Positions 1 through 45,875 of a stretch of 45,875 nt of DNA are shown in pieces. The notes below the pieces were generated by a model, which was given only the letters and a program-made list of their open reading frames with translations, made no database searches and was not told where the DNA came from. The DNA is taken from NCBI GenBank assembly GCA_012519355.1, contig JAAYQJ010000149.1, forward strand, positions 1-45,875, written 5' to 3'. The position numbers were made by a program, and so were the translations under genes. How positions within the stretch are numbered: the stretch's first letter is position 1; every line of letters starts with the position of its first letter. The stretch comes from Tissierellia bacterium. Lineage in GTDB: Bacteria > Bacillota > Clostridia > Tissierellales > Tissierellaceae.

Positions 1-53
1 AAAGAATTTAATAAATAGTTACAAAGTCCTTACACTATATATTTTTCAATTTA

Positions 54-77
54 AAATAGGCTGAAAACAGCCTATTT
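54..77. terminator. hairpin downstream of the 79-396 ORF (possible bidirectional terminator)
   Basis: 10-bp inverted repeat aaataggctg / cagcctattt with a 4-nt loop; weak T-tract. Confidence 0.4.
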
Positions 78-78
78 A

Positions 79-396
79 TTATAGTGGATAAAAGCTTCGG
101 TTTCTCCTTAATAATTCGGATATAAAAAGAATAGTTATCAAATCCCTTACAATCCTACTTCTACCATAGAATATTCTTTGCTCTCCCCTTACTCTACCCC
201 TATATCTTCTTTCATATGGATCTTCATGTATCTCAGGACATTCTTTCACCATTTCCATATATATGTTATCAACCATCTTTTCCATTTGCTCTTTTGTAAT
301 GTTTTCCATGGAGCAATTTTCATCTAAATTGTTATCTATTTCGCCTATTACCTTTGGATAAATTCTGTAATATAATTCAGGATAATCAAAGTTCAT
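79..396 (-). CDS. small hypothetical protein (Tyr/Pro-rich N-terminus, Arg-rich C-terminal part)
   Basis: 105-aa ORF with no catalytic motif; resembles small clostridial conserved hypotheticals (IYPKV..., LRDL..I..ELLRR pattern). Confidence 0.45.
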   Translation of the reverse strand: MNFDYPELYYRIYPKVIGEIDNNLDENCSMENITKEQMEKMVDNIYMEMVKECPEIHEDPYERRYRGRVRGEQRIFYGRSRIVRDLITILFISELLRRNRSFYPL

Positions 397-458
397 AAAA
401 ACACCTCCCCTTTATATTCCTCTAATATAATATGATAGGGAAGGTGCTTTTGATACTT

Positions 459-2186
459 TTAATCCATTGAATCTTTGAATTGAGATTTATATAACTTTGC
501 ATAAATCTTATCTTTTTCTAGTAATTCTTCATGGGTACCCCTCTCTACTACACCCTCTGATGTTAAAACTAAAATCTCGTCTGCATTCTTAATAGTAGAT
601 AGCCTATGGGCTATTACTAAAGTAGTCCTACCTTGAGCAAGGTCATCTAAAGATTTTTGGATCATTATTTCAGTTTCATTATCTAAGGCAGAAGTAGCCT
701 CATCCAGTATTAAAATTGGTGGATTCTTTAAAAAGAGTCTAGCAATGGAAATCCTTTGTTTTTGACCTCCAGACAATTTTACTCCCTTTTCTCCTATATA
801 GGTTTCGTATCCATTAGGTAGGGTCATTATAAAGTCATGAATTCTAGCTTTTTTAGCAGCTTCTATTACCTCGTCTTCACTTGCCTCTGGATTTCCGTAA
901 ACTATATTTTCATATATTGTTCCTGTAAATAGGAAAACGTCCTGCTGAACTAGTCCAATTTTCTTTCTTAAGGATTTTATCTTAATGTCCCTTATATCCT
1001 TTCCATCTAGTAGGATTTTCCCTTCATTTGTTTCATAGAACCTTGGGATTAAATGACATAAGGTAGTCTTACCAGCTCCAGAGGGACCAACTAATGCCAC
1101 TGTCTTTCCAGGCTCAATTGTTAAATCTAGATTGGAAAGAACTGTATTTTTACCATTATTATAACTAAAGGATACATCCTTAAACTCAATTTTTCCTCTT
1201 ATATCTTTTAATTCAATGGCATTTTCCTTATCAACAATATCAGGTTTAATATTCATTATCTCCACAAATCTTTCGAATCCAGTCATACCGTCTTGTAATT
1301 GCTGAGAAAACTCTGCCAACCTTCTAATTGGTTGCATGAAAAAGTTAACATATAGGTTGAAGGAAAATAAATCACCTAAATTAATAATTTCCTTATAGAC
1401 AAAATATCCACCAAGGCTAATGACTAAAAGGTTTAACACACTGGATAAAATACCAATCCCAGAGGCAAACTCTGCCATTACCTTATAGGCTCCCTTCCTT
1501 GCATTGCTAAATTCATAGTTCCCCTCATTAAATTTTTCTATTTCATAATCTTCATTAGTAAAAGATTTAGCTACCCTGATTCCTGAAATGCTATTTTCTA
1601 ATTGTGCATTTACATTGGCTATTTTCTTCCTTACTTCTCTAAAGGAGTTTGACATCCTTTGTCTCTTACTAATTACAAACCAAATCATAATTGGGATGAA
1701 GGTAAATAGGATTAAAGTCAATCTCCATTCAATATTAAACAATACGATAAATGACCCAACTAATAAAATTGATGATATGAATAAGTCTTCCGGTCCATGG
1801 TGTGCCAGCTCTGTAATATCCCTTAAATCATTAACTATTCTAGACATAATATGTCCAGTTTTGTTATTGTCATAATAACTAAAGGGTAGGGTTTGTAAAT
1901 GAGAAAATATATCCCTTCTCATATCGTGCTCTATCCTAACACCTAATAGATGGCCCCAATAAGAAACTATATAGTTACTTATATATCTTATAACGAATAG
2001 TATACACATTATAATAGTCCATTTTAATAGTAAGTCCATCCTGCCTGCAGGTATAATATCATTTATTATCCTCCTAGTAAATATTGGGAAGACCAAATCT
2101 GAAGCAGCAATAAGTAAAGCGAAAAACATATCTATGAAGAATAAAGTTTTATGAGGCTTATAGTATGAAATAAATCTCTTAAGCAA
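459..2186 (-). CDS. ABC exporter, fused permease/ATPase (MsbA/LmrA-like type I exporter)
   Basis: N-terminal six-helix TMD; Walker A GPSGAGKTT, signature LSGGQKQR, Walker B ILILDEATSALD, H-loop AHRL. Confidence 0.9.
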   Translation of the reverse strand: MLKRFISYYKPHKTLFFIDMFFALLIAASDLVFPIFTRRIINDIIPAGRMDLLLKWTIIMCILFVIRYISNYIVSYWGHLLGVRIEHDMRRDIFSHLQTLPFSYYDNNKTGHIMSRIVNDLRDITELAHHGPEDLFISSILLVGSFIVLFNIEWRLTLILFTFIPIMIWFVISKRQRMSNSFREVRKKIANVNAQLENSISGIRVAKSFTNEDYEIEKFNEGNYEFSNARKGAYKVMAEFASGIGILSSVLNLLVISLGGYFVYKEIINLGDLFSFNLYVNFFMQPIRRLAEFSQQLQDGMTGFERFVEIMNIKPDIVDKENAIELKDIRGKIEFKDVSFSYNNGKNTVLSNLDLTIEPGKTVALVGPSGAGKTTLCHLIPRFYETNEGKILLDGKDIRDIKIKSLRKKIGLVQQDVFLFTGTIYENIVYGNPEASEDEVIEAAKKARIHDFIMTLPNGYETYIGEKGVKLSGGQKQRISIARLFLKNPPILILDEATSALDNETEIMIQKSLDDLAQGRTTLVIAHRLSTIKNADEILVLTSEGVVERGTHEELLEKDKIYAKLYKSQFKDSMD

Positions 2187-2258
2187 TTAGTAATACCTCC
2201 TTACATATTATTTCGAGTCACGAATATTATATAATATTTGATATAGGTTTTCAATTAT

Positions 2259-4076
2259 TTAATCAATCATATTAATATATTTTCTTTCATTGGTTAAGTC
2301 AAAGATAAAGAAAAACATCATATATATGAAGGTTATGGGGCCCGTATCATTTAACAATAGTCCTACAATGGCAGTTATCAATACTATGAAAGTCTTACTT
2401 TTTAATTTAATATTTTCTAAAATATAATCCTTCATCTTTCTTAATATTAATACTTGAGAGGCTAAAATTATGGAAAAAGGTGGAACAATAGTTAACTTAA
2501 ATAATTCTTTTGCCTTGAATGAAACTATAGTCATAAACTCCCACAATCCATTTTTCTTAATTCTATAAAGAAACTCTATTGCATGGGAATTAGAAGTATT
2601 GCTATAATCAAATAACATGTTAACAGTAAAAATTCCAATTACTAAAAGAAATAATATAATATATTTGTTAATAATATTTTTGCCAAGGGAAAAGATATAA
2701 TAAACCATTAGGCCAAATAAGACTATAGAGGTTATGAACCCCCCTGTGTTTGCACCAAATCTTGCAGATAAGACTAACATATTTAATGTGAATATAAATA
2801 GGCCAAGTATTTTTTTATATCCATTTCTGTTTATACCCTCAATTGAAGAAAAATATATGAGGATTGATGATATTAAAAACACTCCCATTATTCCATTGTT
2901 TAATCCATAAAATCTAGCTCCATAGACCAAATTATTAAATCCAATAAATGAGTTATATATTATCTTAGGGTAAAACAATACCCCTAAACTTATCAAACCA
3001 TAAATCAAAAAACTTAGAGCCTTAATTAGGTCTAATTTCTTTATTATGAAAAATTTAACTGTTCCGTAAGATAAGAGTATACATATTAAAAGGTATAAGA
3101 GTATATTTTTCTGAAGATTGAACACTCCCAATACTATCGAAATAGGAATACTTGCTGCCATGGAGCTATATAGTCCATAGACCCAATTATCAATCTTCCT
3201 ATATTTTAAAAGCCTTATACTAAAAATAAACTGTGTAAAATATATTAACCCATGGAATACAGTTGCAAGGATTAACAGATTCATTGTATCAGTAAAAATA
3301 TCTCTTATTCTTTCCATAGGATTTTCTGCTTTGATGAACTCAAAAGGTTTTCCCACAGTATTTTTATAATCTATTCCATATATACTTTTTATGTGGACTG
3401 AAATATCTTCTAAAGTAATTAAGCCCTCTCTTCTAGTAGACTGACTAGTCAATATCCCTGAATCTTTTCCATTAATGTAAATTATGGGTACTAAAAACTT
3501 ATTTAGCAAATTTCTATCCACTTTAGCTACTCCCTCAGGCAAGATAATTATATTTCTATCGGAATAGTTTTCTAAGTATTTTTTTAATATATCTACTCTT
3601 TTATCCTCCCCTTTGAAGTCGTAGGATACAAGCAAAATATTAGATTTTTTTAATAGGTAGTCAGTATTTTCAATGAGCCAATCTAAATCGTAATTTATCT
3701 CATCTAGCTCATAATCCACTTCACCCTTACTATTGGCAACTAGAATTTTTTCTGTCCTACCACCTATGTAGGAGACCTTTTCTTTTTTTAAAACATCACC
3801 TAAATATTCGATTTTGGCGTTTTTATTTTTAAACTCCTTCAATGATAGTTTCCTTCCAGTATTTATGGACAATAATAGGTTTTCCTTATAATAAGGTGGC
3901 CTAGTTTTATAGTTTACAAGTCCTATGCTATATTTTTCTAAAGCCAAATCTTTAATTAGATCAAATGACAACTCATCAACTAGGATCAGGATGGAATCAT
4001 TACTAGATGCCCTAATGGTATTAGGCACAAAAAATATAATCATTATTAATAATAAGCCAATTATTCTTCTTTTCAT
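2259..4076 (-). CDS. polytopic membrane protein with an N-terminal extracytoplasmic domain of about 250 aa, function unknown
   Basis: Signal/anchor sequence, soluble domain, then about 10-12 hydrophobic helices. SD-like AGGGTGA upstream; 9-nt gap to the preceding ORF. Confidence 0.6.
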   Translation of the reverse strand: MKRRIIGLLLIMIIFFVPNTIRASSNDSILILVDELSFDLIKDLALEKYSIGLVNYKTRPPYYKENLLLSINTGRKLSLKEFKNKNAKIEYLGDVLKKEKVSYIGGRTEKILVANSKGEVDYELDEINYDLDWLIENTDYLLKKSNILLVSYDFKGEDKRVDILKKYLENYSDRNIIILPEGVAKVDRNLLNKFLVPIIYINGKDSGILTSQSTRREGLITLEDISVHIKSIYGIDYKNTVGKPFEFIKAENPMERIRDIFTDTMNLLILATVFHGLIYFTQFIFSIRLLKYRKIDNWVYGLYSSMAASIPISIVLGVFNLQKNILLYLLICILLSYGTVKFFIIKKLDLIKALSFLIYGLISLGVLFYPKIIYNSFIGFNNLVYGARFYGLNNGIMGVFLISSILIYFSSIEGINRNGYKKILGLFIFTLNMLVLSARFGANTGGFITSIVLFGLMVYYIFSLGKNIINKYIILFLLVIGIFTVNMLFDYSNTSNSHAIEFLYRIKKNGLWEFMTIVSFKAKELFKLTIVPPFSIILASQVLILRKMKDYILENIKLKSKTFIVLITAIVGLLLNDTGPITFIYMMFFFIFDLTNERKYINMID

Positions 4077-4085
4077 TTCATCACC

Positions 4086-4289
4086 CTAATAAATAATCCA
4101 ACTTAGCAATCTAAAAACGCCTAGAACCAATGCTAAAATGGCAACTAAAATCTTATACCTGTAGACCTTATCCTTTTCAAGCTTATCCTTTTTTCTAAGG
4201 ACTCTTAAACCATCCTCATCTATTAAATCATAATTTTCAAAACCATAAATAAGTACACTCAAAATTATAAAACTTAGGCCAATTAACAA
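4086..4289 (-). CDS. small two-helix membrane protein (67 aa)
   Basis: TTG start 5 nt after a strong GGAGGAG SD that overlaps the addA TAG stop; two hydrophobic helices flank a basic loop. Confidence 0.5.
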   Translation of the reverse strand: MLIGLSFIILSVLIYGFENYDLIDEDGLRVLRKKDKLEKDKVYRYKILVAILALVLGVFRLLSWIIY

Positions 4290-4300
4290 AATAACTCCTC

Positions 4301-7300
4301 CTATTCTAAATCACAAAAAGATTTATGCTTGCAATAATGACTGCAGTTTCTACTTTTAACATAATTTAAGATACTAGAGTTATTAGATACAAAGTCCATA
4401 AATTCTTCTAATCTATTAAGATTTTTAACTAAACTCTTATCATCTATTGGAATACTTGCATTTTCACCATTTTCTAGAAATACAATTCTTGCACTTTCAA
4501 TCTCTATATTCATTATTTCCTTAACTACATAGGCATAAAGCTGCAATTGGGGGGTATATTTGTAAATTAGATAGCCCAAATTATCAATTCTATTAGTCTT
4601 ATAATCTAGTATTTCTGCTTTACCATTATGTATATTTATCCTGTCAATTATACCAGTTATATAATAGTCTTTTATCTTCAAATAGAAAGGTCTTTCCACA
4701 TATACTCTTTCATAGTCATCTCTATAAAGTTTTATATAATTGTCTATATATACTTTTACTTCTTCATATAATTCATCTGTATATGGTATTCCATAGGATC
4801 TTGAAATCTTTTCAATAAGCCTTTTTATATCAGTTCCTGGTACATAGCGTTCACAGAATTCATGAACAATGTTTCCCTTCTCTATCCCATCTAAGTATTT
4901 TTCTTCATCAGGGCTTGCATATTCATCATTGTCAAAAGTAGCCAATTTCTTGTAATAGTCTAAGAAAAATCTTCTTTGGCATTCTCTAAAGACTAAGTAT
5001 TGAGAAATACTATATCTTTCAACTCTTTTTTTACTAAATTCAGGTATATCATATAATAAAGGTATTTCTATATCTACTATATCTTCTACTATTAATTCAT
5101 CATCTATTAATTTGATAGGTTTATATTCTTCTCCTTCCATATCAATATTAGATATTTTGTTACACTTAGAATAATCGATTAAGTCCTTAATTAATTTCTT
5201 ATATCCAGTATCTTTCCCTTGAAATCCTAAAATAAGTAAGTCTTCTGTCCTTGTCATTGCTACATAGAGAATTCTCTCCATCTCTTCTTTTTCTTTATCA
5301 GCTAGTTCCTTCTTAATTTTATTATATAGGATTTTACTATTATTAACCTCTATACCTATACCTATATTCTTTGAAAAAACTATATTTGGAAATCCCATAT
5401 TTGGAGTACTAGACATCTCTGGTATAATTACTACAGGAAATTGTAGACCTTTAGATTTGTGAATTGTAAGTATTTTAACTACATTTGAGTCTTCTGAATA
5501 GATTTTTTCTTGGGATTCATCCATATCCTTTATTTCATCTAAATAATCTATTAAATCCTCAAGGCTTTGTACATTATCTTTTTCATATTCTTTTACCATA
5601 TCTATAAATTTATTGATATTAGCCACTGCCTGTTTTCCCCCTTGTTTTAACAGGAGGGATTCAATAAAATAAGTTTTTCTTATCAATTCATTTACTAAAA
5701 ATTCCAGTCCATAAAGGTGTTTTATTTCATACAAATATTCCATTAATTCTACGGCTTCCAATACTTTTTTCTTATCTTCATCACCTAGTATTTCCCTATT
5801 TATTATGTTTTTCATTGATTCATATACTGTAGTCTCTCTATATCTTAAAATCCAATATAAGATCTTATCTGAAAGTCCAATCAAGGGAGATCTTAATAAA
5901 CCAAGGCTAGCTATAGTGTCAAAGGGATTACTTATAGCTTTTAGGGCATTTATTAAGTCTAATATTTCTCTTTGGTCAAAAAAACCCTTCCCACTAAAAT
6001 TATAAAAAGGTATCCCAAACCTTTTTAAAGCCTCTTCATAGATATAATTTCTAGTGCTAGCTCTAAACAAAATTGCAAAATCTCCATATTTATATTTACC
6101 TGATAAGACTAATTCCTTAATTCTCTTTGCTATTAGCACACTTTCATAAAACCTATGATATTCCCTAGGACTAACCCCCTCTGGTATAGTTAAATCCACA
6201 TTTTCTAATATTTCTATATCTATAGGATTAGTAGAAACTCTGAAATGTGATAAGCTATTGTAACGGCTACCCATCAATTTTTGAAATATATCATTGATAA
6301 ATTCTAAAACAGTATTAACAGTTCTATAATTTATATCCAAACTAATGGGCTTTGCCACTTCTTCAATATCCCCAATTACATTATAGAATACCTCTAAATC
6401 TGCACCCCTAAAACCATAGATGGATTGTTTTGGGTCTCCAACTACAAATAAGTTAGCCTTGTCTATTTTCTTATCTACACTGGCCAGTTTATAGAAGATA
6501 TTCTTCTGTAATTCGTTAATATCTTGGAACTCGTCTACCATTATATACCTAAATTTATCTTGATATCTTTTCCTTATATCTACATCATCAAGTAATTTTA
6601 AAAGCTTAATTTGTAAATCATCATAATCTAAGGCTCTTAAGTCTTCCTTTTTAGAATCATAGACCTCATCTATACCTATTAGTAGGTCTAAAACTGTAGT
6701 ATAAATTTCAATATTATCTTTCTCAAAGCTTAACAAAACTCTTTCTATGATTTCCTTTAATTGATCTATTTTTTCTGGTTCCTTAGTGCTATTTCCAATA
6801 TTATCATATAGGAAAGTCATCAATTTTGGTAATTCATTTTCATCATATTCATCATTTTTAAACCTAAGCCAGTTTTCATTATTCTGTAGCTTGTAAATCT
6901 TACTATTTTTAGGAAGTCTCTCCATTAAATATTGAAAAATTCCTTTTATATCTCTTAAGTCATCATTTGATACTTCTAAGTCCTTTAACTGCTTTATTGA
7001 CCTTTCCTTTAGTTGGATAAAACTAATACCTACAGTACGTACTTTATTGTAAATATATAGAAGGTCCTTTACTAATGAATCAACATTATCCCTTCCAAAA
7101 GCCAGAAGCAATCTATATACTTTTTCATCTTCGTTTATTCCTTTAATCAAGACTTCTTTAATGGATTCTCTCAATATTTTTGCTGACTGGTAATCCTCTA
7201 GAACTTCAAAGTAAGGATCTATATTGGCTTCCACAGGACATTCCCTAAGAATTTTTGCGCAGAAACTATGAATAGTAGAAATATTTGCCTTTTCCAAATC

Positions 7301-7642
7301 CCTATAGTATTTTCTCCATTTAAAACCTTTTTTGAAATTCTTACGTATTTCGGTCCTAATTCTATGAATCATCTCTTGGGTAGCTTTTTTAGTAAAGGTT
7401 ATAGCTACTATGGATTCAATTTCCTTTCCCTTTTCCAGCTTTCCATGTTCTAATATATGAATATATCTTTCAGTTAAAACCTTAGTTTTTCCAGTACCTG
7501 CCCCAGCATTTACAGCTAAATTACTATCTATGGTTTCAACAGCATTTTTTTGGGCTTCATTTAAGGTCATTATTCTCCCTCTGGTCTGATCTTGATTTTT
7601 AGCAACTATTTTTTCTCTATTTTGAGTATTTTTTAGAACCAT
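4301..7642 (-). CDS. addA: AddA-type ATP-dependent helicase/nuclease (UvrD/Rep helicase plus C-terminal PD-(D/E)XK nuclease with a 4-Cys cluster)
   Basis: Walker A AGAGTGKT, motif II VDEFQD, GDPKQSIY. C-terminal GIIDRI, ILDYKT, QLQLY nuclease motifs, plus Cys in FRECQRRFF and CSHYCKHKSFC. GGAGG SD 7 nt upstream; start overlaps the addB stop (TAATG). Confidence 0.85.
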   Translation of the reverse strand: MVLKNTQNREKIVAKNQDQTRGRIMTLNEAQKNAVETIDSNLAVNAGAGTGKTKVLTERYIHILEHGKLEKGKEIESIVAITFTKKATQEMIHRIRTEIRKNFKKGFKWRKYYRDLEKANISTIHSFCAKILRECPVEANIDPYFEVLEDYQSAKILRESIKEVLIKGINEDEKVYRLLLAFGRDNVDSLVKDLLYIYNKVRTVGISFIQLKERSIKQLKDLEVSNDDLRDIKGIFQYLMERLPKNSKIYKLQNNENWLRFKNDEYDENELPKLMTFLYDNIGNSTKEPEKIDQLKEIIERVLLSFEKDNIEIYTTVLDLLIGIDEVYDSKKEDLRALDYDDLQIKLLKLLDDVDIRKRYQDKFRYIMVDEFQDINELQKNIFYKLASVDKKIDKANLFVVGDPKQSIYGFRGADLEVFYNVIGDIEEVAKPISLDINYRTVNTVLEFINDIFQKLMGSRYNSLSHFRVSTNPIDIEILENVDLTIPEGVSPREYHRFYESVLIAKRIKELVLSGKYKYGDFAILFRASTRNYIYEEALKRFGIPFYNFSGKGFFDQREILDLINALKAISNPFDTIASLGLLRSPLIGLSDKILYWILRYRETTVYESMKNIINREILGDEDKKKVLEAVELMEYLYEIKHLYGLEFLVNELIRKTYFIESLLLKQGGKQAVANINKFIDMVKEYEKDNVQSLEDLIDYLDEIKDMDESQEKIYSEDSNVVKILTIHKSKGLQFPVVIIPEMSSTPNMGFPNIVFSKNIGIGIEVNNSKILYNKIKKELADKEKEEMERILYVAMTRTEDLLILGFQGKDTGYKKLIKDLIDYSKCNKISNIDMEGEEYKPIKLIDDELIVEDIVDIEIPLLYDIPEFSKKRVERYSISQYLVFRECQRRFFLDYYKKLATFDNDEYASPDEEKYLDGIEKGNIVHEFCERYVPGTDIKRLIEKISRSYGIPYTDELYEEVKVYIDNYIKLYRDDYERVYVERPFYLKIKDYYITGIIDRINIHNGKAEILDYKTNRIDNLGYLIYKYTPQLQLYAYVVKEIMNIEIESARIVFLENGENASIPIDDKSLVKNLNRLEEFMDFVSNNSSILNYVKSRNCSHYCKHKSFCDLE

Positions 7643-9489
7643 TATATGACCTCCAATACTTTTTCATATCTACAGATGTCTTTATATATGCAGTATGGTG
7701 AACATTCTAAAGGGTTTACTGAGAAGTTGCCGGTTAAAATTCTTTCTATTATCTCTTTTATATTTGCCTTCGTCTCATCCATAAGCTTGTCCCATTCTTC
7801 TTTACTTATGGCTCCCTTATGCCTATTAGTTATTTGCTTTGTTTCTTCTCTGATGCCTAACTTAACCTCGAATTTTTGTTGGGAAACCACTCCGTACACT
7901 CCAGCCACAATATTTTTATCTTCTTGAGATAGGATATAAATTGGCAATTGTAATGATAGTCCTTGTATTATTTTATCTATATCATAAACTCCATAGGAAC
8001 TACTTTTATAATCCATGATTATATATTTATCTTCACCGGCTATTTTGTCAATTCTATCGATTTTTCCTCTAAATTTCACTTCTACTCCATCAATTTCTAT
8101 GGAAAAATCCTTGTATTTACCAAATTCTACTTCAAAGGCATAGGGTACTAATTTTTCCTTAGGATTGGAAATTCTCTCTATATCCATTTCGATAAATTTA
8201 GCTAATCTGATATATATATTTTCAATTATCAGTTGATTCATTTTGTTATCCAAATCAAAGCCAATTTGCTTAGCATATTTTTTGACTAAGTCTCTAAGAT
8301 AATCTAAAGATGCCTCAACATCAAAGGCATTTTTATCTAAAATATGGTCTTCAAAATCCCTTTTATAGTTATAATAGTATTCTTTCAAGACCTCGTGATA
8401 TATAATCCCTACATCTATAGGTTTATATTCTTGGAAATATCTTTCCATTTCATCTATGTTAAGTATTCTACTTAATAAAAAATAATATGGACATTTACTA
8501 TAGGCCTCTAAGTAGGTATTTGAATATACTTTGTCCAGGTGTATCTCTTCTAAATCCTTTATAATTTCATCATCTGAAATAAGTCCCTTATACTCATTAA
8601 AACCTGAGGAGTATCTTTTATATTCACAATAATTCTTCTCATTGATTGATCTAAATTTATTCTTAAGCTTACTATTATGATATGAATAATATGGGCTTAA
8701 GTCTTCATCTGAATTGCTAAGATTCAAGATTAAATAATTTGATAATTCATCTAATGTAGTTATATTTTCTATATTATTTTTTATTTGATAATCTAAACCT
8801 AAGTTTATCGTTGGCATTTTATCCTCTAGCCTTTCCCCTTTGAACATATTTAACAACTCATCTAAAAAAATTGAAAAGATACTATCTTCTTCTTTACCCT
8901 CACTTAAGGATAGATAAAGTATATCTTTGCATGAAGCTATTAAGGAAGCAAATTTAATTACTTCGTTGTACAATCTATTATGATAGGTTTTATAATCTAG
9001 GCCGATATCTCTAAAATACTTATAATTTATATCATTGATAAAGAAATTGTTTTCTTTTAAAATTGGGTAATAATTTGAAGATAGGCCTGCAATAAATAGG
9101 ATTTCATGGGTAAAGCCTCTACTGCTTATGGGATTAAGTATATTAACTCCTCCTATATTATTGTCCTCTTCAAGAATGCTCTCATCTCTAATAGTTTTTA
9201 ATAGGGCATCAAAGTAATCTTCAATGTCTATCTGGTCCTCTATTAAGGCAAGACCCTTCATATCTTCAATTATTTTTAATAGTTTTTCTAGAGCTTGAAA
9301 ATCCCTATGAAGAAGTTGGTAATTCTTGTCTTTTTTGTATCTATTATTAATAGTATCTTGAAGATTATAATTATTAATCATTTGGATAAAAATTCGACTA
9401 TAATTTTCAACAAAATCCCTATCTAATATAGGGTCTAACTCAAGATATAAATCCTCTACTAATTTTGTGATCAACTCAATATAGTCCAT
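7642..9489 (-). CDS. addB: AddB-type nuclease subunit, C-terminal portion (PD-(D/E)XK nuclease with iron-staple cysteines)
   Basis: YSKCPYYFLLSRIL, GKIDRID, IMDYKSS, LQLPIY and C-terminal CSPYCIYKDIC. No SD upstream of its ATG; in frame with the upstream 411-aa ORF. Confidence 0.75.
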   Translation of the reverse strand: MDYIELITKLVEDLYLELDPILDRDFVENYSRIFIQMINNYNLQDTINNRYKKDKNYQLLHRDFQALEKLLKIIEDMKGLALIEDQIDIEDYFDALLKTIRDESILEEDNNIGGVNILNPISSRGFTHEILFIAGLSSNYYPILKENNFFINDINYKYFRDIGLDYKTYHNRLYNEVIKFASLIASCKDILYLSLSEGKEEDSIFSIFLDELLNMFKGERLEDKMPTINLGLDYQIKNNIENITTLDELSNYLILNLSNSDEDLSPYYSYHNSKLKNKFRSINEKNYCEYKRYSSGFNEYKGLISDDEIIKDLEEIHLDKVYSNTYLEAYSKCPYYFLLSRILNIDEMERYFQEYKPIDVGIIYHEVLKEYYYNYKRDFEDHILDKNAFDVEASLDYLRDLVKKYAKQIGFDLDNKMNQLIIENIYIRLAKFIEMDIERISNPKEKLVPYAFEVEFGKYKDFSIEIDGVEVKFRGKIDRIDKIAGEDKYIIMDYKSSSYGVYDIDKIIQGLSLQLPIYILSQEDKNIVAGVYGVVSQQKFEVKLGIREETKQITNRHKGAISKEEWDKLMDETKANIKEIIERILTGNFSVNPLECSPYCIYKDICRYEKVLEVI

Positions 9490-9507
9490 AGTAATATTTA
9501 GGGATTT

Positions 9508-10743
9508 CTATTCCTTTAATAATCTTATAAAATCATCTATATTGGTAAAATTCACCTTTCTCAAGATGAATTCAATTGCATCCATATGTTCTTTATCTAC
9601 TAGCTTAAAATAATGGGCTTTAAGTCTAGGAATTAAGAATTGTTTGTCTCCCCTATTTATTCTAGTCTCAATTAAATTTAAAAACTCTTTAACTAAGGGG
9701 ACTTGAATCAGAGGAATTTCCTTCCTGGCATTTATAGGTAGCTTCTCCTCACTTGCTACTTTATATAGAATTTCCTTATATTCTTCATTTAAAAGAACTA
9801 TGGCCATGTCTTCCAGTCTATATCCATTTTTATGATGCCTTCTTATTTCCTCAAATATCTTTTTAAGTTCCAAGTAAATACTCGGTGATTTGATTAATCT
9901 AATATTATCCGTTTTCCCAACCTCTTCAAACTCTTCATGGAAGAAATTATATCCTATGGTTTCGAAGGTATTCTTATCCTTTCCATTAACATATTCCAAT
10001 TGAAATCCTAACTCCATTAATTTAGATAGGGTCTCCTCTACATTAGGGATTTTAGATTTCATTTCAAAGGGAATGTTTATATAAATATCTACATTTGTTT
10101 TAGAAAGCTCCTTAATTATTTCCAACTCTACTGGCCTGAAATCATAAAATTCATCTATGATAATAAAATCTAAATCTTGAAATTTATGTAAATTATCCTT
10201 CAAAGTACCTATAGCCTTAAAATATGCCCCCTCCCTATCTATTAAGCCTAAAGATTCTAAATGCCTTTCATATTCTCCATAGATAAGGCCAATCTCTTTA
10301 AAGTATGGCCTATTAGGACATTTCAATAAATAATCATCTGGGTATATTATAGACCTTTTTATTTCCCCAATAATATAATTCAGTCCTTCTAAAAATCCTT
10401 CTCTTGAGGCAATATTTTTATAATAATTAAGTTTTCCTTCTTCCCTTAAATTTCTGATTGACTTCTTGATAATCAAATCCTTCATAGATTCATTGACGGT
10501 AAAATAGGTTTCATCCTTAATAATACTGGCAACTATATCATCAAAGGTAAATATATTTATTTCAAATACCTTCTCAGCTTCATTAATAAGTTTTTTCCTA
10601 TAGTCCTTTAATAGTCCTCCATGAGGCAGCAGATAATAAAACCTATTCCCCAAACCTTTCTTTAAGTAGTCCAGGGCCATATTAAAAAGCTTTGTTTTTT
10701 GATAGTTATTAAAAGGCCCAAAATATATAGTTCTATTAGCCAT
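9508..10743 (-). CDS. addB: AddB-type subunit, N-terminal portion (degenerate helicase-like domain)
   Basis: AddB-like N-terminus with degenerate Walker A (FGPFNNYQKT) and motif II-like IIIDEFYDF. Ends at a TAG that is in frame with the following 615-aa ORF. Confidence 0.7.
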   Translation of the reverse strand: MANRTIYFGPFNNYQKTKLFNMALDYLKKGLGNRFYYLLPHGGLLKDYRKKLINEAEKVFEINIFTFDDIVASIIKDETYFTVNESMKDLIIKKSIRNLREEGKLNYYKNIASREGFLEGLNYIIGEIKRSIIYPDDYLLKCPNRPYFKEIGLIYGEYERHLESLGLIDREGAYFKAIGTLKDNLHKFQDLDFIIIDEFYDFRPVELEIIKELSKTNVDIYINIPFEMKSKIPNVEETLSKLMELGFQLEYVNGKDKNTFETIGYNFFHEEFEEVGKTDNIRLIKSPSIYLELKKIFEEIRRHHKNGYRLEDMAIVLLNEEYKEILYKVASEEKLPINARKEIPLIQVPLVKEFLNLIETRINRGDKQFLIPRLKAHYFKLVDKEHMDAIEFILRKVNFTNIDDFIRLLKE

Positions 10744-10753
10744 GTTTTTCCCC

Positions 10754-12016
10754 CTAATTTTGAATTTTGTTAATTAACTCTAAAGTCCTATTATTTAACT
10801 CTCTTAAATCAATACTATCTATTTGAATATCATCTATTTTGTACTTATCTTTTAATACTAATATCCTATAAAGTTTTTCATCTATTTCCTCTTCAGCTAA
10901 TTCTCCCCTATTTACTGCATCTGTAATTTCTTCTATAACCTTAATTACGTTTTCCTTCCCATGGCAGATTAAAGCCAAGTCTCCCCCAGCCTTAAGAAAG
11001 GATAAAACACACTCTTCTATTGCGTAGTTCTCCATTATAGCCCCCATGGTCATATCATCGGATATAATTACTCCAGTAAATCCCAATTCTTCCCTTAATA
11101 ATTCATTGATTATCTTAGGAGACATGGTGGCAGGATAATTTTCAATTTCAGGATACAAAATATGGGCAAGCATTATGGCATCTACATGATTTTCTATAGC
11201 TTCTATAAATGGGATTAATTCAAAGGATTTTAACTCTTCCTTGCTTTTATAAACTACAGGCAAATTAATGTGGGAATCTAAGGCTGTATCCCCATGGCCT
11301 GGAAAATGTTTTACTACGGAAATTATATCTCTTTCCATTATTCCTAGCATAGCTTGTATTCCATTACTTACAACAGTTTCAATATCAGAGCCAAAAGCCC
11401 TCTTCCCTATTACTGGATTATTAGGATTTGAATTAATATCTAAAATAGGACTATAATTCATATTAAAACCTAAGGATTTTACCCGTTCCCCTAGGATTCT
11501 ACCAAGCTCATAGGAAAGTTCTATATCATTCATTTCTCCAAATACAATGGCTTCTGGTAGCCTTGGATAGGATTTAGGAAGTCTACTAACCTTCCCACCT
11601 TCTTCATCTATGGATAAAAATAAAGGTATTTGATTTGTGGAATTTGTTTTCTTGATATCATTTAATAATTCTAAGGCTTGATTTTCATCAATAATATTTC
11701 TAGAAAATAAAATAAATCCACCAACTTTGTATTCTTCAATTAAATCTATTACTTCCTCATTTAAAATAGTACCTTCAAATCCAGCAATTATCAATTGACC
11801 TATTTTTTCATCTAAGGATAAGTTTCTTATTTTCTCCTCTATTGGATCAATTTGCTCCTCTTCAGTTAAATCATTATTTGGCTCTTCCATTTCATTCTCC
11901 TTTGGATTTTTATCAATCACTTCATTATCCTTTGGTATATTGTCATTCCTATTGCATCCAATAAGTAGAATTATTAGGGAAAGGAATAGAACTAGCACTT
12001 TTCTCTTGTAAGTCAT
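10754..12016 (-). CDS. nagZ: glycoside hydrolase family 3 beta-N-acetylhexosaminidase (NagZ-like) lipoprotein
   Basis: Lipobox LLIGC after a signal peptide; GH3 motifs IDEEGG, KHFPGHG, SDDMTMGA. The ATG at 12016 has an AAGGA SD; the ORF-track start at 12061 has none. Confidence 0.85.
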   Translation of the reverse strand: MTYKRKVLVLFLSLIILLIGCNRNDNIPKDNEVIDKNPKENEMEEPNNDLTEEEQIDPIEEKIRNLSLDEKIGQLIIAGFEGTILNEEVIDLIEEYKVGGFILFSRNIIDENQALELLNDIKKTNSTNQIPLFLSIDEEGGKVSRLPKSYPRLPEAIVFGEMNDIELSYELGRILGERVKSLGFNMNYSPILDINSNPNNPVIGKRAFGSDIETVVSNGIQAMLGIMERDIISVVKHFPGHGDTALDSHINLPVVYKSKEELKSFELIPFIEAIENHVDAIMLAHILYPEIENYPATMSPKIINELLREELGFTGVIISDDMTMGAIMENYAIEECVLSFLKAGGDLALICHGKENVIKVIEEITDAVNRGELAEEEIDEKLYRILVLKDKYKIDDIQIDSIDLRELNNRTLELINKIQN

Positions 12017-12073
12017 AAAATCATCCTTTTCAAAATTTATAGTTAGTAATAGTTTCCCCATTTTTAATATAAT

Positions 12074-12097
12074 AAATGGAGAGTAAACTCTCCATTT
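12074..12097 (-). terminator. hairpin between glsA and nagZ (terminator or attenuator)
   Basis: 10-bp stem aaatggagag / ctctccattt with a 4-nt loop; overlaps the glsA stop; weak T-tract. Confidence 0.35.
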
Positions 12098-13004
12098 AAA
12101 ATATATTTAAATTTAATTCCCTAGATAAATCCTTCATTATTCCATAACCTGCTATGGAATTCCCAAACTTATCTAAGGCTGGACTAAATACACCAATACC
12201 TAGTTTACTTGGTATAAGACCAAGTATACCGCCGCCCACACCACTTTTAGATGGGATACCTACTGTAGCAGCATATTGGCCACTGAAATCATACATTCCA
12301 CAGGTGGTCATAATAGCTGTTATAATGGAAGCCATTCTCTCATTGCCTATTTTACTATCTATATTCATGGGACATCTTCTTGCTACAAATAGGCCTATTT
12401 TAGCAAGGTCTGCAGCTGTTACCTCTATGGAGCATTGTTTAAAATAAGTGTCTAAAATATCTTCTACGTCTCCATTTAACAAGCCCTTTGATTTCATTAA
12501 ATATGCCATAGCCCTATTTTTGTGTCCTGTTGATTTTTCAGATAGATATACTTCTTCATTATAGTTAATGTCTGGATTTTCCGTTATAAATCTGATTAAT
12601 TCAATTAATCTACTAAATTTTTCCTCCTTACTCCCTTTAATTAAGGAAGTGGTTACTATTGCACCTGAATTTATCATTGGATTAGCTGGTTTATTCTTAT
12701 TAAAATCCAACTTGTATAAGGTATTAAAGGGTTCGTCAGTTGGTTCATAACCAACCTTTGTAAAAAGGAAATCCTCACCATTGTCTATTAATGCTAACAT
12801 TAGTGCTATTATCTTGGATATACTTTGGATAGTAAATTTTACATTACAGTCTCCTACATTGTATATATTTCCATCTATATCAGCAATAGATAGACCTATA
12901 TAGTTTGGGTTAACTTTAGATAAGGCTGGTATATAATCTGCAACATGACCTTTATTAATTAAATCTCTATTATCATGGATAATCTTCTCTAGTATTTTTT
13001 CCAC
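12096..13004 (-). CDS. glsA: glutaminase A
   Basis: Full-length match to the glutaminase pattern (ADYIPAL, QSISK serine-lysine motif, MINSGAI, GVGGGI). Confidence 0.9.
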   Translation of the reverse strand: MEKILEKIIHDNRDLINKGHVADYIPALSKVNPNYIGLSIADIDGNIYNVGDCNVKFTIQSISKIIALMLALIDNGEDFLFTKVGYEPTDEPFNTLYKLDFNKNKPANPMINSGAIVTTSLIKGSKEEKFSRLIELIRFITENPDINYNEEVYLSEKSTGHKNRAMAYLMKSKGLLNGDVEDILDTYFKQCSIEVTAADLAKIGLFVARRCPMNIDSKIGNERMASIITAIMTTCGMYDFSGQYAATVGIPSKSGVGGGILGLIPSKLGIGVFSPALDKFGNSIAGYGIMKDLSRELNLNIF

Positions 13005-13019
13005 AGTCTCACATCCTAA

Positions 13020-14678
13020 CTAATGAATATCAAAATAGGTTTTTCCAATAAATTCCCTTAAAATTGAATTAGGTGGGATTATCTCTTCCTTTTCTATATC
13101 CCTAAAGTATTGCAAAAACTTCAATAATTTCTTAGCCTCTCCATAATGTACACTATTACTATCTATTTCCTCTAATAATGGCTTTATATGTTTTTTCAAA
13201 ACTGCCAGCTCATAGACTAAGGCAGAATCAAACATTATATCTGCTTCTTCCTGGAAGGGAAATATATATTTTTCTTCTCCCCTTCTAACCCCCGACCACA
13301 TATCTAGGGTTCTCAAGGCGTCATTTCCTCTATATTTAATATCCCTTACAATTCGGCGAATAAGCCTAGTGTCTGTAGTTGGAATTCGATTATGAGCATC
13401 AATGTTTAGTTGGGTTAATGCTGATATATAGATCTTATATTTATTTTTTTCAGGTATAAGGCTAGTCATTTTAGGGTTTAGACTATGGATGCCTTCTAGT
13501 ATAATTGGATGGTCCTTGTCTACCTTTATGACCTTTCCAGACCTTTCTCTTTTTCCAGTTATAAAGTTAAATCTAGGTAATTCAACTTCTTCACCTTCTA
13601 GTAATGCAATTAAATCTTCATTTAATTTATCTAAATCAATAGCATCAATGCTTTCGAAATCATAGCTACCATCTTCATTTAGTGGAGTTTTTTCCCTATC
13701 CACAAAATAATCATCTACTGAAATAGATACTGGCCTTTTTCCATTGACTTTGAGTTGGACTCCTAATCGCTTTGAGAAGGTAGTTTTACCAGAAGATGAA
13801 GGTCCTGCAATTAAAATAAGGTGAATATCATCGTCTTCACAAATACTATCTGCAATCTTAGCAATCTTCTTCTCATGTAAGGCTTCTGAAATCCTAATAA
13901 CTTCTCCTATCTCCCCATTCAATATCTTTTCATTTAAGGACCCTACATATGCTAAATCCAATATATCCGCCCAATCACTTGCCTCTTTGAAAACCTTTGA
14001 TAATTTCTTTAGTTCCTTAAATTGAGGCAGCTTATTGTTAGATTTCATACTTGGAAATAGTATCAATACTCCAGGATAATAGTAATTCAATTTAAATATA
14101 TCCACATACCCAGTTGATGGTGCTAAGTACCCATGGTATGTATCAATATGTTCTCCAATTGTGTAAATATGGACTAGTTCTCTGTCTAAAGTATTAAATA
14201 GTCTAATCTTGTCTATATAATTATGTCTTTTAAATAGGTCTAGAGCTTCGGCTCTAGGTACTTTTTCTCGGGTAATGGGATAGTCCTTAGCTACTATTTC
14301 CTTCATCTTTTCTTCAATCTTTTCTATGTCATTAAAGCTTACTGAATAATCGCCTTCAAATTCCACATATAACCCTTCCCCAAGAAAATGTTCAATCCGA
14401 ACCACTCTTTCGGGAAATAACTCTTTACAAGCCATTATGAATACTGCAGATATAGTTCTAGTATAAATTCTGTAGCCATCAATATCTGTAATATCCAAAA
14501 ACTTTATATACATATGGTTATCAACTTGCTTATTCAAATTATAGACTTCATTTCTTATTTTGGCTCCAAGGTATTTCCTGTAATTGTTGCCAAAGGCTTT
14601 TTTAGCCACATCCTTAAGTTGTGAATCTTTCTCAATTAAAACTTCTCCCGCACCTTCTACAAAAACTTTTATATCCAA
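13020..14678 (-). CDS. uridine/nucleoside kinase family protein with a ThrRS-like (TGS/second additional domain-like) N-terminal region
   Basis: Walker A GPSSSGKTTF and ILEGIH in the C-terminal half; N-terminal roughly 270 aa resembles the threonyl-tRNA synthetase N-terminus. Confidence 0.7.
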   Translation of the reverse strand: MDIKVFVEGAGEVLIEKDSQLKDVAKKAFGNNYRKYLGAKIRNEVYNLNKQVDNHMYIKFLDITDIDGYRIYTRTISAVFIMACKELFPERVVRIEHFLGEGLYVEFEGDYSVSFNDIEKIEEKMKEIVAKDYPITREKVPRAEALDLFKRHNYIDKIRLFNTLDRELVHIYTIGEHIDTYHGYLAPSTGYVDIFKLNYYYPGVLILFPSMKSNNKLPQFKELKKLSKVFKEASDWADILDLAYVGSLNEKILNGEIGEVIRISEALHEKKIAKIADSICEDDDIHLILIAGPSSSGKTTFSKRLGVQLKVNGKRPVSISVDDYFVDREKTPLNEDGSYDFESIDAIDLDKLNEDLIALLEGEEVELPRFNFITGKRERSGKVIKVDKDHPIILEGIHSLNPKMTSLIPEKNKYKIYISALTQLNIDAHNRIPTTDTRLIRRIVRDIKYRGNDALRTLDMWSGVRRGEEKYIFPFQEEADIMFDSALVYELAVLKKHIKPLLEEIDSNSVHYGEAKKLLKFLQYFRDIEKEEIIPPNSILREFIGKTYFDIH

Positions 14679-14695
14679 TGCTTATCACCTCTCCA

Positions 14696-15670
14696 TTATT
14701 CAAATAGATCTCTCTCAATTTCTCCACTTATTCCTTCCATATCACTGGTAAATACTTTTCCATTTAAGTATTTAAGTCCAGCTCCAAGTCCATTAAATTC
14801 AATTTTATATGCATGGAGCCATTGGTTGTTCAGCCCATATTTCTCCCGAAAGATTTTATTAGTCCCTTCATTACCATATTTCCTATCTCCTATTATTGGG
14901 TAGCCTAAAGAAGATAGGTGAGCCCTTATTTGATGAGTTCTACCAGTGATTAAATTGACTTCTAGTAATGTATACCCATTTTTTGATATAATAGGTTTGA
15001 AATTTGTAGTAATTTTTTTGGAACCTTCAAAATCCCCCCCTTTAACCTTCACCTTATTTTTATCCTCGTCTTTTAATAAGTAGGCCTCTGCTTTGAATTC
15101 CTTATTTATCCTTCCCTTTACTATGGTTTTATATATTCTAGCTATTTCCCCTTTTCTTATGGCTTCGTTGATAGCCTTCAATGCTTCATAGTTTTTAGCT
15201 CCAATTATTATCCCTGAAGTATTCCTATCAAGTCTATTACATATGGATGGAGTAAAGGTCCTTTCAATTCTAGGAATATATTCTCCTTTTTCAATTAAAT
15301 AATTTATCATGCTATCTACTATGTTTTCTTCAAACTTTTCACCTGTACTGTGGGATAATACTCCTACCGGTTTATTAATAAGAATAATATTCTCGTCCTG
15401 ATAGATTATTTTTGGAATTAAACTAGATTTAATCTCTTTTTCTTCCATAAACTTTTCTATAGTTTCATCAGATAGGAATAATTGTATCTTGTCGCCTTCG
15501 TAAATGGTAGTTTCTGGATTTGCCCTCTTTCCATTCACCTTTATGTTTTTCTTTCTTATCATTTTATAAATAAAGCTTTGTGGCGCTTTAGATAAATATT
15601 TTTTTAAAAACCTATCAAGTCTTTGGTCACTTTCATTTTTATTGATTAATATTTCTTTCAATCTCTTCAC
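14696..15670 (-). CDS. RluA-family 23S rRNA pseudouridine synthase with an S4 domain
   Basis: N-terminal S4 RNA-binding region (RLDRFL), catalytic NRLDRNTSG, HQIRAH motif. Confidence 0.85.
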   Translation of the reverse strand: MKRLKEILINKNESDQRLDRFLKKYLSKAPQSFIYKMIRKKNIKVNGKRANPETTIYEGDKIQLFLSDETIEKFMEEKEIKSSLIPKIIYQDENIILINKPVGVLSHSTGEKFEENIVDSMINYLIEKGEYIPRIERTFTPSICNRLDRNTSGIIIGAKNYEALKAINEAIRKGEIARIYKTIVKGRINKEFKAEAYLLKDEDKNKVKVKGGDFEGSKKITTNFKPIISKNGYTLLEVNLITGRTHQIRAHLSSLGYPIIGDRKYGNEGTNKIFREKYGLNNQWLHAYKIEFNGLGAGLKYLNGKVFTSDMEGISGEIERDLFE

Positions 15671-15753
15671 ACCTTTTCAAAAGTTTATGCTATAATTATA
15701 TTATATACAATTAATTCATTAAAACCTATTTTTCTTTATAAAGAGGTGGAAAT

Positions 15754-16275
15754 ATGCGAAAAATTATAGAATGGGTAAAAGACCTTTTATACGATTCAAT
15801 TGATTACATAATTATGATCGGGATTATAGGAGCAGTTGCACTAATAATAGGTTGGAGATTAGACCTTCTATTTGCTAAGGAAGCTGCTGAACTACCACCT
15901 AATAATGATATTGTAGTAGAAAATCCAAGAAATGATAATAGGGATAATAATATCCTACCCGAAGAAGATGATAACCAAGATGTCTCAAATCCTGATGATG
16001 ATATAGATGTTGGTATAGAAGAAGATAACCCAATAATAGATGAAGATGTAGTTGACAATCAGCCAGAAGTTGTAGAAATTACAGTGGTTATACCTGCTGG
16101 CTCACTACCATCAAAAATAGCCAGTATATTAGAAGACCATAACTTAATATCTAGTAGGGCTGAGTTTGTGCAAAAAACTCAGGAGATGAAACTTGATACA
16201 AAGTTAAAATCTGGAACCTTCAAGATTAGAACTAATAGCTCCCTTGAGGAAATAATTAAAATAATAGCAAAATAA
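15754..16275 (+). CDS. membrane-anchored protein with an acidic low-complexity linker and a YceG/MltG N-domain-like C-terminus
   Basis: GAGGTGG SD; single TM helix; Asp/Asn/Glu-rich stretch; C-terminal LPSKIASIL...KSGTFKI pattern. Confidence 0.55.
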   Translation: MRKIIEWVKDLLYDSIDYIIMIGIIGAVALIIGWRLDLLFAKEAAELPPNNDIVVENPRNDNRDNNILPEEDDNQDVSNPDDDIDVGIEEDNPIIDEDVVDNQPEVVEITVVIPAGSLPSKIASILEDHNLISSRAEFVQKTQEMKLDTKLKSGTFKIRTNSSLEEIIKIIAK

Positions 16276-16299
16276 GAGTCTTCCACATGGAAGACTCTT
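16274..16299. terminator. bidirectional hairpin between convergent genes
   Basis: 11-bp stem aagagtcttcc / ggaagactctt with a 4-nt loop. Confidence 0.55.
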
Positions 16300-16852
16300 A
16301 ATATGTTTCATTGATATAATCATCTATAAGGGACTTTTTCTTTTCTTCTCTAAATATACCTTTTTCCTTAAGTATATTTAATAACCATAGGGATTTAGAA
16401 TGAAATATGGCCTCTTTATAATCAAGTAATACTATTTCATAAAGCTTATTATTTAGGCTTTTCGAGTTAACATCTACATAATAAGCTTCTACTCTTTCAA
16501 AATTTAAGTACTCAAGCAAATCTAGAACTGCCTTATCCTTTTCATGGTAATAATTATTACCCTTGTTTAAGTAATATTTATAATATCTTTGACGTTTTTT
16601 TGTACATCTAATATCCTTAGCCATCATAGTAAAATACTTGGCTAATACATTATAATATTGGTAATTATACATCCCCATTTCGTAATTATCGATTCTCAAA
16701 AAAGGCTTTAAATTCATTTTCATTACTAGATTATAATTGGATTCAAGGAATTCTCTTTTTGTTATGCTGCCATTCTCAAACTCTACTATTAAGGAAGATC
16801 TTTTATCAAAGAAACCTTTAAATTGTCCCCTTCCTGTTTTATAAGACTCCAA
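16298..16852 (-). CDS. hypothetical protein (Tyr/Lys-rich, 184 aa)
   Basis: Long ORF with normal codon pattern; no motif recognised. Confidence 0.5.
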   Translation of the reverse strand: MESYKTGRGQFKGFFDKRSSLIVEFENGSITKREFLESNYNLVMKMNLKPFLRIDNYEMGMYNYQYYNVLAKYFTMMAKDIRCTKKRQRYYKYYLNKGNNYYHEKDKAVLDLLEYLNFERVEAYYVDVNSKSLNNKLYEIVLLDYKEAIFHSKSLWLLNILKEKGIFREEKKKSLIDDYINETY

Positions 16853-16899
16853 AAATATACACCCAATCTAATATTATTTTAGTACATTATATCACAAAC

Positions 16900-17622
16900 C
16901 TATATGTTTTTTAAGAGGGAAATTTCTTCTTCAGTCAATTCCCTAACTTGACCTAAAGCCAAATCATTATCTAAAACCAAACTTCCCATGGAAATTCTTT
17001 TTAGATATAATACTTTCATTCCAATGGACTGAAACATTCTCTTAACTTGATGAAATTTTCCTTCCTGGATAGTTAAATATACTTTTGACACTACACCTGA
17101 ACTAATAATTTTCAATTGGGAAGGTAAAGTCTTGTACCCATCATCTAATGTAATGCCTTTTTTGAATAATTCGATATGGTCTTCCTCTACATATCCATCT
17201 ACTTCAGCATAATATTTTTTGTTGACCCTCTTCTTAGGAGACAAAAGCTCATGGGCAAGTTTACCATCATTGCTAATTAAGAGTAAACCCTCCGTATCCT
17301 TATCTAACCTTCCCACAGGAAAAGGCTTGTAAACCAAGTATTTATCATCCAGCATATCTATTACGGTGTTAGAATTAGGATCATCTGTGGATGATACTAC
17401 ACCTTTAGGCTTATTCATCATTAAATAAATATACTTTCTATAGTTTATTTTATCATTATCTAATAAAATATGGTCATCATAAGGATTGACTTTAAAATCA
17501 CTATTAAAAACTATATTATCATTAACCTTAACTCTTCCATCTTTTATTAACCTTTTTACATCTTTTCTACTCCCATATCCCATATTGGCAAGTATCTTAT
17601 CTAATCGTTCTTTTTTGCTCAT
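16900..17622 (-). CDS. RsuA/RluB-family pseudouridine synthase with an S4 domain
   Basis: S4 domain (RLDKILANMGYGSRKD), catalytic GRLDKDTEGLLL, HQVKRMF. Confidence 0.85.
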   Translation of the reverse strand: MSKKERLDKILANMGYGSRKDVKRLIKDGRVKVNDNIVFNSDFKVNPYDDHILLDNDKINYRKYIYLMMNKPKGVVSSTDDPNSNTVIDMLDDKYLVYKPFPVGRLDKDTEGLLLISNDGKLAHELLSPKKRVNKKYYAEVDGYVEEDHIELFKKGITLDDGYKTLPSQLKIISSGVVSKVYLTIQEGKFHQVKRMFQSIGMKVLYLKRISMGSLVLDNDLALGQVRELTEEEISLLKNI

Positions 17623-17741
17623 TTAATCACCTATTAATTACTAATATTTTCATATTCCAAATTTTTGTCCATTTCTTTCGAATAATTCTATTCTATTTTG
17701 TAAAACTATTATTGTAAATATTTTTTAGAAAGGAGATAATT

Positions 17742-17909
17742 ATGACTCACGAAAAAATAACTGAAGGCGTCAAATGTGTAGTAAATACTTGTTCTTATTA
17801 CAAAGAAGGAGATTATTGTAGTGCTGGAAAAATCGAAATAAGACCAAGAAATGCTAAATCTTCTGACGAAACAGACTGTGCTACCTTTGAACCAAATAGT
17901 TTAAGATAA
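17742..17909 (+). CDS. DUF1540-like small Cys-rich protein (55 aa, not in the ORF track)
   Basis: AGGAG SD 6 nt upstream. Translation: MTHEKITEGVKCVVNTCSYYKEGDYCSAGKIEIRPRNAKSSDETDCATFEPNSLR. A terminator follows. Confidence 0.7.
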   Translation: MTHEKITEGVKCVVNTCSYYKEGDYCSAGKIEIRPRNAKSSDETDCATFEPNSLR

Positions 17910-17915
17910 TTTTGA

Positions 17916-17938
17916 AAAGGCAGGTTAAACCTGCCTTT
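17916..17938. terminator. bidirectional rho-independent terminator
   Basis: 9-bp GC-containing stem aaaggcagg / cctgccttt with a 5-nt loop, between convergent genes. Confidence 0.7.
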
Positions 17939-17940
17939 CC

Positions 17941-18375
17941 CTATACTGCATATCCAGCTTCAATCTCTAAACAATAGTCTTTCAAATTTTCAGGTATATC
18001 ATCCATAGTATAATCTACGTTAATGTAAAAATCAGTTTCAAATTTTTCACTAATCTCTGTTAAAGCCTTAAGTAATTTTTCTAAATTATCAATGCTTAAG
18101 TCTATTACCTTATATATACTATCAACATATATTTTCTCCAAATCATAGTCCATTCCAATAATTCCACACAAAAAGCCATAGAACGATTCAATATTCAGTA
18201 TATTGAACTCCATGGCATTAATTAATCTAACACTATGACTCAAAGTAAAAATATGATTATGGTCTACGTCAATAAAAGCGATATTACCGTTTCCTTCCAT
18301 CATATCTTTGTTGGCATTATCAATTAGCCATTTAGTTTTACCAGAACCCTTCTCGCCTAAAATAAACTTAACCAT
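17941..18375 (-). CDS. minimal P-loop NTPase, function unknown
   Basis: Walker A GEKGSGKT at residues 7-14; Walker B-like IAFIDVD; only 144 aa. Confidence 0.6.
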   Translation of the reverse strand: MVKFILGEKGSGKTKWLIDNANKDMMEGNGNIAFIDVDHNHIFTLSHSVRLINAMEFNILNIESFYGFLCGIIGMDYDLEKIYVDSIYKVIDLSIDNLEKLLKALTEISEKFETDFYINVDYTMDDIPENLKDYCLEIEAGYAV

Positions 18376-18452
18376 GGATAACCACCTCTACCTTTCTTAT
18401 TATTTTTATATATATCGACAAAATAATTAAATTATTTTGCCTTTTACAAGGT

Positions 18453-19406
18453 TTATTTAAATTTTTTTAAGGCCTTTCCGTTTAAGTAATTAAACTTAAT
18501 TCCTTGCCTAGTGTTTCTTTCTTCCATTAGAGATACTATTTCATCCCTAATTTTCCACCAAGATTCATTCCAGTTCACAAATAACAGGTTTTCCTCAGGA
18601 GCCCTTCCTATTATCCTTTGGATAATAATATTGGGATCTAGGTATTCTAGAAATCTAATTACCCTCTCCATATATTCTTCCTTGGAAATTAAAGAAATTT
18701 CTCCCCTTTTATACATGTCTCCTAATACAGTTCCCTCAACTATGTATAAGGCATGGAGTTTAATTTCTTCAACTCCTAGGGCAGAGACAATTTTTGCGTT
18801 TTCTATTACATCAACATCATCATCCCAGGGTAGGTTTAAGATCAAATGGGTACAATTTCTTATACCGTATTTTTTCAATTTAATAGCCGTATCTATATAT
18901 TCTCCTAGGCTGTGTCCCCTATTAATCTTCATCAAAGAATGATAATTAACCGATTGCAGTCCTAATTCTATAGTAACATGCAGCTTATGTTTTTCCTTAA
19001 TATAGGATAGGTATTCTAAATGCTCATCATTTATGCAATCAGGTCTAGTTGATATTGAGATACCTACAATATCTTCTCCTATAGTATCCTCTATGGTGGA
19101 TTTAAAATCTTTAATGGGTAAATAAGTATTTGTGAAATTTTGAAAATAAGCTATAAACTTTTTTGCTTTATACTTATCCCCAATATACTCTTTATTTATC
19201 CTTAGCTGTTCTTTTATGGATAGGGAAGATGATAAGTTTTCAAAAGACCCTCCTTCCTCACCACAAAATATACAGCCACCATAAGCTAAGGTTCCATCCC
19301 TATTTGGGCATGTAAGGGGTAAGCTTATTGGCAATTTATAAACTTTCTCCTTAAATTCTTTCATTAAATAATTGGAATAGGTATTATATACTGTTATTTT
19401 ATTCAA
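18453..19406 (-). CDS. TIGR01212-family radical SAM protein (YhcC-like)
   Basis: CPNRDGTLAYGGCIFC cluster motif and family-typical length. Confidence 0.85.
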   Translation of the reverse strand: MNKITVYNTYSNYLMKEFKEKVYKLPISLPLTCPNRDGTLAYGGCIFCGEEGGSFENLSSSLSIKEQLRINKEYIGDKYKAKKFIAYFQNFTNTYLPIKDFKSTIEDTIGEDIVGISISTRPDCINDEHLEYLSYIKEKHKLHVTIELGLQSVNYHSLMKINRGHSLGEYIDTAIKLKKYGIRNCTHLILNLPWDDDVDVIENAKIVSALGVEEIKLHALYIVEGTVLGDMYKRGEISLISKEEYMERVIRFLEYLDPNIIIQRIIGRAPEENLLFVNWNESWWKIRDEIVSLMEERNTRQGIKFNYLNGKALKKFK

Positions 19407-19422
19407 ACTTGTCCTCCTTTCA

Positions 19423-20244
19423 TTATATATTTAATACCCTTTTTAATGCAAAGGCAACGCCAGAATTATTATTGTCATTTTTTGTTATTATCTTGGCAAC
19501 TGATTTAACCTTCTCAATACCATTTTTCATGGCTATACCAAGACCAGAGTTCTGAATCATTTCTATATCATTGTTGTCATCACCTATGGCAATTATCTCC
19601 TCTGCTTTTATATTTAAAGTATCAGCATACTCCATTAGGGTTATCCATTTACTACCTAAGGGATTCATAATTTCTACCATGGATTCAACTAGCTGAAGGT
19701 TTTCCATCATATGTATATTATAATTATTGGGATATTTTTGCTTAATAAATTCATAAAAGGGATAAAGATTTGCTTTAGTATCCGCATATACTATTACTAG
19801 TATATTATGATTATCAATTTCTAAATAACTCTTTACTTCCCTAAATCTATTGGCTTTTTTAATATAATCACCATAATCCCTATTTGGTTCAACTAATATA
19901 TCAACACCCTTCTCATAATCATCTATATGAACAACTGGATGAAGACCTCTTTTCATTCCTTCTTCTATTATTAGTTTATAGTCTTGAAAATTTAAATATT
20001 TTGCTATTATAACCTCATCATTTAAAGAATTCCTAACTATATTACCATTGTTTGCAATTATTGTGATATGACCTTCTATTTCCTTAGTCAATTCCTTTGC
20101 AGACCAGTATCTTCTCCCAGTTGTAATAACTACTTCATAACCTTCTTTAATTAGCTTATTTATTGTCTCTAAATTTTCCTTAGTTATATTTTTATTATCA
20201 TCAAGTAAGGTCCCGTCTAAGTCTATTGCTATTAATTTATACAA
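19423..20244 (-). CDS. Cof-type HAD-IIB phosphatase
   Basis: DLDGTLL motif I, TGR motif II, GDDNNDIEM motif IV. Confidence 0.85.
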   Translation of the reverse strand: MYKLIAIDLDGTLLDDNKNITKENLETINKLIKEGYEVVITTGRRYWSAKELTKEIEGHITIIANNGNIVRNSLNDEVIIAKYLNFQDYKLIIEEGMKRGLHPVVHIDDYEKGVDILVEPNRDYGDYIKKANRFREVKSYLEIDNHNILVIVYADTKANLYPFYEFIKQKYPNNYNIHMMENLQLVESMVEIMNPLGSKWITLMEYADTLNIKAEEIIAIGDDNNDIEMIQNSGLGIAMKNGIEKVKSVAKIITKNDNNNSGVAFALKRVLNI

Positions 20245-20302
20245 CTATCTCCCCCCAATTATTTTAAAAGCACCCTGCCAAATGCAAAGTGCTTTATTGA
20301 AG

Positions 20303-20701
20303 CTAATCCTCTACTTCATCATAGTTTTCATATTCAACAAAATCTTCATCATCTAAAAACAATGCATCAAAAGCTTGAGCTACTATATCAAACTCATCTG
20401 GGTTAACAATTGGAAGTAATTCAAAGTCATCATCGTTTAATTCATTGTATTTATATAGTAGAACTTCTTCTTCTCCTATTGGTTGTAATGCAATATATTC
20501 ATCCTCTTCAACTTCAAATACGCCTAAAATAAAGCACTCTAATTCTGTATCATCTTCTAAAGTTAAAACAATAATATCCTCGTTTAAATCACCAAAGTCT
20601 AATTCCTCATATTCATGGTCGTGATCACAGTCTACTCCACAACCGCATCCACCACAGTGTTCGTCATTGTATTGGAAAGTTTCCTTATTGTTTTTATCCA
20701 T
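20303..20701 (-). CDS. DUF1292-like acidic protein with a Cys/His-rich N-terminal extension
   Basis: Core ...LECFILGVFEVEEDEYIALQP... is typical of DUF1292; N-terminus is HCGGCGCGVDCDHDHE. Confidence 0.55.
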   Translation of the reverse strand: MDKNNKETFQYNDEHCGGCGCGVDCDHDHEYEELDFGDLNEDIIVLTLEDDTELECFILGVFEVEEDEYIALQPIGEEEVLLYKYNELNDDDFELLPIVNPDEFDIVAQAFDALFLDDEDFVEYENYDEVED

Positions 20702-20781
20702 CTTAATTCTCCTTTATAAAATATTTATTATATGCTATATAATACACCATTTAGCTAAGGAAGTATACATATTTTTCAATT

Positions 20782-22245
20782 TTATTTAATTTTTTCTAAT
20801 ACTTGCAATAGTAATTGATAGGTTCTTTCTGTTGATGAAATGCTTAGTCTTTCACCAGGTGCATGGACCCCATACATAGTTGGCCCTAAGGAGACCATGT
20901 CAATATTTTCAAACTTTTCATCAAATATTCCACATTCTAGGCCTGCATGTATGGCAGAAATATTTATCTCCTTATTATAAAGTTCCCTATAGCTTTCCTT
21001 AATAATCTCCCTTATATATGAATTATCCTTATATTGCCAAGCTGGATAGGAAGATGTCCTTTCATAACTTCCTCCTATAACCTTTGCTAGCAACTCTATC
21101 TGTTCAGATATAAATTGCTTTAATGTCCCAACTGATGATCTGATGGCAGATTCTAAAGTTATTTGATTATCTAAGGTCTTAATAACTCCAAGATTATTTG
21201 AACTTTCTACTAGTCCTTCTATGGCCATACTCATACTTTGAACACCATTTGGTAAGAGATTTAGGGCAGTTATTAGTTTGCTCTTTGTATTTTCAGAGAA
21301 GGCCTTATCTTCCTCTTCTTTTAACTTATTTAACTTTATTTCTATATCTTTATCTGAATGTAGGAATTCATTTTTTAATTCCTTATCCAAATCAAATATA
21401 ATGGATTTTGCTTTTTCAAATTCACCCTTTGCTATGGCAACTTTTGCTCTTGTATACCTTGGTATAGCATTGGGTTTAGAGCCACCTTCTATATGGAATA
21501 AATCATAATCTAATTCTTTATTAAGCCTATTTAGAACCCTACCCATTATTTTGTTTGAATTCCCTCTTCCCCTATTGATATCTATGCCAGAATGTCCCCC
21601 TTGTAAGCCGGAAACAATTAATTCATAACTTTCTCTCTCTTTAATAGTATCCTTCCATTCAATGGGTATGGCTATAATATTTCTTTCCCCCCCTGCACAG
21701 CTAACTAAAATAGTACCTTCCTCTTCTGAATCTAGGTTAATCAAAATTCTTCCCTTTAGATTTTCAGGACTTAATGCTGATGCACCAGTCATTCCTGATT
21801 CCTCATCTGATGTTATTAAAGCCTCTAAAGGAGGATGGAGAATATCTTTAGACTCCAATATAGCTAATATCATGGCTAGGGCTATACCGTTGTCAGCCCC
21901 TAGGGTTGTTTTCTCTGCTATTATATAGTCACCATCAATATGAAATTTAATTGGATCCTTTGAAAAGTCATGATTGGAATCCTGAGTTTTTTCACATACC
22001 ATATCCATGTGGCCCTGTAATATTACTGTCGGGCTGTTTTCATATCCCTTAGACCCTGGTTTTTTGATTATTATATTCAAGGCTTCATCTTGTATAACTT
22101 CTAGACCTAGGCTCCTTCCTACGCCTGCTAAATAGTTACTGATTTTTTCCTCATGATGTGAACAACGAGGTATTTTAGTTATTTCTTCAAAATAATACAT
22201 TACCCTCTCAGGTTTAATACCATGTAAAATTGCCAAGTTTATCAC
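20782..22245 (-). CDS. pepD: aminoacyl-histidine dipeptidase (M20C, PepD)
   Basis: IPRCSHHE, GHMDMV and DEESGMTGA metal-site motifs; GTG start inferred. Confidence 0.85.
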   Translation of the reverse strand: MINLAILHGIKPERVMYYFEEITKIPRCSHHEEKISNYLAGVGRSLGLEVIQDEALNIIIKKPGSKGYENSPTVILQGHMDMVCEKTQDSNHDFSKDPIKFHIDGDYIIAEKTTLGADNGIALAMILAILESKDILHPPLEALITSDEESGMTGASALSPENLKGRILINLDSEEEGTILVSCAGGERNIIAIPIEWKDTIKERESYELIVSGLQGGHSGIDINRGRGNSNKIMGRVLNRLNKELDYDLFHIEGGSKPNAIPRYTRAKVAIAKGEFEKAKSIIFDLDKELKNEFLHSDKDIEIKLNKLKEEEDKAFSENTKSKLITALNLLPNGVQSMSMAIEGLVESSNNLGVIKTLDNQITLESAIRSSVGTLKQFISEQIELLAKVIGGSYERTSSYPAWQYKDNSYIREIIKESYRELYNKEINISAIHAGLECGIFDEKFENIDMVSLGPTMYGVHAPGERLSISSTERTYQLLLQVLEKIK

Positions 22246-22300
22246 CTCTTGATTAAACTAGTCATAATATAATTATAACCACAAAAATAATAGCTAAGCT

Positions 22301-22795
22301 TTATATATTCTCCCAGCTTATATTATTTAGTATATCTACAAGTTGTATAAAATAATCTTTCTCCAATTCAGTGAACCTATTTTTTATTGGACTATCTAAA
22401 TCTAAGACTCCATAAACTCTTCCAGCCTTAATAATAGGGATAACTAATTCTGAATTAGAGGCTGAATCACAGGCTATATGGCCAGGGAATTGATGGACAT
22501 CTGGTACTAATTGGACTTCTCTTGTATCTACTGCTGTACCGCATACTCCTTTCCCAATGGAAATTCTATTACATGCTGGCAAGCCTTGAAATGGTCCCAA
22601 AACTAATTCATTATCTCTTAGGAAATAAAATCCTGCCCAATTTAGTTTATCAATACATGCCATTATTATTCCAGTTACATTGGAGATATTTGCTAGTTCA
22701 TCCTTTTCAGAACTTAACTGTCCCTTTACAAGGATAAGCATATATTTTAATCTTTCTTCATCATTCATATCCTTAATCTTATCTAGCTTAAACAT
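22301..22795 (-). CDS. msrC: GAF-domain free methionine-(R)-sulfoxide reductase family protein (YebR/MsrC-like)
   Basis: LVLGPFQGLPACNRISIGKGVCG ... GHIACDSASNSELVIP ... GVLDLDS closely matches the fRMsr pattern. Confidence 0.75.
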   Translation of the reverse strand: MFKLDKIKDMNDEERLKYMLILVKGQLSSEKDELANISNVTGIIMACIDKLNWAGFYFLRDNELVLGPFQGLPACNRISIGKGVCGTAVDTREVQLVPDVHQFPGHIACDSASNSELVIPIIKAGRVYGVLDLDSPIKNRFTELEKDYFIQLVDILNNISWENI

Positions 22796-22906
22796 TTTAT
22801 CACCCCTAATGTTTTGTTTACCTTATAGTATCAAATTAATAAATTTTATACAAGGTAATCATTGAATCCAAGATGTAATTTTCTATTATAAAGTTAATTA
22901 AAATAA

Positions 22907-22934
22907 TATAACTTTCGCCAAAGCGAAAGCTATA
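22907..22934 (-). terminator. terminator after nrdG
   Basis: Stem ctttcgc / gcgaaag extended to about 12 bp with one mismatch; T-rich tail on the minus strand. Confidence 0.6.
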
Positions 22935-23402
22935 TTATATACCTAAATATTTTCTTACATCTATTATTCTTTGGTTTGTTGAACCTCTAAACTTTAACAT
23001 TAATGATTTCTTTGTTATATCAAATTTACCATCTATTAAAATATCTGTATATAGGAGTAACTCCCTGGAGTTTTCATCTTTCAAAATCTCTTCAAAAGTA
23101 TATCCTGTGTAGGTTACCACATTTAAACCTAATTCTCTTACTTTTTTAGCCAAAATAGCACATTCTCTTACTTGTTCAAAGGGCTCCCCACCACTTAAAG
23201 TGATCCCATCTAACAAGGGATTAGATTTTATCATCTGAATGATAGAATTAATATTTATTAACTCTCCACCCTTAAATGAATGGGTCTCAGGATTTTGACA
23301 TCCAATACAATTATGCTTACATCCTTGAGTAAATACTACCAATCTTATTCCAGGGCCATCTACTATAGACTCATCAACAATTCCTGCAACTCTTAACTTC
23401 AT
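22935..23402 (-). CDS. nrdG: anaerobic ribonucleotide reductase activating protein (radical SAM)
   Basis: GCKHNCIGCQNP cluster motif, SGGEP, small size, directly downstream of nrdD. Confidence 0.9.
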   Translation of the reverse strand: MKLRVAGIVDESIVDGPGIRLVVFTQGCKHNCIGCQNPETHSFKGGELININSIIQMIKSNPLLDGITLSGGEPFEQVRECAILAKKVRELGLNVVTYTGYTFEEILKDENSRELLLYTDILIDGKFDITKKSLMLKFRGSTNQRIIDVRKYLGI

Positions 23403-23429
23403 TTTAGACTACTCCTTACTTAAAAAACA

Positions 23430-25742
23430 TTAAATGTGTTTAACCCTATCTCTTTCCTCTGCCTTTTTAGCATCATTAAACCTGTCTAAGGTACCAACTA
23501 AATATCCTGTAATACGACGAATCCTTTCAAACTTAATGTCCCCTTCTTCCCTTCCACATTTAGGACATATATCTCCAATTATTCCTGTAAACCCACACAC
23601 AGGGTCCCTATCTACAGGGTGATTTACTGAGCCATAGCCAATACCAGATTCTTTCATAGCCCTTACAATTTTTTCAAAGGCTTCAAGGTTTTGAGATGGG
23701 TCACCATCCAACTCAATATAGGTTATATGTCCAGCATTGGTTAATTCATGATAGGGTGCTTCTAACTTTATCTTATCTATAGCCCTAAGCTTATGATATA
23801 CTGGAACATGGAAACTATTTGTATAATATTCCCTATCAGTTATGCCTTCAATATTTCCATAAATCTCCCTGTCAAGCTTAACAAACCTTCCTGCTGTTCC
23901 CTCTGCTGGCGTAGCCAATAAGGTAACATTCATTTTGTATTGCCTGCTTATATCATCTACTTTCTCCCTCATAAATTTAACTATTTTAAGTCCAAGGGCT
24001 TGAGCTTCTTCACTTTCTCCATGATGGCTACCTAATAAAGCCTTTAGGCATTCTGCCAATCCTATAAATCCTATGGACAAGGTTCCATGTTTTAATACTT
24101 CTCTAATTTCATCATCCTTAGATAATCTGTCAGAATCAATCCAAACACCTTGACCCATAAGGAAAGGAAAATTACTTACCTTTTTACTTGCTTGAATTTC
24201 AAATCTCTCTATTAATTGTTCTATTACTAGGTTCATTGTTTCATCTAATCCTTGGAAAAAGCCTTCAACATTCCCCTTATTCTCAATACCTAATCTAGGT
24301 AAATTTATGGTGGTAAAGCTTAGATTTCCTCTTCCATAAACTATTTCTCTAGAAGGATCATGGACATTACCTATTACCCTAGTCCTACAGCCCATATAGG
24401 CAATTTCTGTTTCTGGTTGTCCTTCCTTATAATATTTTAGATTAAAAGGCGCATCAATGAAGGAAAAATTCGGGAATAATCTTTTTGCACTTACTCTACA
24501 GGCCAATTTAAATAAATCATAATTTATATCATCCTTATTATAGTTTATACCTTCCTTTACCTTAAATATCTGTATTGGAAATATTGGAGTTTCTCCATTC
24601 CCTAATCCTCTTTCTGTTGCTAGTAATAAGTTTTTTATTACCATCCTTCCTTCAATAGATGTATCCGTCCCATAATTGATTGAGCTAAAAGGTATTTGTG
24701 CCCCTGCCCTAGAATGCATAGTGTTTAGATTATGTATTAAGGCCTCCATTGCTTGATAGGTTCTTTTCTCAGTATCTTTAAAGGTGTTCTTCTCTGTAAA
24801 TCTTTGGATTTTTTCTATCAACTTTTCGTCATTTATTAGTTCTTTCAAGTATTCCTTTTCCTTAGCCCTATATTCTTGGTTATTATCTAATGTTGGAACT
24901 AAACCATACTCTTCTTCAAGGATATTAAATACATTATCCAAGTTTTCCTCTAAACCTATGTCATCTAATATTAATTCTACTGATTTCTTGAGGTTTGTCC
25001 TATAAAGCTTTATATAAGTCTTTTTTACACCAAATGCCATTCCATAATCAAAGTTTGGTATAGATTGTCCACCATGTTGATCGTTTTGATTTGATTGGAT
25101 AGCAATACATGCTAAAGCTGAATAAGACATTATATCATTAGGTTCCCTTAGAAAACCGTGGCCTGTACTAAACCCACCTTTAAATAGTTCTACTATGTCT
25201 ATTTGACAACAAGTAGTAGTTAAGGTTAGAAAATCCAAATCATGAATATGAATGTCTCCAGCCTTGTGGGCTTTTGAGTGGGCAGGATTTAATACAAATA
25301 AATCATAAAATTGCTTAGCAGATTCAGAACCGTATTTAAGCATGGTTCCCATGGGAGTATCTCCATCAATATTGGCATTTTCCCTTTTTAAATCCACTTC
25401 CTTGGCTTCTTTAAAGGTCAAATCTTCAAAGACCTTCATAAGCCTAGTATTCATTTCTCTAACTCTACTTCTCTCTGCCCTATACAATATGTATTCCTTG
25501 GCAGTTCTTGCGTGACCTGATTCTATTAGGACTTTTTCAACTATGTCTTGGATATCTTCCACTCCTGGTGTAGTTCCTTTAAATTTTTCACTGACAATAA
25601 TAGCAACCTTCTCAGCTAGTTCTATGCTAGTACTATAATCTTGACCCCCTACTGCCTGAGCTGCCTTAAATATGGCGTTAGAAATTTTTTCAATATTAAA
25701 AGGAACCTCCCTTCCGTCCCTTTTTCTTATCTTCGTTATCAT
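23430..25742 (-). CDS. nrdD: anaerobic ribonucleoside-triphosphate reductase (class III) with an ATP-cone
   Basis: N-terminal ATP-cone (KRDGREVPFNIEKI). C-terminal Zn-ribbon CGF...CPKCG and glycyl-radical motif RITGYL. Confidence 0.95.
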   Translation of the reverse strand: MITKIRKRDGREVPFNIEKISNAIFKAAQAVGGQDYSTSIELAEKVAIIVSEKFKGTTPGVEDIQDIVEKVLIESGHARTAKEYILYRAERSRVREMNTRLMKVFEDLTFKEAKEVDLKRENANIDGDTPMGTMLKYGSESAKQFYDLFVLNPAHSKAHKAGDIHIHDLDFLTLTTTCCQIDIVELFKGGFSTGHGFLREPNDIMSYSALACIAIQSNQNDQHGGQSIPNFDYGMAFGVKKTYIKLYRTNLKKSVELILDDIGLEENLDNVFNILEEEYGLVPTLDNNQEYRAKEKEYLKELINDEKLIEKIQRFTEKNTFKDTEKRTYQAMEALIHNLNTMHSRAGAQIPFSSINYGTDTSIEGRMVIKNLLLATERGLGNGETPIFPIQIFKVKEGINYNKDDINYDLFKLACRVSAKRLFPNFSFIDAPFNLKYYKEGQPETEIAYMGCRTRVIGNVHDPSREIVYGRGNLSFTTINLPRLGIENKGNVEGFFQGLDETMNLVIEQLIERFEIQASKKVSNFPFLMGQGVWIDSDRLSKDDEIREVLKHGTLSIGFIGLAECLKALLGSHHGESEEAQALGLKIVKFMREKVDDISRQYKMNVTLLATPAEGTAGRFVKLDREIYGNIEGITDREYYTNSFHVPVYHKLRAIDKIKLEAPYHELTNAGHITYIELDGDPSQNLEAFEKIVRAMKESGIGYGSVNHPVDRDPVCGFTGIIGDICPKCGREEGDIKFERIRRITGYLVGTLDRFNDAKKAEERDRVKHI

Positions 25743-25759
25743 TTTTGTCCCCCTTTATT

Positions 25760-25809
25760 GCACAATATGTAGTGATTATATTGTAGCAAACCTCTATATA
25801 TTGTGTCAA
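25760..25809 (-). promoter_or_regulatory. nrdDG promoter with two NrdR boxes
   Basis: Minus strand reads TTGACAcaatatatagaggtttgcTACAATataatcactacatattgtgc. The -35 is at 25804-25809 and the -10 at 25780-25785. Box 2 (ACACAATATATAGAGG, 25791-25806) overlaps the -35; box 1 (TCACTACATATTGTGC, 25760-25775) lies just after the -10. Box centres are about 31 bp apart. Confidence 0.75.
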
Positions 25810-25856
25810 TTCATTATATAATAATTAATTTTTTTTAATATTCATAGCAAAATAAA

Positions 25857-25874
25857 GAATCCCCTTAGGGATTC
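25857..25874 (-). terminator. terminator after msrA
   Basis: 7-bp stem gaatccc / gggattc with a 4-nt loop; T-rich tail on the minus strand. Confidence 0.55.
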
Positions 25875-25875
25875 A

Positions 25876-26352
25876 CTATTTACTCAAATCTATATGGCAA
25901 TAACCACCAGGATTTTTCTTTAAATAATCTTGATGATATTCTTCAGCTTTATAGAATGATTTCAATGGCAAAATTTCAGTTACTATAGGTTTCGTATACT
26001 TTGTTTTCTGCTCTTCCAGGGTTTTATTAATAAGATATAAGTCCTCTTCATCCACATAATATATACCAGTTCTATATTGGTTTCCTATATCTGGCCCCTG
26101 CCTATTTAACAAAGTAGGGTCTATAATATTCCAAAACCTAGTTAGTAATTCTTCTAAGGATATTATCTTTTCGTCATATTTAATATATGTTGTTTCTGCA
26201 TGGCCTGTAGTGCCAGTACATACTTCTTCATAAGTTGGGTTTGCCTTGGTACCATTGGCATAACCAACTTCAGTATCTACAACCCCATCTATTCGGGACA
26301 TATATTCTTCTACACCCCAAAAACATCCGCCTGCTAAATATATTTCTTTCAT
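25876..26352 (-). CDS. msrA: peptide methionine-(S)-sulfoxide reductase
   Basis: GGCFWG active-site motif, EEYHQDYL, typical length. Confidence 0.95.
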
Positions 26353-26423
26353 CTCTTAACCTCCCTACTATTTTAAAAGAAAATTTATTTCAAGGAAATA
26401 GTATAATTCTACTAATTTATTGA

Positions 26424-28184
26424 TTATCTATAACCTATTAAGAGAATAAACTCAGTACTATCTAAATTTATATTGTCATCTTCATCTACTCTTCCACTAA
26501 TATTTTTGAATATAAACCTAAACTCAATATTATCTTCAATGCCAAGAAATGAAATATCATAGGTCATATCCATTGGATGAAGTAGGTTTTTTCTATTTTC
26601 TGCATCAGATTCAAGTCTTCCATATATATCCTTTACAAATACAATTATATCCTGTTGAAGTAAAACCGAATCTCCTTTTGATATAGTTAATATATTCTCT
26701 TGCCTATTATACTGTAGTATTAGGTCCCCTACTTGTAATTCATTCTCTTGCCAAGAATTGATGTTAACAAAATATTGAAATTCCTCTATGTTAATGGGCT
26801 CCTCCAGATTAATACTATAATAAAAATGTCTATATTCTTCAAAATCAGCCATAAAATGCGGCCTATATTCAAACCCAATTACTCTTTCCATATCATCTAA
26901 ACTAAAACCACCAGGTAAGGATTTTATCTCATTTATATTGTGATTTCTATCGAAATAACTAATTATATTGCTAATCTCCCTTTGGTCCTCCTTTGATAAG
27001 TTCTCATTAGGAACAATACTTCCATCAACAATCATACTATTTTCAAGTAATATTTTCTCAAATCTTTTGTTTTGGCTATATTTAGATACGGAAAAACTAC
27101 TCAATGGACCATAAACAGAAACCAGTACTATTATGGACAAACTAATTGGTATCAATATATTTTTTAATGGCTTTTTTATAGAAAAATACAACATAGTTGC
27201 TAATACCCAAAGCCCTAAAACTATCACAAAATACCTATTTTCAGTAATTCCATATTGGGCCACTCTCTTGTAAATAGATAAAAACATCATCAGTAGAACA
27301 GGCAATATTATCTTTGGAAATACCTGTTTAAACAGTTTTGCTATTTTATTCTCTTCAAGTATAGGAGTTAATAAGAAGATTACTCCTACAGATACAGTTG
27401 AATACCATAATACTAAATGGGATACCAAACCTCTAGGCCACTGGCGAGTAAGGAGTATTTTTGCAAAATACAGATAAAGTATTAAGGTATATATTGTGAT
27501 TAAAGGTATCACTATATAGGTTAATAAGACTGTCAAAGACTTATTATACCGAATGTCTTTATACTCCCTCTCAATTGAAGGTAACTTTGATAGAAAGAGG
27601 GATGCTGCAAATACAAAGACAATAATAAAAAATGTATAAAGGTATAATTCACTTTTAATATTGATATCGAAAAGCTGATCAATAGTTACTAGTATTATAG
27701 ATATTCCAATATATAAAACTGCAGAATATATGAAGGTTATAGCAAAACTTTGTAGGACATCTAATATATAATATTCATAATCTTTGTTTTTACCAATTCT
27801 TGGAATATATATAAATGCTAAGATTAGAAATATCAAAGTAGCCAAATACCTATAAGCTGCTACAAGACTTTTATTATCCAAGAAAAAATTATAATATACT
27901 ATTAAAAATAATCCCCCTGCTACAAAAAGGAGTAGTGAGTATGAACTATTCTTTCTATTAAATTTTTCTATTAGTAATGAAATACATAAGGATAAGGGGA
28001 TTCCTAATCCTAGAACTAAGGCTATCTTCTCTACAGTCTCCTTTATATCTCCACTTAATTGACTTTCAATCAAATAAATTAACAAGAATGCCAATAGTGA
28101 AGATATTAGTATAGTTAATGGAAATCTTTTTAGGCTCTTCCTAATGCTCAATACCGTTGACTTGACTCTTTCTAATATGCCCAT
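26424..28184 (-). CDS. large polytopic membrane protein (DUF4153-like) with a C-terminal soluble domain of about 220 aa
   Basis: About 11-12 hydrophobic helices in the first 360 aa, then a hydrophilic domain; 27-nt gap to the upstream RelA/SpoT-like gene. Confidence 0.6.
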   Translation of the reverse strand: MGILERVKSTVLSIRKSLKRFPLTILISSLLAFLLIYLIESQLSGDIKETVEKIALVLGLGIPLSLCISLLIEKFNRKNSSYSLLLFVAGGLFLIVYYNFFLDNKSLVAAYRYLATLIFLILAFIYIPRIGKNKDYEYYILDVLQSFAITFIYSAVLYIGISIILVTIDQLFDINIKSELYLYTFFIIVFVFAASLFLSKLPSIEREYKDIRYNKSLTVLLTYIVIPLITIYTLILYLYFAKILLTRQWPRGLVSHLVLWYSTVSVGVIFLLTPILEENKIAKLFKQVFPKIILPVLLMMFLSIYKRVAQYGITENRYFVIVLGLWVLATMLYFSIKKPLKNILIPISLSIIVLVSVYGPLSSFSVSKYSQNKRFEKILLENSMIVDGSIVPNENLSKEDQREISNIISYFDRNHNINEIKSLPGGFSLDDMERVIGFEYRPHFMADFEEYRHFYYSINLEEPINIEEFQYFVNINSWQENELQVGDLILQYNRQENILTISKGDSVLLQQDIIVFVKDIYGRLESDAENRKNLLHPMDMTYDISFLGIEDNIEFRFIFKNISGRVDEDDNINLDSTEFILLIGYR

Positions 28185-28211
28185 AAACTTTTCCCTTCTT
28201 TAATTTTATTT

Positions 28212-29558
28212 TTAAAAAACATGGTTTGCTATAACATTATATACCTTTTCCTTATTTTTTAACCATTCTTCGTAGGAATTTATCTCATTAAAAATTATAT
28301 TGATGTTATTATTTAATGTGTTGATGCTACATTCACATAGGAAGTCAACATCTACATGATCCATGAAGTTATAAGCTATAGCATCCATAATATTTTCTAA
28401 TATCTCATCCTTTTCTACTTCCTTTAGGTCTTTCTCTTCTAATACCAGTTTGATGGATTCATAAAACCTATACCTAATAAAAATGATAAAGCCTTCAAAA
28501 TCTTCTGCCTTATTTCCTCCTTCTATTTCAAATATTATCTTAAAGAATAAATTCCATCTGAAATCCTTATTTATTATTTCTAGAATACTATTACCTACCT
28601 TCCTTGTAAAACAATCATTAAAGGAAAGTGGTCTTTCAAAATCAATATATTTGTTAAAAGATATATCACTTTTACCAATTTCATTTAATCTATTTAATAT
28701 CCTAATAAAGTTTACACTGTAGTTATCAGTTTTCTCTAATCCATCCTTCATAAATATATAATCTACTATAACATCCGTAGATTTTTTGAAATCGATTACA
28801 AACCCCAATTCACGTTTTAATTTAACAATATAAATATCATGAATGATTTTAGATAATAAGGCCTGCAATTGGGCTTTTTTAGTCATTGAATTGCTGGAAT
28901 CCATACCCTTTAAATGGTTGTATACAAGCATTAATTGTCTATCTATCATGGATAAATTGTCTTTAATAGAGGACATTATATCTCTAAAAAAATCTTCAGT
29001 TAACATATAATTATAGTTCTTATAAAGGATTCTATGGTCTATTTCACCCCAAAACACGTTTACTAAGGATTTAATCTGAAGTTCAAAATTAACTGATATA
29101 TGATCCTTTACATATTTTCCATCAATTTTATATATTTCAAAACCGTTTTTTTGTTTTTGAGGTTGCTTAGTCTTCAAATCTAGCATAATATTTGAATTGA
29201 GAGGATTTGTATAATAGCCATCTTCTAATTCTATTTTGAATAATTTTACTATATCATTATATATTTTCTTTTCATCTTCAATAAATCTACATTCAATCCT
29301 AAAACCTATTAAGTCTGATAGATTATTTATTAAGTTCTCCGGGGTCATATATTTTATGTAAAAGTTGTGTCGAAGTATCTTCTCTCTTAAACTCTCAGGC
29401 GATTTAATTCTATAACTAACATTTAAAAAATGATCATTAATAAAAAAACTATCAGTAAAAAACTTCTCTAATGCAGAAGCCACATTATCTATACTTTCTT
29501 TTCTTTCTTCAATGAGGTCTAATGTCTCATCAATAAAGTCAAACAGTTCCAGCTTCAT
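28212..29558 (-). CDS. RelA/SpoT-domain (alarmone-synthetase fold) protein with an uncharacterised C-terminal helical domain of about 250 aa
   Basis: Synthetase-fold motifs YRIKSPESLREKI, DLIGFRIECRF, ELQIKS...FWGEIDHRILYK in the first 190 aa. No hydrolase (HD) domain. Own promoter-like TGATATAAT and AGGGGGA SD. Confidence 0.7.
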   Translation of the reverse strand: MKLELFDFIDETLDLIEERKESIDNVASALEKFFTDSFFINDHFLNVSYRIKSPESLREKILRHNFYIKYMTPENLINNLSDLIGFRIECRFIEDEKKIYNDIVKLFKIELEDGYYTNPLNSNIMLDLKTKQPQKQKNGFEIYKIDGKYVKDHISVNFELQIKSLVNVFWGEIDHRILYKNYNYMLTEDFFRDIMSSIKDNLSMIDRQLMLVYNHLKGMDSSNSMTKKAQLQALLSKIIHDIYIVKLKRELGFVIDFKKSTDVIVDYIFMKDGLEKTDNYSVNFIRILNRLNEIGKSDISFNKYIDFERPLSFNDCFTRKVGNSILEIINKDFRWNLFFKIIFEIEGGNKAEDFEGFIIFIRYRFYESIKLVLEEKDLKEVEKDEILENIMDAIAYNFMDHVDVDFLCECSINTLNNNINIIFNEINSYEEWLKNKEKVYNVIANHVF

Positions 29559-29636
29559 TATTCATCCCCCTAGACAATATAATAATACTCCCACCCTAAA
29601 TTATATCATAAATATAGGAGGAATATTAAAAAGAAA

Positions 29637-29659
29637 AGAGAAATCATATAGATTTCTCT
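29637..29659 (-). terminator. rho-independent terminator after nqrF
   Basis: 9-bp stem agagaaatc / gatttctct with a 5-nt loop; minus-strand tail TTTCTTTTT; overlaps the nqrF TAG. Confidence 0.7.
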
Positions 29660-30761
29660 AATCAAATTTATCGAAGTAAATTAGTTCTTCTGATAAACCT
29701 TTTGCAGTTAAAGCTGTAACCATTGTATCTATCATGGCCTTATTGCCGCAGAGATAGGCTTCCTTATATTCACCGTTTTCTAAATATTTATCTATAACAA
29801 CATTTACCCTACCTCTTTCTCCTTGCCAATTATGTTCTTCTGTAGCCCTAGTAAGGGTAGGAATATATTTAAAATCAAACATGGTTTCTTCCAATTCCTT
29901 AAAGAAATCCGTCATCATTAGATCATCAGGAGTTCTGGCCCCGAAGTAAAAAGTTGCCTTCCTATTGATATTCTTTTCCTTCATATATCTTAGTATTGAA
30001 AGAATTGGAGCTATACCTGTACCTGCAGCTACTAATACTATCTCCCTATCACTATCTTCTTGGAAATAAAAGTCACCATAAGGACCATTTATCTGTACTG
30101 TATCTCCAACTTTTAAGTGTTTGTGTACATAGGTAGTACAAATACCATTAGGTACATATCCAATAAATAATTCTATATGATCTTTATCATAGGGTGATGA
30201 AGCTATTGAATAAGCTCTATAAACCTCCTCGTCGTTGCCTTCATAAATAGGAGCCTTTAATTGTATAAACTGCCCCGGCTTAAAGCTTATATCCTCTCCT
30301 TCCGGTAGTTTAAGCTTCAATCTCTTAATTACTGATGTGACATCTTCCATTTCTTCAACAACTGCAGCAAATTCCTTTACATTAAATAGCTCCTCAGGTA
30401 TTTCTATTTTTATATTTTCTTTTACCTTACACTGACATGAAAGTCTAACCCCTTTTTCTATTTCCTCATCTGACATAAAGGGAGTTTCTGTGGATAGAAT
30501 TGGTCCTCCTCCTTCTAAAACTCTAACCTTACAATATCCACATGTACCCTTCCCACCACATGCAGAGGGAATGAATATCTTTTCATCTATTAAAGTAGAT
30601 AAGAGGGACGACCCTCCTTGAACAGTATACTCCTTATCCTCATTAATTATTATGCTTACTTCTCCATAATTACCTATTGTTCTATCAGCCAAGGTAAGCA
30701 AAAAGGCAAATATAGCAGAAATCCCAGATATAGCAACTGTAGTAATAATTATTTCGTTCAT
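29658..30761 (-). CDS. nqrF: NqrF-type NADH-oxidising subunit (TM helix, 2Fe-2S ferredoxin, FAD/NAD-binding domain)
   Basis: N-terminal helix; SACGGKGTCGYCKV...C 2Fe-2S motif; RAYSIAS FAD motif; AAGTGIAP NAD motif. 367 aa, shorter than Vibrio NqrF. Confidence 0.85.
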   Translation of the reverse strand: MNEIIITTVAISGISAIFAFLLTLADRTIGNYGEVSIIINEDKEYTVQGGSSLLSTLIDEKIFIPSACGGKGTCGYCKVRVLEGGGPILSTETPFMSDEEIEKGVRLSCQCKVKENIKIEIPEELFNVKEFAAVVEEMEDVTSVIKRLKLKLPEGEDISFKPGQFIQLKAPIYEGNDEEVYRAYSIASSPYDKDHIELFIGYVPNGICTTYVHKHLKVGDTVQINGPYGDFYFQEDSDREIVLVAAGTGIAPILSILRYMKEKNINRKATFYFGARTPDDLMMTDFFKELEETMFDFKYIPTLTRATEEHNWQGERGRVNVVIDKYLENGEYKEAYLCGNKAMIDTMVTALTAKGLSEELIYFDKFD

Positions 30762-30773
30762 ATTGGCCCCCCC

Positions 30774-31364
30774 TTATTGTATCTGAACTATGCCAGAAAA
30801 GCCTACAAAAGCTAAGGCCATAAGTCCAGTTATAATTAAACTAATACCTGCCCCTTCTAACCCCTTAGGTATTGATGCTTTCTTTAATTTTTGGCGGATT
30901 CCAGCCAAGGCTACTATGGCTAAAGTCCATCCTATTCCTGAACCTATACTAAATCCTATTGATTGAAGGAAATTATATTTACGAATAATCATAAATAAGG
31001 AAACTCCTAGAATAGCACAGTTAACAGTTATTAGGGGTAAAAATATTCCTAAAGCATAGTATAAATTTGGTAAGTATCTCTCTACTATCATCTCCAATAA
31101 TTGTACAAAGGCTGCAATACTAATTATAAATACTATAAATCTCAGATATTCTAGATTCAAAGGTACCAATACATAATGATATATTAAGTAATTAATAATT
31201 GTAGTACAGGCTAGTACAAAAGTAACTGCCTGACCTAAACCTAATGAAGTAGGAATTTCTTTTGATACAGCAATATAAGAGCACATACCCAAGAAATTGC
31301 TAAATATCATATTGTTAGTAAATATGGCTGCAAAGAAAATAACCATTGGATTAAGTTCAATCAT
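30774..31364 (-). CDS. nqrE: NqrE/RnfA-family membrane subunit
   Basis: FLGMCSYIAVSK and LGIFLPLITVNCAI, both Fe-ligand Cys retained; GSGIGWTLAIVALAGIR. Confidence 0.85.
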   Translation of the reverse strand: MIELNPMVIFFAAIFTNNMIFSNFLGMCSYIAVSKEIPTSLGLGQAVTFVLACTTIINYLIYHYVLVPLNLEYLRFIVFIISIAAFVQLLEMIVERYLPNLYYALGIFLPLITVNCAILGVSLFMIIRKYNFLQSIGFSIGSGIGWTLAIVALAGIRQKLKKASIPKGLEGAGISLIITGLMALAFVGFSGIVQIQ

Positions 31365-31987
31365 GATTTAGCCACCTCACCTTTCTTTTCTTCTTTATCC
31401 TTTTCTTGGATACTCTTCGTTATCCAAATAATAACTGCTAATATGAAAAAAGCAGCTGGTGGCATTATCATTATGGTCCAAGATGTCCACCAGTCACCTA
31501 GAACCCTGATACCAAAAATAGTTCCAAATCCAAAAAGCTCCCTAACAAAGGCAATCAATAATAGGACTATTGTATAGCCTAAACCCGAAGCCACTCCATC
31601 TAAAAAAGCTGGGATTGGTGGATTTTGCTGGGCATAGGCTTCTGCCCTACCCATTATTATACAATTGGTAATTATTAAGCCTACATAAGGTCCAAGAGCT
31701 TTGCTCATCTCAGGCATGTAAGCTTGCAAAAATATATCAACTATAATTACATAGGCTGCTATTATAAGTACTTGAACCATCATTCTAATATGTTTAGGTG
31801 TAAAGTTTCTAATTAATGACACTGTAAATGAAGATAAACCTGTTACAAACATCAAGCCTACTCCCATAATTAATGAATTCATCATTACATTAGTAACAGC
31901 CAAAGCTGAACAAATACCTATTATTTGAACTAGTACAGGGTTATCCTTCCATACACCCATCTCAAAAATCTTTTTTGGGCTATCCAT
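31361..31987 (-). CDS. nqrD: NqrD/RnfE-family membrane subunit
   Basis: GICSALAV and GLIITNCIIMGRAEA, both Cys retained; LIRN and FVRELFG motifs; 4-nt overlap with nqrE. Confidence 0.85.
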   Translation of the reverse strand: MDSPKKIFEMGVWKDNPVLVQIIGICSALAVTNVMMNSLIMGVGLMFVTGLSSFTVSLIRNFTPKHIRMMVQVLIIAAYVIIVDIFLQAYMPEMSKALGPYVGLIITNCIIMGRAEAYAQQNPPIPAFLDGVASGLGYTIVLLLIAFVRELFGFGTIFGIRVLGDWWTSWTIMIMPPAAFFILAVIIWITKSIQEKDKEEKKGEVAKS

Positions 31988-32592
31988 TAATTATTCCCCC
32001 TTCCTTTCAAGAACTTATCTAAATCTTCGTTGATGAAATTACTAACTGATTTAGAAGTTAATGTAGCTCCAGCTATAGCATCTACATTACCACCAGGGGC
32101 TGGCCTGTATATGATGTAATTTCCATCTCTTGCCTTAGTTAAATCTAAACCCCTAAACTGTTCTTTAAAATCATCTTCAGAAATTCTCCCACCTAGTCCT
32201 GGGGTCTCACTGTGGGATATGAAGTCCAACCCAAGAATGATTGAATAATCATGGGAAACTCCTATATAAGCTTCTACACTTCCCCAAAGACCTGGTCCAC
32301 CAACAGGTACTGCATAGCCTAAGATTTCACCATCATCTCCATAATATACATATATAAAATTATCTTCATAGGCCATGGTACCAATACTCTCTTCAAAAGC
32401 TCTTAAAACATCTGCTGGTTCCTCTGATTGAGGTTCTATATTGAATATATACAATATTTTCCTACTCAACTCTAATTCCTTGTTTAAGGCTATCCTCTCC
32501 GCAGTACTATGATTTAGAAATGCTAGTACAAAGGTGAATATGGCAGTTACTACAATCATAAAGATTATTGGAAAAATAAAAGATTTTTTCAT
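31987..32592 (-). CDS. nqrC: NqrC/RnfG-family FMN-binding subunit
   Basis: N-terminal TM anchor, ETPGLGGRI, flavinylation motif DAIAGATLTS. 201 aa, which is RnfG-sized. Confidence 0.8.
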   Translation of the reverse strand: MKKSFIFPIIFMIVVTAIFTFVLAFLNHSTAERIALNKELELSRKILYIFNIEPQSEEPADVLRAFEESIGTMAYEDNFIYVYYGDDGEILGYAVPVGGPGLWGSVEAYIGVSHDYSIILGLDFISHSETPGLGGRISEDDFKEQFRGLDLTKARDGNYIIYRPAPGGNVDAIAGATLTSKSVSNFINEDLDKFLKGRGNN

Positions 32593-33572
32593 ATTGCCAC
32601 CTCTTCTTTTTTCGCTTTTAGCTCCTTTTTATACCTCTTATAGGCATTGACTCCTTCATCCATAATTGGAACAAAGGTATTAGCTATAAGAATGGCAAAC
32701 ATCATTCCACCTGCAAATAATGCGTACCCTCGGATTATGACTGTAACAATACCAATTAATATTCCATAAATCCACTTGGCCTCCTTAGTCTTAGGCGCTG
32801 TTATTGGATCTGTTGCCATGAAGACAGCACCAAATAATAAACCGCCTGCAAAAATACCAAAAATCGGATTTGGTATTTGGCTAACACCTAAGGCATATAA
32901 GCTACCACTTAAAGCTGTAAATCCAATAATAACACCAGCCATAATCTGCCATGAGGCAACCTTCTTATAGATTAAGTAAATTCCTGCAAGGATTATTAAT
33001 ATGGCTGATGTTTCACCTAAGGAACCTGTAACATTTCCTAAAACTAAATCCATCATAGAAGTTAGATTTCCAGTATCCCTAAATATAAGCATTGGAGTTG
33101 CTTGAGATACTGCATCGATACCTTCGGTAATGTAGGCTGCAAATCCTCCTGGAAACCCTACAGCTGACTTTGACCATTCAATAGTAAGTGGCGCAGGAAA
33201 GCATACATATACAAATGCCCTAGCAACTAAGGCAGGGTTGAATACATTTTTCCCAAATCCACCAAATACTTCCTTCCCGAAAAAAATGCCAAATATAATC
33301 CCTATGGCTGCAATCCAAAGTGGTGTAGATGGTGGTAGAGTCATTGTATAAAGAATGCAAGAAACAAAAACTGCCTCTGAAACTTTTCTATTGTATTTTT
33401 TTTCAAACATCCATTCAGTAGTCAAACCTGCAATGGTTACGACCACTAGCAAGACTAATGCCCTCCAACCAAAAAAATAGATTGAAGCTATTATTATTGG
33501 TATTAAAGATAATATCACTGAACGCATCATCTTTTGCTTCATAAAATTCTTTTTATAGTTATCCCCTAACAA
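32589..33572 (-). CDS. nqrB: NqrB/RnfD-family membrane subunit
   Basis: GKEVFGGFGKNVFNPALVARAF, flavinylation-like DAVSQAT, FMATDP. TTG start 5 nt after GGAGGTG. 327 aa, so it lacks the long NqrB N-terminal extension. Confidence 0.8.
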   Translation of the reverse strand: MLGDNYKKNFMKQKMMRSVILSLIPIIIASIYFFGWRALVLLVVVTIAGLTTEWMFEKKYNRKVSEAVFVSCILYTMTLPPSTPLWIAAIGIIFGIFFGKEVFGGFGKNVFNPALVARAFVYVCFPAPLTIEWSKSAVGFPGGFAAYITEGIDAVSQATPMLIFRDTGNLTSMMDLVLGNVTGSLGETSAILIILAGIYLIYKKVASWQIMAGVIIGFTALSGSLYALGVSQIPNPIFGIFAGGLLFGAVFMATDPITAPKTKEAKWIYGILIGIVTVIIRGYALFAGGMMFAILIANTFVPIMDEGVNAYKRYKKELKAKKEEVAI

Positions 33573-33706
33573 AATAACACCTCCGTTTAATATATTGAAT
33601 TATTAATATGTTAGTATGATATATTCCCAATAATCCTTTAAAATAACATTTATTAATAAGTTATAATCATATATAGGTACTTATGTCTAAAATTTACAAA
33701 AAAAAA

Positions 33707-33726
33707 GAAAGGATATTTATCCTTTC
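33707..33726 (-). terminator. second (strong) terminator after csp
   Basis: Stem gaaaggat / atcctttc followed by a 9-T run on the minus strand. Confidence 0.75.
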
Positions 33727-33740
33727 GAAAAATATTAAAA

Positions 33741-33764
33741 CCCCTTAAAGATGACTTTAAGGGG
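33741..33764 (-). terminator. first terminator after csp
   Basis: 10-bp stem ccccttaaag / ctttaagggg with a 4-nt loop, then TTTT on the minus strand. Confidence 0.7.
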
Positions 33765-33780
33765 TAGTTGGTTTCCAATA

Positions 33781-33978
33781 CTATAGAATATTGATATTTT
33801 CTGCTTGTAGACCTTTAGCGCCTTCTACAACATTAAATTCTACTTCTTGACCTTCTTCTAAAGTTTTGAATCCTTCTTTGTTGATTTGGGAGAAGTGAGC
33901 GAATACATCGTTTCCTTCTTCTGTAGTAATAAATCCAAATCCTTTTTCTGCATTAAACCATTTTACTGTACCTTTCAT
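33781..33978 (-). CDS. cspA: cold-shock protein (CspA family)
   Basis: KGFGFI (RNP1) and VFAHF (RNP2) motifs; 65 aa. Confidence 0.95.
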
Positions 33979-34153
33979 TGCATATACCTCCGAAATTTTA
34001 TTGCTTTAATTCTCTGAAATAATACTGACAATAAAATTTCTTGACATATGCAGATATAAATCTGTACTTCTAGAAACTATTGTGCGCTGATTATTTACTT
34101 CCGAATTAAAGCTTCATCATAATATTATCATACTATTATATATAATGCAACAA
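33979..34153 (-). promoter_or_regulatory. csp promoter candidate and long structured 5' leader
   Basis: Candidate TTGTTG (34148-34153), 18 nt, GATAAT (34124-34129). A leader of about 135 nt contains a 10-bp long-range pairing (34103-34112 with 34003-34012). Confidence 0.45.
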
Positions 34154-34350
34154 AATTTTCTAACTTTTTTCTACTATTACATGGTATTATTGTTTAATTT
34201 TCAAAATTTTAAAAGTAGTATTATTTTGCACTATTTATATTTATTTTATAATTAATTGGGTAAAATTATACTATATTTGATATAATAGATATGGTTACAA
34301 GTTATATTGTTTATATCAATATACTATTATTATATATTTGGAGGGATTTT

Positions 34351-34848
34351 ATGCATACTATGATTAAAAAATATGTAGATCAAGGCTTTATGACTGAAGC
34401 TGAAGGAAAATACATTCATGAAGCAATTGAAAGAAAAGAATCAGTTGTAGTTTCAGGCCATAGATCTGCAGGTATTAGGCCATTAATGGCTGCACTGATG
34501 GCGGTAGCAAAGGGTGGTTATAATGCAGTTCAAGTTAAAGGATTTGAAGATTTAGACAAGGATACAGAATATTTCCTTATTCCAGGTATTGACAATTTGG
34601 ATTTTGAAAAGCTTATCTTTGAAGCAATGAAAAAACCTAATACTTCCTTTGTTACTTTGAAAGAACCAGAACATCCATATTCTATCCTAAAGTTATTGAG
34701 AGATGTTTACAAGGAAACTGGAGATACTTCAAAGGTCTATCAAGTATTAGAATGCTCAAAAATTGATGATGTACCTAAGCTAACTAAGATCACAAGAATG
34801 GCTTTAAACGAAAAAGGCAGAGTTGTTAAAGAAGACTTTCAAGAATAA
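34351..34848 (+). CDS. hypothetical protein (165 aa) with a degenerate secretion-ATPase-like P-loop region
   Basis: GGAGGG SD 5 nt before the ATG at 34351; the ORF-track start at 34291 lacks an SD. ESVVVSGHRSAGIRPLMAAL sits where VirB11/CpaF-type ATPases have the Walker A. Confidence 0.5.
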   Translation: MHTMIKKYVDQGFMTEAEGKYIHEAIERKESVVVSGHRSAGIRPLMAALMAVAKGGYNAVQVKGFEDLDKDTEYFLIPGIDNLDFEKLIFEAMKKPNTSFVTLKEPEHPYSILKLLRDVYKETGDTSKVYQVLECSKIDDVPKLTKITRMALNEKGRVVKEDFQE

Positions 34849-34887
34849 TAATACCGCTTATGGGCTTTAACCATAAGCGGTATTATT
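34847..34887. terminator. bidirectional terminator (17-bp perfect stem) spanning both convergent stop codons
   Basis: aataataccgcttatgg / ccataagcggtattatt with a 7-nt loop. Confidence 0.8.
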
Positions 34888-35620
34888 ATTCCCATATAGT
34901 TATGCCCATGGCATGGTTTTCCTCTGAATCCTTATTGACTACACTATGGTAAAAAACTTTCTTATTATTAATATTAATCTCACTAAGTCCAGATTTTATA
35001 GTATTCCCATATTTTATCTCTTTTTTATAAGTAATTTCAAATTCTTTTAACAAATGGCTATTGTATGTTGCCTCTGGAACTGCTTCTATCATCCAATCTA
35101 AATAGATTGTGTTATTTACATGATTATTATAGTCTATGTCTGACCTCCTAACATGAAAATCCAGATAATCATCAATATTGATTTTTTCTCTAAAATCATA
35201 AAAATCATCAAAAGCTTTTTCATCAACTACTTTATAAGCAATTTGCAATTCTTTAGGTATTCTAATAGGTCTTTTCTTATTTATATCAACAAAAATCCAA
35301 AGTGTTGAAGCTTTGCCTATTACTTTTTCCTTTTCATCATAGACTAAAAACTCCCTATTGGCATAAAACCTATCTATGCTAGATGTCCAGGTTTCAATTA
35401 TAATTTTTTCCTTAGCCTTTGGATATTTGTCAATCCTTACCTTCCACCTATTTAGCATCCAAGCATAGTTTAAGTCTTCCAATTCTCTAATTTTTACAAC
35501 CGAATTACTATGTTCACCAGATGTTTCACCCAAAAGATTTAAAAGGGAAACAGGTCGTAATTTTTTGTTTTTATCAGTTTCGTAATATGATATTTCAAAG
35601 GATTTCTTAAACTTAGACAA
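34886..35620 (-). CDS. acyl-ACP thioesterase
   Basis: Double hot-dog architecture; YYETD... N-terminal half and DYNNHVNN catalytic region in the second half. Confidence 0.8.
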   Translation of the reverse strand: MSKFKKSFEISYYETDKNKKLRPVSLLNLLGETSGEHSNSVVKIRELEDLNYAWMLNRWKVRIDKYPKAKEKIIIETWTSSIDRFYANREFLVYDEKEKVIGKASTLWIFVDINKKRPIRIPKELQIAYKVVDEKAFDDFYDFREKINIDDYLDFHVRRSDIDYNNHVNNTIYLDWMIEAVPEATYNSHLLKEFEITYKKEIKYGNTIKSGLSEININNKKVFYHSVVNKDSEENHAMGITIWE

Positions 35621-35643
35621 ATATAACTACCCCCTTCTTATAA

Positions 35644-36996
35644 TTATGTCACATTTTTGATCCATTTTTTTGATAAAACCCTTGGTAAGCCAATGGCTGC
35701 TTTAACTATTTCTTCTAATGAAACTAATACAAAAACTAAGTATACCGGTAATTTAAATAATAAGGCCCCTAAAAAAGCTAAGGGTACTCCTACTAACCAG
35801 ACAGCCCCCATTTCCAAATACATTGAGAATGAGGTATCTCCACCACCTCTAAGGACTCCTACAATTAAAGTGGCATTGAAGGTTCTAATAAAATAGAATA
35901 GGCCCATTACCATAATCAAATTCCTTGATAAATTATAAACATCAAAATCTAAACTTCTAAAGAGTTTTAGAGTTAGGTCTGGTGTTAAAAATAATAAAAG
36001 CCCAAGTACTAAACCCGATATAGTTGACATGGTTAAAAATTGAATTGCATATTCATAAGACTCATCTTCATTGCCTTCACCAATTTTGTTTCCTACCATA
36101 ACTGTACATGCATTGGCTAATCCCCTTACTAATACAAAGAAAACGTTTTGGATAGTAGCAGCAATTTGTACTGCTGCTGTAGCCTCTTCTCCTATACGGG
36201 CATATGCAGCAGAATACATGACTTGTCCTAAAGCCCATAGGGCTTCGTTTATAACTACAGGATAAGCAGTTTTAAAATATCTTTTTATAAATCCCTTTGG
36301 CCAAGATGTTAATTCTTTTATGTTTCCTGCAAGGGGTTCAATATCTTTATAGACAAAGTATAAGATAAATAATATCTCAACTATTCTGGCTATTAATGTC
36401 CCATAAGCAGCACCCTTTACCCCTAACTTTGGAAAACCTAATTTACCAAAGATAAGCAAATAATTAAAAACAGCATTAGTGATAAATGAAATAAAGGATA
36501 CAACCATAGGCATTTTGGCATATCCTACGCTGCGTGAAGCTATACTATAGGAAAAACTAACACCAGTTATTATGTAGGAAATAGAAACTATCCTTAAATA
36601 ATCACAGCCTAGCTTAATTACTATATCCTCTTTAATAAAAAACCTCATTACAAGTTCTGGAAAAAATAAAGCTATTATTGTAAATATTAGGCCTGTTAAA
36701 GTAGTCAAAATTACAGCTAATCCTAGTATACTTTTAATATTTTCTTTATCCTTCTTGCCCCAGTATTGGGATATAAATATTGATGCACCACTATTAATAC
36801 CAAATAAGATTAAGGAATAAAAAAAGAATAGCTGATTTGCAAGTCCTACTGCTGCTATACTTGATTTCCCTAACTCTGATATCATTAAAGTATCTAACAT
36901 ATTTAATGATGTAATTATTAAGTTTTGCAATGCAATTGGAATTGCGATTACTAGCATATTTTTTAAGAATACTTTATTGACTAAGATTCTCTTCAT
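35644..36996 (-). CDS. MATE-family efflux transporter
   Basis: 12-TM protein of 450 aa with MATE N-terminal pattern (PIALQNLI..LDTLM...G..AIAAVGLA). Confidence 0.9.
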   Translation of the reverse strand: MKRILVNKVFLKNMLVIAIPIALQNLIITSLNMLDTLMISELGKSSIAAVGLANQLFFFYSLILFGINSGASIFISQYWGKKDKENIKSILGLAVILTTLTGLIFTIIALFFPELVMRFFIKEDIVIKLGCDYLRIVSISYIITGVSFSYSIASRSVGYAKMPMVVSFISFITNAVFNYLLIFGKLGFPKLGVKGAAYGTLIARIVEILFILYFVYKDIEPLAGNIKELTSWPKGFIKRYFKTAYPVVINEALWALGQVMYSAAYARIGEEATAAVQIAATIQNVFFVLVRGLANACTVMVGNKIGEGNEDESYEYAIQFLTMSTISGLVLGLLLFLTPDLTLKLFRSLDFDVYNLSRNLIMVMGLFYFIRTFNATLIVGVLRGGGDTSFSMYLEMGAVWLVGVPLAFLGALLFKLPVYLVFVLVSLEEIVKAAIGLPRVLSKKWIKNVT

Positions 36997-37127
36997 TAGT
37001 TGCCTCCATTATTGATATTAGTCCATTTTAATATTATATAACATAAGTATTAAATTTTAAATCACAATAATAAAATATTACTTTGAGAATTTGCACCACA
37101 TATAAGAAAATTATTTTCTCAAACAAA

Positions 37128-37146
37128 AATGCCCCATAAGGGCATT
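37128..37146 (-). terminator. terminator after the disrupted small gene
   Basis: 7-bp stem aatgccc / gggcatt with a 5-nt loop; minus-strand tail TTTTGTTT. Confidence 0.6.
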
Positions 37147-37162
37147 ATAATCATTTGTTTGA

Positions 37163-37437
37163 CTAGTGTCTTCCATAATTGGTATGGTCATTTCCCAGGT
37201 AATTAATATTGGCATATATTCTAACTATTCCTTGATCTTCATTAGGTTTAATCTCAATATCCGTAGGTCTACCATCATCTCCTCTTCTTTCTAAATGGTT
37301 TTAATTATTTCTGTAGCTACTTCATTTGTAAATTGGTTCTCATAGACCTTGCAAAAATCATCAGTAGTCATTTCCAGTACAGTTCGATGAATTCCCTTAA
37401 CCACCATTCTTTTTTCCCTAATATTATTGAATAACAT
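37163..37437 (-). pseudogene. small gene (about 91 aa if repaired) split by a 1-nt frameshift at an A-run
   Basis: AAGGAGGG SD and ATG at 37437. Frame 1 stops after 48 aa (..ATEIIKTI*). The -1 frame continues NHLERRGDDGRPTDIEIKPNEDQGIVRIYANINYLGNDHTNYGRH* to 37163, directly upstream of a terminator. Confidence 0.5.
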
Positions 37438-37501
37438 TGGAACCCTCCTTATAACATAATTAATATTATCTTCTCTTTTTCAAGATATTTTTATACTAAA
37501 G

Positions 37502-37533
37502 AAAAAACCTTTAGGATTTCCTAAAGGTCTTTT
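37502..37533. terminator. bidirectional terminator after the mrp/apbC-like gene
   Basis: 9-bp stem acctttagg / cctaaaggt with a 4-nt loop, flanked by an A-run and a T-run. Confidence 0.7.
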
Positions 37534-37537
37534 ATAA

Positions 37538-38365
37538 CTAATCTATGGATGCTATTATTTTTTTCAATATAGTGTCAAAGAGTTTTTCTATTGATTCTTT
37601 TGAATCATCATAACCCTTAAATGAAATATTGCTTATTTCCTTTGTCATAGGTAATTCACCTAGCAATTCAAGGTCTAAGTCTTTTAAAAATTCCTCTATA
37701 TTTTCTCCATCATACATTCTAATCTTTTCATCGCAATTTGGGCATTGAATATAGCTCATATTTTGCACTACTCCTACTATGTCTACATCCATTTTTTTAG
37801 CCATATTCACAGCTTTAGCTACTATCATAGAAACCATATCCTGAGGTACAGATACCATTACTAGACCATTTATAGGTATGGAATCCATTACAGTTAAGGC
37901 TACATCACCAGTTCCTGGTGGCATGTCTATGACAAGATAATCTAAATCTCCCCAATAAACATCTGTCCAAAACTGTTTAACTGCTGATGAAACTATTGGT
38001 CCTCTCCATATAACTGGTTGGTTTTCGTCTTCCATTAAAAGGTTAAAGGACATTACTTTAATTCCGCTTTCTGTTAATACAGGTTGTATAAGACCATCTT
38101 TAGATACTGCATGTGCATCCTTTAAACCAAGTAATCTAGGGATGCTTGGACCTGTAATATCTGAGTCCATTATTCCAACCTTATATCCTTGACTCCTTAA
38201 TCCTTCTGCTATAAGGGTTGATATAGTTGATTTTCCTACTCCACCCTTACCACTCATTACCCCAATAACTCTATTGACATTGTTCAAAGGGTTATTTTCA
38301 ATTCCGCATCCTTCCTGGGGTTTTGAACAATTATTTTTAGATGGACAACTGTTGCATTTTGACAT
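37538..38365 (-). CDS. apbC: Mrp/NBP35/ApbC-family Fe-S cluster carrier ATPase
   Basis: Deviant Walker A SGKGGVGKST; CPNC motif (IQCPNCDEK); Cys-rich N-terminus. Confidence 0.9.
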   Translation of the reverse strand: MSKCNSCPSKNNCSKPQEGCGIENNPLNNVNRVIGVMSGKGGVGKSTISTLIAEGLRSQGYKVGIMDSDITGPSIPRLLGLKDAHAVSKDGLIQPVLTESGIKVMSFNLLMEDENQPVIWRGPIVSSAVKQFWTDVYWGDLDYLVIDMPPGTGDVALTVMDSIPINGLVMVSVPQDMVSMIVAKAVNMAKKMDVDIVGVVQNMSYIQCPNCDEKIRMYDGENIEEFLKDLDLELLGELPMTKEISNISFKGYDDSKESIEKLFDTILKKIIASID

Positions 38366-38567
38366 ATTATGCTCCTTTCAACTCTTATATATATTTTAAT
38401 AATGACTTAATTCCTATATTACTACTATACACCTTTTTTAATCAATAGATTAAGTTGACTTTTTTACATTTTTGTAACAATTTGCTTGGAAAATAATTTA
38501 CATTTATATATTTACTCAAAATCGGAAATAATAAATACTAATGTAATTGAAATTAAAGGAAAGGAAC

Positions 38568-38885
38568 ATGAATATGGAAATTAATAAATCTTTATCATGC
38601 CCTAAATGCGAAGGCGTACATTTTGAAATTAAAAGAATGGCTACTTACCTATATACCTATAAATTAAACACTCCCCTAACTGAAGAATGGAGCAAAGAAA
38701 ATGAACCCTTACCCTTTTTATTTGATAATAGGGAATTAATAAGCAGCAAAGAATACCTTGAATGTAAGGAATGTGGGGCCCAGTTTCCTTGTGATTTATA
38801 TAGTAAAGATACTAAAGTTCATTTCACTATATTACAAAAGGCCATCCCATCTGATTATGTAAAAGAGCCTAATTATTTTGGATAG
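38568..38885 (+). CDS. Zn-ribbon hypothetical protein
   Basis: CPKCEG ... CKECG pair of CxxC knuckles. ATG at 38568 or 38574 preceded by AAGGAAAGGAA; the TTG at 38547 in the ORF track is less likely. Confidence 0.5.
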   Translation: MNMEINKSLSCPKCEGVHFEIKRMATYLYTYKLNTPLTEEWSKENEPLPFLFDNRELISSKEYLECKECGAQFPCDLYSKDTKVHFTILQKAIPSDYVKEPNYFG

Positions 38886-38887
38886 TA

Positions 38888-39355
38888 TTAATGCTTATCT
38901 CTATACTGTAAATATTTTTCTAAGACATCCTTATTATCATTAAAAAAATTGCATAGTGTATCAATTTTTTTCACTGTACTTGGAGTAATGTAATGTTCTA
39001 TTAATTCTGTTTGTATCAAAGTATTTTCTTTACAACCAATAAAAAGCAAGAAATTTTCAATAATATTATGCCTATTTAATAATAATTTTCCCGCCTTTAC
39101 CCCTTTTTCAGTAAGTTTTATTATTCCATACTTTTCATAATCCACTAAGTCCAACTGTTTAAGTTTTTTTATCATTTTAGAGGCAGAAGAAGCTTTTACA
39201 TCCAAGAGATTAGCTAAAGTCTTTACTCTAATATAGGGTTTGTCTTCACAATATCTATATATCATTTCCAAATAATCTTCCAATGCAGGAGTAAGTGGGT
39301 TTTCACTATATCTTTTAAGTTCATATCCTCTAACTGTCCTAAAGGAACTGTTCAT
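38888..39355 (-). CDS. DtxR/MntR-family metal-dependent transcriptional regulator
   Basis: Winged-HTH N-terminus (EDYLEMIY..., VKTLANLLDVKASSASKMIKKL) and dimerisation/metal-binding region; divergent from feoAB. Confidence 0.8.
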   Translation of the reverse strand: MNSSFRTVRGYELKRYSENPLTPALEDYLEMIYRYCEDKPYIRVKTLANLLDVKASSASKMIKKLKQLDLVDYEKYGIIKLTEKGVKAGKLLLNRHNIIENFLLFIGCKENTLIQTELIEHYITPSTVKKIDTLCNFFNDNKDVLEKYLQYRDKH

Positions 39356-39467
39356 ATATTCACCACCTCAGCTTTTGTTTATATATATGTGTAACCATTA
39401 AAAACTATTTATCATATTTTAATGTATAGATGTTTCCCTAGGCTAAACTTTTTGAGGAGGTAAATAT

Positions 39468-39722
39468 ATGGAAGATAAGTATTATCCTTTAAGTTCTCTT
39501 GCAATAGGTGAAAAAGGAATAGTAAAAAAACTTACTTCTAATGATCTAATGCGTAGAAGATTATTAGATTTAGGACTAATCAATAATACCATTGTGGAAG
39601 CCTTGCACAAAAGTCCTTTTGGCGACCCTGTAGCCTTTCTAATTAGAGGGGCTGTAATTGCCCTACGGTCTGAAGTTGCATCTATGATTCTAATAGAAAA
39701 GATTAATGTGGAGGAGGAATAA
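39468..39722 (+). CDS. feoA: FeoA-family protein
   Basis: SH3-like FeoA pattern (L..L..G..G.V..L......RRLLDLGL..G), GAGGAGG SD, immediately upstream of feoB. Confidence 0.85.
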   Translation: MEDKYYPLSSLAIGEKGIVKKLTSNDLMRRRLLDLGLINNTIVEALHKSPFGDPVAFLIRGAVIALRSEVASMILIEKINVEEE

Positions 39723-41872
39723 TGGGTTTGTCTAATGCTTCTTCTGGAATAAACATATTACAGGAGGAATTAAAAATAGAAAAGACTACAGCTGAAGATA
39801 GGATAGTTGCCTTAGGTGGAAACCCAAATGTTGGTAAATCTACAGTCTTTAATAGCCTAACAGGATTAAATCAACATACAGGAAATTGGCCTGGAAAAAC
39901 CGTTACAAATGCCTATGGTTCATATAAGTATAAGGGAAGGAACTTTATCTTAGTAGATATACCTGGAACTTATTCTTTAATGGCTAATTCTGTTGATGAA
40001 GAAGTGGCTAGAGATTTTATTTGCTTCGGTGAACCTCATACCACAGTAATTGTAGTAGATGCTACTTGCCTTGAAAGAAACTTGAATTTAGTATTACAAA
40101 CCTTGGAAATCACCTCTAATGTAATCCTCTGTGTTAACCTTATGGATGAAGCCAAAAGGAAGAATATCCATATAAATTTAAAAAAACTTTCTCATGAACT
40201 GGGGATTCCAGTGGTAGGAACTAGTGCAGTAAAAGCTATTGGTCTATCTAACTTGATGGAAGAAATCTATAATATATCCTATGGGAGATTTAAATTATCC
40301 CCAATGAGTATTAGGTATTCTGAGGAAATAGAAAAGGCTATCTCTATGATAGAAAATAAAGTCAGAGCTATAAACCAAAGCAAACTAAGTTCACGATGGA
40401 TTTCCTTAAAACTCCTAGATGGAGATTTGAATTTAATAAATTCCATAGATAAGTATCTTGACTTTGACCTAAGTAAAGAAAAAAACATAGTTAAAGAAGT
40501 GGAAAGAGCAAAAAATTATTTAAAATCAATGGGAATTGATAGGGATAGTATAAGAGATATTATCGTCACAAATCTAATTAGTATCTCTGAACGGATTAGT
40601 AAAAAAGTCGTAACCATTGAAAATAATGGCTATAAGAGTTTAGATAGAAAAATTGATAATCTACTTACTTCTAAAAAGTTTGGCATACCCATTATGGTTC
40701 TTCTTCTAATGATAGTGTTTTGGATAACCATTAGGGGTGCCAATATTCCATCTGAAATCTTGGCTAGGGGCTTTTCCTTTATAGAAAGGAACTTGTCTTT
40801 ATTCTTTCAATGGTTAAAAGCTCCAGCCTGGATTCATGATGTATTGGTACTAGGCATATTTAGAACCCTTAGCTGGGTTGTTTCTGTAATGCTGCCACCT
40901 ATGGCAATATTCTTCCCTATGTTTACTTTATTAGAAGATTTAGGTTATCTCCCAAGGGTTGCTTTTAATCTAGATAATTTCTTCAAAAAATCCTATGCCT
41001 GTGGCAAGCAAGCCCTTACCATGTGTATGGGTTTTGGATGTAATGCAGCTGGTGTCATAGGCTGTAGAATTATAGATTCACCTAGAGAAAGGATAATAGC
41101 CATAATAACTAATAGTTTCGTACCATGCAATGGAAGGTTTCCTATATTTATAGCTGTTATTTCCACGTTTTTTGTTAATTTTATTAAGGGTACCTTTCAA
41201 TCATTAGTATTAGCCCTAATTTTAACAAGTGTTATAGTCTTAGGTGTTTTCATGACCTTATTAGTATCTAAAATTTTATCTATGACTATTTTAAAGGGAC
41301 TGGCTTCAAGTTTTACCTTAGAATTACCACCTTATAGAAAACCTCAGCTTGGTAGAATAATCGTAAGATCCATATTAGATAGGACTCTGTTTGTACTAGG
41401 CCGGGCTGTTGTTGTAGCCATCCCAGCAGGACTCATTATCTGGTTAATGGCAAACATATATTTGGGAGATTCAAATATATTAACATATACTGCTAATTTT
41501 CTAAACCCACTTGCCAAACTAATCGGATTAGATGGCTATATTTTGCTGGCATTTCTATTAGGTTTTCCAGCAAATGAAATTGTAATTCCAATCCTTTTAA
41601 TGAGTTACATGGCTACAGGTTCCCTTATTGAACTAAATAGTCTAGCAGAATTAAAGGGGGTCTTAATAGCCAATGGCTGGACCTGGGTTACTGGATTATC
41701 TGTAATGCTATTTTCCCTAATGCATTGGCCCTGTGCTACCACTTGCCTAACTATTAGAAAAGAAACTCAAAGTCTAAAATGGACCCTTGTATCTTTTATT
41801 ATTCCTGCTGTAGCTGGATTTTCTCTTTGCTTTCTTGTGGTAAACTTAATAAGATTATTTAGTCTCCTATAG
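39722..41872 (+). CDS. feoB: ferrous iron transporter FeoB
   Basis: G-domain GNPNVGKST, DIPGTYS, NLMD, followed by a polytopic permease domain. Start overlaps the feoA stop (TAATG). Confidence 0.95.
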   Translation: MGLSNASSGINILQEELKIEKTTAEDRIVALGGNPNVGKSTVFNSLTGLNQHTGNWPGKTVTNAYGSYKYKGRNFILVDIPGTYSLMANSVDEEVARDFICFGEPHTTVIVVDATCLERNLNLVLQTLEITSNVILCVNLMDEAKRKNIHINLKKLSHELGIPVVGTSAVKAIGLSNLMEEIYNISYGRFKLSPMSIRYSEEIEKAISMIENKVRAINQSKLSSRWISLKLLDGDLNLINSIDKYLDFDLSKEKNIVKEVERAKNYLKSMGIDRDSIRDIIVTNLISISERISKKVVTIENNGYKSLDRKIDNLLTSKKFGIPIMVLLLMIVFWITIRGANIPSEILARGFSFIERNLSLFFQWLKAPAWIHDVLVLGIFRTLSWVVSVMLPPMAIFFPMFTLLEDLGYLPRVAFNLDNFFKKSYACGKQALTMCMGFGCNAAGVIGCRIIDSPRERIIAIITNSFVPCNGRFPIFIAVISTFFVNFIKGTFQSLVLALILTSVIVLGVFMTLLVSKILSMTILKGLASSFTLELPPYRKPQLGRIIVRSILDRTLFVLGRAVVVAIPAGLIIWLMANIYLGDSNILTYTANFLNPLAKLIGLDGYILLAFLLGFPANEIVIPILLMSYMATGSLIELNSLAELKGVLIANGWTWVTGLSVMLFSLMHWPCATTCLTIRKETQSLKWTLVSFIIPAVAGFSLCFLVVNLIRLFSLL

Positions 41873-41903
41873 AAAGGAACAAAGTTAGTCTTTGTTCCTT
41901 TCT
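41871..41903 (+). terminator. rho-independent terminator after feoB
   Basis: 14-bp stem agaaaggaacaaag / ctttgttcctttct with a 5-nt loop, then a T-rich tail. Confidence 0.8.
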
Positions 41904-42007
41904 ATATTTATTTTTTAACTTGTATATTTTATCTTATACTGGCAAAAAATAGAAGTATTTATGTAAAAGTCTAGTGGTAATATGTCAAGACAATAATAAT
42001 TAATAAA

Positions 42008-43060
42008 GGGGCAGTAAAATTTGACAATCAGGCCCAGTTTCACCCACTAAAATATTTGTACCCTTTAGTTAAAGTAATTGATAAAAGGGGGGTTAAGATA
42101 TACGAAAATACAAGAGTTGTTGAGATTAAGGAAGAAAATAATAATTATATACTCACAACATGTCAAGGTAAAAAAATTCAGGCTGAAAAAGTTATTATTG
42201 CTTCTCACTACCCTTTTTTTAATAAACATGGAATGTATTTTTCAAGAATTTATGCCTTTAGGACTTATATAATAGGGATTAAAGCCCAGGAAAAGTACCC
42301 AGGAGGAATGTATATTAATGCAGAAGATCCTTCACGGTCTTTAAGGTGTGTAAACACTAGTGAAGGGGAATTGATACTTGTGGTAGGTGATAATCATAAG
42401 ACGGGACAGGGAGAGGATATGAATAAGCATTATAATGCTTTGATAGATTTTGCAATGAGAATCTACACCATAGAAGATATTCCTTACAGGTGGTCTACCC
42501 AAGATTGTATGACCTTAGATGGTTTACCCTATATTGGATACTATACTTCCAATACACCAAATCTTTATATAGCTACAGGCTTTCAAAAATGGGGTATGAC
42601 CAATAGTACTGTTGCTTCTATTCTCCTTAGGGACTTAATACTTAAAGGCCATAGCCCTTGGGAAGAAGTCTATAGTCCTTCTAGAAAGACTATTACAGCT
42701 TCTACAAAAAAGTTTATTACAGTAAATGCAGATGTAGCTAAACATCTAATAAAAGGAAAAATAGAGTCCCCAGATGAGAACCTTGATATATTGAATGGAG
42801 AAGCCCAAGTTATAGATATTGATGGCAACAGAGTAGGAGCATATAGAGATGATAGTGGAAAGCTTTATTTTGTTAATATAACCTGCACCCACATGGGATG
42901 TGAATTAAATTGGAATAATGCATAAAAATCATGGGATTGTCCATGTCATGGTTCTAGATTCTCCCATAAGGGAGAAATACTAGAAGGTCCTGCTGTAAAA
43001 ACTCTTAATAATACTGAAGATATTAATACAATAGTAAAATTATTTAAGGAAGATTTTTAA
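42008..43060 (+). pseudogene. remnant of an FAD-dependent oxidoreductase with a C-terminal Rieske domain (YhfW-like): 5'-truncated, with an in-frame TAA
   Basis: Reading frame opens at ...GAVKFDNQAQFHPLKYL with no GxGxxG FAD-binding N-terminus, no ATG and no SD. Rieske box I CTHMGC and box [10 protein letters not shown] are separated by a TAA at 42923-42925 ([15 protein letters not shown]). Confidence 0.75.
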
Positions 43061-43062
43061 TT

Positions 43063-43089
43063 AATGGCTACCATTGCTAGGTAGCCATT
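43063..43089. terminator. bidirectional terminator between the pseudogene and livF
   Basis: 10-bp stem aatggctacc / ggtagccatt with a 7-nt loop. Confidence 0.65.
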
Positions 43090-43794
43090 TTACCCTTCTA
43101 GATATGCTTTTTTTACTCTTTCATCTTCTAACAATTCTCTACTATTACCATCTATTTCAATTTCACCATTTCTAATAATATATGCCCTATCTGATACCTT
43201 AAGGGCCATGTTGGCATTTTGCTCTACTAATAATATGGATATACCATCCCTATTTATATTTTCAATAATGGAAAATATCTCCTTAACAATAATAGGTGCA
43301 AGCCCCATGGAAGGTTCGTCTAGTAATAATAATTTTGGTCTAGACATCAATCCTCTGCCTATGGCTAACATTTGTTGCTCTCCACCTGATAAGGTACCAG
43401 CTATTTGTTCTTTTCGTTCCTCTAGTCTAGGAAATAATGCAAATATCTTCTCAAAGTCCTCTTTTACTCCTTTTTTATCCTTTCTCGTATAGGCTCCCAT
43501 TTCGAGATTTTCCATTACTGTCATCTTAGAAAATATCCTCCTACCCTCAGGTACATAGGATATACCTAATTTAACAATATTAGTTGGAGTTAAGGAATGG
43601 ATCTTATTATCCTTGAATTTAATCTCTCCACTTTCACATTTTTCTAATCCTGTTATGGATTTCAAGGTAGTGCTTTTACCTGCTCCATTTGCACCAACTA
43701 AGGTAACAATTTCCCCTTCTCTAATGCTTAAGCTTATGTTTTTTACTGCATGGATTGGTCCATAATATACATTTACATTGGAAAGTTCTAGCAT
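43090..43794 (-). CDS. livF: branched-chain amino acid ABC transporter ATP-binding protein LivF
   Basis: GANGAGKST, LSGGEQQMLAIGRGL, LLLLDEPSMGLAP; 7-nt overlap with livG. Confidence 0.9.
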   Translation of the reverse strand: MLELSNVNVYYGPIHAVKNISLSIREGEIVTLVGANGAGKSTTLKSITGLEKCESGEIKFKDNKIHSLTPTNIVKLGISYVPEGRRIFSKMTVMENLEMGAYTRKDKKGVKEDFEKIFALFPRLEERKEQIAGTLSGGEQQMLAIGRGLMSRPKLLLLDEPSMGLAPIIVKEIFSIIENINRDGISILLVEQNANMALKVSDRAYIIRNGEIEIDGNSRELLEDERVKKAYLEG

Positions 43795-44570
43795 TCCTCA
43801 ACCTCCTCTCCTAAATATGCTTTTATTACCCTTTCGTTGTTTTGTATCTCTTCCGGACTCCCTTGTGCAACTAAGTTTCCATAGTCGAATACCAATATTT
43901 CTTCACAGATATTCATTACTAAGGACATATCGTGTTCAATTAATATTATGGTTAGCTCGAAGGCTTCCCTTATCCAATTAATTAGGTCCCTCAATTCTTT
44001 TGTCTCGATAGGATTCATCCCAGCTGCTGGTTCGTCTAATAGAAGGAGCTTTGGTTTTGCAGCTAAGGCTCTGGCAATTTCTAATTTTCTTTGATCACCG
44101 TAGGGTAGATTTTTAGCTAATTCATCTTTTTTGTTCAATAAATCAAATTTATCTAATAACTCCAATGCCTCCTCATGGGTAGACTTTTCAGCTTTATAGT
44201 ATGATGGTAATCTAAGTAGAGTCGAACCTACTCCGTATTTTAATCTATTGTGAAATCCAATGAGGATATTATCAAGGACAGTCATTTCTTTAAATAGCCT
44301 TATATTTTGAAAAGTCCTAGCAATTCCATAATGAACAATTTTATGAGGTTTTAAGTCCTTTGTCCTAACTTGTGAGTCTAGATTATAAACTATTTCACCA
44401 GTAGTTGGACTATATATACCTGTTAGGAGATTAAAAAAAGTAGTTTTTCCTGCTCCATTGGGGCCAATTATACCAATAATCTTTCCCTTTTCTATATTTA
44501 CATTTATATCTCTAATAGCCTTAATTCCACCAAAGTTCTTGGTTAGATTATTTACTGATAGTGCCCACAT
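43788..44570 (-). CDS. livG: branched-chain amino acid ABC transporter ATP-binding protein LivG
   Basis: GPNGAGKTT, LPYGDQRKLEIARAL, LLLLDEPAAGMNP, C-terminal BCAA-ABC extension. Confidence 0.9.
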   Translation of the reverse strand: MWALSVNNLTKNFGGIKAIRDINVNIEKGKIIGIIGPNGAGKTTFFNLLTGIYSPTTGEIVYNLDSQVRTKDLKPHKIVHYGIARTFQNIRLFKEMTVLDNILIGFHNRLKYGVGSTLLRLPSYYKAEKSTHEEALELLDKFDLLNKKDELAKNLPYGDQRKLEIARALAAKPKLLLLDEPAAGMNPIETKELRDLINWIREAFELTIILIEHDMSLVMNICEEILVFDYGNLVAQGSPEEIQNNERVIKAYLGEEVEEC

Positions 44571-45504
44571 TTAATTCTACCTTCTTTCTGCTCTTAAATA
44601 TTTTGAATTCTTTTTTTCCTAACAAACCCTTACTTCTATAAACCATTATTACAAATAAAATAATTGAGTAAATAACCATTCTCAGTTCAGGTATCCCCTG
44701 AAGGAATAATGAAATAATGGATAGTGAGATTGCTCCAAAAATAGACCCATAAGTACTACCTATTCCTCCAAAAACAACTATTACTAATATATCTATAGAT
44801 TTCATAAAACCAAAGGAATCAGGCTTTATAAAATAGAAATAGTTAGCATATAAGGATCCTGCAAGGCCTGCAAAGAAAGCACCTATGGCAAAGGCTAATA
44901 CTTTGTAATAGGTAGTATTGACCCCCATGGATTCAGCTGCTATTTCATCTTCCCTAATGGCTATGCATGCCCTACCATGATAGGAGTTTAAAAACCTATT
45001 AATTAATAGAATTGTTGCAATAACAGAAATAAATATCCATGTCCAATTGGTATACTTAGGTATATCATTAAAGCCTATAGCTCCACCAATATAATCATTA
45101 TTTATTGCTAAAACCCTTACAATTTCACCAAAACCTAAAGTCGCTATAGCTAAGTAATCTCCCTTTAATCTCAAAGTAGGAATACCTATTAATATCCCAG
45201 CTATTGATGCCGTAATCCCTGATAATAATAAGGCTAAAATAAAGGGTTGATTAAGTTTGGCAGTTATTATAGCAGACGTATAGGCGCCAATTGACATAAA
45301 GGCTGCATGACCTAATGAAAACTGACCTGTAAAGCCTGTAATCAAGTTTAAACTAACTGCTAAAATAATATTAATTCCTATAATAACTATATTTAACTCA
45401 TAATATGAATCAATTACTCCAATATTTATCATTATTTGAACCAAAATGTATAATCCAATAAGAAAAATACCTTTTAATATATTTTTGTTCACTTTACTCT
45501 TCAT
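44548..45504 (-). CDS. livM: branched-chain amino acid ABC transporter permease LivM
   Basis: Polytopic permease with GQFSLGHAAFMSIGAY motif, in liv operon context. Confidence 0.85.
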   Translation of the reverse strand: MKSKVNKNILKGIFLIGLYILVQIMINIGVIDSYYELNIVIIGINIILAVSLNLITGFTGQFSLGHAAFMSIGAYTSAIITAKLNQPFILALLLSGITASIAGILIGIPTLRLKGDYLAIATLGFGEIVRVLAINNDYIGGAIGFNDIPKYTNWTWIFISVIATILLINRFLNSYHGRACIAIREDEIAAESMGVNTTYYKVLAFAIGAFFAGLAGSLYANYFYFIKPDSFGFMKSIDILVIVVFGGIGSTYGSIFGAISLSIISLFLQGIPELRMVIYSIILFVIMVYRSKGLLGKKEFKIFKSRKKVELNVGTISK

Positions 45505-45515
45505 CGATACACCTC

Positions 45516-45875
45516 CTATACCTTTTCCTTAATGGTCTTACCTAATAATCCACTAGGTCTAATCAGTAGGACTATAATCAATATACTAAAGGCAACTGCA
45601 TCCTTAAATATAGACCCTCCATAGGCAGAAACTAAAGTTTCAATCATTCCTAGGAAGAAACCCCCAAATACTGCTCCAGGTATAAGCCCAATTCCACCTA
45701 ATACCGCTGCAACGAAAGCTTTTAATCCTGGCACAGTTCCCATTAGTGGATTTATGGTATTATAGTATACTCCTACTAAGACACCTGCTGCTCCTGCTAA
45801 GGCAGATCCTATTGCAAAGGTAAAGGATATAGTTTTATTTATATCTACTCCCATAAGCTGGGCTGCATCCTTATC
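45516..45875 (-). CDS. livH: branched-chain amino acid ABC transporter permease LivH (3' part; the gene continues past the window edge)
   Basis: C-terminal LivH pattern (..KAFVAAVLGGIG...GA..GG..LG..E); the frame is open to position 45875. Confidence 0.8.
   Translation of the reverse strand, partial: DKDAAQLMGVDINKTISFTFAIGSALAGAAGVLVGVYYNTINPLMGTVPGLKAFVAAVLGGIGLIPGAVFGGFFLGMIETLVSAYGGSIFKDAVAFSILIIVLLIRPSGLLGKTIKEKV

What the first reader, a model, noticed from the sequence alone, without database searches (positions are those of the whole stretch)
26424..29558. Orphan RelA/SpoT-fold synthetase with a novel C-terminal domain, paired with a DUF4153-like membrane protein
What the sequence shows:
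- The 448-aa protein keeps the nucleotide-pyrophosphokinase fold motifs of small alarmone synthetases: R-x-K-x3-S-x3-K, DxxGxRI-C, ExQI(K/S) and W..I(D)H...YK.
- It diverges at substrate-contacting positions. ELQIRT becomes ELQIKS, and the GYRSxH strand is replaced by GFEIYK.
- It has no HD hydrolase domain. It carries about 250 aa of unrecognised, helix-rich C-terminal sequence.
- It has its own promoter-like element and SD. It sits 27 nt upstream of a 586-aa membrane protein with about 12 TM helices and a soluble C-terminal domain, so the two are probably co-transcribed.

Why it matters: synthetase-only RSH proteins with extra domains include toxSAS toxins and fused toxin-antitoxin defence proteins such as CapRel. 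Their products range from (p)ppGpp and (p)ppApp to pyrophosphorylated tRNA.

Inference: pairing a divergent SAS with a large membrane protein is not a described module. It could be a membrane-linked nucleotide-signalling, stress or defence pair.
Basis: partly seen in the sequence, partly recalled or inferred. Interest (0 to 1): 0.66.

Follow-up and report, generated by a model that had tools for sequence, protein, structure and literature searches.

The report
cloRel-type alarmone synthetase beside DUF4153 gene
The 448-aa protein is a real but ordinary chromosomal member of a large, uncharacterised clostridial family of small alarmone synthetases (named cloRel in 2011), and the membrane-protein gene next to it is a neighbour only in one lineage, not a conserved partner.

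Summary
The 448-aa protein has a significant RelA_SpoT domain (53.9 bits against a cut-off of 27). Its fold is closest to the housekeeping synthetases RelP and RelQ. It also has a roughly 230-aa all-helical C-terminal domain with no Pfam, PDB or viral-fold match.

It is not an orphan. Full-length relatives occur in at least 586 species genomes of Clostridia. These include Finegoldia magna and Clostridium tetani, whose only non-RelP/RelQ synthetase-only protein was classified as 'cloRel' by Atkinson et al. (2011). I found no functional study of cloRel.

The DUF4153 pairing is not a conserved module:
- It is adjacent in 16 of 62 evaluable species genomes, all Tissierella-like.
- It is absent from all 30 evaluable genomes with more distant relatives.
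- A pyruvate formate-lyase (PFL) cluster separates the two genes in two genomes.
- The DUF4153 gene is frameshifted next to an intact synthetase gene in two genomes.
- In one MAG, a DUF4153 ortholog has no synthetase gene within the flanks read.

The context is housekeeping (nqr, msrA, nrdDG). There are no defence-model hits and no phage or mobile-plasmid copies. The most likely reading is a stand-alone regulated pyrophosphokinase whose acceptor is unknown. Interest is modest.

The parts
29637..29659 (-). Terminator-like hairpin ending the upstream nqrBCDEF operon
   Evidence: 9-bp stem followed by a T-run, found by the scan; sequence read.
29600..29629 (-). Sigma-70-type promoter-like site (TTAATA-18-TATAAT with upstream TG) for the synthetase gene
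   Evidence: 10 of 12 consensus matches, with an extended -10. This is a consensus match only, not evidence of function.
28212..29558 (-). 448-aa cloRel-type small alarmone synthetase gene
   Evidence: ORF. Pfam RelA_SpoT 53.9 bits. 100% cluster P0001 and more than 1400 homologs. The start codon is conserved, since homologs align from residue 1.
29013..29411 (-). RelA_SpoT nucleotide pyrophosphokinase core (residues 50-182)
   Evidence: Pfam match. R50, K52, S56, K60, D82, G85, E159, Q161, H175, Y179 and K180 are invariant in 41 diverse members. Foldseek top hits are RelP/RelQ at E about 1e-6.
28215..28895 (-). Family-specific all-alpha C-terminal domain (residues 222-448)
   Evidence: AF2 pLDDT 90.4, ten helices. 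No PDB match (best E 0.83, TM at most 0.26). No viral-fold match. No Pfam family recurs in this domain among 41 members. Conserved N330, D332, W335, F357.
26424..28184 (-). 586-aa DUF4153 membrane protein gene, 27 nt downstream
   Evidence: ORF. PF13687 94.4 bits. About 11 hydrophobic segments in residues 21-361, then an acidic 225-aa tail. Orthologs are 46-78% identical in Tissierellaceae.
25876..26352 (-). msrA (peptide methionine sulfoxide reductase), probably the last gene of the same transcription unit
   Evidence: Pfam PMSR 221 bits. The gap is 71 nt with a GGGAGG SD and no terminator-like site in it.
25857..25874 (-). Terminator-like hairpin after msrA
   Evidence: 7-bp stem with 4 GC pairs, followed by a T-rich tail.

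Best explanation
The 448-aa protein is a chromosomal, vertically inherited member of the cloRel subfamily of small alarmone synthetases, found in Clostridia.

**Shown**
- It has a RelP/RelQ-like pyrophosphokinase domain.
- All ATP-binding and catalytic residues are conserved across the family.
- A family-wide 230-aa all-helical C-terminal domain is fused to it.

**Inferred**
- The exact acceptor is uncertain, because the acceptor loop is remodelled in a family-conserved way (QPQxQKNGFxIY[K/R]xDG instead of NGYRSxH).
- The C-terminal domain acts as a regulatory or oligomerisation module, not as a fused antitoxin.

**The neighbour**
- The DUF4153 gene is a lineage-specific neighbour. It lies in a variable segment between the synthetase gene and msrA in Tissierellaceae.
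- In this genome the three genes are probably one transcript.
- DUF4153 is not needed for, and not generally linked to, the synthetase.
For: **Domain and active site**
- Pfam RelA_SpoT scores above its cut-off.
- The profile of 41 members matches RelP/RelQ chains at E 4e-11 to 3e-8.
- Foldseek of the AF2 model (pLDDT 81) ranks RelP/RelQ first at E about 1e-6. FaRel2 is at 1e-3 and CapRel at 5e-3.
- R50, K52, S56, K60, D82, G85, E159, Q161, H175, Y179 and K180 are invariant in 41 sequences down to 28% identity.
- The aromatic position that stacks on the acceptor is kept as F140. It is Tyr in other SAS and is essential in FaRel2 (Y128A; bioRxiv 10.1101/2021.04.30.441581). F140 is invariant in the 49-sequence alignment.

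**Family size and inheritance**
- 147 clusters at 50% identity score E <= 1e-30, nearly all 445-460 aa and aligned end to end.
- At least 586 species genomes carry a relative. Identity falls with taxonomic distance: Tissierella 77%, Gudongella/Soehngenia 60%, Fenollaria/Ezakiella/Clostridium 46-54%.

**cloRel identity**
- Atkinson et al. 2011 list cloRel[S] + Rel[HS] as the only RSH proteins of Finegoldia magna, and cloRel + Rel + RelP for C. tetani.
- The F. magna 455-aa 'RelA/SpoT domain protein' is a full-length member of this family: 41% identity in the phmmer match over query residues 2-441, E 2.6e-79.
- C. tetani carries one too (L073, 47% identity).

**Neighbourhood**
- DUF4153 is adjacent in 16 of 62 evaluable genomes and in 0 of 30 below 57% identity.
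- No gene family is a conserved neighbour across the family.
- The genes directly downstream of the synthetase gene in the Fenollaria, Ezakiella and other more distant Tissierellia loci are an M20 peptidase, DUF1292, a radical SAM protein and a 142-aa protein. In the window they lie 6-10 kb further downstream in the same order. DUF4153-msrA-nrdDG-GAF is therefore an insertion into an older backbone.
- Surrounding genes are housekeeping.
Against: - No enzymatic data exist for any cloRel member in the literature I could search, so activity and product are inferred.
- The acceptor loop differs from every characterised SAS at the canonical Arg and His positions (R to E, H to K/R). (p)ppGpp synthesis is therefore not assured.
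- AF2 confidence is poor for residues 166-222, which include the conserved W170..K180 motif.
- The cloRel assignment rests on matching organisms and gene complements, not on running the authors' HMMs.
- In the Tissierella-like subclade the DUF4153 adjacency is fairly persistent. It is on the same strand with gaps of about 25-160 nt, which leaves room for a local functional link.
Confidence: 0.72

Rival explanations
1. In the Tissierella lineage the synthetase and the DUF4153 membrane protein form a working pair, possibly together with MsrA. The membrane protein would sense an envelope or oxidative signal and control alarmone synthesis.
For: - The genes share a strand and are 27 nt apart. No terminator-like site lies in either intergenic gap before the one after msrA.
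- The adjacency recurs in 16 species genomes and in further metagenome contigs.
- Recurrent neighbours are oxidative-stress genes: rubrerythrin and msrA.
Against: - The pairing is absent from 13 of 31 evaluable Tissierellaceae-level genomes (at least 57% identity) and from all 30 more distant ones.
- A PFL / PFL-activase / Crp cluster sits between the two genes in L023 and L053.
- DUF4153 is frameshifted while the synthetase is intact in L002 and L040.
- A 47%-identical DUF4153 ortholog sits beside an ABC-F gene, with no synthetase gene within the 5-kb flanks read.
- DUF4153 diverges faster than the synthetase (59% against 77% in T. carlieri).
- With 11 hydrophobic segments and the N-terminus inside, the soluble domain would face outwards, away from the cytoplasmic enzyme. 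This topology is inferred.
Confidence: 0.12
2. It is a toxic SAS, either (pp)pApp-producing or tRNA-pyrophosphorylating. Its C-terminal domain would be a fused, CapRel-like autoinhibitory antitoxin or sensor, acting in phage defence.
For: - It is synthetase-only, with an extra C-terminal domain of unknown fold.
- Its acceptor loop is non-canonical.
- It has no separate hydrolase or antitoxin, as expected for a fused system.
Against: - No PADLOC model matches.
- No full-length relative occurs in 50,697 phage records. Plasmid hits are C. butyricum megaplasmids of 0.7-0.9 Mb and a 2.6-Mb replicon, all typed non-mobilizable or lying in chromosome-like context.
- Inheritance follows taxonomy and the flanks are syntenic housekeeping genes.
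- The catalytic domain is acidic (pI 5.25). In RelP/RelQ, an acidic surface at the position of the FaRel2 tRNA-binding patch was proposed to preclude tRNA binding (10.1101/2021.04.30.441581).
- Foldseek places CapRel and FaRel2 about 1000-fold weaker than RelP/RelQ.
- The C-terminal domain shows no fold match to CapRel.
Confidence: 0.06
3. It is a catalytically dead or repurposed RelA/SpoT-fold protein, for example a nucleotide-binding regulator, not an enzyme.
For: - The G-loop Arg and His are replaced.
- AF2 confidence is low around the W..H..YK helix.
- The Pfam score is only moderate.
Against: All residues that bind ATP and Mg2+ and the catalytic Glu/Gln pair are invariant across members down to 28% identity. 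That pattern is expected for an active enzyme, not a decayed site.
Confidence: 0.08

Closest known systems
cloRel subgroup of small alarmone synthetases (Atkinson, Tenson & Hauryliuk 2011, PMC3153485)
   Same: - Synthetase-only RSH protein restricted to Clostridia.
- The genomes listed with cloRel (Finegoldia magna, C. tetani) carry full-length members of this family at 41-47% identity.
   Different: - Nothing measurable; this appears to be the same family.
- The 2011 paper gives only a name and a distribution. It does not describe the C-terminal domain, the acceptor-loop changes or any function.
RelP / RelQ housekeeping SAS (PDB 6EWZ, 6FGK, 5DEC, 5DED)
   Same: - Best sequence and structure matches.
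- Same RxKxxxSxxxK, DxxGxR, ExQ and H...YK residues.
- Acidic catalytic domain.
- Chromosomal housekeeping context.
   Different: - Twice as long, with a 230-aa all-alpha C-terminal domain of no known fold.
- NGYRSLH becomes NGFEIY[K/R], preceded by a family-specific QPQxQK motif.
- QIRT becomes QIKS.
- Only 16-20% identity in structural alignments.
CapRel (fused toxin-antitoxin tRNA pyrophosphokinase; PDB 7ZTB)
   Same: A single polypeptide with an N-terminal SAS domain and an extra C-terminal domain, and no separate partner gene across the family.
   Different: - Weak structural match (E 5e-3).
- The C-terminal domain has a different all-helical fold with no match.
- No defence-model hit.
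- Not prophage- or island-borne.
- Acidic, not basic, catalytic domain.
FaRel2 / PhRel2-type bicistronic toxSAS toxin-antitoxin modules (Jimmy et al. 2020, PMC7229694)
   Same: RelA_SpoT fold. Here the gene is followed closely by a second gene on the same strand.
   Different: - toxSAS loci are defined by a conserved, often overlapping, small antitoxin gene.
- Here the downstream gene encodes a 586-aa membrane protein, is not overlapping, and is not conserved with the synthetase.

Membership tests
RelA/SpoT (RSH) synthetase domain, PF04607 | Significant match to the curated profile above its gathering score | tested here: met
   53.9 bits against a cut-off of 27, E 2.5e-14, residues 50-182. 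All 41 diverse family members match.
RelA/SpoT (RSH) synthetase domain, PF04607 | ATP/Mg2+-binding and catalytic residues: RxKxxxSxxxK, DxxGxR, ExQ, H...YK | tested here: met
   R50, K52, S56, K60, D82, G85, E159, Q161, H175, Y179 and K180 are invariant in 41 sequences. Positions confirmed.
RelA/SpoT (RSH) synthetase domain, PF04607 | Acceptor-loop Tyr (NGYRSxH) that stacks on the acceptor base | tested here: inconclusive
   Tyr is replaced by an invariant Phe (F140), so the aromatic is kept. The flanking Arg and His are E and K/R.
RelA/SpoT (RSH) synthetase domain, PF04607 | Alpha/beta fold of the SAS catalytic domain | tested here: met
   Foldseek ranks 32 RelP/RelQ-family SAS chains first, at E 1e-6 to 4e-5 and TM (normalised to the target) 0.48-0.59.
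RelA/SpoT (RSH) synthetase domain, PF04607 | ATP-dependent 3'-pyrophosphotransfer activity | not testable with these tools
   Needs purified protein and labelled ATP with candidate acceptors.
Small alarmone synthetase (synthetase-only RSH) | No HD hydrolase, TGS or ACT domains | tested here: met
   RelA_SpoT is the only Pfam family above its cut-off, and the only family that recurs across 41 members.
cloRel subgroup (Atkinson et al. 2011) | Orthology with the proteins the authors assigned to cloRel (F. magna, C. tetani, C. perfringens, C. difficile) | tested here: met
   - F. magna is listed with only cloRel + Rel. Its 455-aa RelA/SpoT-domain protein (P0157/P0483) aligns with query residues 2-441 at 41% identity, E 2.6e-79.
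- C. tetani is listed with cloRel + Rel + RelP and has a full-length member (L073, 47%).
- The match is indirect. C. difficile and C. perfringens members were not retrieved.
cloRel subgroup (Atkinson et al. 2011) | Best-scoring subgroup HMM and placement in the RSH phylogeny | not testable with these tools
   The RSH subgroup HMMs are not available here.
toxSAS toxin-antitoxin modules (FaRel, FaRel2, PhRel, PhRel2) | Conserved bicistronic or overlapping arrangement with a cognate antitoxin gene | tested here: not met
   No gene family is a conserved neighbour across 82 loci. The only close downstream gene is DUF4153, present in 16 of 62 genomes.
toxSAS toxin-antitoxin modules (FaRel, FaRel2, PhRel, PhRel2) | Toxicity on expression, neutralised by the partner | not testable with these tools
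   Needs expression assays.
CapRel-type fused defence toxSAS | Match to defence-system models, and location in a prophage or defence island | tested here: not met
   - No PADLOC hit.
- No full-length phage copies.
- Housekeeping synteny.
CapRel-type fused defence toxSAS | C-terminal antitoxin/sensor domain homologous to that of CapRel | tested here: not met
   A Foldseek search with the C-terminal domain model returns no CapRel chain and nothing below E 0.8.
DUF4153 (PF13687) membrane protein | Profile match above the gathering score | tested here: met
   94.4 bits against a cut-off of 27, residues 60-377. Homologs are annotated 'DUF4153 domain-containing protein'.
   Adjacency by synthetase identity to the query (HMM search of all locus ORFs):
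- at least 70%: 11 of 13
- 57-70%: 5 of 19
- below 57%: 0 of 30

In one MAG, a DUF4153 ortholog has no synthetase gene within the 5-kb flanks read.

The most novel reading that the evidence does not exclude
cloRel enzymes may have a conserved, remodelled acceptor pocket (QPQxQKNGFxIY[K/R]xDG, with Glu in place of the canonical Arg). With it they would pyrophosphorylate an acceptor other than GDP/GTP, or make an unusual alarmone, under control of a C-terminal all-alpha domain of a fold not yet seen. In Tissierella, this signalling enzyme would be wired into an operon with a DUF4153 membrane protein and MsrA, to respond to oxidative or envelope stress.
Probability: 0.18. Interest if true: 0.6.

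Novelty: new member of a known kind. Interest (0 to 1): 0.3.

Why it matters
As a genome-scan finding this is mostly a clarification. The 'orphan synthetase plus membrane partner' is a routine member of a named family, sitting next to a gene that is its neighbour only in one lineage.

What remains of value is the family itself:
- cloRel is present in C. difficile, C. perfringens, C. tetani and Finegoldia magna according to the 2011 classification.
- I found no biochemical or genetic characterisation of it. Work on the C. difficile stringent response considers only RSH and RelQ.
- It carries a strictly conserved but non-canonical acceptor loop and a confidently predicted C-terminal domain with no known fold.

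Determining its product and regulation would fill a real, if modest, gap in clostridial alarmone biology.

Tried and rejected
- **Defence or toxin reading.** PADLOC scan of both proteins gave nothing. tblastn against phage records gave only weak N-domain matches to other SAS. Against plasmids, the listed full-length hits were megaplasmids or a mislabelled chromosome.
- **RNA elements.** An Rfam scan of the whole window for a leader or riboswitch found no family.
- **Fold of the C-terminal domain.** Foldseek found nothing meaningful against PDB (best E 0.83) or the viral library (best E 1.7). The full-length model returned only N-domain matches.
- **Domain fusions as a functional hint.** Longer variants (498-534 aa, including one from Paenibacillus, and a 743-aa Oscillospiraceae form) show only RelA_SpoT in Pfam.
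- **Literature.** Searches for DUF4153, for cloRel and for a third C. difficile synthetase found no functional information. DUF4153 was only reported as wrongly placed in the Cache clan.
- **Direct retrieval of the C. difficile or C. perfringens cloRel sequence.** A second homolog search seeded with the Acetoanaerobium member did not list them in its top 120. The supplementary files of Jimmy et al. 2020 are not held.
- **More sensitive DUF4153 search.** A DUF4153 HMM run over all locus ORFs, in case tblastn had missed divergent copies next to distant synthetases, found none.


Full report
**1. Observation**

Both ORFs exist on the - strand exactly as described: 29558..28212 (448 aa) and 28184..26424 (586 aa).

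The first protein matches Pfam RelA_SpoT over residues 50-182 (E 2.5e-14, 53.9 bits; gathering score 27). It has no HD, TGS or ACT match. The second matches DUF4153 (94.4 bits).

Alignments to RelP/RelQ chains show that canonical NGYRSLH and EIQIRT are NGFEIYK and ELQIKS here.

The transcription signals fit a three-gene unit:
- The gap between the two genes is 27 nt, with an SD.
- Upstream, a hairpin plus T-run ends the nqr operon (29659-29637). It is followed by a TTAATA-18-TG-TATAAT promoter-like site (29629-29600).
- Downstream, msrA follows after 71 nt with its own SD. The next terminator-like site outside a coding region is after msrA (25874-25857).
- Synthetase-DUF4153-msrA is therefore plausibly one transcription unit in this genome. 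That step is inference from consensus scans.

Hydropathy gives about 11 hydrophobic segments in DUF4153 residues 21-361, then an acidic 225-aa tail (pI 4.5).

**2. The synthetase belongs to a large family**

- The 5.8-billion-protein search returned more than 1400 significant hits. The top 120 are all about 448 aa, 66-95% identical and from Tissierella/Tissierellaceae, annotated '(p)ppGpp synthetase' or 'GTP pyrophosphokinase'.
- The exhaustive search of 50%-identity representatives found 655 clusters (147 at E <= 1e-30). Nearly all are 445-460 aa and aligned end to end. There is also a 500-535-aa subgroup, including one from Paenibacillus, and a 743-aa Oscillospiraceae form.
- A scan of one genome per species found at least 586 genomes with a relative. 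The best 80 run from Tissierella (about 77%) through Gudongella/Soehngenia (about 60%). They continue to Fenollaria, Ezakiella, Schnuerera, Acetoanaerobium, C. tetani, C. acetireducens and Haloimpatiens (46-54%).
- Identity falls with taxonomic distance, as expected for vertical inheritance.

**3. Active site and fold**

In 41 members down to 28% identity, R50, K52, S56, K60, D82, G85, E159, Q161, H175, Y179 and K180 are invariant. So is a family-specific Q132-P133-x-x-Q136-x-N138 stretch before the acceptor loop. F140 is invariant in the 49-sequence alignment.

The Tyr normally at position 140 stacks on the acceptor base and is essential in FaRel2 (Y128A). The Asp equivalent to D82 binds Mg2+ (bioRxiv 10.1101/2021.04.30.441581). 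The donor site and chemistry therefore look intact. The acceptor pocket is conserved but different from that of any characterised SAS.

AF2 (49-sequence alignment) gave pLDDT 81 and pTM 0.75. Foldseek against PDB ranks 32 RelP/RelQ-family SAS chains first (E 1e-6 to 4e-5). FaRel2 is at 1e-3 and CapRel at 5e-3. The catalytic half is acidic (pI 5.25). Published RelP/RelQ surfaces are likewise negatively charged at the position of the FaRel2 tRNA-binding patch, which was proposed to preclude tRNA binding.

**4. C-terminal domain**

Modelled alone, residues 222-448 give pLDDT 90.4 and ten helices. There is no meaningful match in PDB (best E 0.83, TM at most 0.26) or among viral predicted structures. 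No Pfam family other than RelA_SpoT recurs among the 41 members.

The domain is conserved family-wide (N330, D332, W335, F357).

**5. Identity with cloRel**

Atkinson et al. 2011 defined a synthetase-only subgroup 'cloRel' in Firmicutes. Their table lists it in C. difficile, C. perfringens, C. tetani E88 (cloRel + Rel + RelP) and Finegoldia magna (cloRel + Rel only).

The F. magna 455-aa 'RelA/SpoT domain protein' (cluster of P0157) aligns with query residues 2-441 at 41% identity, E 2.6e-79. C. tetani carries a full-length member (L073, 47%). F. magna has only one synthetase-only RSH, so this family is cloRel.

The assignment is indirect, because the authors' HMMs were not available. I found no functional work on cloRel. 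The C. difficile stringent-response papers I checked treat only RSH and RelQ.

**6. The DUF4153 pairing**

I took the 80 species-genome loci from the scan. I called their ORFs, searched them with the window proteins, and searched all ORFs with an HMM built from 59 DUF4153 orthologs. I also read three loci found through Tissierella homologs.

Counts for the 62 loci with at least 2 kb downstream:

| Synthetase identity to query | DUF4153 adjacent | Not adjacent (0.5-4 kb away) | Absent |
|---|---|---|---|
| at least 70% | 11 | 1 | 1 |
| 57-70% | 5 | 2 | 12 |
| below 57% | 0 | 0 | 30 |

Further points against a fixed pair:
- In L023 and L053 a PFL / PFL-activase / Crp cluster lies between the two genes.
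- In T. carlieri CP172320 (L002) and Paratissierella segnis (L040) the DUF4153 gene is split by a frameshift while the synthetase gene is intact.
- A 47%-identical DUF4153 ortholog lies beside an ABC-F gene, with no synthetase gene within the 5-kb flanks read.
- Gaps between the two genes are about 25-160 nt and never overlapping.
- DUF4153 diverges faster than the synthetase (59% against 77% in T. carlieri).
- No other gene family is a conserved neighbour across the family. Recurrent neighbours are nqrF (32 loci, Tissierellaceae), a PpiC-type rotamase at -1 (13 loci), rubrerythrin, LrgAB, PFL and msrA.

The genes immediately downstream of the synthetase gene in the Fenollaria, Ezakiella and other more distant Tissierellia loci are an M20 dipeptidase, DUF1292, a TIGR01212-like radical SAM protein and a 142-aa protein. 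In the window they lie 6-10 kb further downstream, in the same order and orientation (20782-22245, 20303-20701, 18453-19406, 17941-18375). DUF4153-msrA-nrdD-nrdG-GAF is therefore an insertion into an older backbone, in a segment that varies between lineages.

**7. Defence and mobility**

- Neither protein matches a PADLOC model.
- No full-length relative occurs in phage records.
- The listed full-length plasmid hits are C. butyricum 0.7-0.9-Mb megaplasmids and a 2.6-Mb replicon. Nineteen of the 26 plasmid records with a match are typed non-mobilizable. In C. butyricum the gene lies between a GNAT gene and a 2'-5' RNA ligase gene.
- The window is housekeeping throughout: addAB, glutaminase, pseudouridine synthases, nrdDG, nqrBCDEF, MATE transporter, feoB.
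- Rfam finds nothing.

**8. Interpretation**

Best supported (0.72): this is a cloRel-type small alarmone synthetase. It acts as a stand-alone cytoplasmic pyrophosphokinase, and its C-terminal all-alpha domain provides regulation or oligomerisation. The fold, the conserved catalytic residues, the family size and the lack of a conserved partner are shown. The product and the role of the C-terminal domain are inferred.

Rivals:
- A lineage-local functional link with DUF4153/MsrA (0.12).
- A dead or repurposed fold (0.08).
- A CapRel-like fused toxin (0.06).

**9. Verdict**

The finding is a new member of a known, named but uncharacterised kind. Interest is modest. It rests on the uncharacterised cloRel family, which occurs in major clostridial pathogens, and not on the proposed membrane-protein module.

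Noticed in passing
window 17941-22245 (- strand); loci L048-L052, L061, L065, L069, L070, L074, L076: An M20 dipeptidase, DUF1292, a HAD hydrolase, a TIGR01212-like radical SAM protein and a 144-aa protein lie in the window in the same order as the genes directly downstream of the synthetase gene in more distant Tissierellia genomes (Fenollaria, Ezakiella and others). This reveals an old syntenic backbone into which DUF4153-msrA-nrdDG-GAF was inserted.
   Followed up: partly
L002 7422-9187 (T. carlieri CP172320); L040 about 8350-10120 (Paratissierella segnis): The DUF4153 gene is split into two ORFs (80+522 aa and 164+424 aa) next to an intact synthetase gene. This suggests decay of DUF4153 in some strains, or sequencing errors.
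   Followed up: partly
window 7642-10743 (- strand): addB appears split into two ORFs: 411 aa with ADDB_N and 615 aa with the PD-(D/E)XK nuclease domain, separated by 18 nt. They lie upstream of a 1113-aa addA. This could be a frameshift, an assembly error or a genuine split.
   Followed up: no
window 29658-33572 (- strand); L001, L002: The nqr-like operon starts with the NqrB-like gene, followed by FMN_bind, two Rnf-Nqr genes and NqrF. No nqrA-like ORF lies upstream, here or in the Tissierella loci. In the window only a 65-aa ORF precedes it (33781-33978). A 65-aa cold-shock-domain (CSD) gene lies further upstream in L001, before a rotamase gene.
   Followed up: no
loci L009, L033, L040, L044, L048-L052, L066, L069, L070, L074, L076 (position -1); L001 1007-1756: A 249-aa PpiC-type peptidyl-prolyl isomerase gene is the most phylogenetically widespread upstream neighbour of the synthetase gene. 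In L001 (T. creatinophila) the nqr operon lies between the two. The window itself lacks this gene (no tblastn hit).
   Followed up: partly
window 22301-22795 (- strand): A 164-aa GAF-domain protein lies downstream of nrdG and a few kb from msrA. Its size and domain resemble free methionine-(R)-sulfoxide reductases. Together with rubrerythrin in relatives, this gives the region an oxidative-stress flavour.
   Followed up: no
window 28893-29063 (residues 166-222 of the synthetase): The full-length AF2 model has pLDDT below 50 over residues 166-222, although this stretch includes the strictly conserved W170..H175..Y179-K180 motif and the linker to the C-terminal domain. The region may be mobile or an interface.
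   Followed up: no
P0229 (743 aa, Oscillospiraceae); P0227 (521 aa, Paenibacillus hunanensis): Family variants carry a roughly 237-aa N-terminal extension (P0229) or roughly 70-aa C-terminal extensions. Neither has a Pfam match, so domain fusions give no functional hint.
   Followed up: partly
window 2259-4076 (- strand): A 605-aa ORF has no Pfam match at E <= 1e-5. It lies between an ABC transporter gene and addA.
   Followed up: no

Follow-up and report, generated by a model that had tools for sequence, protein, structure and literature searches.

A five-gene NqrBCDEF operon without NqrA in a Tissierellia bacterium: a candidate cation-pumping NADH dehydrogenase with a probable non-canonical electron exit

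Operons encoding NqrBCDEF without NqrA have been recognised by genome analysis in Thermotoga thermarum (2014) and Pseudothermotoga lettingae (PMC4148951), in Clostridium/Schnuerera ultunensis (2018) and Alkaliphilus metalliredigens (PMC5924567), and in 'Ca. Izimaplasma' ZiA1 (PMC6256511), and the authors of these papers likewise judged the electron acceptor unknown. A full-text literature search returned no biochemical data on any member of the class. In Vibrio Na+-NQR, the N-terminus of NqrB anchors NqrA (PMC9325719) and closes over ubiquinone, and Gly141 is reported as sterically required (PMC10643135).

The operon described here lies in a 45.9-kb stretch of DNA from a Tissierellia bacterium, referred to as the window. 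NqrBCDEF without NqrA is an already noticed class and not new as an architecture: it has been published for Schnuerera (Clostridium) ultunensis, a close relative with a B subunit ~75% identical to that of the window, and at least 551 loci are found across many phyla, the type being very widespread in anaerobes. Neither the novelty nor the rarity implied in a preliminary description of this DNA is therefore supported. Gene X, the RnfC-bearing hybrids and the phylogenetic position discussed below are not reported in the earlier papers on NqrA-less operons.

Operon layout and subunits

Five translationally coupled genes occupy positions 33572–29658 of the minus strand in the order B-C-D-E-F (Table 1), with overlaps of 4 nt (B/C), 1 nt (C/D) and 4 nt (D/E), and a gap of 12 nt between E and F. 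A GGAGG box is placed 8 nt upstream of the TTG start of B. The spacer extends from the csp stop (33781) to the start of B, and csp is followed by two terminator-like hairpins (33765–33740 and 33726–33707). No ORF, no remnant of NqrA or RnfC and no riboswitch (no Rfam match) was detected in the 208 nt, as the preliminary description had stated for nqrA and rnfC; its proposal of a self-contained B–F operon likewise agrees with the coordinates, Pfam assignments, tight coupling and flanking terminators. With respect to the boundaries, the tandem csp terminators and the terminator over the nqrF stop stand, but the promoter region does not gain support, the scan giving 25 sites compared with 23.8 in shuffled sequence, i.e., no excess.

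Table 1 Features of the nqrBCDEF operon and its flanks
Feature	Positions	Strand	Remarks
Spacer upstream of B, 208 nt	33780–33573	-	csp hairpins, AT-rich presumed promoter region, GGAGG ribosome-binding site
B (NqrB/RnfD homologue)	33572–32589	-	327 aa, TTG start
C (NqrC/RnfG homologue)	32592–31987	-	201 aa
D (NqrD-type)	31987–31361	-	208 aa
E (NqrE/RnfA-type)	31364–30774	-	196 aa
F (NqrF-type NADH input module)	30761–29658	-	367 aa
Terminator-like hairpin, then T-run	29659–29637	-	overlaps nqrF stop codon, marks operon end

In Tissierella pigra the five genes recur with unchanged sizes and identical flanking synteny. Furthermore, the B-C-D-E-F order is constant in every sufficiently complete locus among 80 surveyed from many phyla, which points to purifying selection on a functional complex. 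A phmmer search with all ORFs of at least 40 aa in the window (E ≤ 1e-3) gave no match to NqrA, RnfC or RnfB, in line with the earlier reading, and NqrA/RnfC homologues are absent from almost all of ~70 related loci; an RnfC/NqrA-like gene clearly adjoins B in only four of these, and two loci (L066 and L077) give weak matches besides. True hybrids, in which nqrF is combined with an RnfC-like gene retaining two 4Fe-4S motifs, do exist elsewhere.

In profile searches, D passes the NqrD and B the rnfD cut-off, and C, E and F fall under the nqr cut-offs. B belongs to NQR2_RnfD_RnfE (PF03116, E 4.8e-91) and exceeds the TIGR01946 rnfD subfamily cut-off (237.7 versus 207), and the NqrB equivalog model covers it only at profile positions 122–396 of 406; the matches in the PDB are Vibrio NqrB (175 bits) and C. 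tetanomorphum RnfD (160 bits). The alignment with Vibrio NqrB begins only at residue 132 of the latter, and B thus lacks ~90 N-terminal residues, which confirms that it is RnfD-sized and devoid of the long NqrB extension. The length of this N-terminus co-varies with the presence of an RnfC/NqrA-like partner gene, the median being 100 residues in B without such a partner, compared with 140–142 in the three measurable RnfC-bearing hybrids and 163–190 in canonical NqrB. The KEVFGG..NPAL..RAF motif of B had been considered Nqr-like, but it is common to RnfD and hence not Nqr-specific. T159 in the DAVSQAT motif is the predicted site of covalent FMN attachment, the equivalent Thr being kept in 69 of 71 NqrA-less sequences, and a riboflavin site is expected in B by homology.

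C matches FMN_bind (E 2.2e-14), scores 93.7 bits with nqrC and 88 bits with rnfG, each under its cut-off, and aligns about equally well with NqrC and RnfG in the PDB (near 55 bits). An N-terminal segment is predicted to anchor it in the membrane, and the FMN-binding domain, which bears the flavinylation motif AGAT(LTS), would lie outside the cytoplasm; both flavinylation motifs are thus kept as originally noted. With 201 aa, C is indeed RnfG-sized, ~55 residues shorter than canonical NqrC.

D and E both belong to the Rnf-Nqr family. D exceeds both NqrD equivalog cut-offs (256.8 versus 235; 250 versus 244.85) and scores 194.6 bits with Vibrio NqrD compared with 142.8 for the best RnfE, whereas E is close to both sides: 241.9 with nqrE (cut-off 247.55), 223.7 with rnfA (cut-off 229.3), 197 bits with A. 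woodii RnfA and 193.9 bits with Vibrio NqrE. Residues C26 and C109 of D and C28 and C116 of E are the putative ligands of an intramembrane 2Fe-2S cluster; the first three are kept in 83 of 83 aligned sequences and E C116 in 82, and the cysteines are thus retained as first described.

The last gene is NqrF-type, as originally noted: F has Fer2, FAD_binding_6 and NAD_binding_1 domains behind an N-terminal hydrophobic helix and matches Vibrio NqrF over its full length, helix included (194 bits); the nqrF equivalog score is 270.9 bits (cut-off 295). The 2Fe-2S ferredoxin domain contains C68, C74, C77 and C109 and is followed by an FNR-like FAD/NADH domain.

Proposed electron path and acceptor

The intact redox ligands, each of them conserved across ~70 related operons, the NqrF module on an Rnf/Nqr core, and the absence of NqrA, RnfC and RnfB from the window make the earlier designation as an ion-pumping NADH oxidoreductase with unassigned acceptor a reasonable one, and previous genome papers had come to the same view. 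By its sequence the complex is most likely a cation-pumping NADH dehydrogenase and, by analogy, probably a Na+ pump. On balance, we favor the view that the five subunits form a functional complex belonging to the NqrA-less Nqr branch, in which electrons leave the riboflavin of B for a non-canonical acceptor.

Following the solved Na+-NQR and Rnf structures, NADH would reduce the FAD of cytoplasmic F, and single electrons would pass from the 2Fe-2S cluster of F to that held by D/E, on to the covalent FMN of C at the outer membrane face, and back via the covalent FMN of B to its riboflavin near the cytoplasmic face. By analogy with the relatives, this double membrane crossing would drive export of Na+ (or H+). 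Vibrio NqrB Gly141 aligns with Leu50 of B, and the column is bulky both in NqrA-less B and in RnfD. Because NqrA is absent and B lacks the N-terminal helices and a Gly141-type ubiquinone pocket, the electrons most likely exit from B riboflavin to an acceptor outside the canonical quinone pocket. F takes the place of RnfB in Rnf, and NADH would thus enter at the low-potential end, which together with established Rnf/Nqr energetics calls for an acceptor more positive than NADH; the favored candidate is a cytoplasmic redox partner, soluble or peripheral, whose potential lies well above that of NADH.

It is rather unlikely that the complex is instead an NADH:menaquinone (or demethylmenaquinone) oxidoreductase, with the quinone at an NqrA-independent site of B near riboflavin, in which case it would amount to an ordinary Na+-NQR minus one non-catalytic subunit. 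NqrA has no cofactor or assigned catalytic role (PMC12174285), and the quinone head group touches NqrB, not NqrA, in solved structures (PMC10643135), both of which speak for such a site, as does the conservation of Vibrio NqrB Gly140 and Glu144 as G49 and E53 in B. Leu is also present at the Gly141 column in the sole Prevotella NqrB aligned, which weakens the argument from that position, and a related Prevotella species reportedly has a menaquinone-reducing Nqr. However, B has no counterpart of the two amphipathic N-terminal helices that close over ubiquinone, position 141 carries a bulky residue, as it does in quinone-independent RnfD, and the window contains neither quinone-biosynthesis nor quinol-oxidising genes. 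The class is, moreover, frequent among Spirochaetota, Acholeplasmatales and fermentative Clostridia and reported in Thermotogota, and many members of these groups probably lack quinone synthesis.

Improbable, in our assessment, is an export route in which NADH electrons go no further than the FMN of C and are handed to external acceptors, e.g., flavinylated reductases, Fe(III), humics or flavin shuttles, with B serving mainly as scaffold or ion path. The FMN domain of C would face the outside in a monoderm, ApbE-flavinylated FMN domains supply several extracytoplasmic electron-transfer systems (PMC8238504), and A. metalliredigens, with its putative NQR complex, has been linked to metal reduction (PMC5924567). 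Retention of the FMN-attachment Thr in B nevertheless argues for a return path in use, the conserved neighbours in the 80 loci include neither an extracytoplasmic reductase nor a flavinylated partner, and the characterised unidirectional NQR/RNF-like systems are B–F fusions without D/E (PMC8238504). Nor does any conserved neighbour in the window's clade hint at the electron acceptor.

Gene X and phylogenetic position

Of 76 loci whose downstream sequence is readable, 48, that of Ilyobacter polytropus among them, carry a sixth gene, X, directly behind nqrF. X encodes a soluble protein of ~150 aa with no match in Pfam, NCBIfam or the PDB. X has no homologue in the window and is absent from the whole Tissierellia-Peptoniphilaceae-Fusibacter clade and from Acholeplasmatales. 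X probably assists assembly or the electron exit step in most relatives, and appears to have been secondarily lost from the operon of the window's clade, which would do without it.

That a protein encoded elsewhere in the genome completes the complex, whether RnfC from a distinct rnfCDGEAB operon, X at a new location or some other occupant of the NqrA/RnfC site, we consider very unlikely. A full rnf operon is also present in C. ultunense, P. lettingae and Fusibacter, all of which carry the NqrA-less operon, the N-terminus of B is RnfD-like in length, and X so often stands beside the operon; RnfC on an NADH-fed complex would, however, create a futile NADH-to-NAD+ loop, and the distribution of X given above is unfavorable. 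In addition, X immediately follows nqrF in 70 of 72 loci of an X-centred metagenome sample (loci with 200 nt or more upstream), which gives little sign of X encoded elsewhere.

In neighbour-joining trees on Kimura distances (ORF starts set to the longest ORF; references: four canonical Nqr loci of full length, Vibrio fragments taken from PDB alignments, and four to seven Rnf), the NqrA-less operons fall together with canonical Nqr, apart from Rnf, with bootstrap values of 91 (D), 98 (E), 100 (B) and 100 (concatenated), so that B, D and E do not fall inside Rnf. The canonical Nqr clade is monophyletic at 85–100, with the window's operon outside it. X-bearing lineages surround the window's Tissierellia clade in 100 of 100 replicates, which indicates that the latter has a reduced, derived form. 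The suggestion that the operon stands midway between Rnf and Nqr in evolution is therefore not supported: an early stage with NqrF gained and NqrA not yet evolved is highly improbable in spite of the mixed subunit scores (D Nqr-like; B, C and E ambiguous) and of the 26–31-aa insert of canonical NqrF that is missing in F and in the outgroup soluble reductases alike, as the RnfC-like plus nqrF lineages branch nearer the base, next to canonical Nqr, and a course of events in which first the A/C subunit and then X were lost is more parsimonious.

Comparison with known systems

The published NqrA-less operons have the same gene order and no nqrA, and the Tissierellia members among them show no material difference from the operon in the window. 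Vibrio cholerae Na+-NQR (PDB codes 7XK3 and 8A1U) shares the NqrF-type NADH input with membrane helix, 2Fe-2S and FAD, the D/E cluster, covalent FMN on C and B, an NqrD-type D and a common clade against Rnf, but differs from the window's complex in possessing NqrA, the N-terminal part of NqrB with the NqrA anchor and the ubiquinone/inhibitor pocket, Gly141 in place of Leu, a longer C and the insert in F. Rnf (C. tetanomorphum, 7ZC6; Acetobacterium woodii, 9ERI) is similar in the sizes of B and C, in the flavinylation-site context of B (ATP-L/M), which is RnfD-like, in the rnfD score of B and in the nearly equal RnfA and NqrE scores of E; it differs, however, in having RnfC and RnfB, in its ferredoxin-accepting polyferredoxin as opposed to an NADH-specific NqrF, and in its separate position in the trees. 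The NQR/RNF-like flavinylation clusters of Actinobacteria and CPR (Meheust et al. 2021, PMC8238504) also represent a partial Nqr/Rnf with an NAD-binding module, but these are single fusions of an NqrB/RnfD membrane part with an NqrF NAD-binding part, proposed to be one-way electron carriers, whereas the window's operon encodes B and F in two genes and also contains C, D and E.

The five-gene operon and its surroundings

Five open reading frames (ORFs) are arranged head to tail on the minus strand of the window, from 33572 to 29658 in the ORF scan, and encode NqrB/RnfD-, NqrC/RnfG-, NqrD-, NqrE/RnfA- and NqrF-like subunits (B, C, D, E and F). The genes overlap by 4 nt (B/C), 1 nt (C/D) and 4 nt (D/E), and a gap of 12 nt separates E from F. 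With references from the annotated Ruegeria, Bacteroides finegoldii and Vescimonas operons, no homologue of NqrA, RnfC or RnfB was found among the window ORFs of 40 aa or more, and none of NqrA or RnfC in the 208-nt spacer upstream of B. The coupled, NqrA-less operon reported in the preliminary description is thus real, and the terminators said to bound it were recovered as two hairpins after the cold-shock gene csp and one over the stop codon of F. A promoter region had also been placed upstream of B; a consensus scan returned no more sites there than in shuffled sequence, and therefore no promoter is claimed. Within the 208-nt leader, neither an ORF nor an Rfam family was detected, and hence no riboswitch or other RNA element was found at this position. 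The only RNA-family hit, to the cspA thermoregulator, is below threshold and covers the csp gene and its leader.

The remaining window genes form a housekeeping set of a strict anaerobe, i.e., NrdD/NrdG, FeoB, MsrA, an AddAB-type nuclease and ABC transporters, and no rnf, apbE or quinone genes are present within the window. The RelA/SpoT-domain gene directly downstream of F is conserved at this position only in the closest Tissierella relatives (L001–L003), and a functional link with the operon is therefore unlikely. The AddB-type nuclease is divided between two adjacent ORFs, which could reflect a frameshift or a natural split, and an ORF matching only the C-terminal half of an FAD-dependent oxidoreductase (DAO) profile may be a truncated or mis-started gene. 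Two further ORFs lack Pfam matches; at about the position of one of them, Tissierella pigra has a 165-aa gene, likewise without a Pfam hit.

Coordinates of operon genes, flanking features and related genes in other loci
Feature	Coordinates	Strand	Remarks
B	33572-32589	-	327 aa; TTG start, GGAGG box 8 nt upstream
C	32592-31987	-	201 aa
D	31987-31361	-	208 aa
E	31364-30774	-	196 aa
F	30761-29658	-	367 aa
csp	33978-33781		Upstream of B
Two terminator-like hairpins	33765-33740 and 33726-33707
Third hairpin	29659-29637		With T-run
cspA thermoregulator match	33736-34050	-	44.4 bits, gathering score 78
RelA/SpoT synthetase-like domain protein	28212-29558	-	448 aa
AddB-type nuclease	7642-10743	-	ORF 1, 411 aa, ADDB_N domain, 9508-10743; ORF 2, 615 aa, PD-(D/E)XK domain, 7642-9489
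ORF without Pfam match	2259-4076	-	605 aa; E<=1e-5
ORF without Pfam match	34291-34848	+	185 aa; between csp and acyl-ACP thioesterase gene
T. pigra gene without Pfam hit	L001:7383-7880		165 aa
DAO-profile ORF	42056-42925	+	289 aa; faint Rieske hit in addition
X, Ilyobacter polytropus DSM 2926	L083:9382-9834	+	ILYOP_RS10195; cultured organism
X	L012:10424-10888		Directly after nqrF
X	L014:11113-11601		Directly after nqrF
RnfC-like gene, Anammoxibacter	L029:4708-6240	+	Directly upstream of B
RnfC-like gene, Planctomycetia	L053:4045-5529	+	Directly upstream of B
RnfC-like gene, Omnitrophota	L057:5571-7070	+	Directly upstream of B
RnfC-like gene, unclassified genome	L081:5084-6460	+	Directly upstream of B
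Protein upstream of B, Clostridiaceae MAG	L010:5816-7093	+	425 aa
C (FMN-binding), Acholeplasma oculi	L074:6204-8669	+	821 aa

Pfam assigns B to NQR2_RnfD_RnfE, C to FMN_bind, D and E to Rnf-Nqr, and F to Fer2, FAD_binding_6 and NAD_binding_1, while the curated NCBIfam models do not point uniformly to Nqr or Rnf across the five subunits. The profile comparison proposed in the preliminary description bears out an Nqr assignment for D alone, which passes both NqrD cut-offs (256.8 bits, cut-off 235, and 250, cut-off 244.85; rnfE, 180.7, cut-off 213.4), and the Nqr equivalog cut-offs are missed by B, C, E and F. B reaches 246.4 bits against the NqrB cut-off of 414, covering profile positions 122–396 of 406 only, and passes the rnfD subfamily model (237.7, cut-off 207). 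C falls below nqrC (93.7, cut-off 144) and rnfG (88, cut-off 102), E below nqrE (241.9, cut-off 247.55) and rnfA (223.7, cut-off 229.3), and F below nqrF (270.9, cut-off 295), with no match to any Rnf model. In comparison with solved structures, D is Nqr-like (194.6 bits for Vibrio NqrD versus 142.8 for the best RnfE), E is equidistant (197 bits for Acetobacterium woodii RnfA and 193.9 for Vibrio NqrE), and C is equidistant between Nqr and Rnf at near 55 bits.

All four Fe-ligand cysteines of the D/E 2Fe-2S cluster (C26 and C109 in D, C28 and C116 in E) and the FMN-attachment sites of B (T159 in DAVSQAT) and C (AGAT motif) are kept, as had been stated; they are common to Rnf and Nqr and therefore do not discriminate between the families. 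Nor does KEVFGG..NPAL..RAF, previously read as an Nqr-like motif of B, since it is common to RnfD too, and the ATP-L/M context around the flavinylation site of B is RnfD-like. The alignment of B with Vibrio NqrB begins at Vibrio residue 132, and about 90 N-terminal residues are therefore absent from B. F aligns over its full length with Vibrio NqrF and has the complete NqrF architecture of membrane helix, 2Fe-2S ferredoxin domain (C68, C74, C77 and C109, invariant in alignment A1) and FNR-like FAD/NADH domain, with the segment corresponding to Vibrio residues 177–203 missing.

A widespread class and its sixth gene

A search of F against 1.84 billion cluster representatives returned many 50%-identity clusters of short (356–375 aa), membrane-anchored F proteins, ranked above canonical NqrF (405–433 aa). 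A scan of one genome per species with an alignment of the short F proteins confirmed at least 551 loci of the NqrA-less type, of which the best 80 were kept; the order B-C-D-E-F is found in every one of these 80 that is complete enough to be read. The class occurs in Tissierellia, Peptoniphilaceae, Anaerococcus, Fusibacter, various Clostridia, Fusobacteriota, Spirochaetota, Kiritimatiellota, Verrucomicrobiota and Planctomycetota, and furthermore in WOR-3, TA06, Cloacimonadota, Riflebacteria, Omnitrophota, Latescibacterota, Desulfosoma and Acholeplasmatales/Izimaplasma. Typical sizes are 300–360 aa for B and about 360–375 aa for F, which are upper bounds because the longest ORF was taken. The C ORF of Acholeplasma oculi stands out in length, compared with about 200 aa elsewhere; the genome is low in GC, which makes over-extension of the ORF unlikely, and the extracytoplasmic subunit may thus be far larger than usual in this species.

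A distinctive kind of redox-driven sodium pump is known in two forms, Rnf and Nqr, each described in reviews as a six-subunit complex with defined partners. NqrBCDEF without NqrA was reported in the Thermotoga thermarum genome paper (2014) for T. thermarum and T. lettingae, with the other reactant given as unknown (PMC4148951), and in the Clostridium ultunense paper (2018) for that Tissierellia species, P. lettingae and Alkaliphilus metalliredigens, the genomes of which also hold a full rnfCDGEAB operon (PMC5924567). NqrBCDEF is listed in the genome announcement of 'Ca. Izimaplasma' (PMC6256511), and Fusibacter has both NqrA-less Nqr and Rnf systems. A 2014 study of Nqr evolution recorded no nqr genes in Thermotogae and described A. 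woodii and the Clostridium species it covered as lacking the operon. A term search of a 2025 RNF/NQR review (PMC12174285) gave no mention of NqrA-less complexes, and a full-text literature search returned no biochemical or structural study of one. B is about 75% identical to its counterpart in Schnuerera ultunensis and about 81% to that of T. pigra, where the same five genes, sizes and flanks as in the window are present. The window operon is hence an unexceptional member of a class that earlier genome papers had described, among others from a close relative; this class is large, unnamed, known from genome reports only and inconsistently annotated, as exemplified by the NCBI subunit names in Ilyobacter.

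Of the 76 loci with sufficient sequence downstream of nqrF, 48 have a same-strand ORF of about 150–165 aa, X, directly after this gene. An all-against-all BLAST comparison of the three flanking genes on either side of the operon in 82 loci identified X as the sole widespread neighbour, and no other conserved neighbour hinting at an acceptor was widespread among them. X is soluble and carries the conserved motifs GFLGxDxR, RGxLPCPF and IHLIxxHGFFEGKGSxFRLxP. It has no sequence match in Pfam, NCBIfam or the PDB, and its predicted fold, although confident (pLDDT 93.2), has no structural neighbour in the PDB (best E 0.19, TM <=0.23); a remnant of NqrA, RnfC or RnfH was rejected on these grounds. 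The 1560 homologues include a best 120 for which the source names shown are all 'hypothetical protein'. The metagenome scan and the structure prediction were based on a closer alignment (A3), and the X-centred metagenome sample, in which nqrF directly precedes X in 70 of the 72 loci where 200 nt or more of upstream sequence is available, is therefore biased towards Spirochaete-like X. In the plasmid collection, X was found in Ilyobacter only; I. polytropus DSM 2926 provides a cultured host of the six-gene form, with X as a tightly linked orphan protein.

A profile search of the six-frame translation of the window gave no significant hit to X (best E 0.96), and none of the eleven loci of the window's clade (L001–L011) encodes it; the Acholeplasmatales clade and the loci with an RnfC-like gene also lack X. 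X is thus dispensable in cis in several clades and is therefore regarded not as a component of the catalytic core but as an accessory factor, possibly one that aids assembly or docks the acceptor.

Hybrid operons and phylogenetic position

A gene resembling NqrA or RnfC lies directly upstream of B in only four related loci (L029, L053, L057 and L081); further weak hits of this kind occur upstream of B in L066 and L077. The four genes keep two CxxCxxCxxxC (4Fe-4S) motifs and are therefore RnfC-like rather than cofactor-less NqrA. These loci are natural hybrids, in which an RnfC-like gene, B-C-D-E and an NqrF-type gene share one operon, and the encoded complexes would be NAD(H)-linked at both ends; they bear on the origin of Nqr from Rnf. 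None of the four was seen to carry X, although the downstream sequence of L053 is too short for a judgement. At L010, and at this locus only, the protein encoded directly upstream of B has weak RnfB-like (4Fe-4S ferredoxin-type) matches (E about 1e-10).

Trees were supplemented with canonical Nqr operons (Prevotella, Ruegeria, Proteus and Neisseria), Rnf operons (Gemmatirosa, Acetoanaerobium, B. finegoldii and Vescimonas) and sequences from PDB alignments (Vibrio, C. tetanomorphum, A. woodii and A. vinelandii fragments). All are neighbour-joining (NJ) trees with Kimura distances and few outgroups, and their deep order is provisional. D and E are paralogues, so that each subtree roots the other. 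NqrA-less and canonical Nqr form a clade apart from Rnf (bootstrap 91 for D and 98 for E), and canonical Nqr is monophyletic to the exclusion of the window (85 for D and 88 for E). In the B tree, the split between Rnf and the rest has a bootstrap of 100 and canonical Nqr one of 99. The phylogeny of B, D and E thus places the window with canonical Nqr and not inside Rnf (bootstrap 91–100), an outcome that the preliminary description had left to such trees.

The concatenated alignment of B, D, E and F (1063 columns) gives a bootstrap of 100 for the split between Rnf and the rest, for canonical Nqr, for the window's Tissierellia-Peptoniphilaceae-Fusibacter clade, for the Acholeplasmatales clade, and for a large clade comprising every X-bearing lineage and the window's clade. 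Hybrids and Acholeplasmatales fall outside this large clade, nearer to canonical Nqr or the base. The suggestion that the operon is an evolutionary intermediate between Rnf and Nqr finds no support here: in 100 of 100 replicates, the window's clade is placed within a set of lineages that carry X.

Three structural characters agree with the tree order. The stretch preceding KEVFGG in B spans 99 residues in the window and a median of 100 in NqrA-less operons, compared with 110–113 in RnfD, 140–142 in the three hybrids measured and 163–190 in canonical NqrB. All NqrA-less F proteins lack the 26–31-residue insert of canonical NqrF, and so do the soluble reductases that served as outgroup. A parsimonious history, with its deep order taken from the NJ trees, would begin with an Rnf-type operon that gained NqrF and kept RnfC. 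One line would then have converted RnfC to NqrA and lengthened the N-terminus of B, giving canonical Nqr; the other would have dropped the NqrA/RnfC subunit and gained X, which the window's clade would later have lost from the operon.

Electron path, exit step and known systems

By homology with solved Nqr and Rnf structures, electrons would pass from NADH to FAD and the 2Fe-2S cluster of F, to the 2Fe-2S cluster of D/E, to the FMN of C, to the FMN of B, and to riboflavin in B. Every ligand is conserved across the class, which supports this path, and NqrF occupies the position of RnfB, so that NADH would enter at the low-potential end. By the established energetics of such pumps, forward, ion-exporting turnover needs an acceptor of much more positive potential than NADH. 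The reading of the preliminary description, an NADH-driven pump whose acceptor is unknown, is reasonable and in line with earlier authors.

The exit step would be unlike that of Vibrio. The N-terminal stretch of Vibrio NqrB anchors NqrA and closes the ubiquinone/inhibitor pocket (PMC9325719, PMC10643135), two N-terminal amphipathic helices close over ubiquinone, and quinone binding is reported to tolerate no side chain at the Gly141 position (PMC10643135). Leu50 of B aligns with Gly141, in a column that is bulky in NqrA-less B and in RnfD, and this residue, together with the missing N-terminal region, argues for a true absence of NqrA and against a Vibrio-type quinone site. A quinone might instead be bound at a different site on B, and the one Prevotella NqrB in the alignment likewise has Leu in the Gly141 column. 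The FMN-attachment Thr of B is near-invariant, which argues that electrons return through B and do not leave from C. A bolder reading, rated as less likely than not, is that NqrBCDEF(X) systems could be a third, functionally separate branch of the Rnf/Nqr superfamily, made up of quinone-independent, cation-pumping NADH dehydrogenases in which riboflavin in B would pass electrons to a new kind of acceptor, in most lineages with involvement of X; the five-gene form of the window would be the minimal version. Such a branch would constitute an unrecognised energy-coupling site in fermentative anaerobes of many phyla. If these complexes pump ions, many anaerobes supposed to be purely fermentative gain an extra coupling site, and metabolic models have left out a route of NADH re-oxidation.

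With NADH input, a full membrane core and neither NqrA nor RnfC, the window operon represents a third architecture. Compared with canonical Na+-NQR, it lacks NqrA, which canonical operons encode first and which binds to NqrB; B has neither the N-terminal stretch nor Gly141; F has the same layout of helix, 2Fe-2S and FAD/NADH domains, but not the canonical insert; and in the NJ trees the window is outside the canonical clade, on a separate branch among NqrF-containing operons. Compared with Rnf, the window encodes neither the NAD+-reducing FMN/4Fe-4S subunit RnfC nor the ferredoxin-accepting polyferredoxin RnfB, NqrF takes the input position, and the membrane-core subunits do not group with RnfD, RnfE and RnfA. 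In the NQR/RNF-like fusion systems (PMC8238504), an NqrB/RnfD membrane part and an NqrF NAD-binding part are joined in one protein, whereas in the window C, D and E lie between the unfused genes B and F. The closest match is the NqrA-less NqrBCDEF(X) class, with which the window shares the B-C-D-E-F order, the short B, the short, insert-free F and the lack of an NqrA or RnfC gene, and from which it differs in that X, usual directly downstream of nqrF, is absent.
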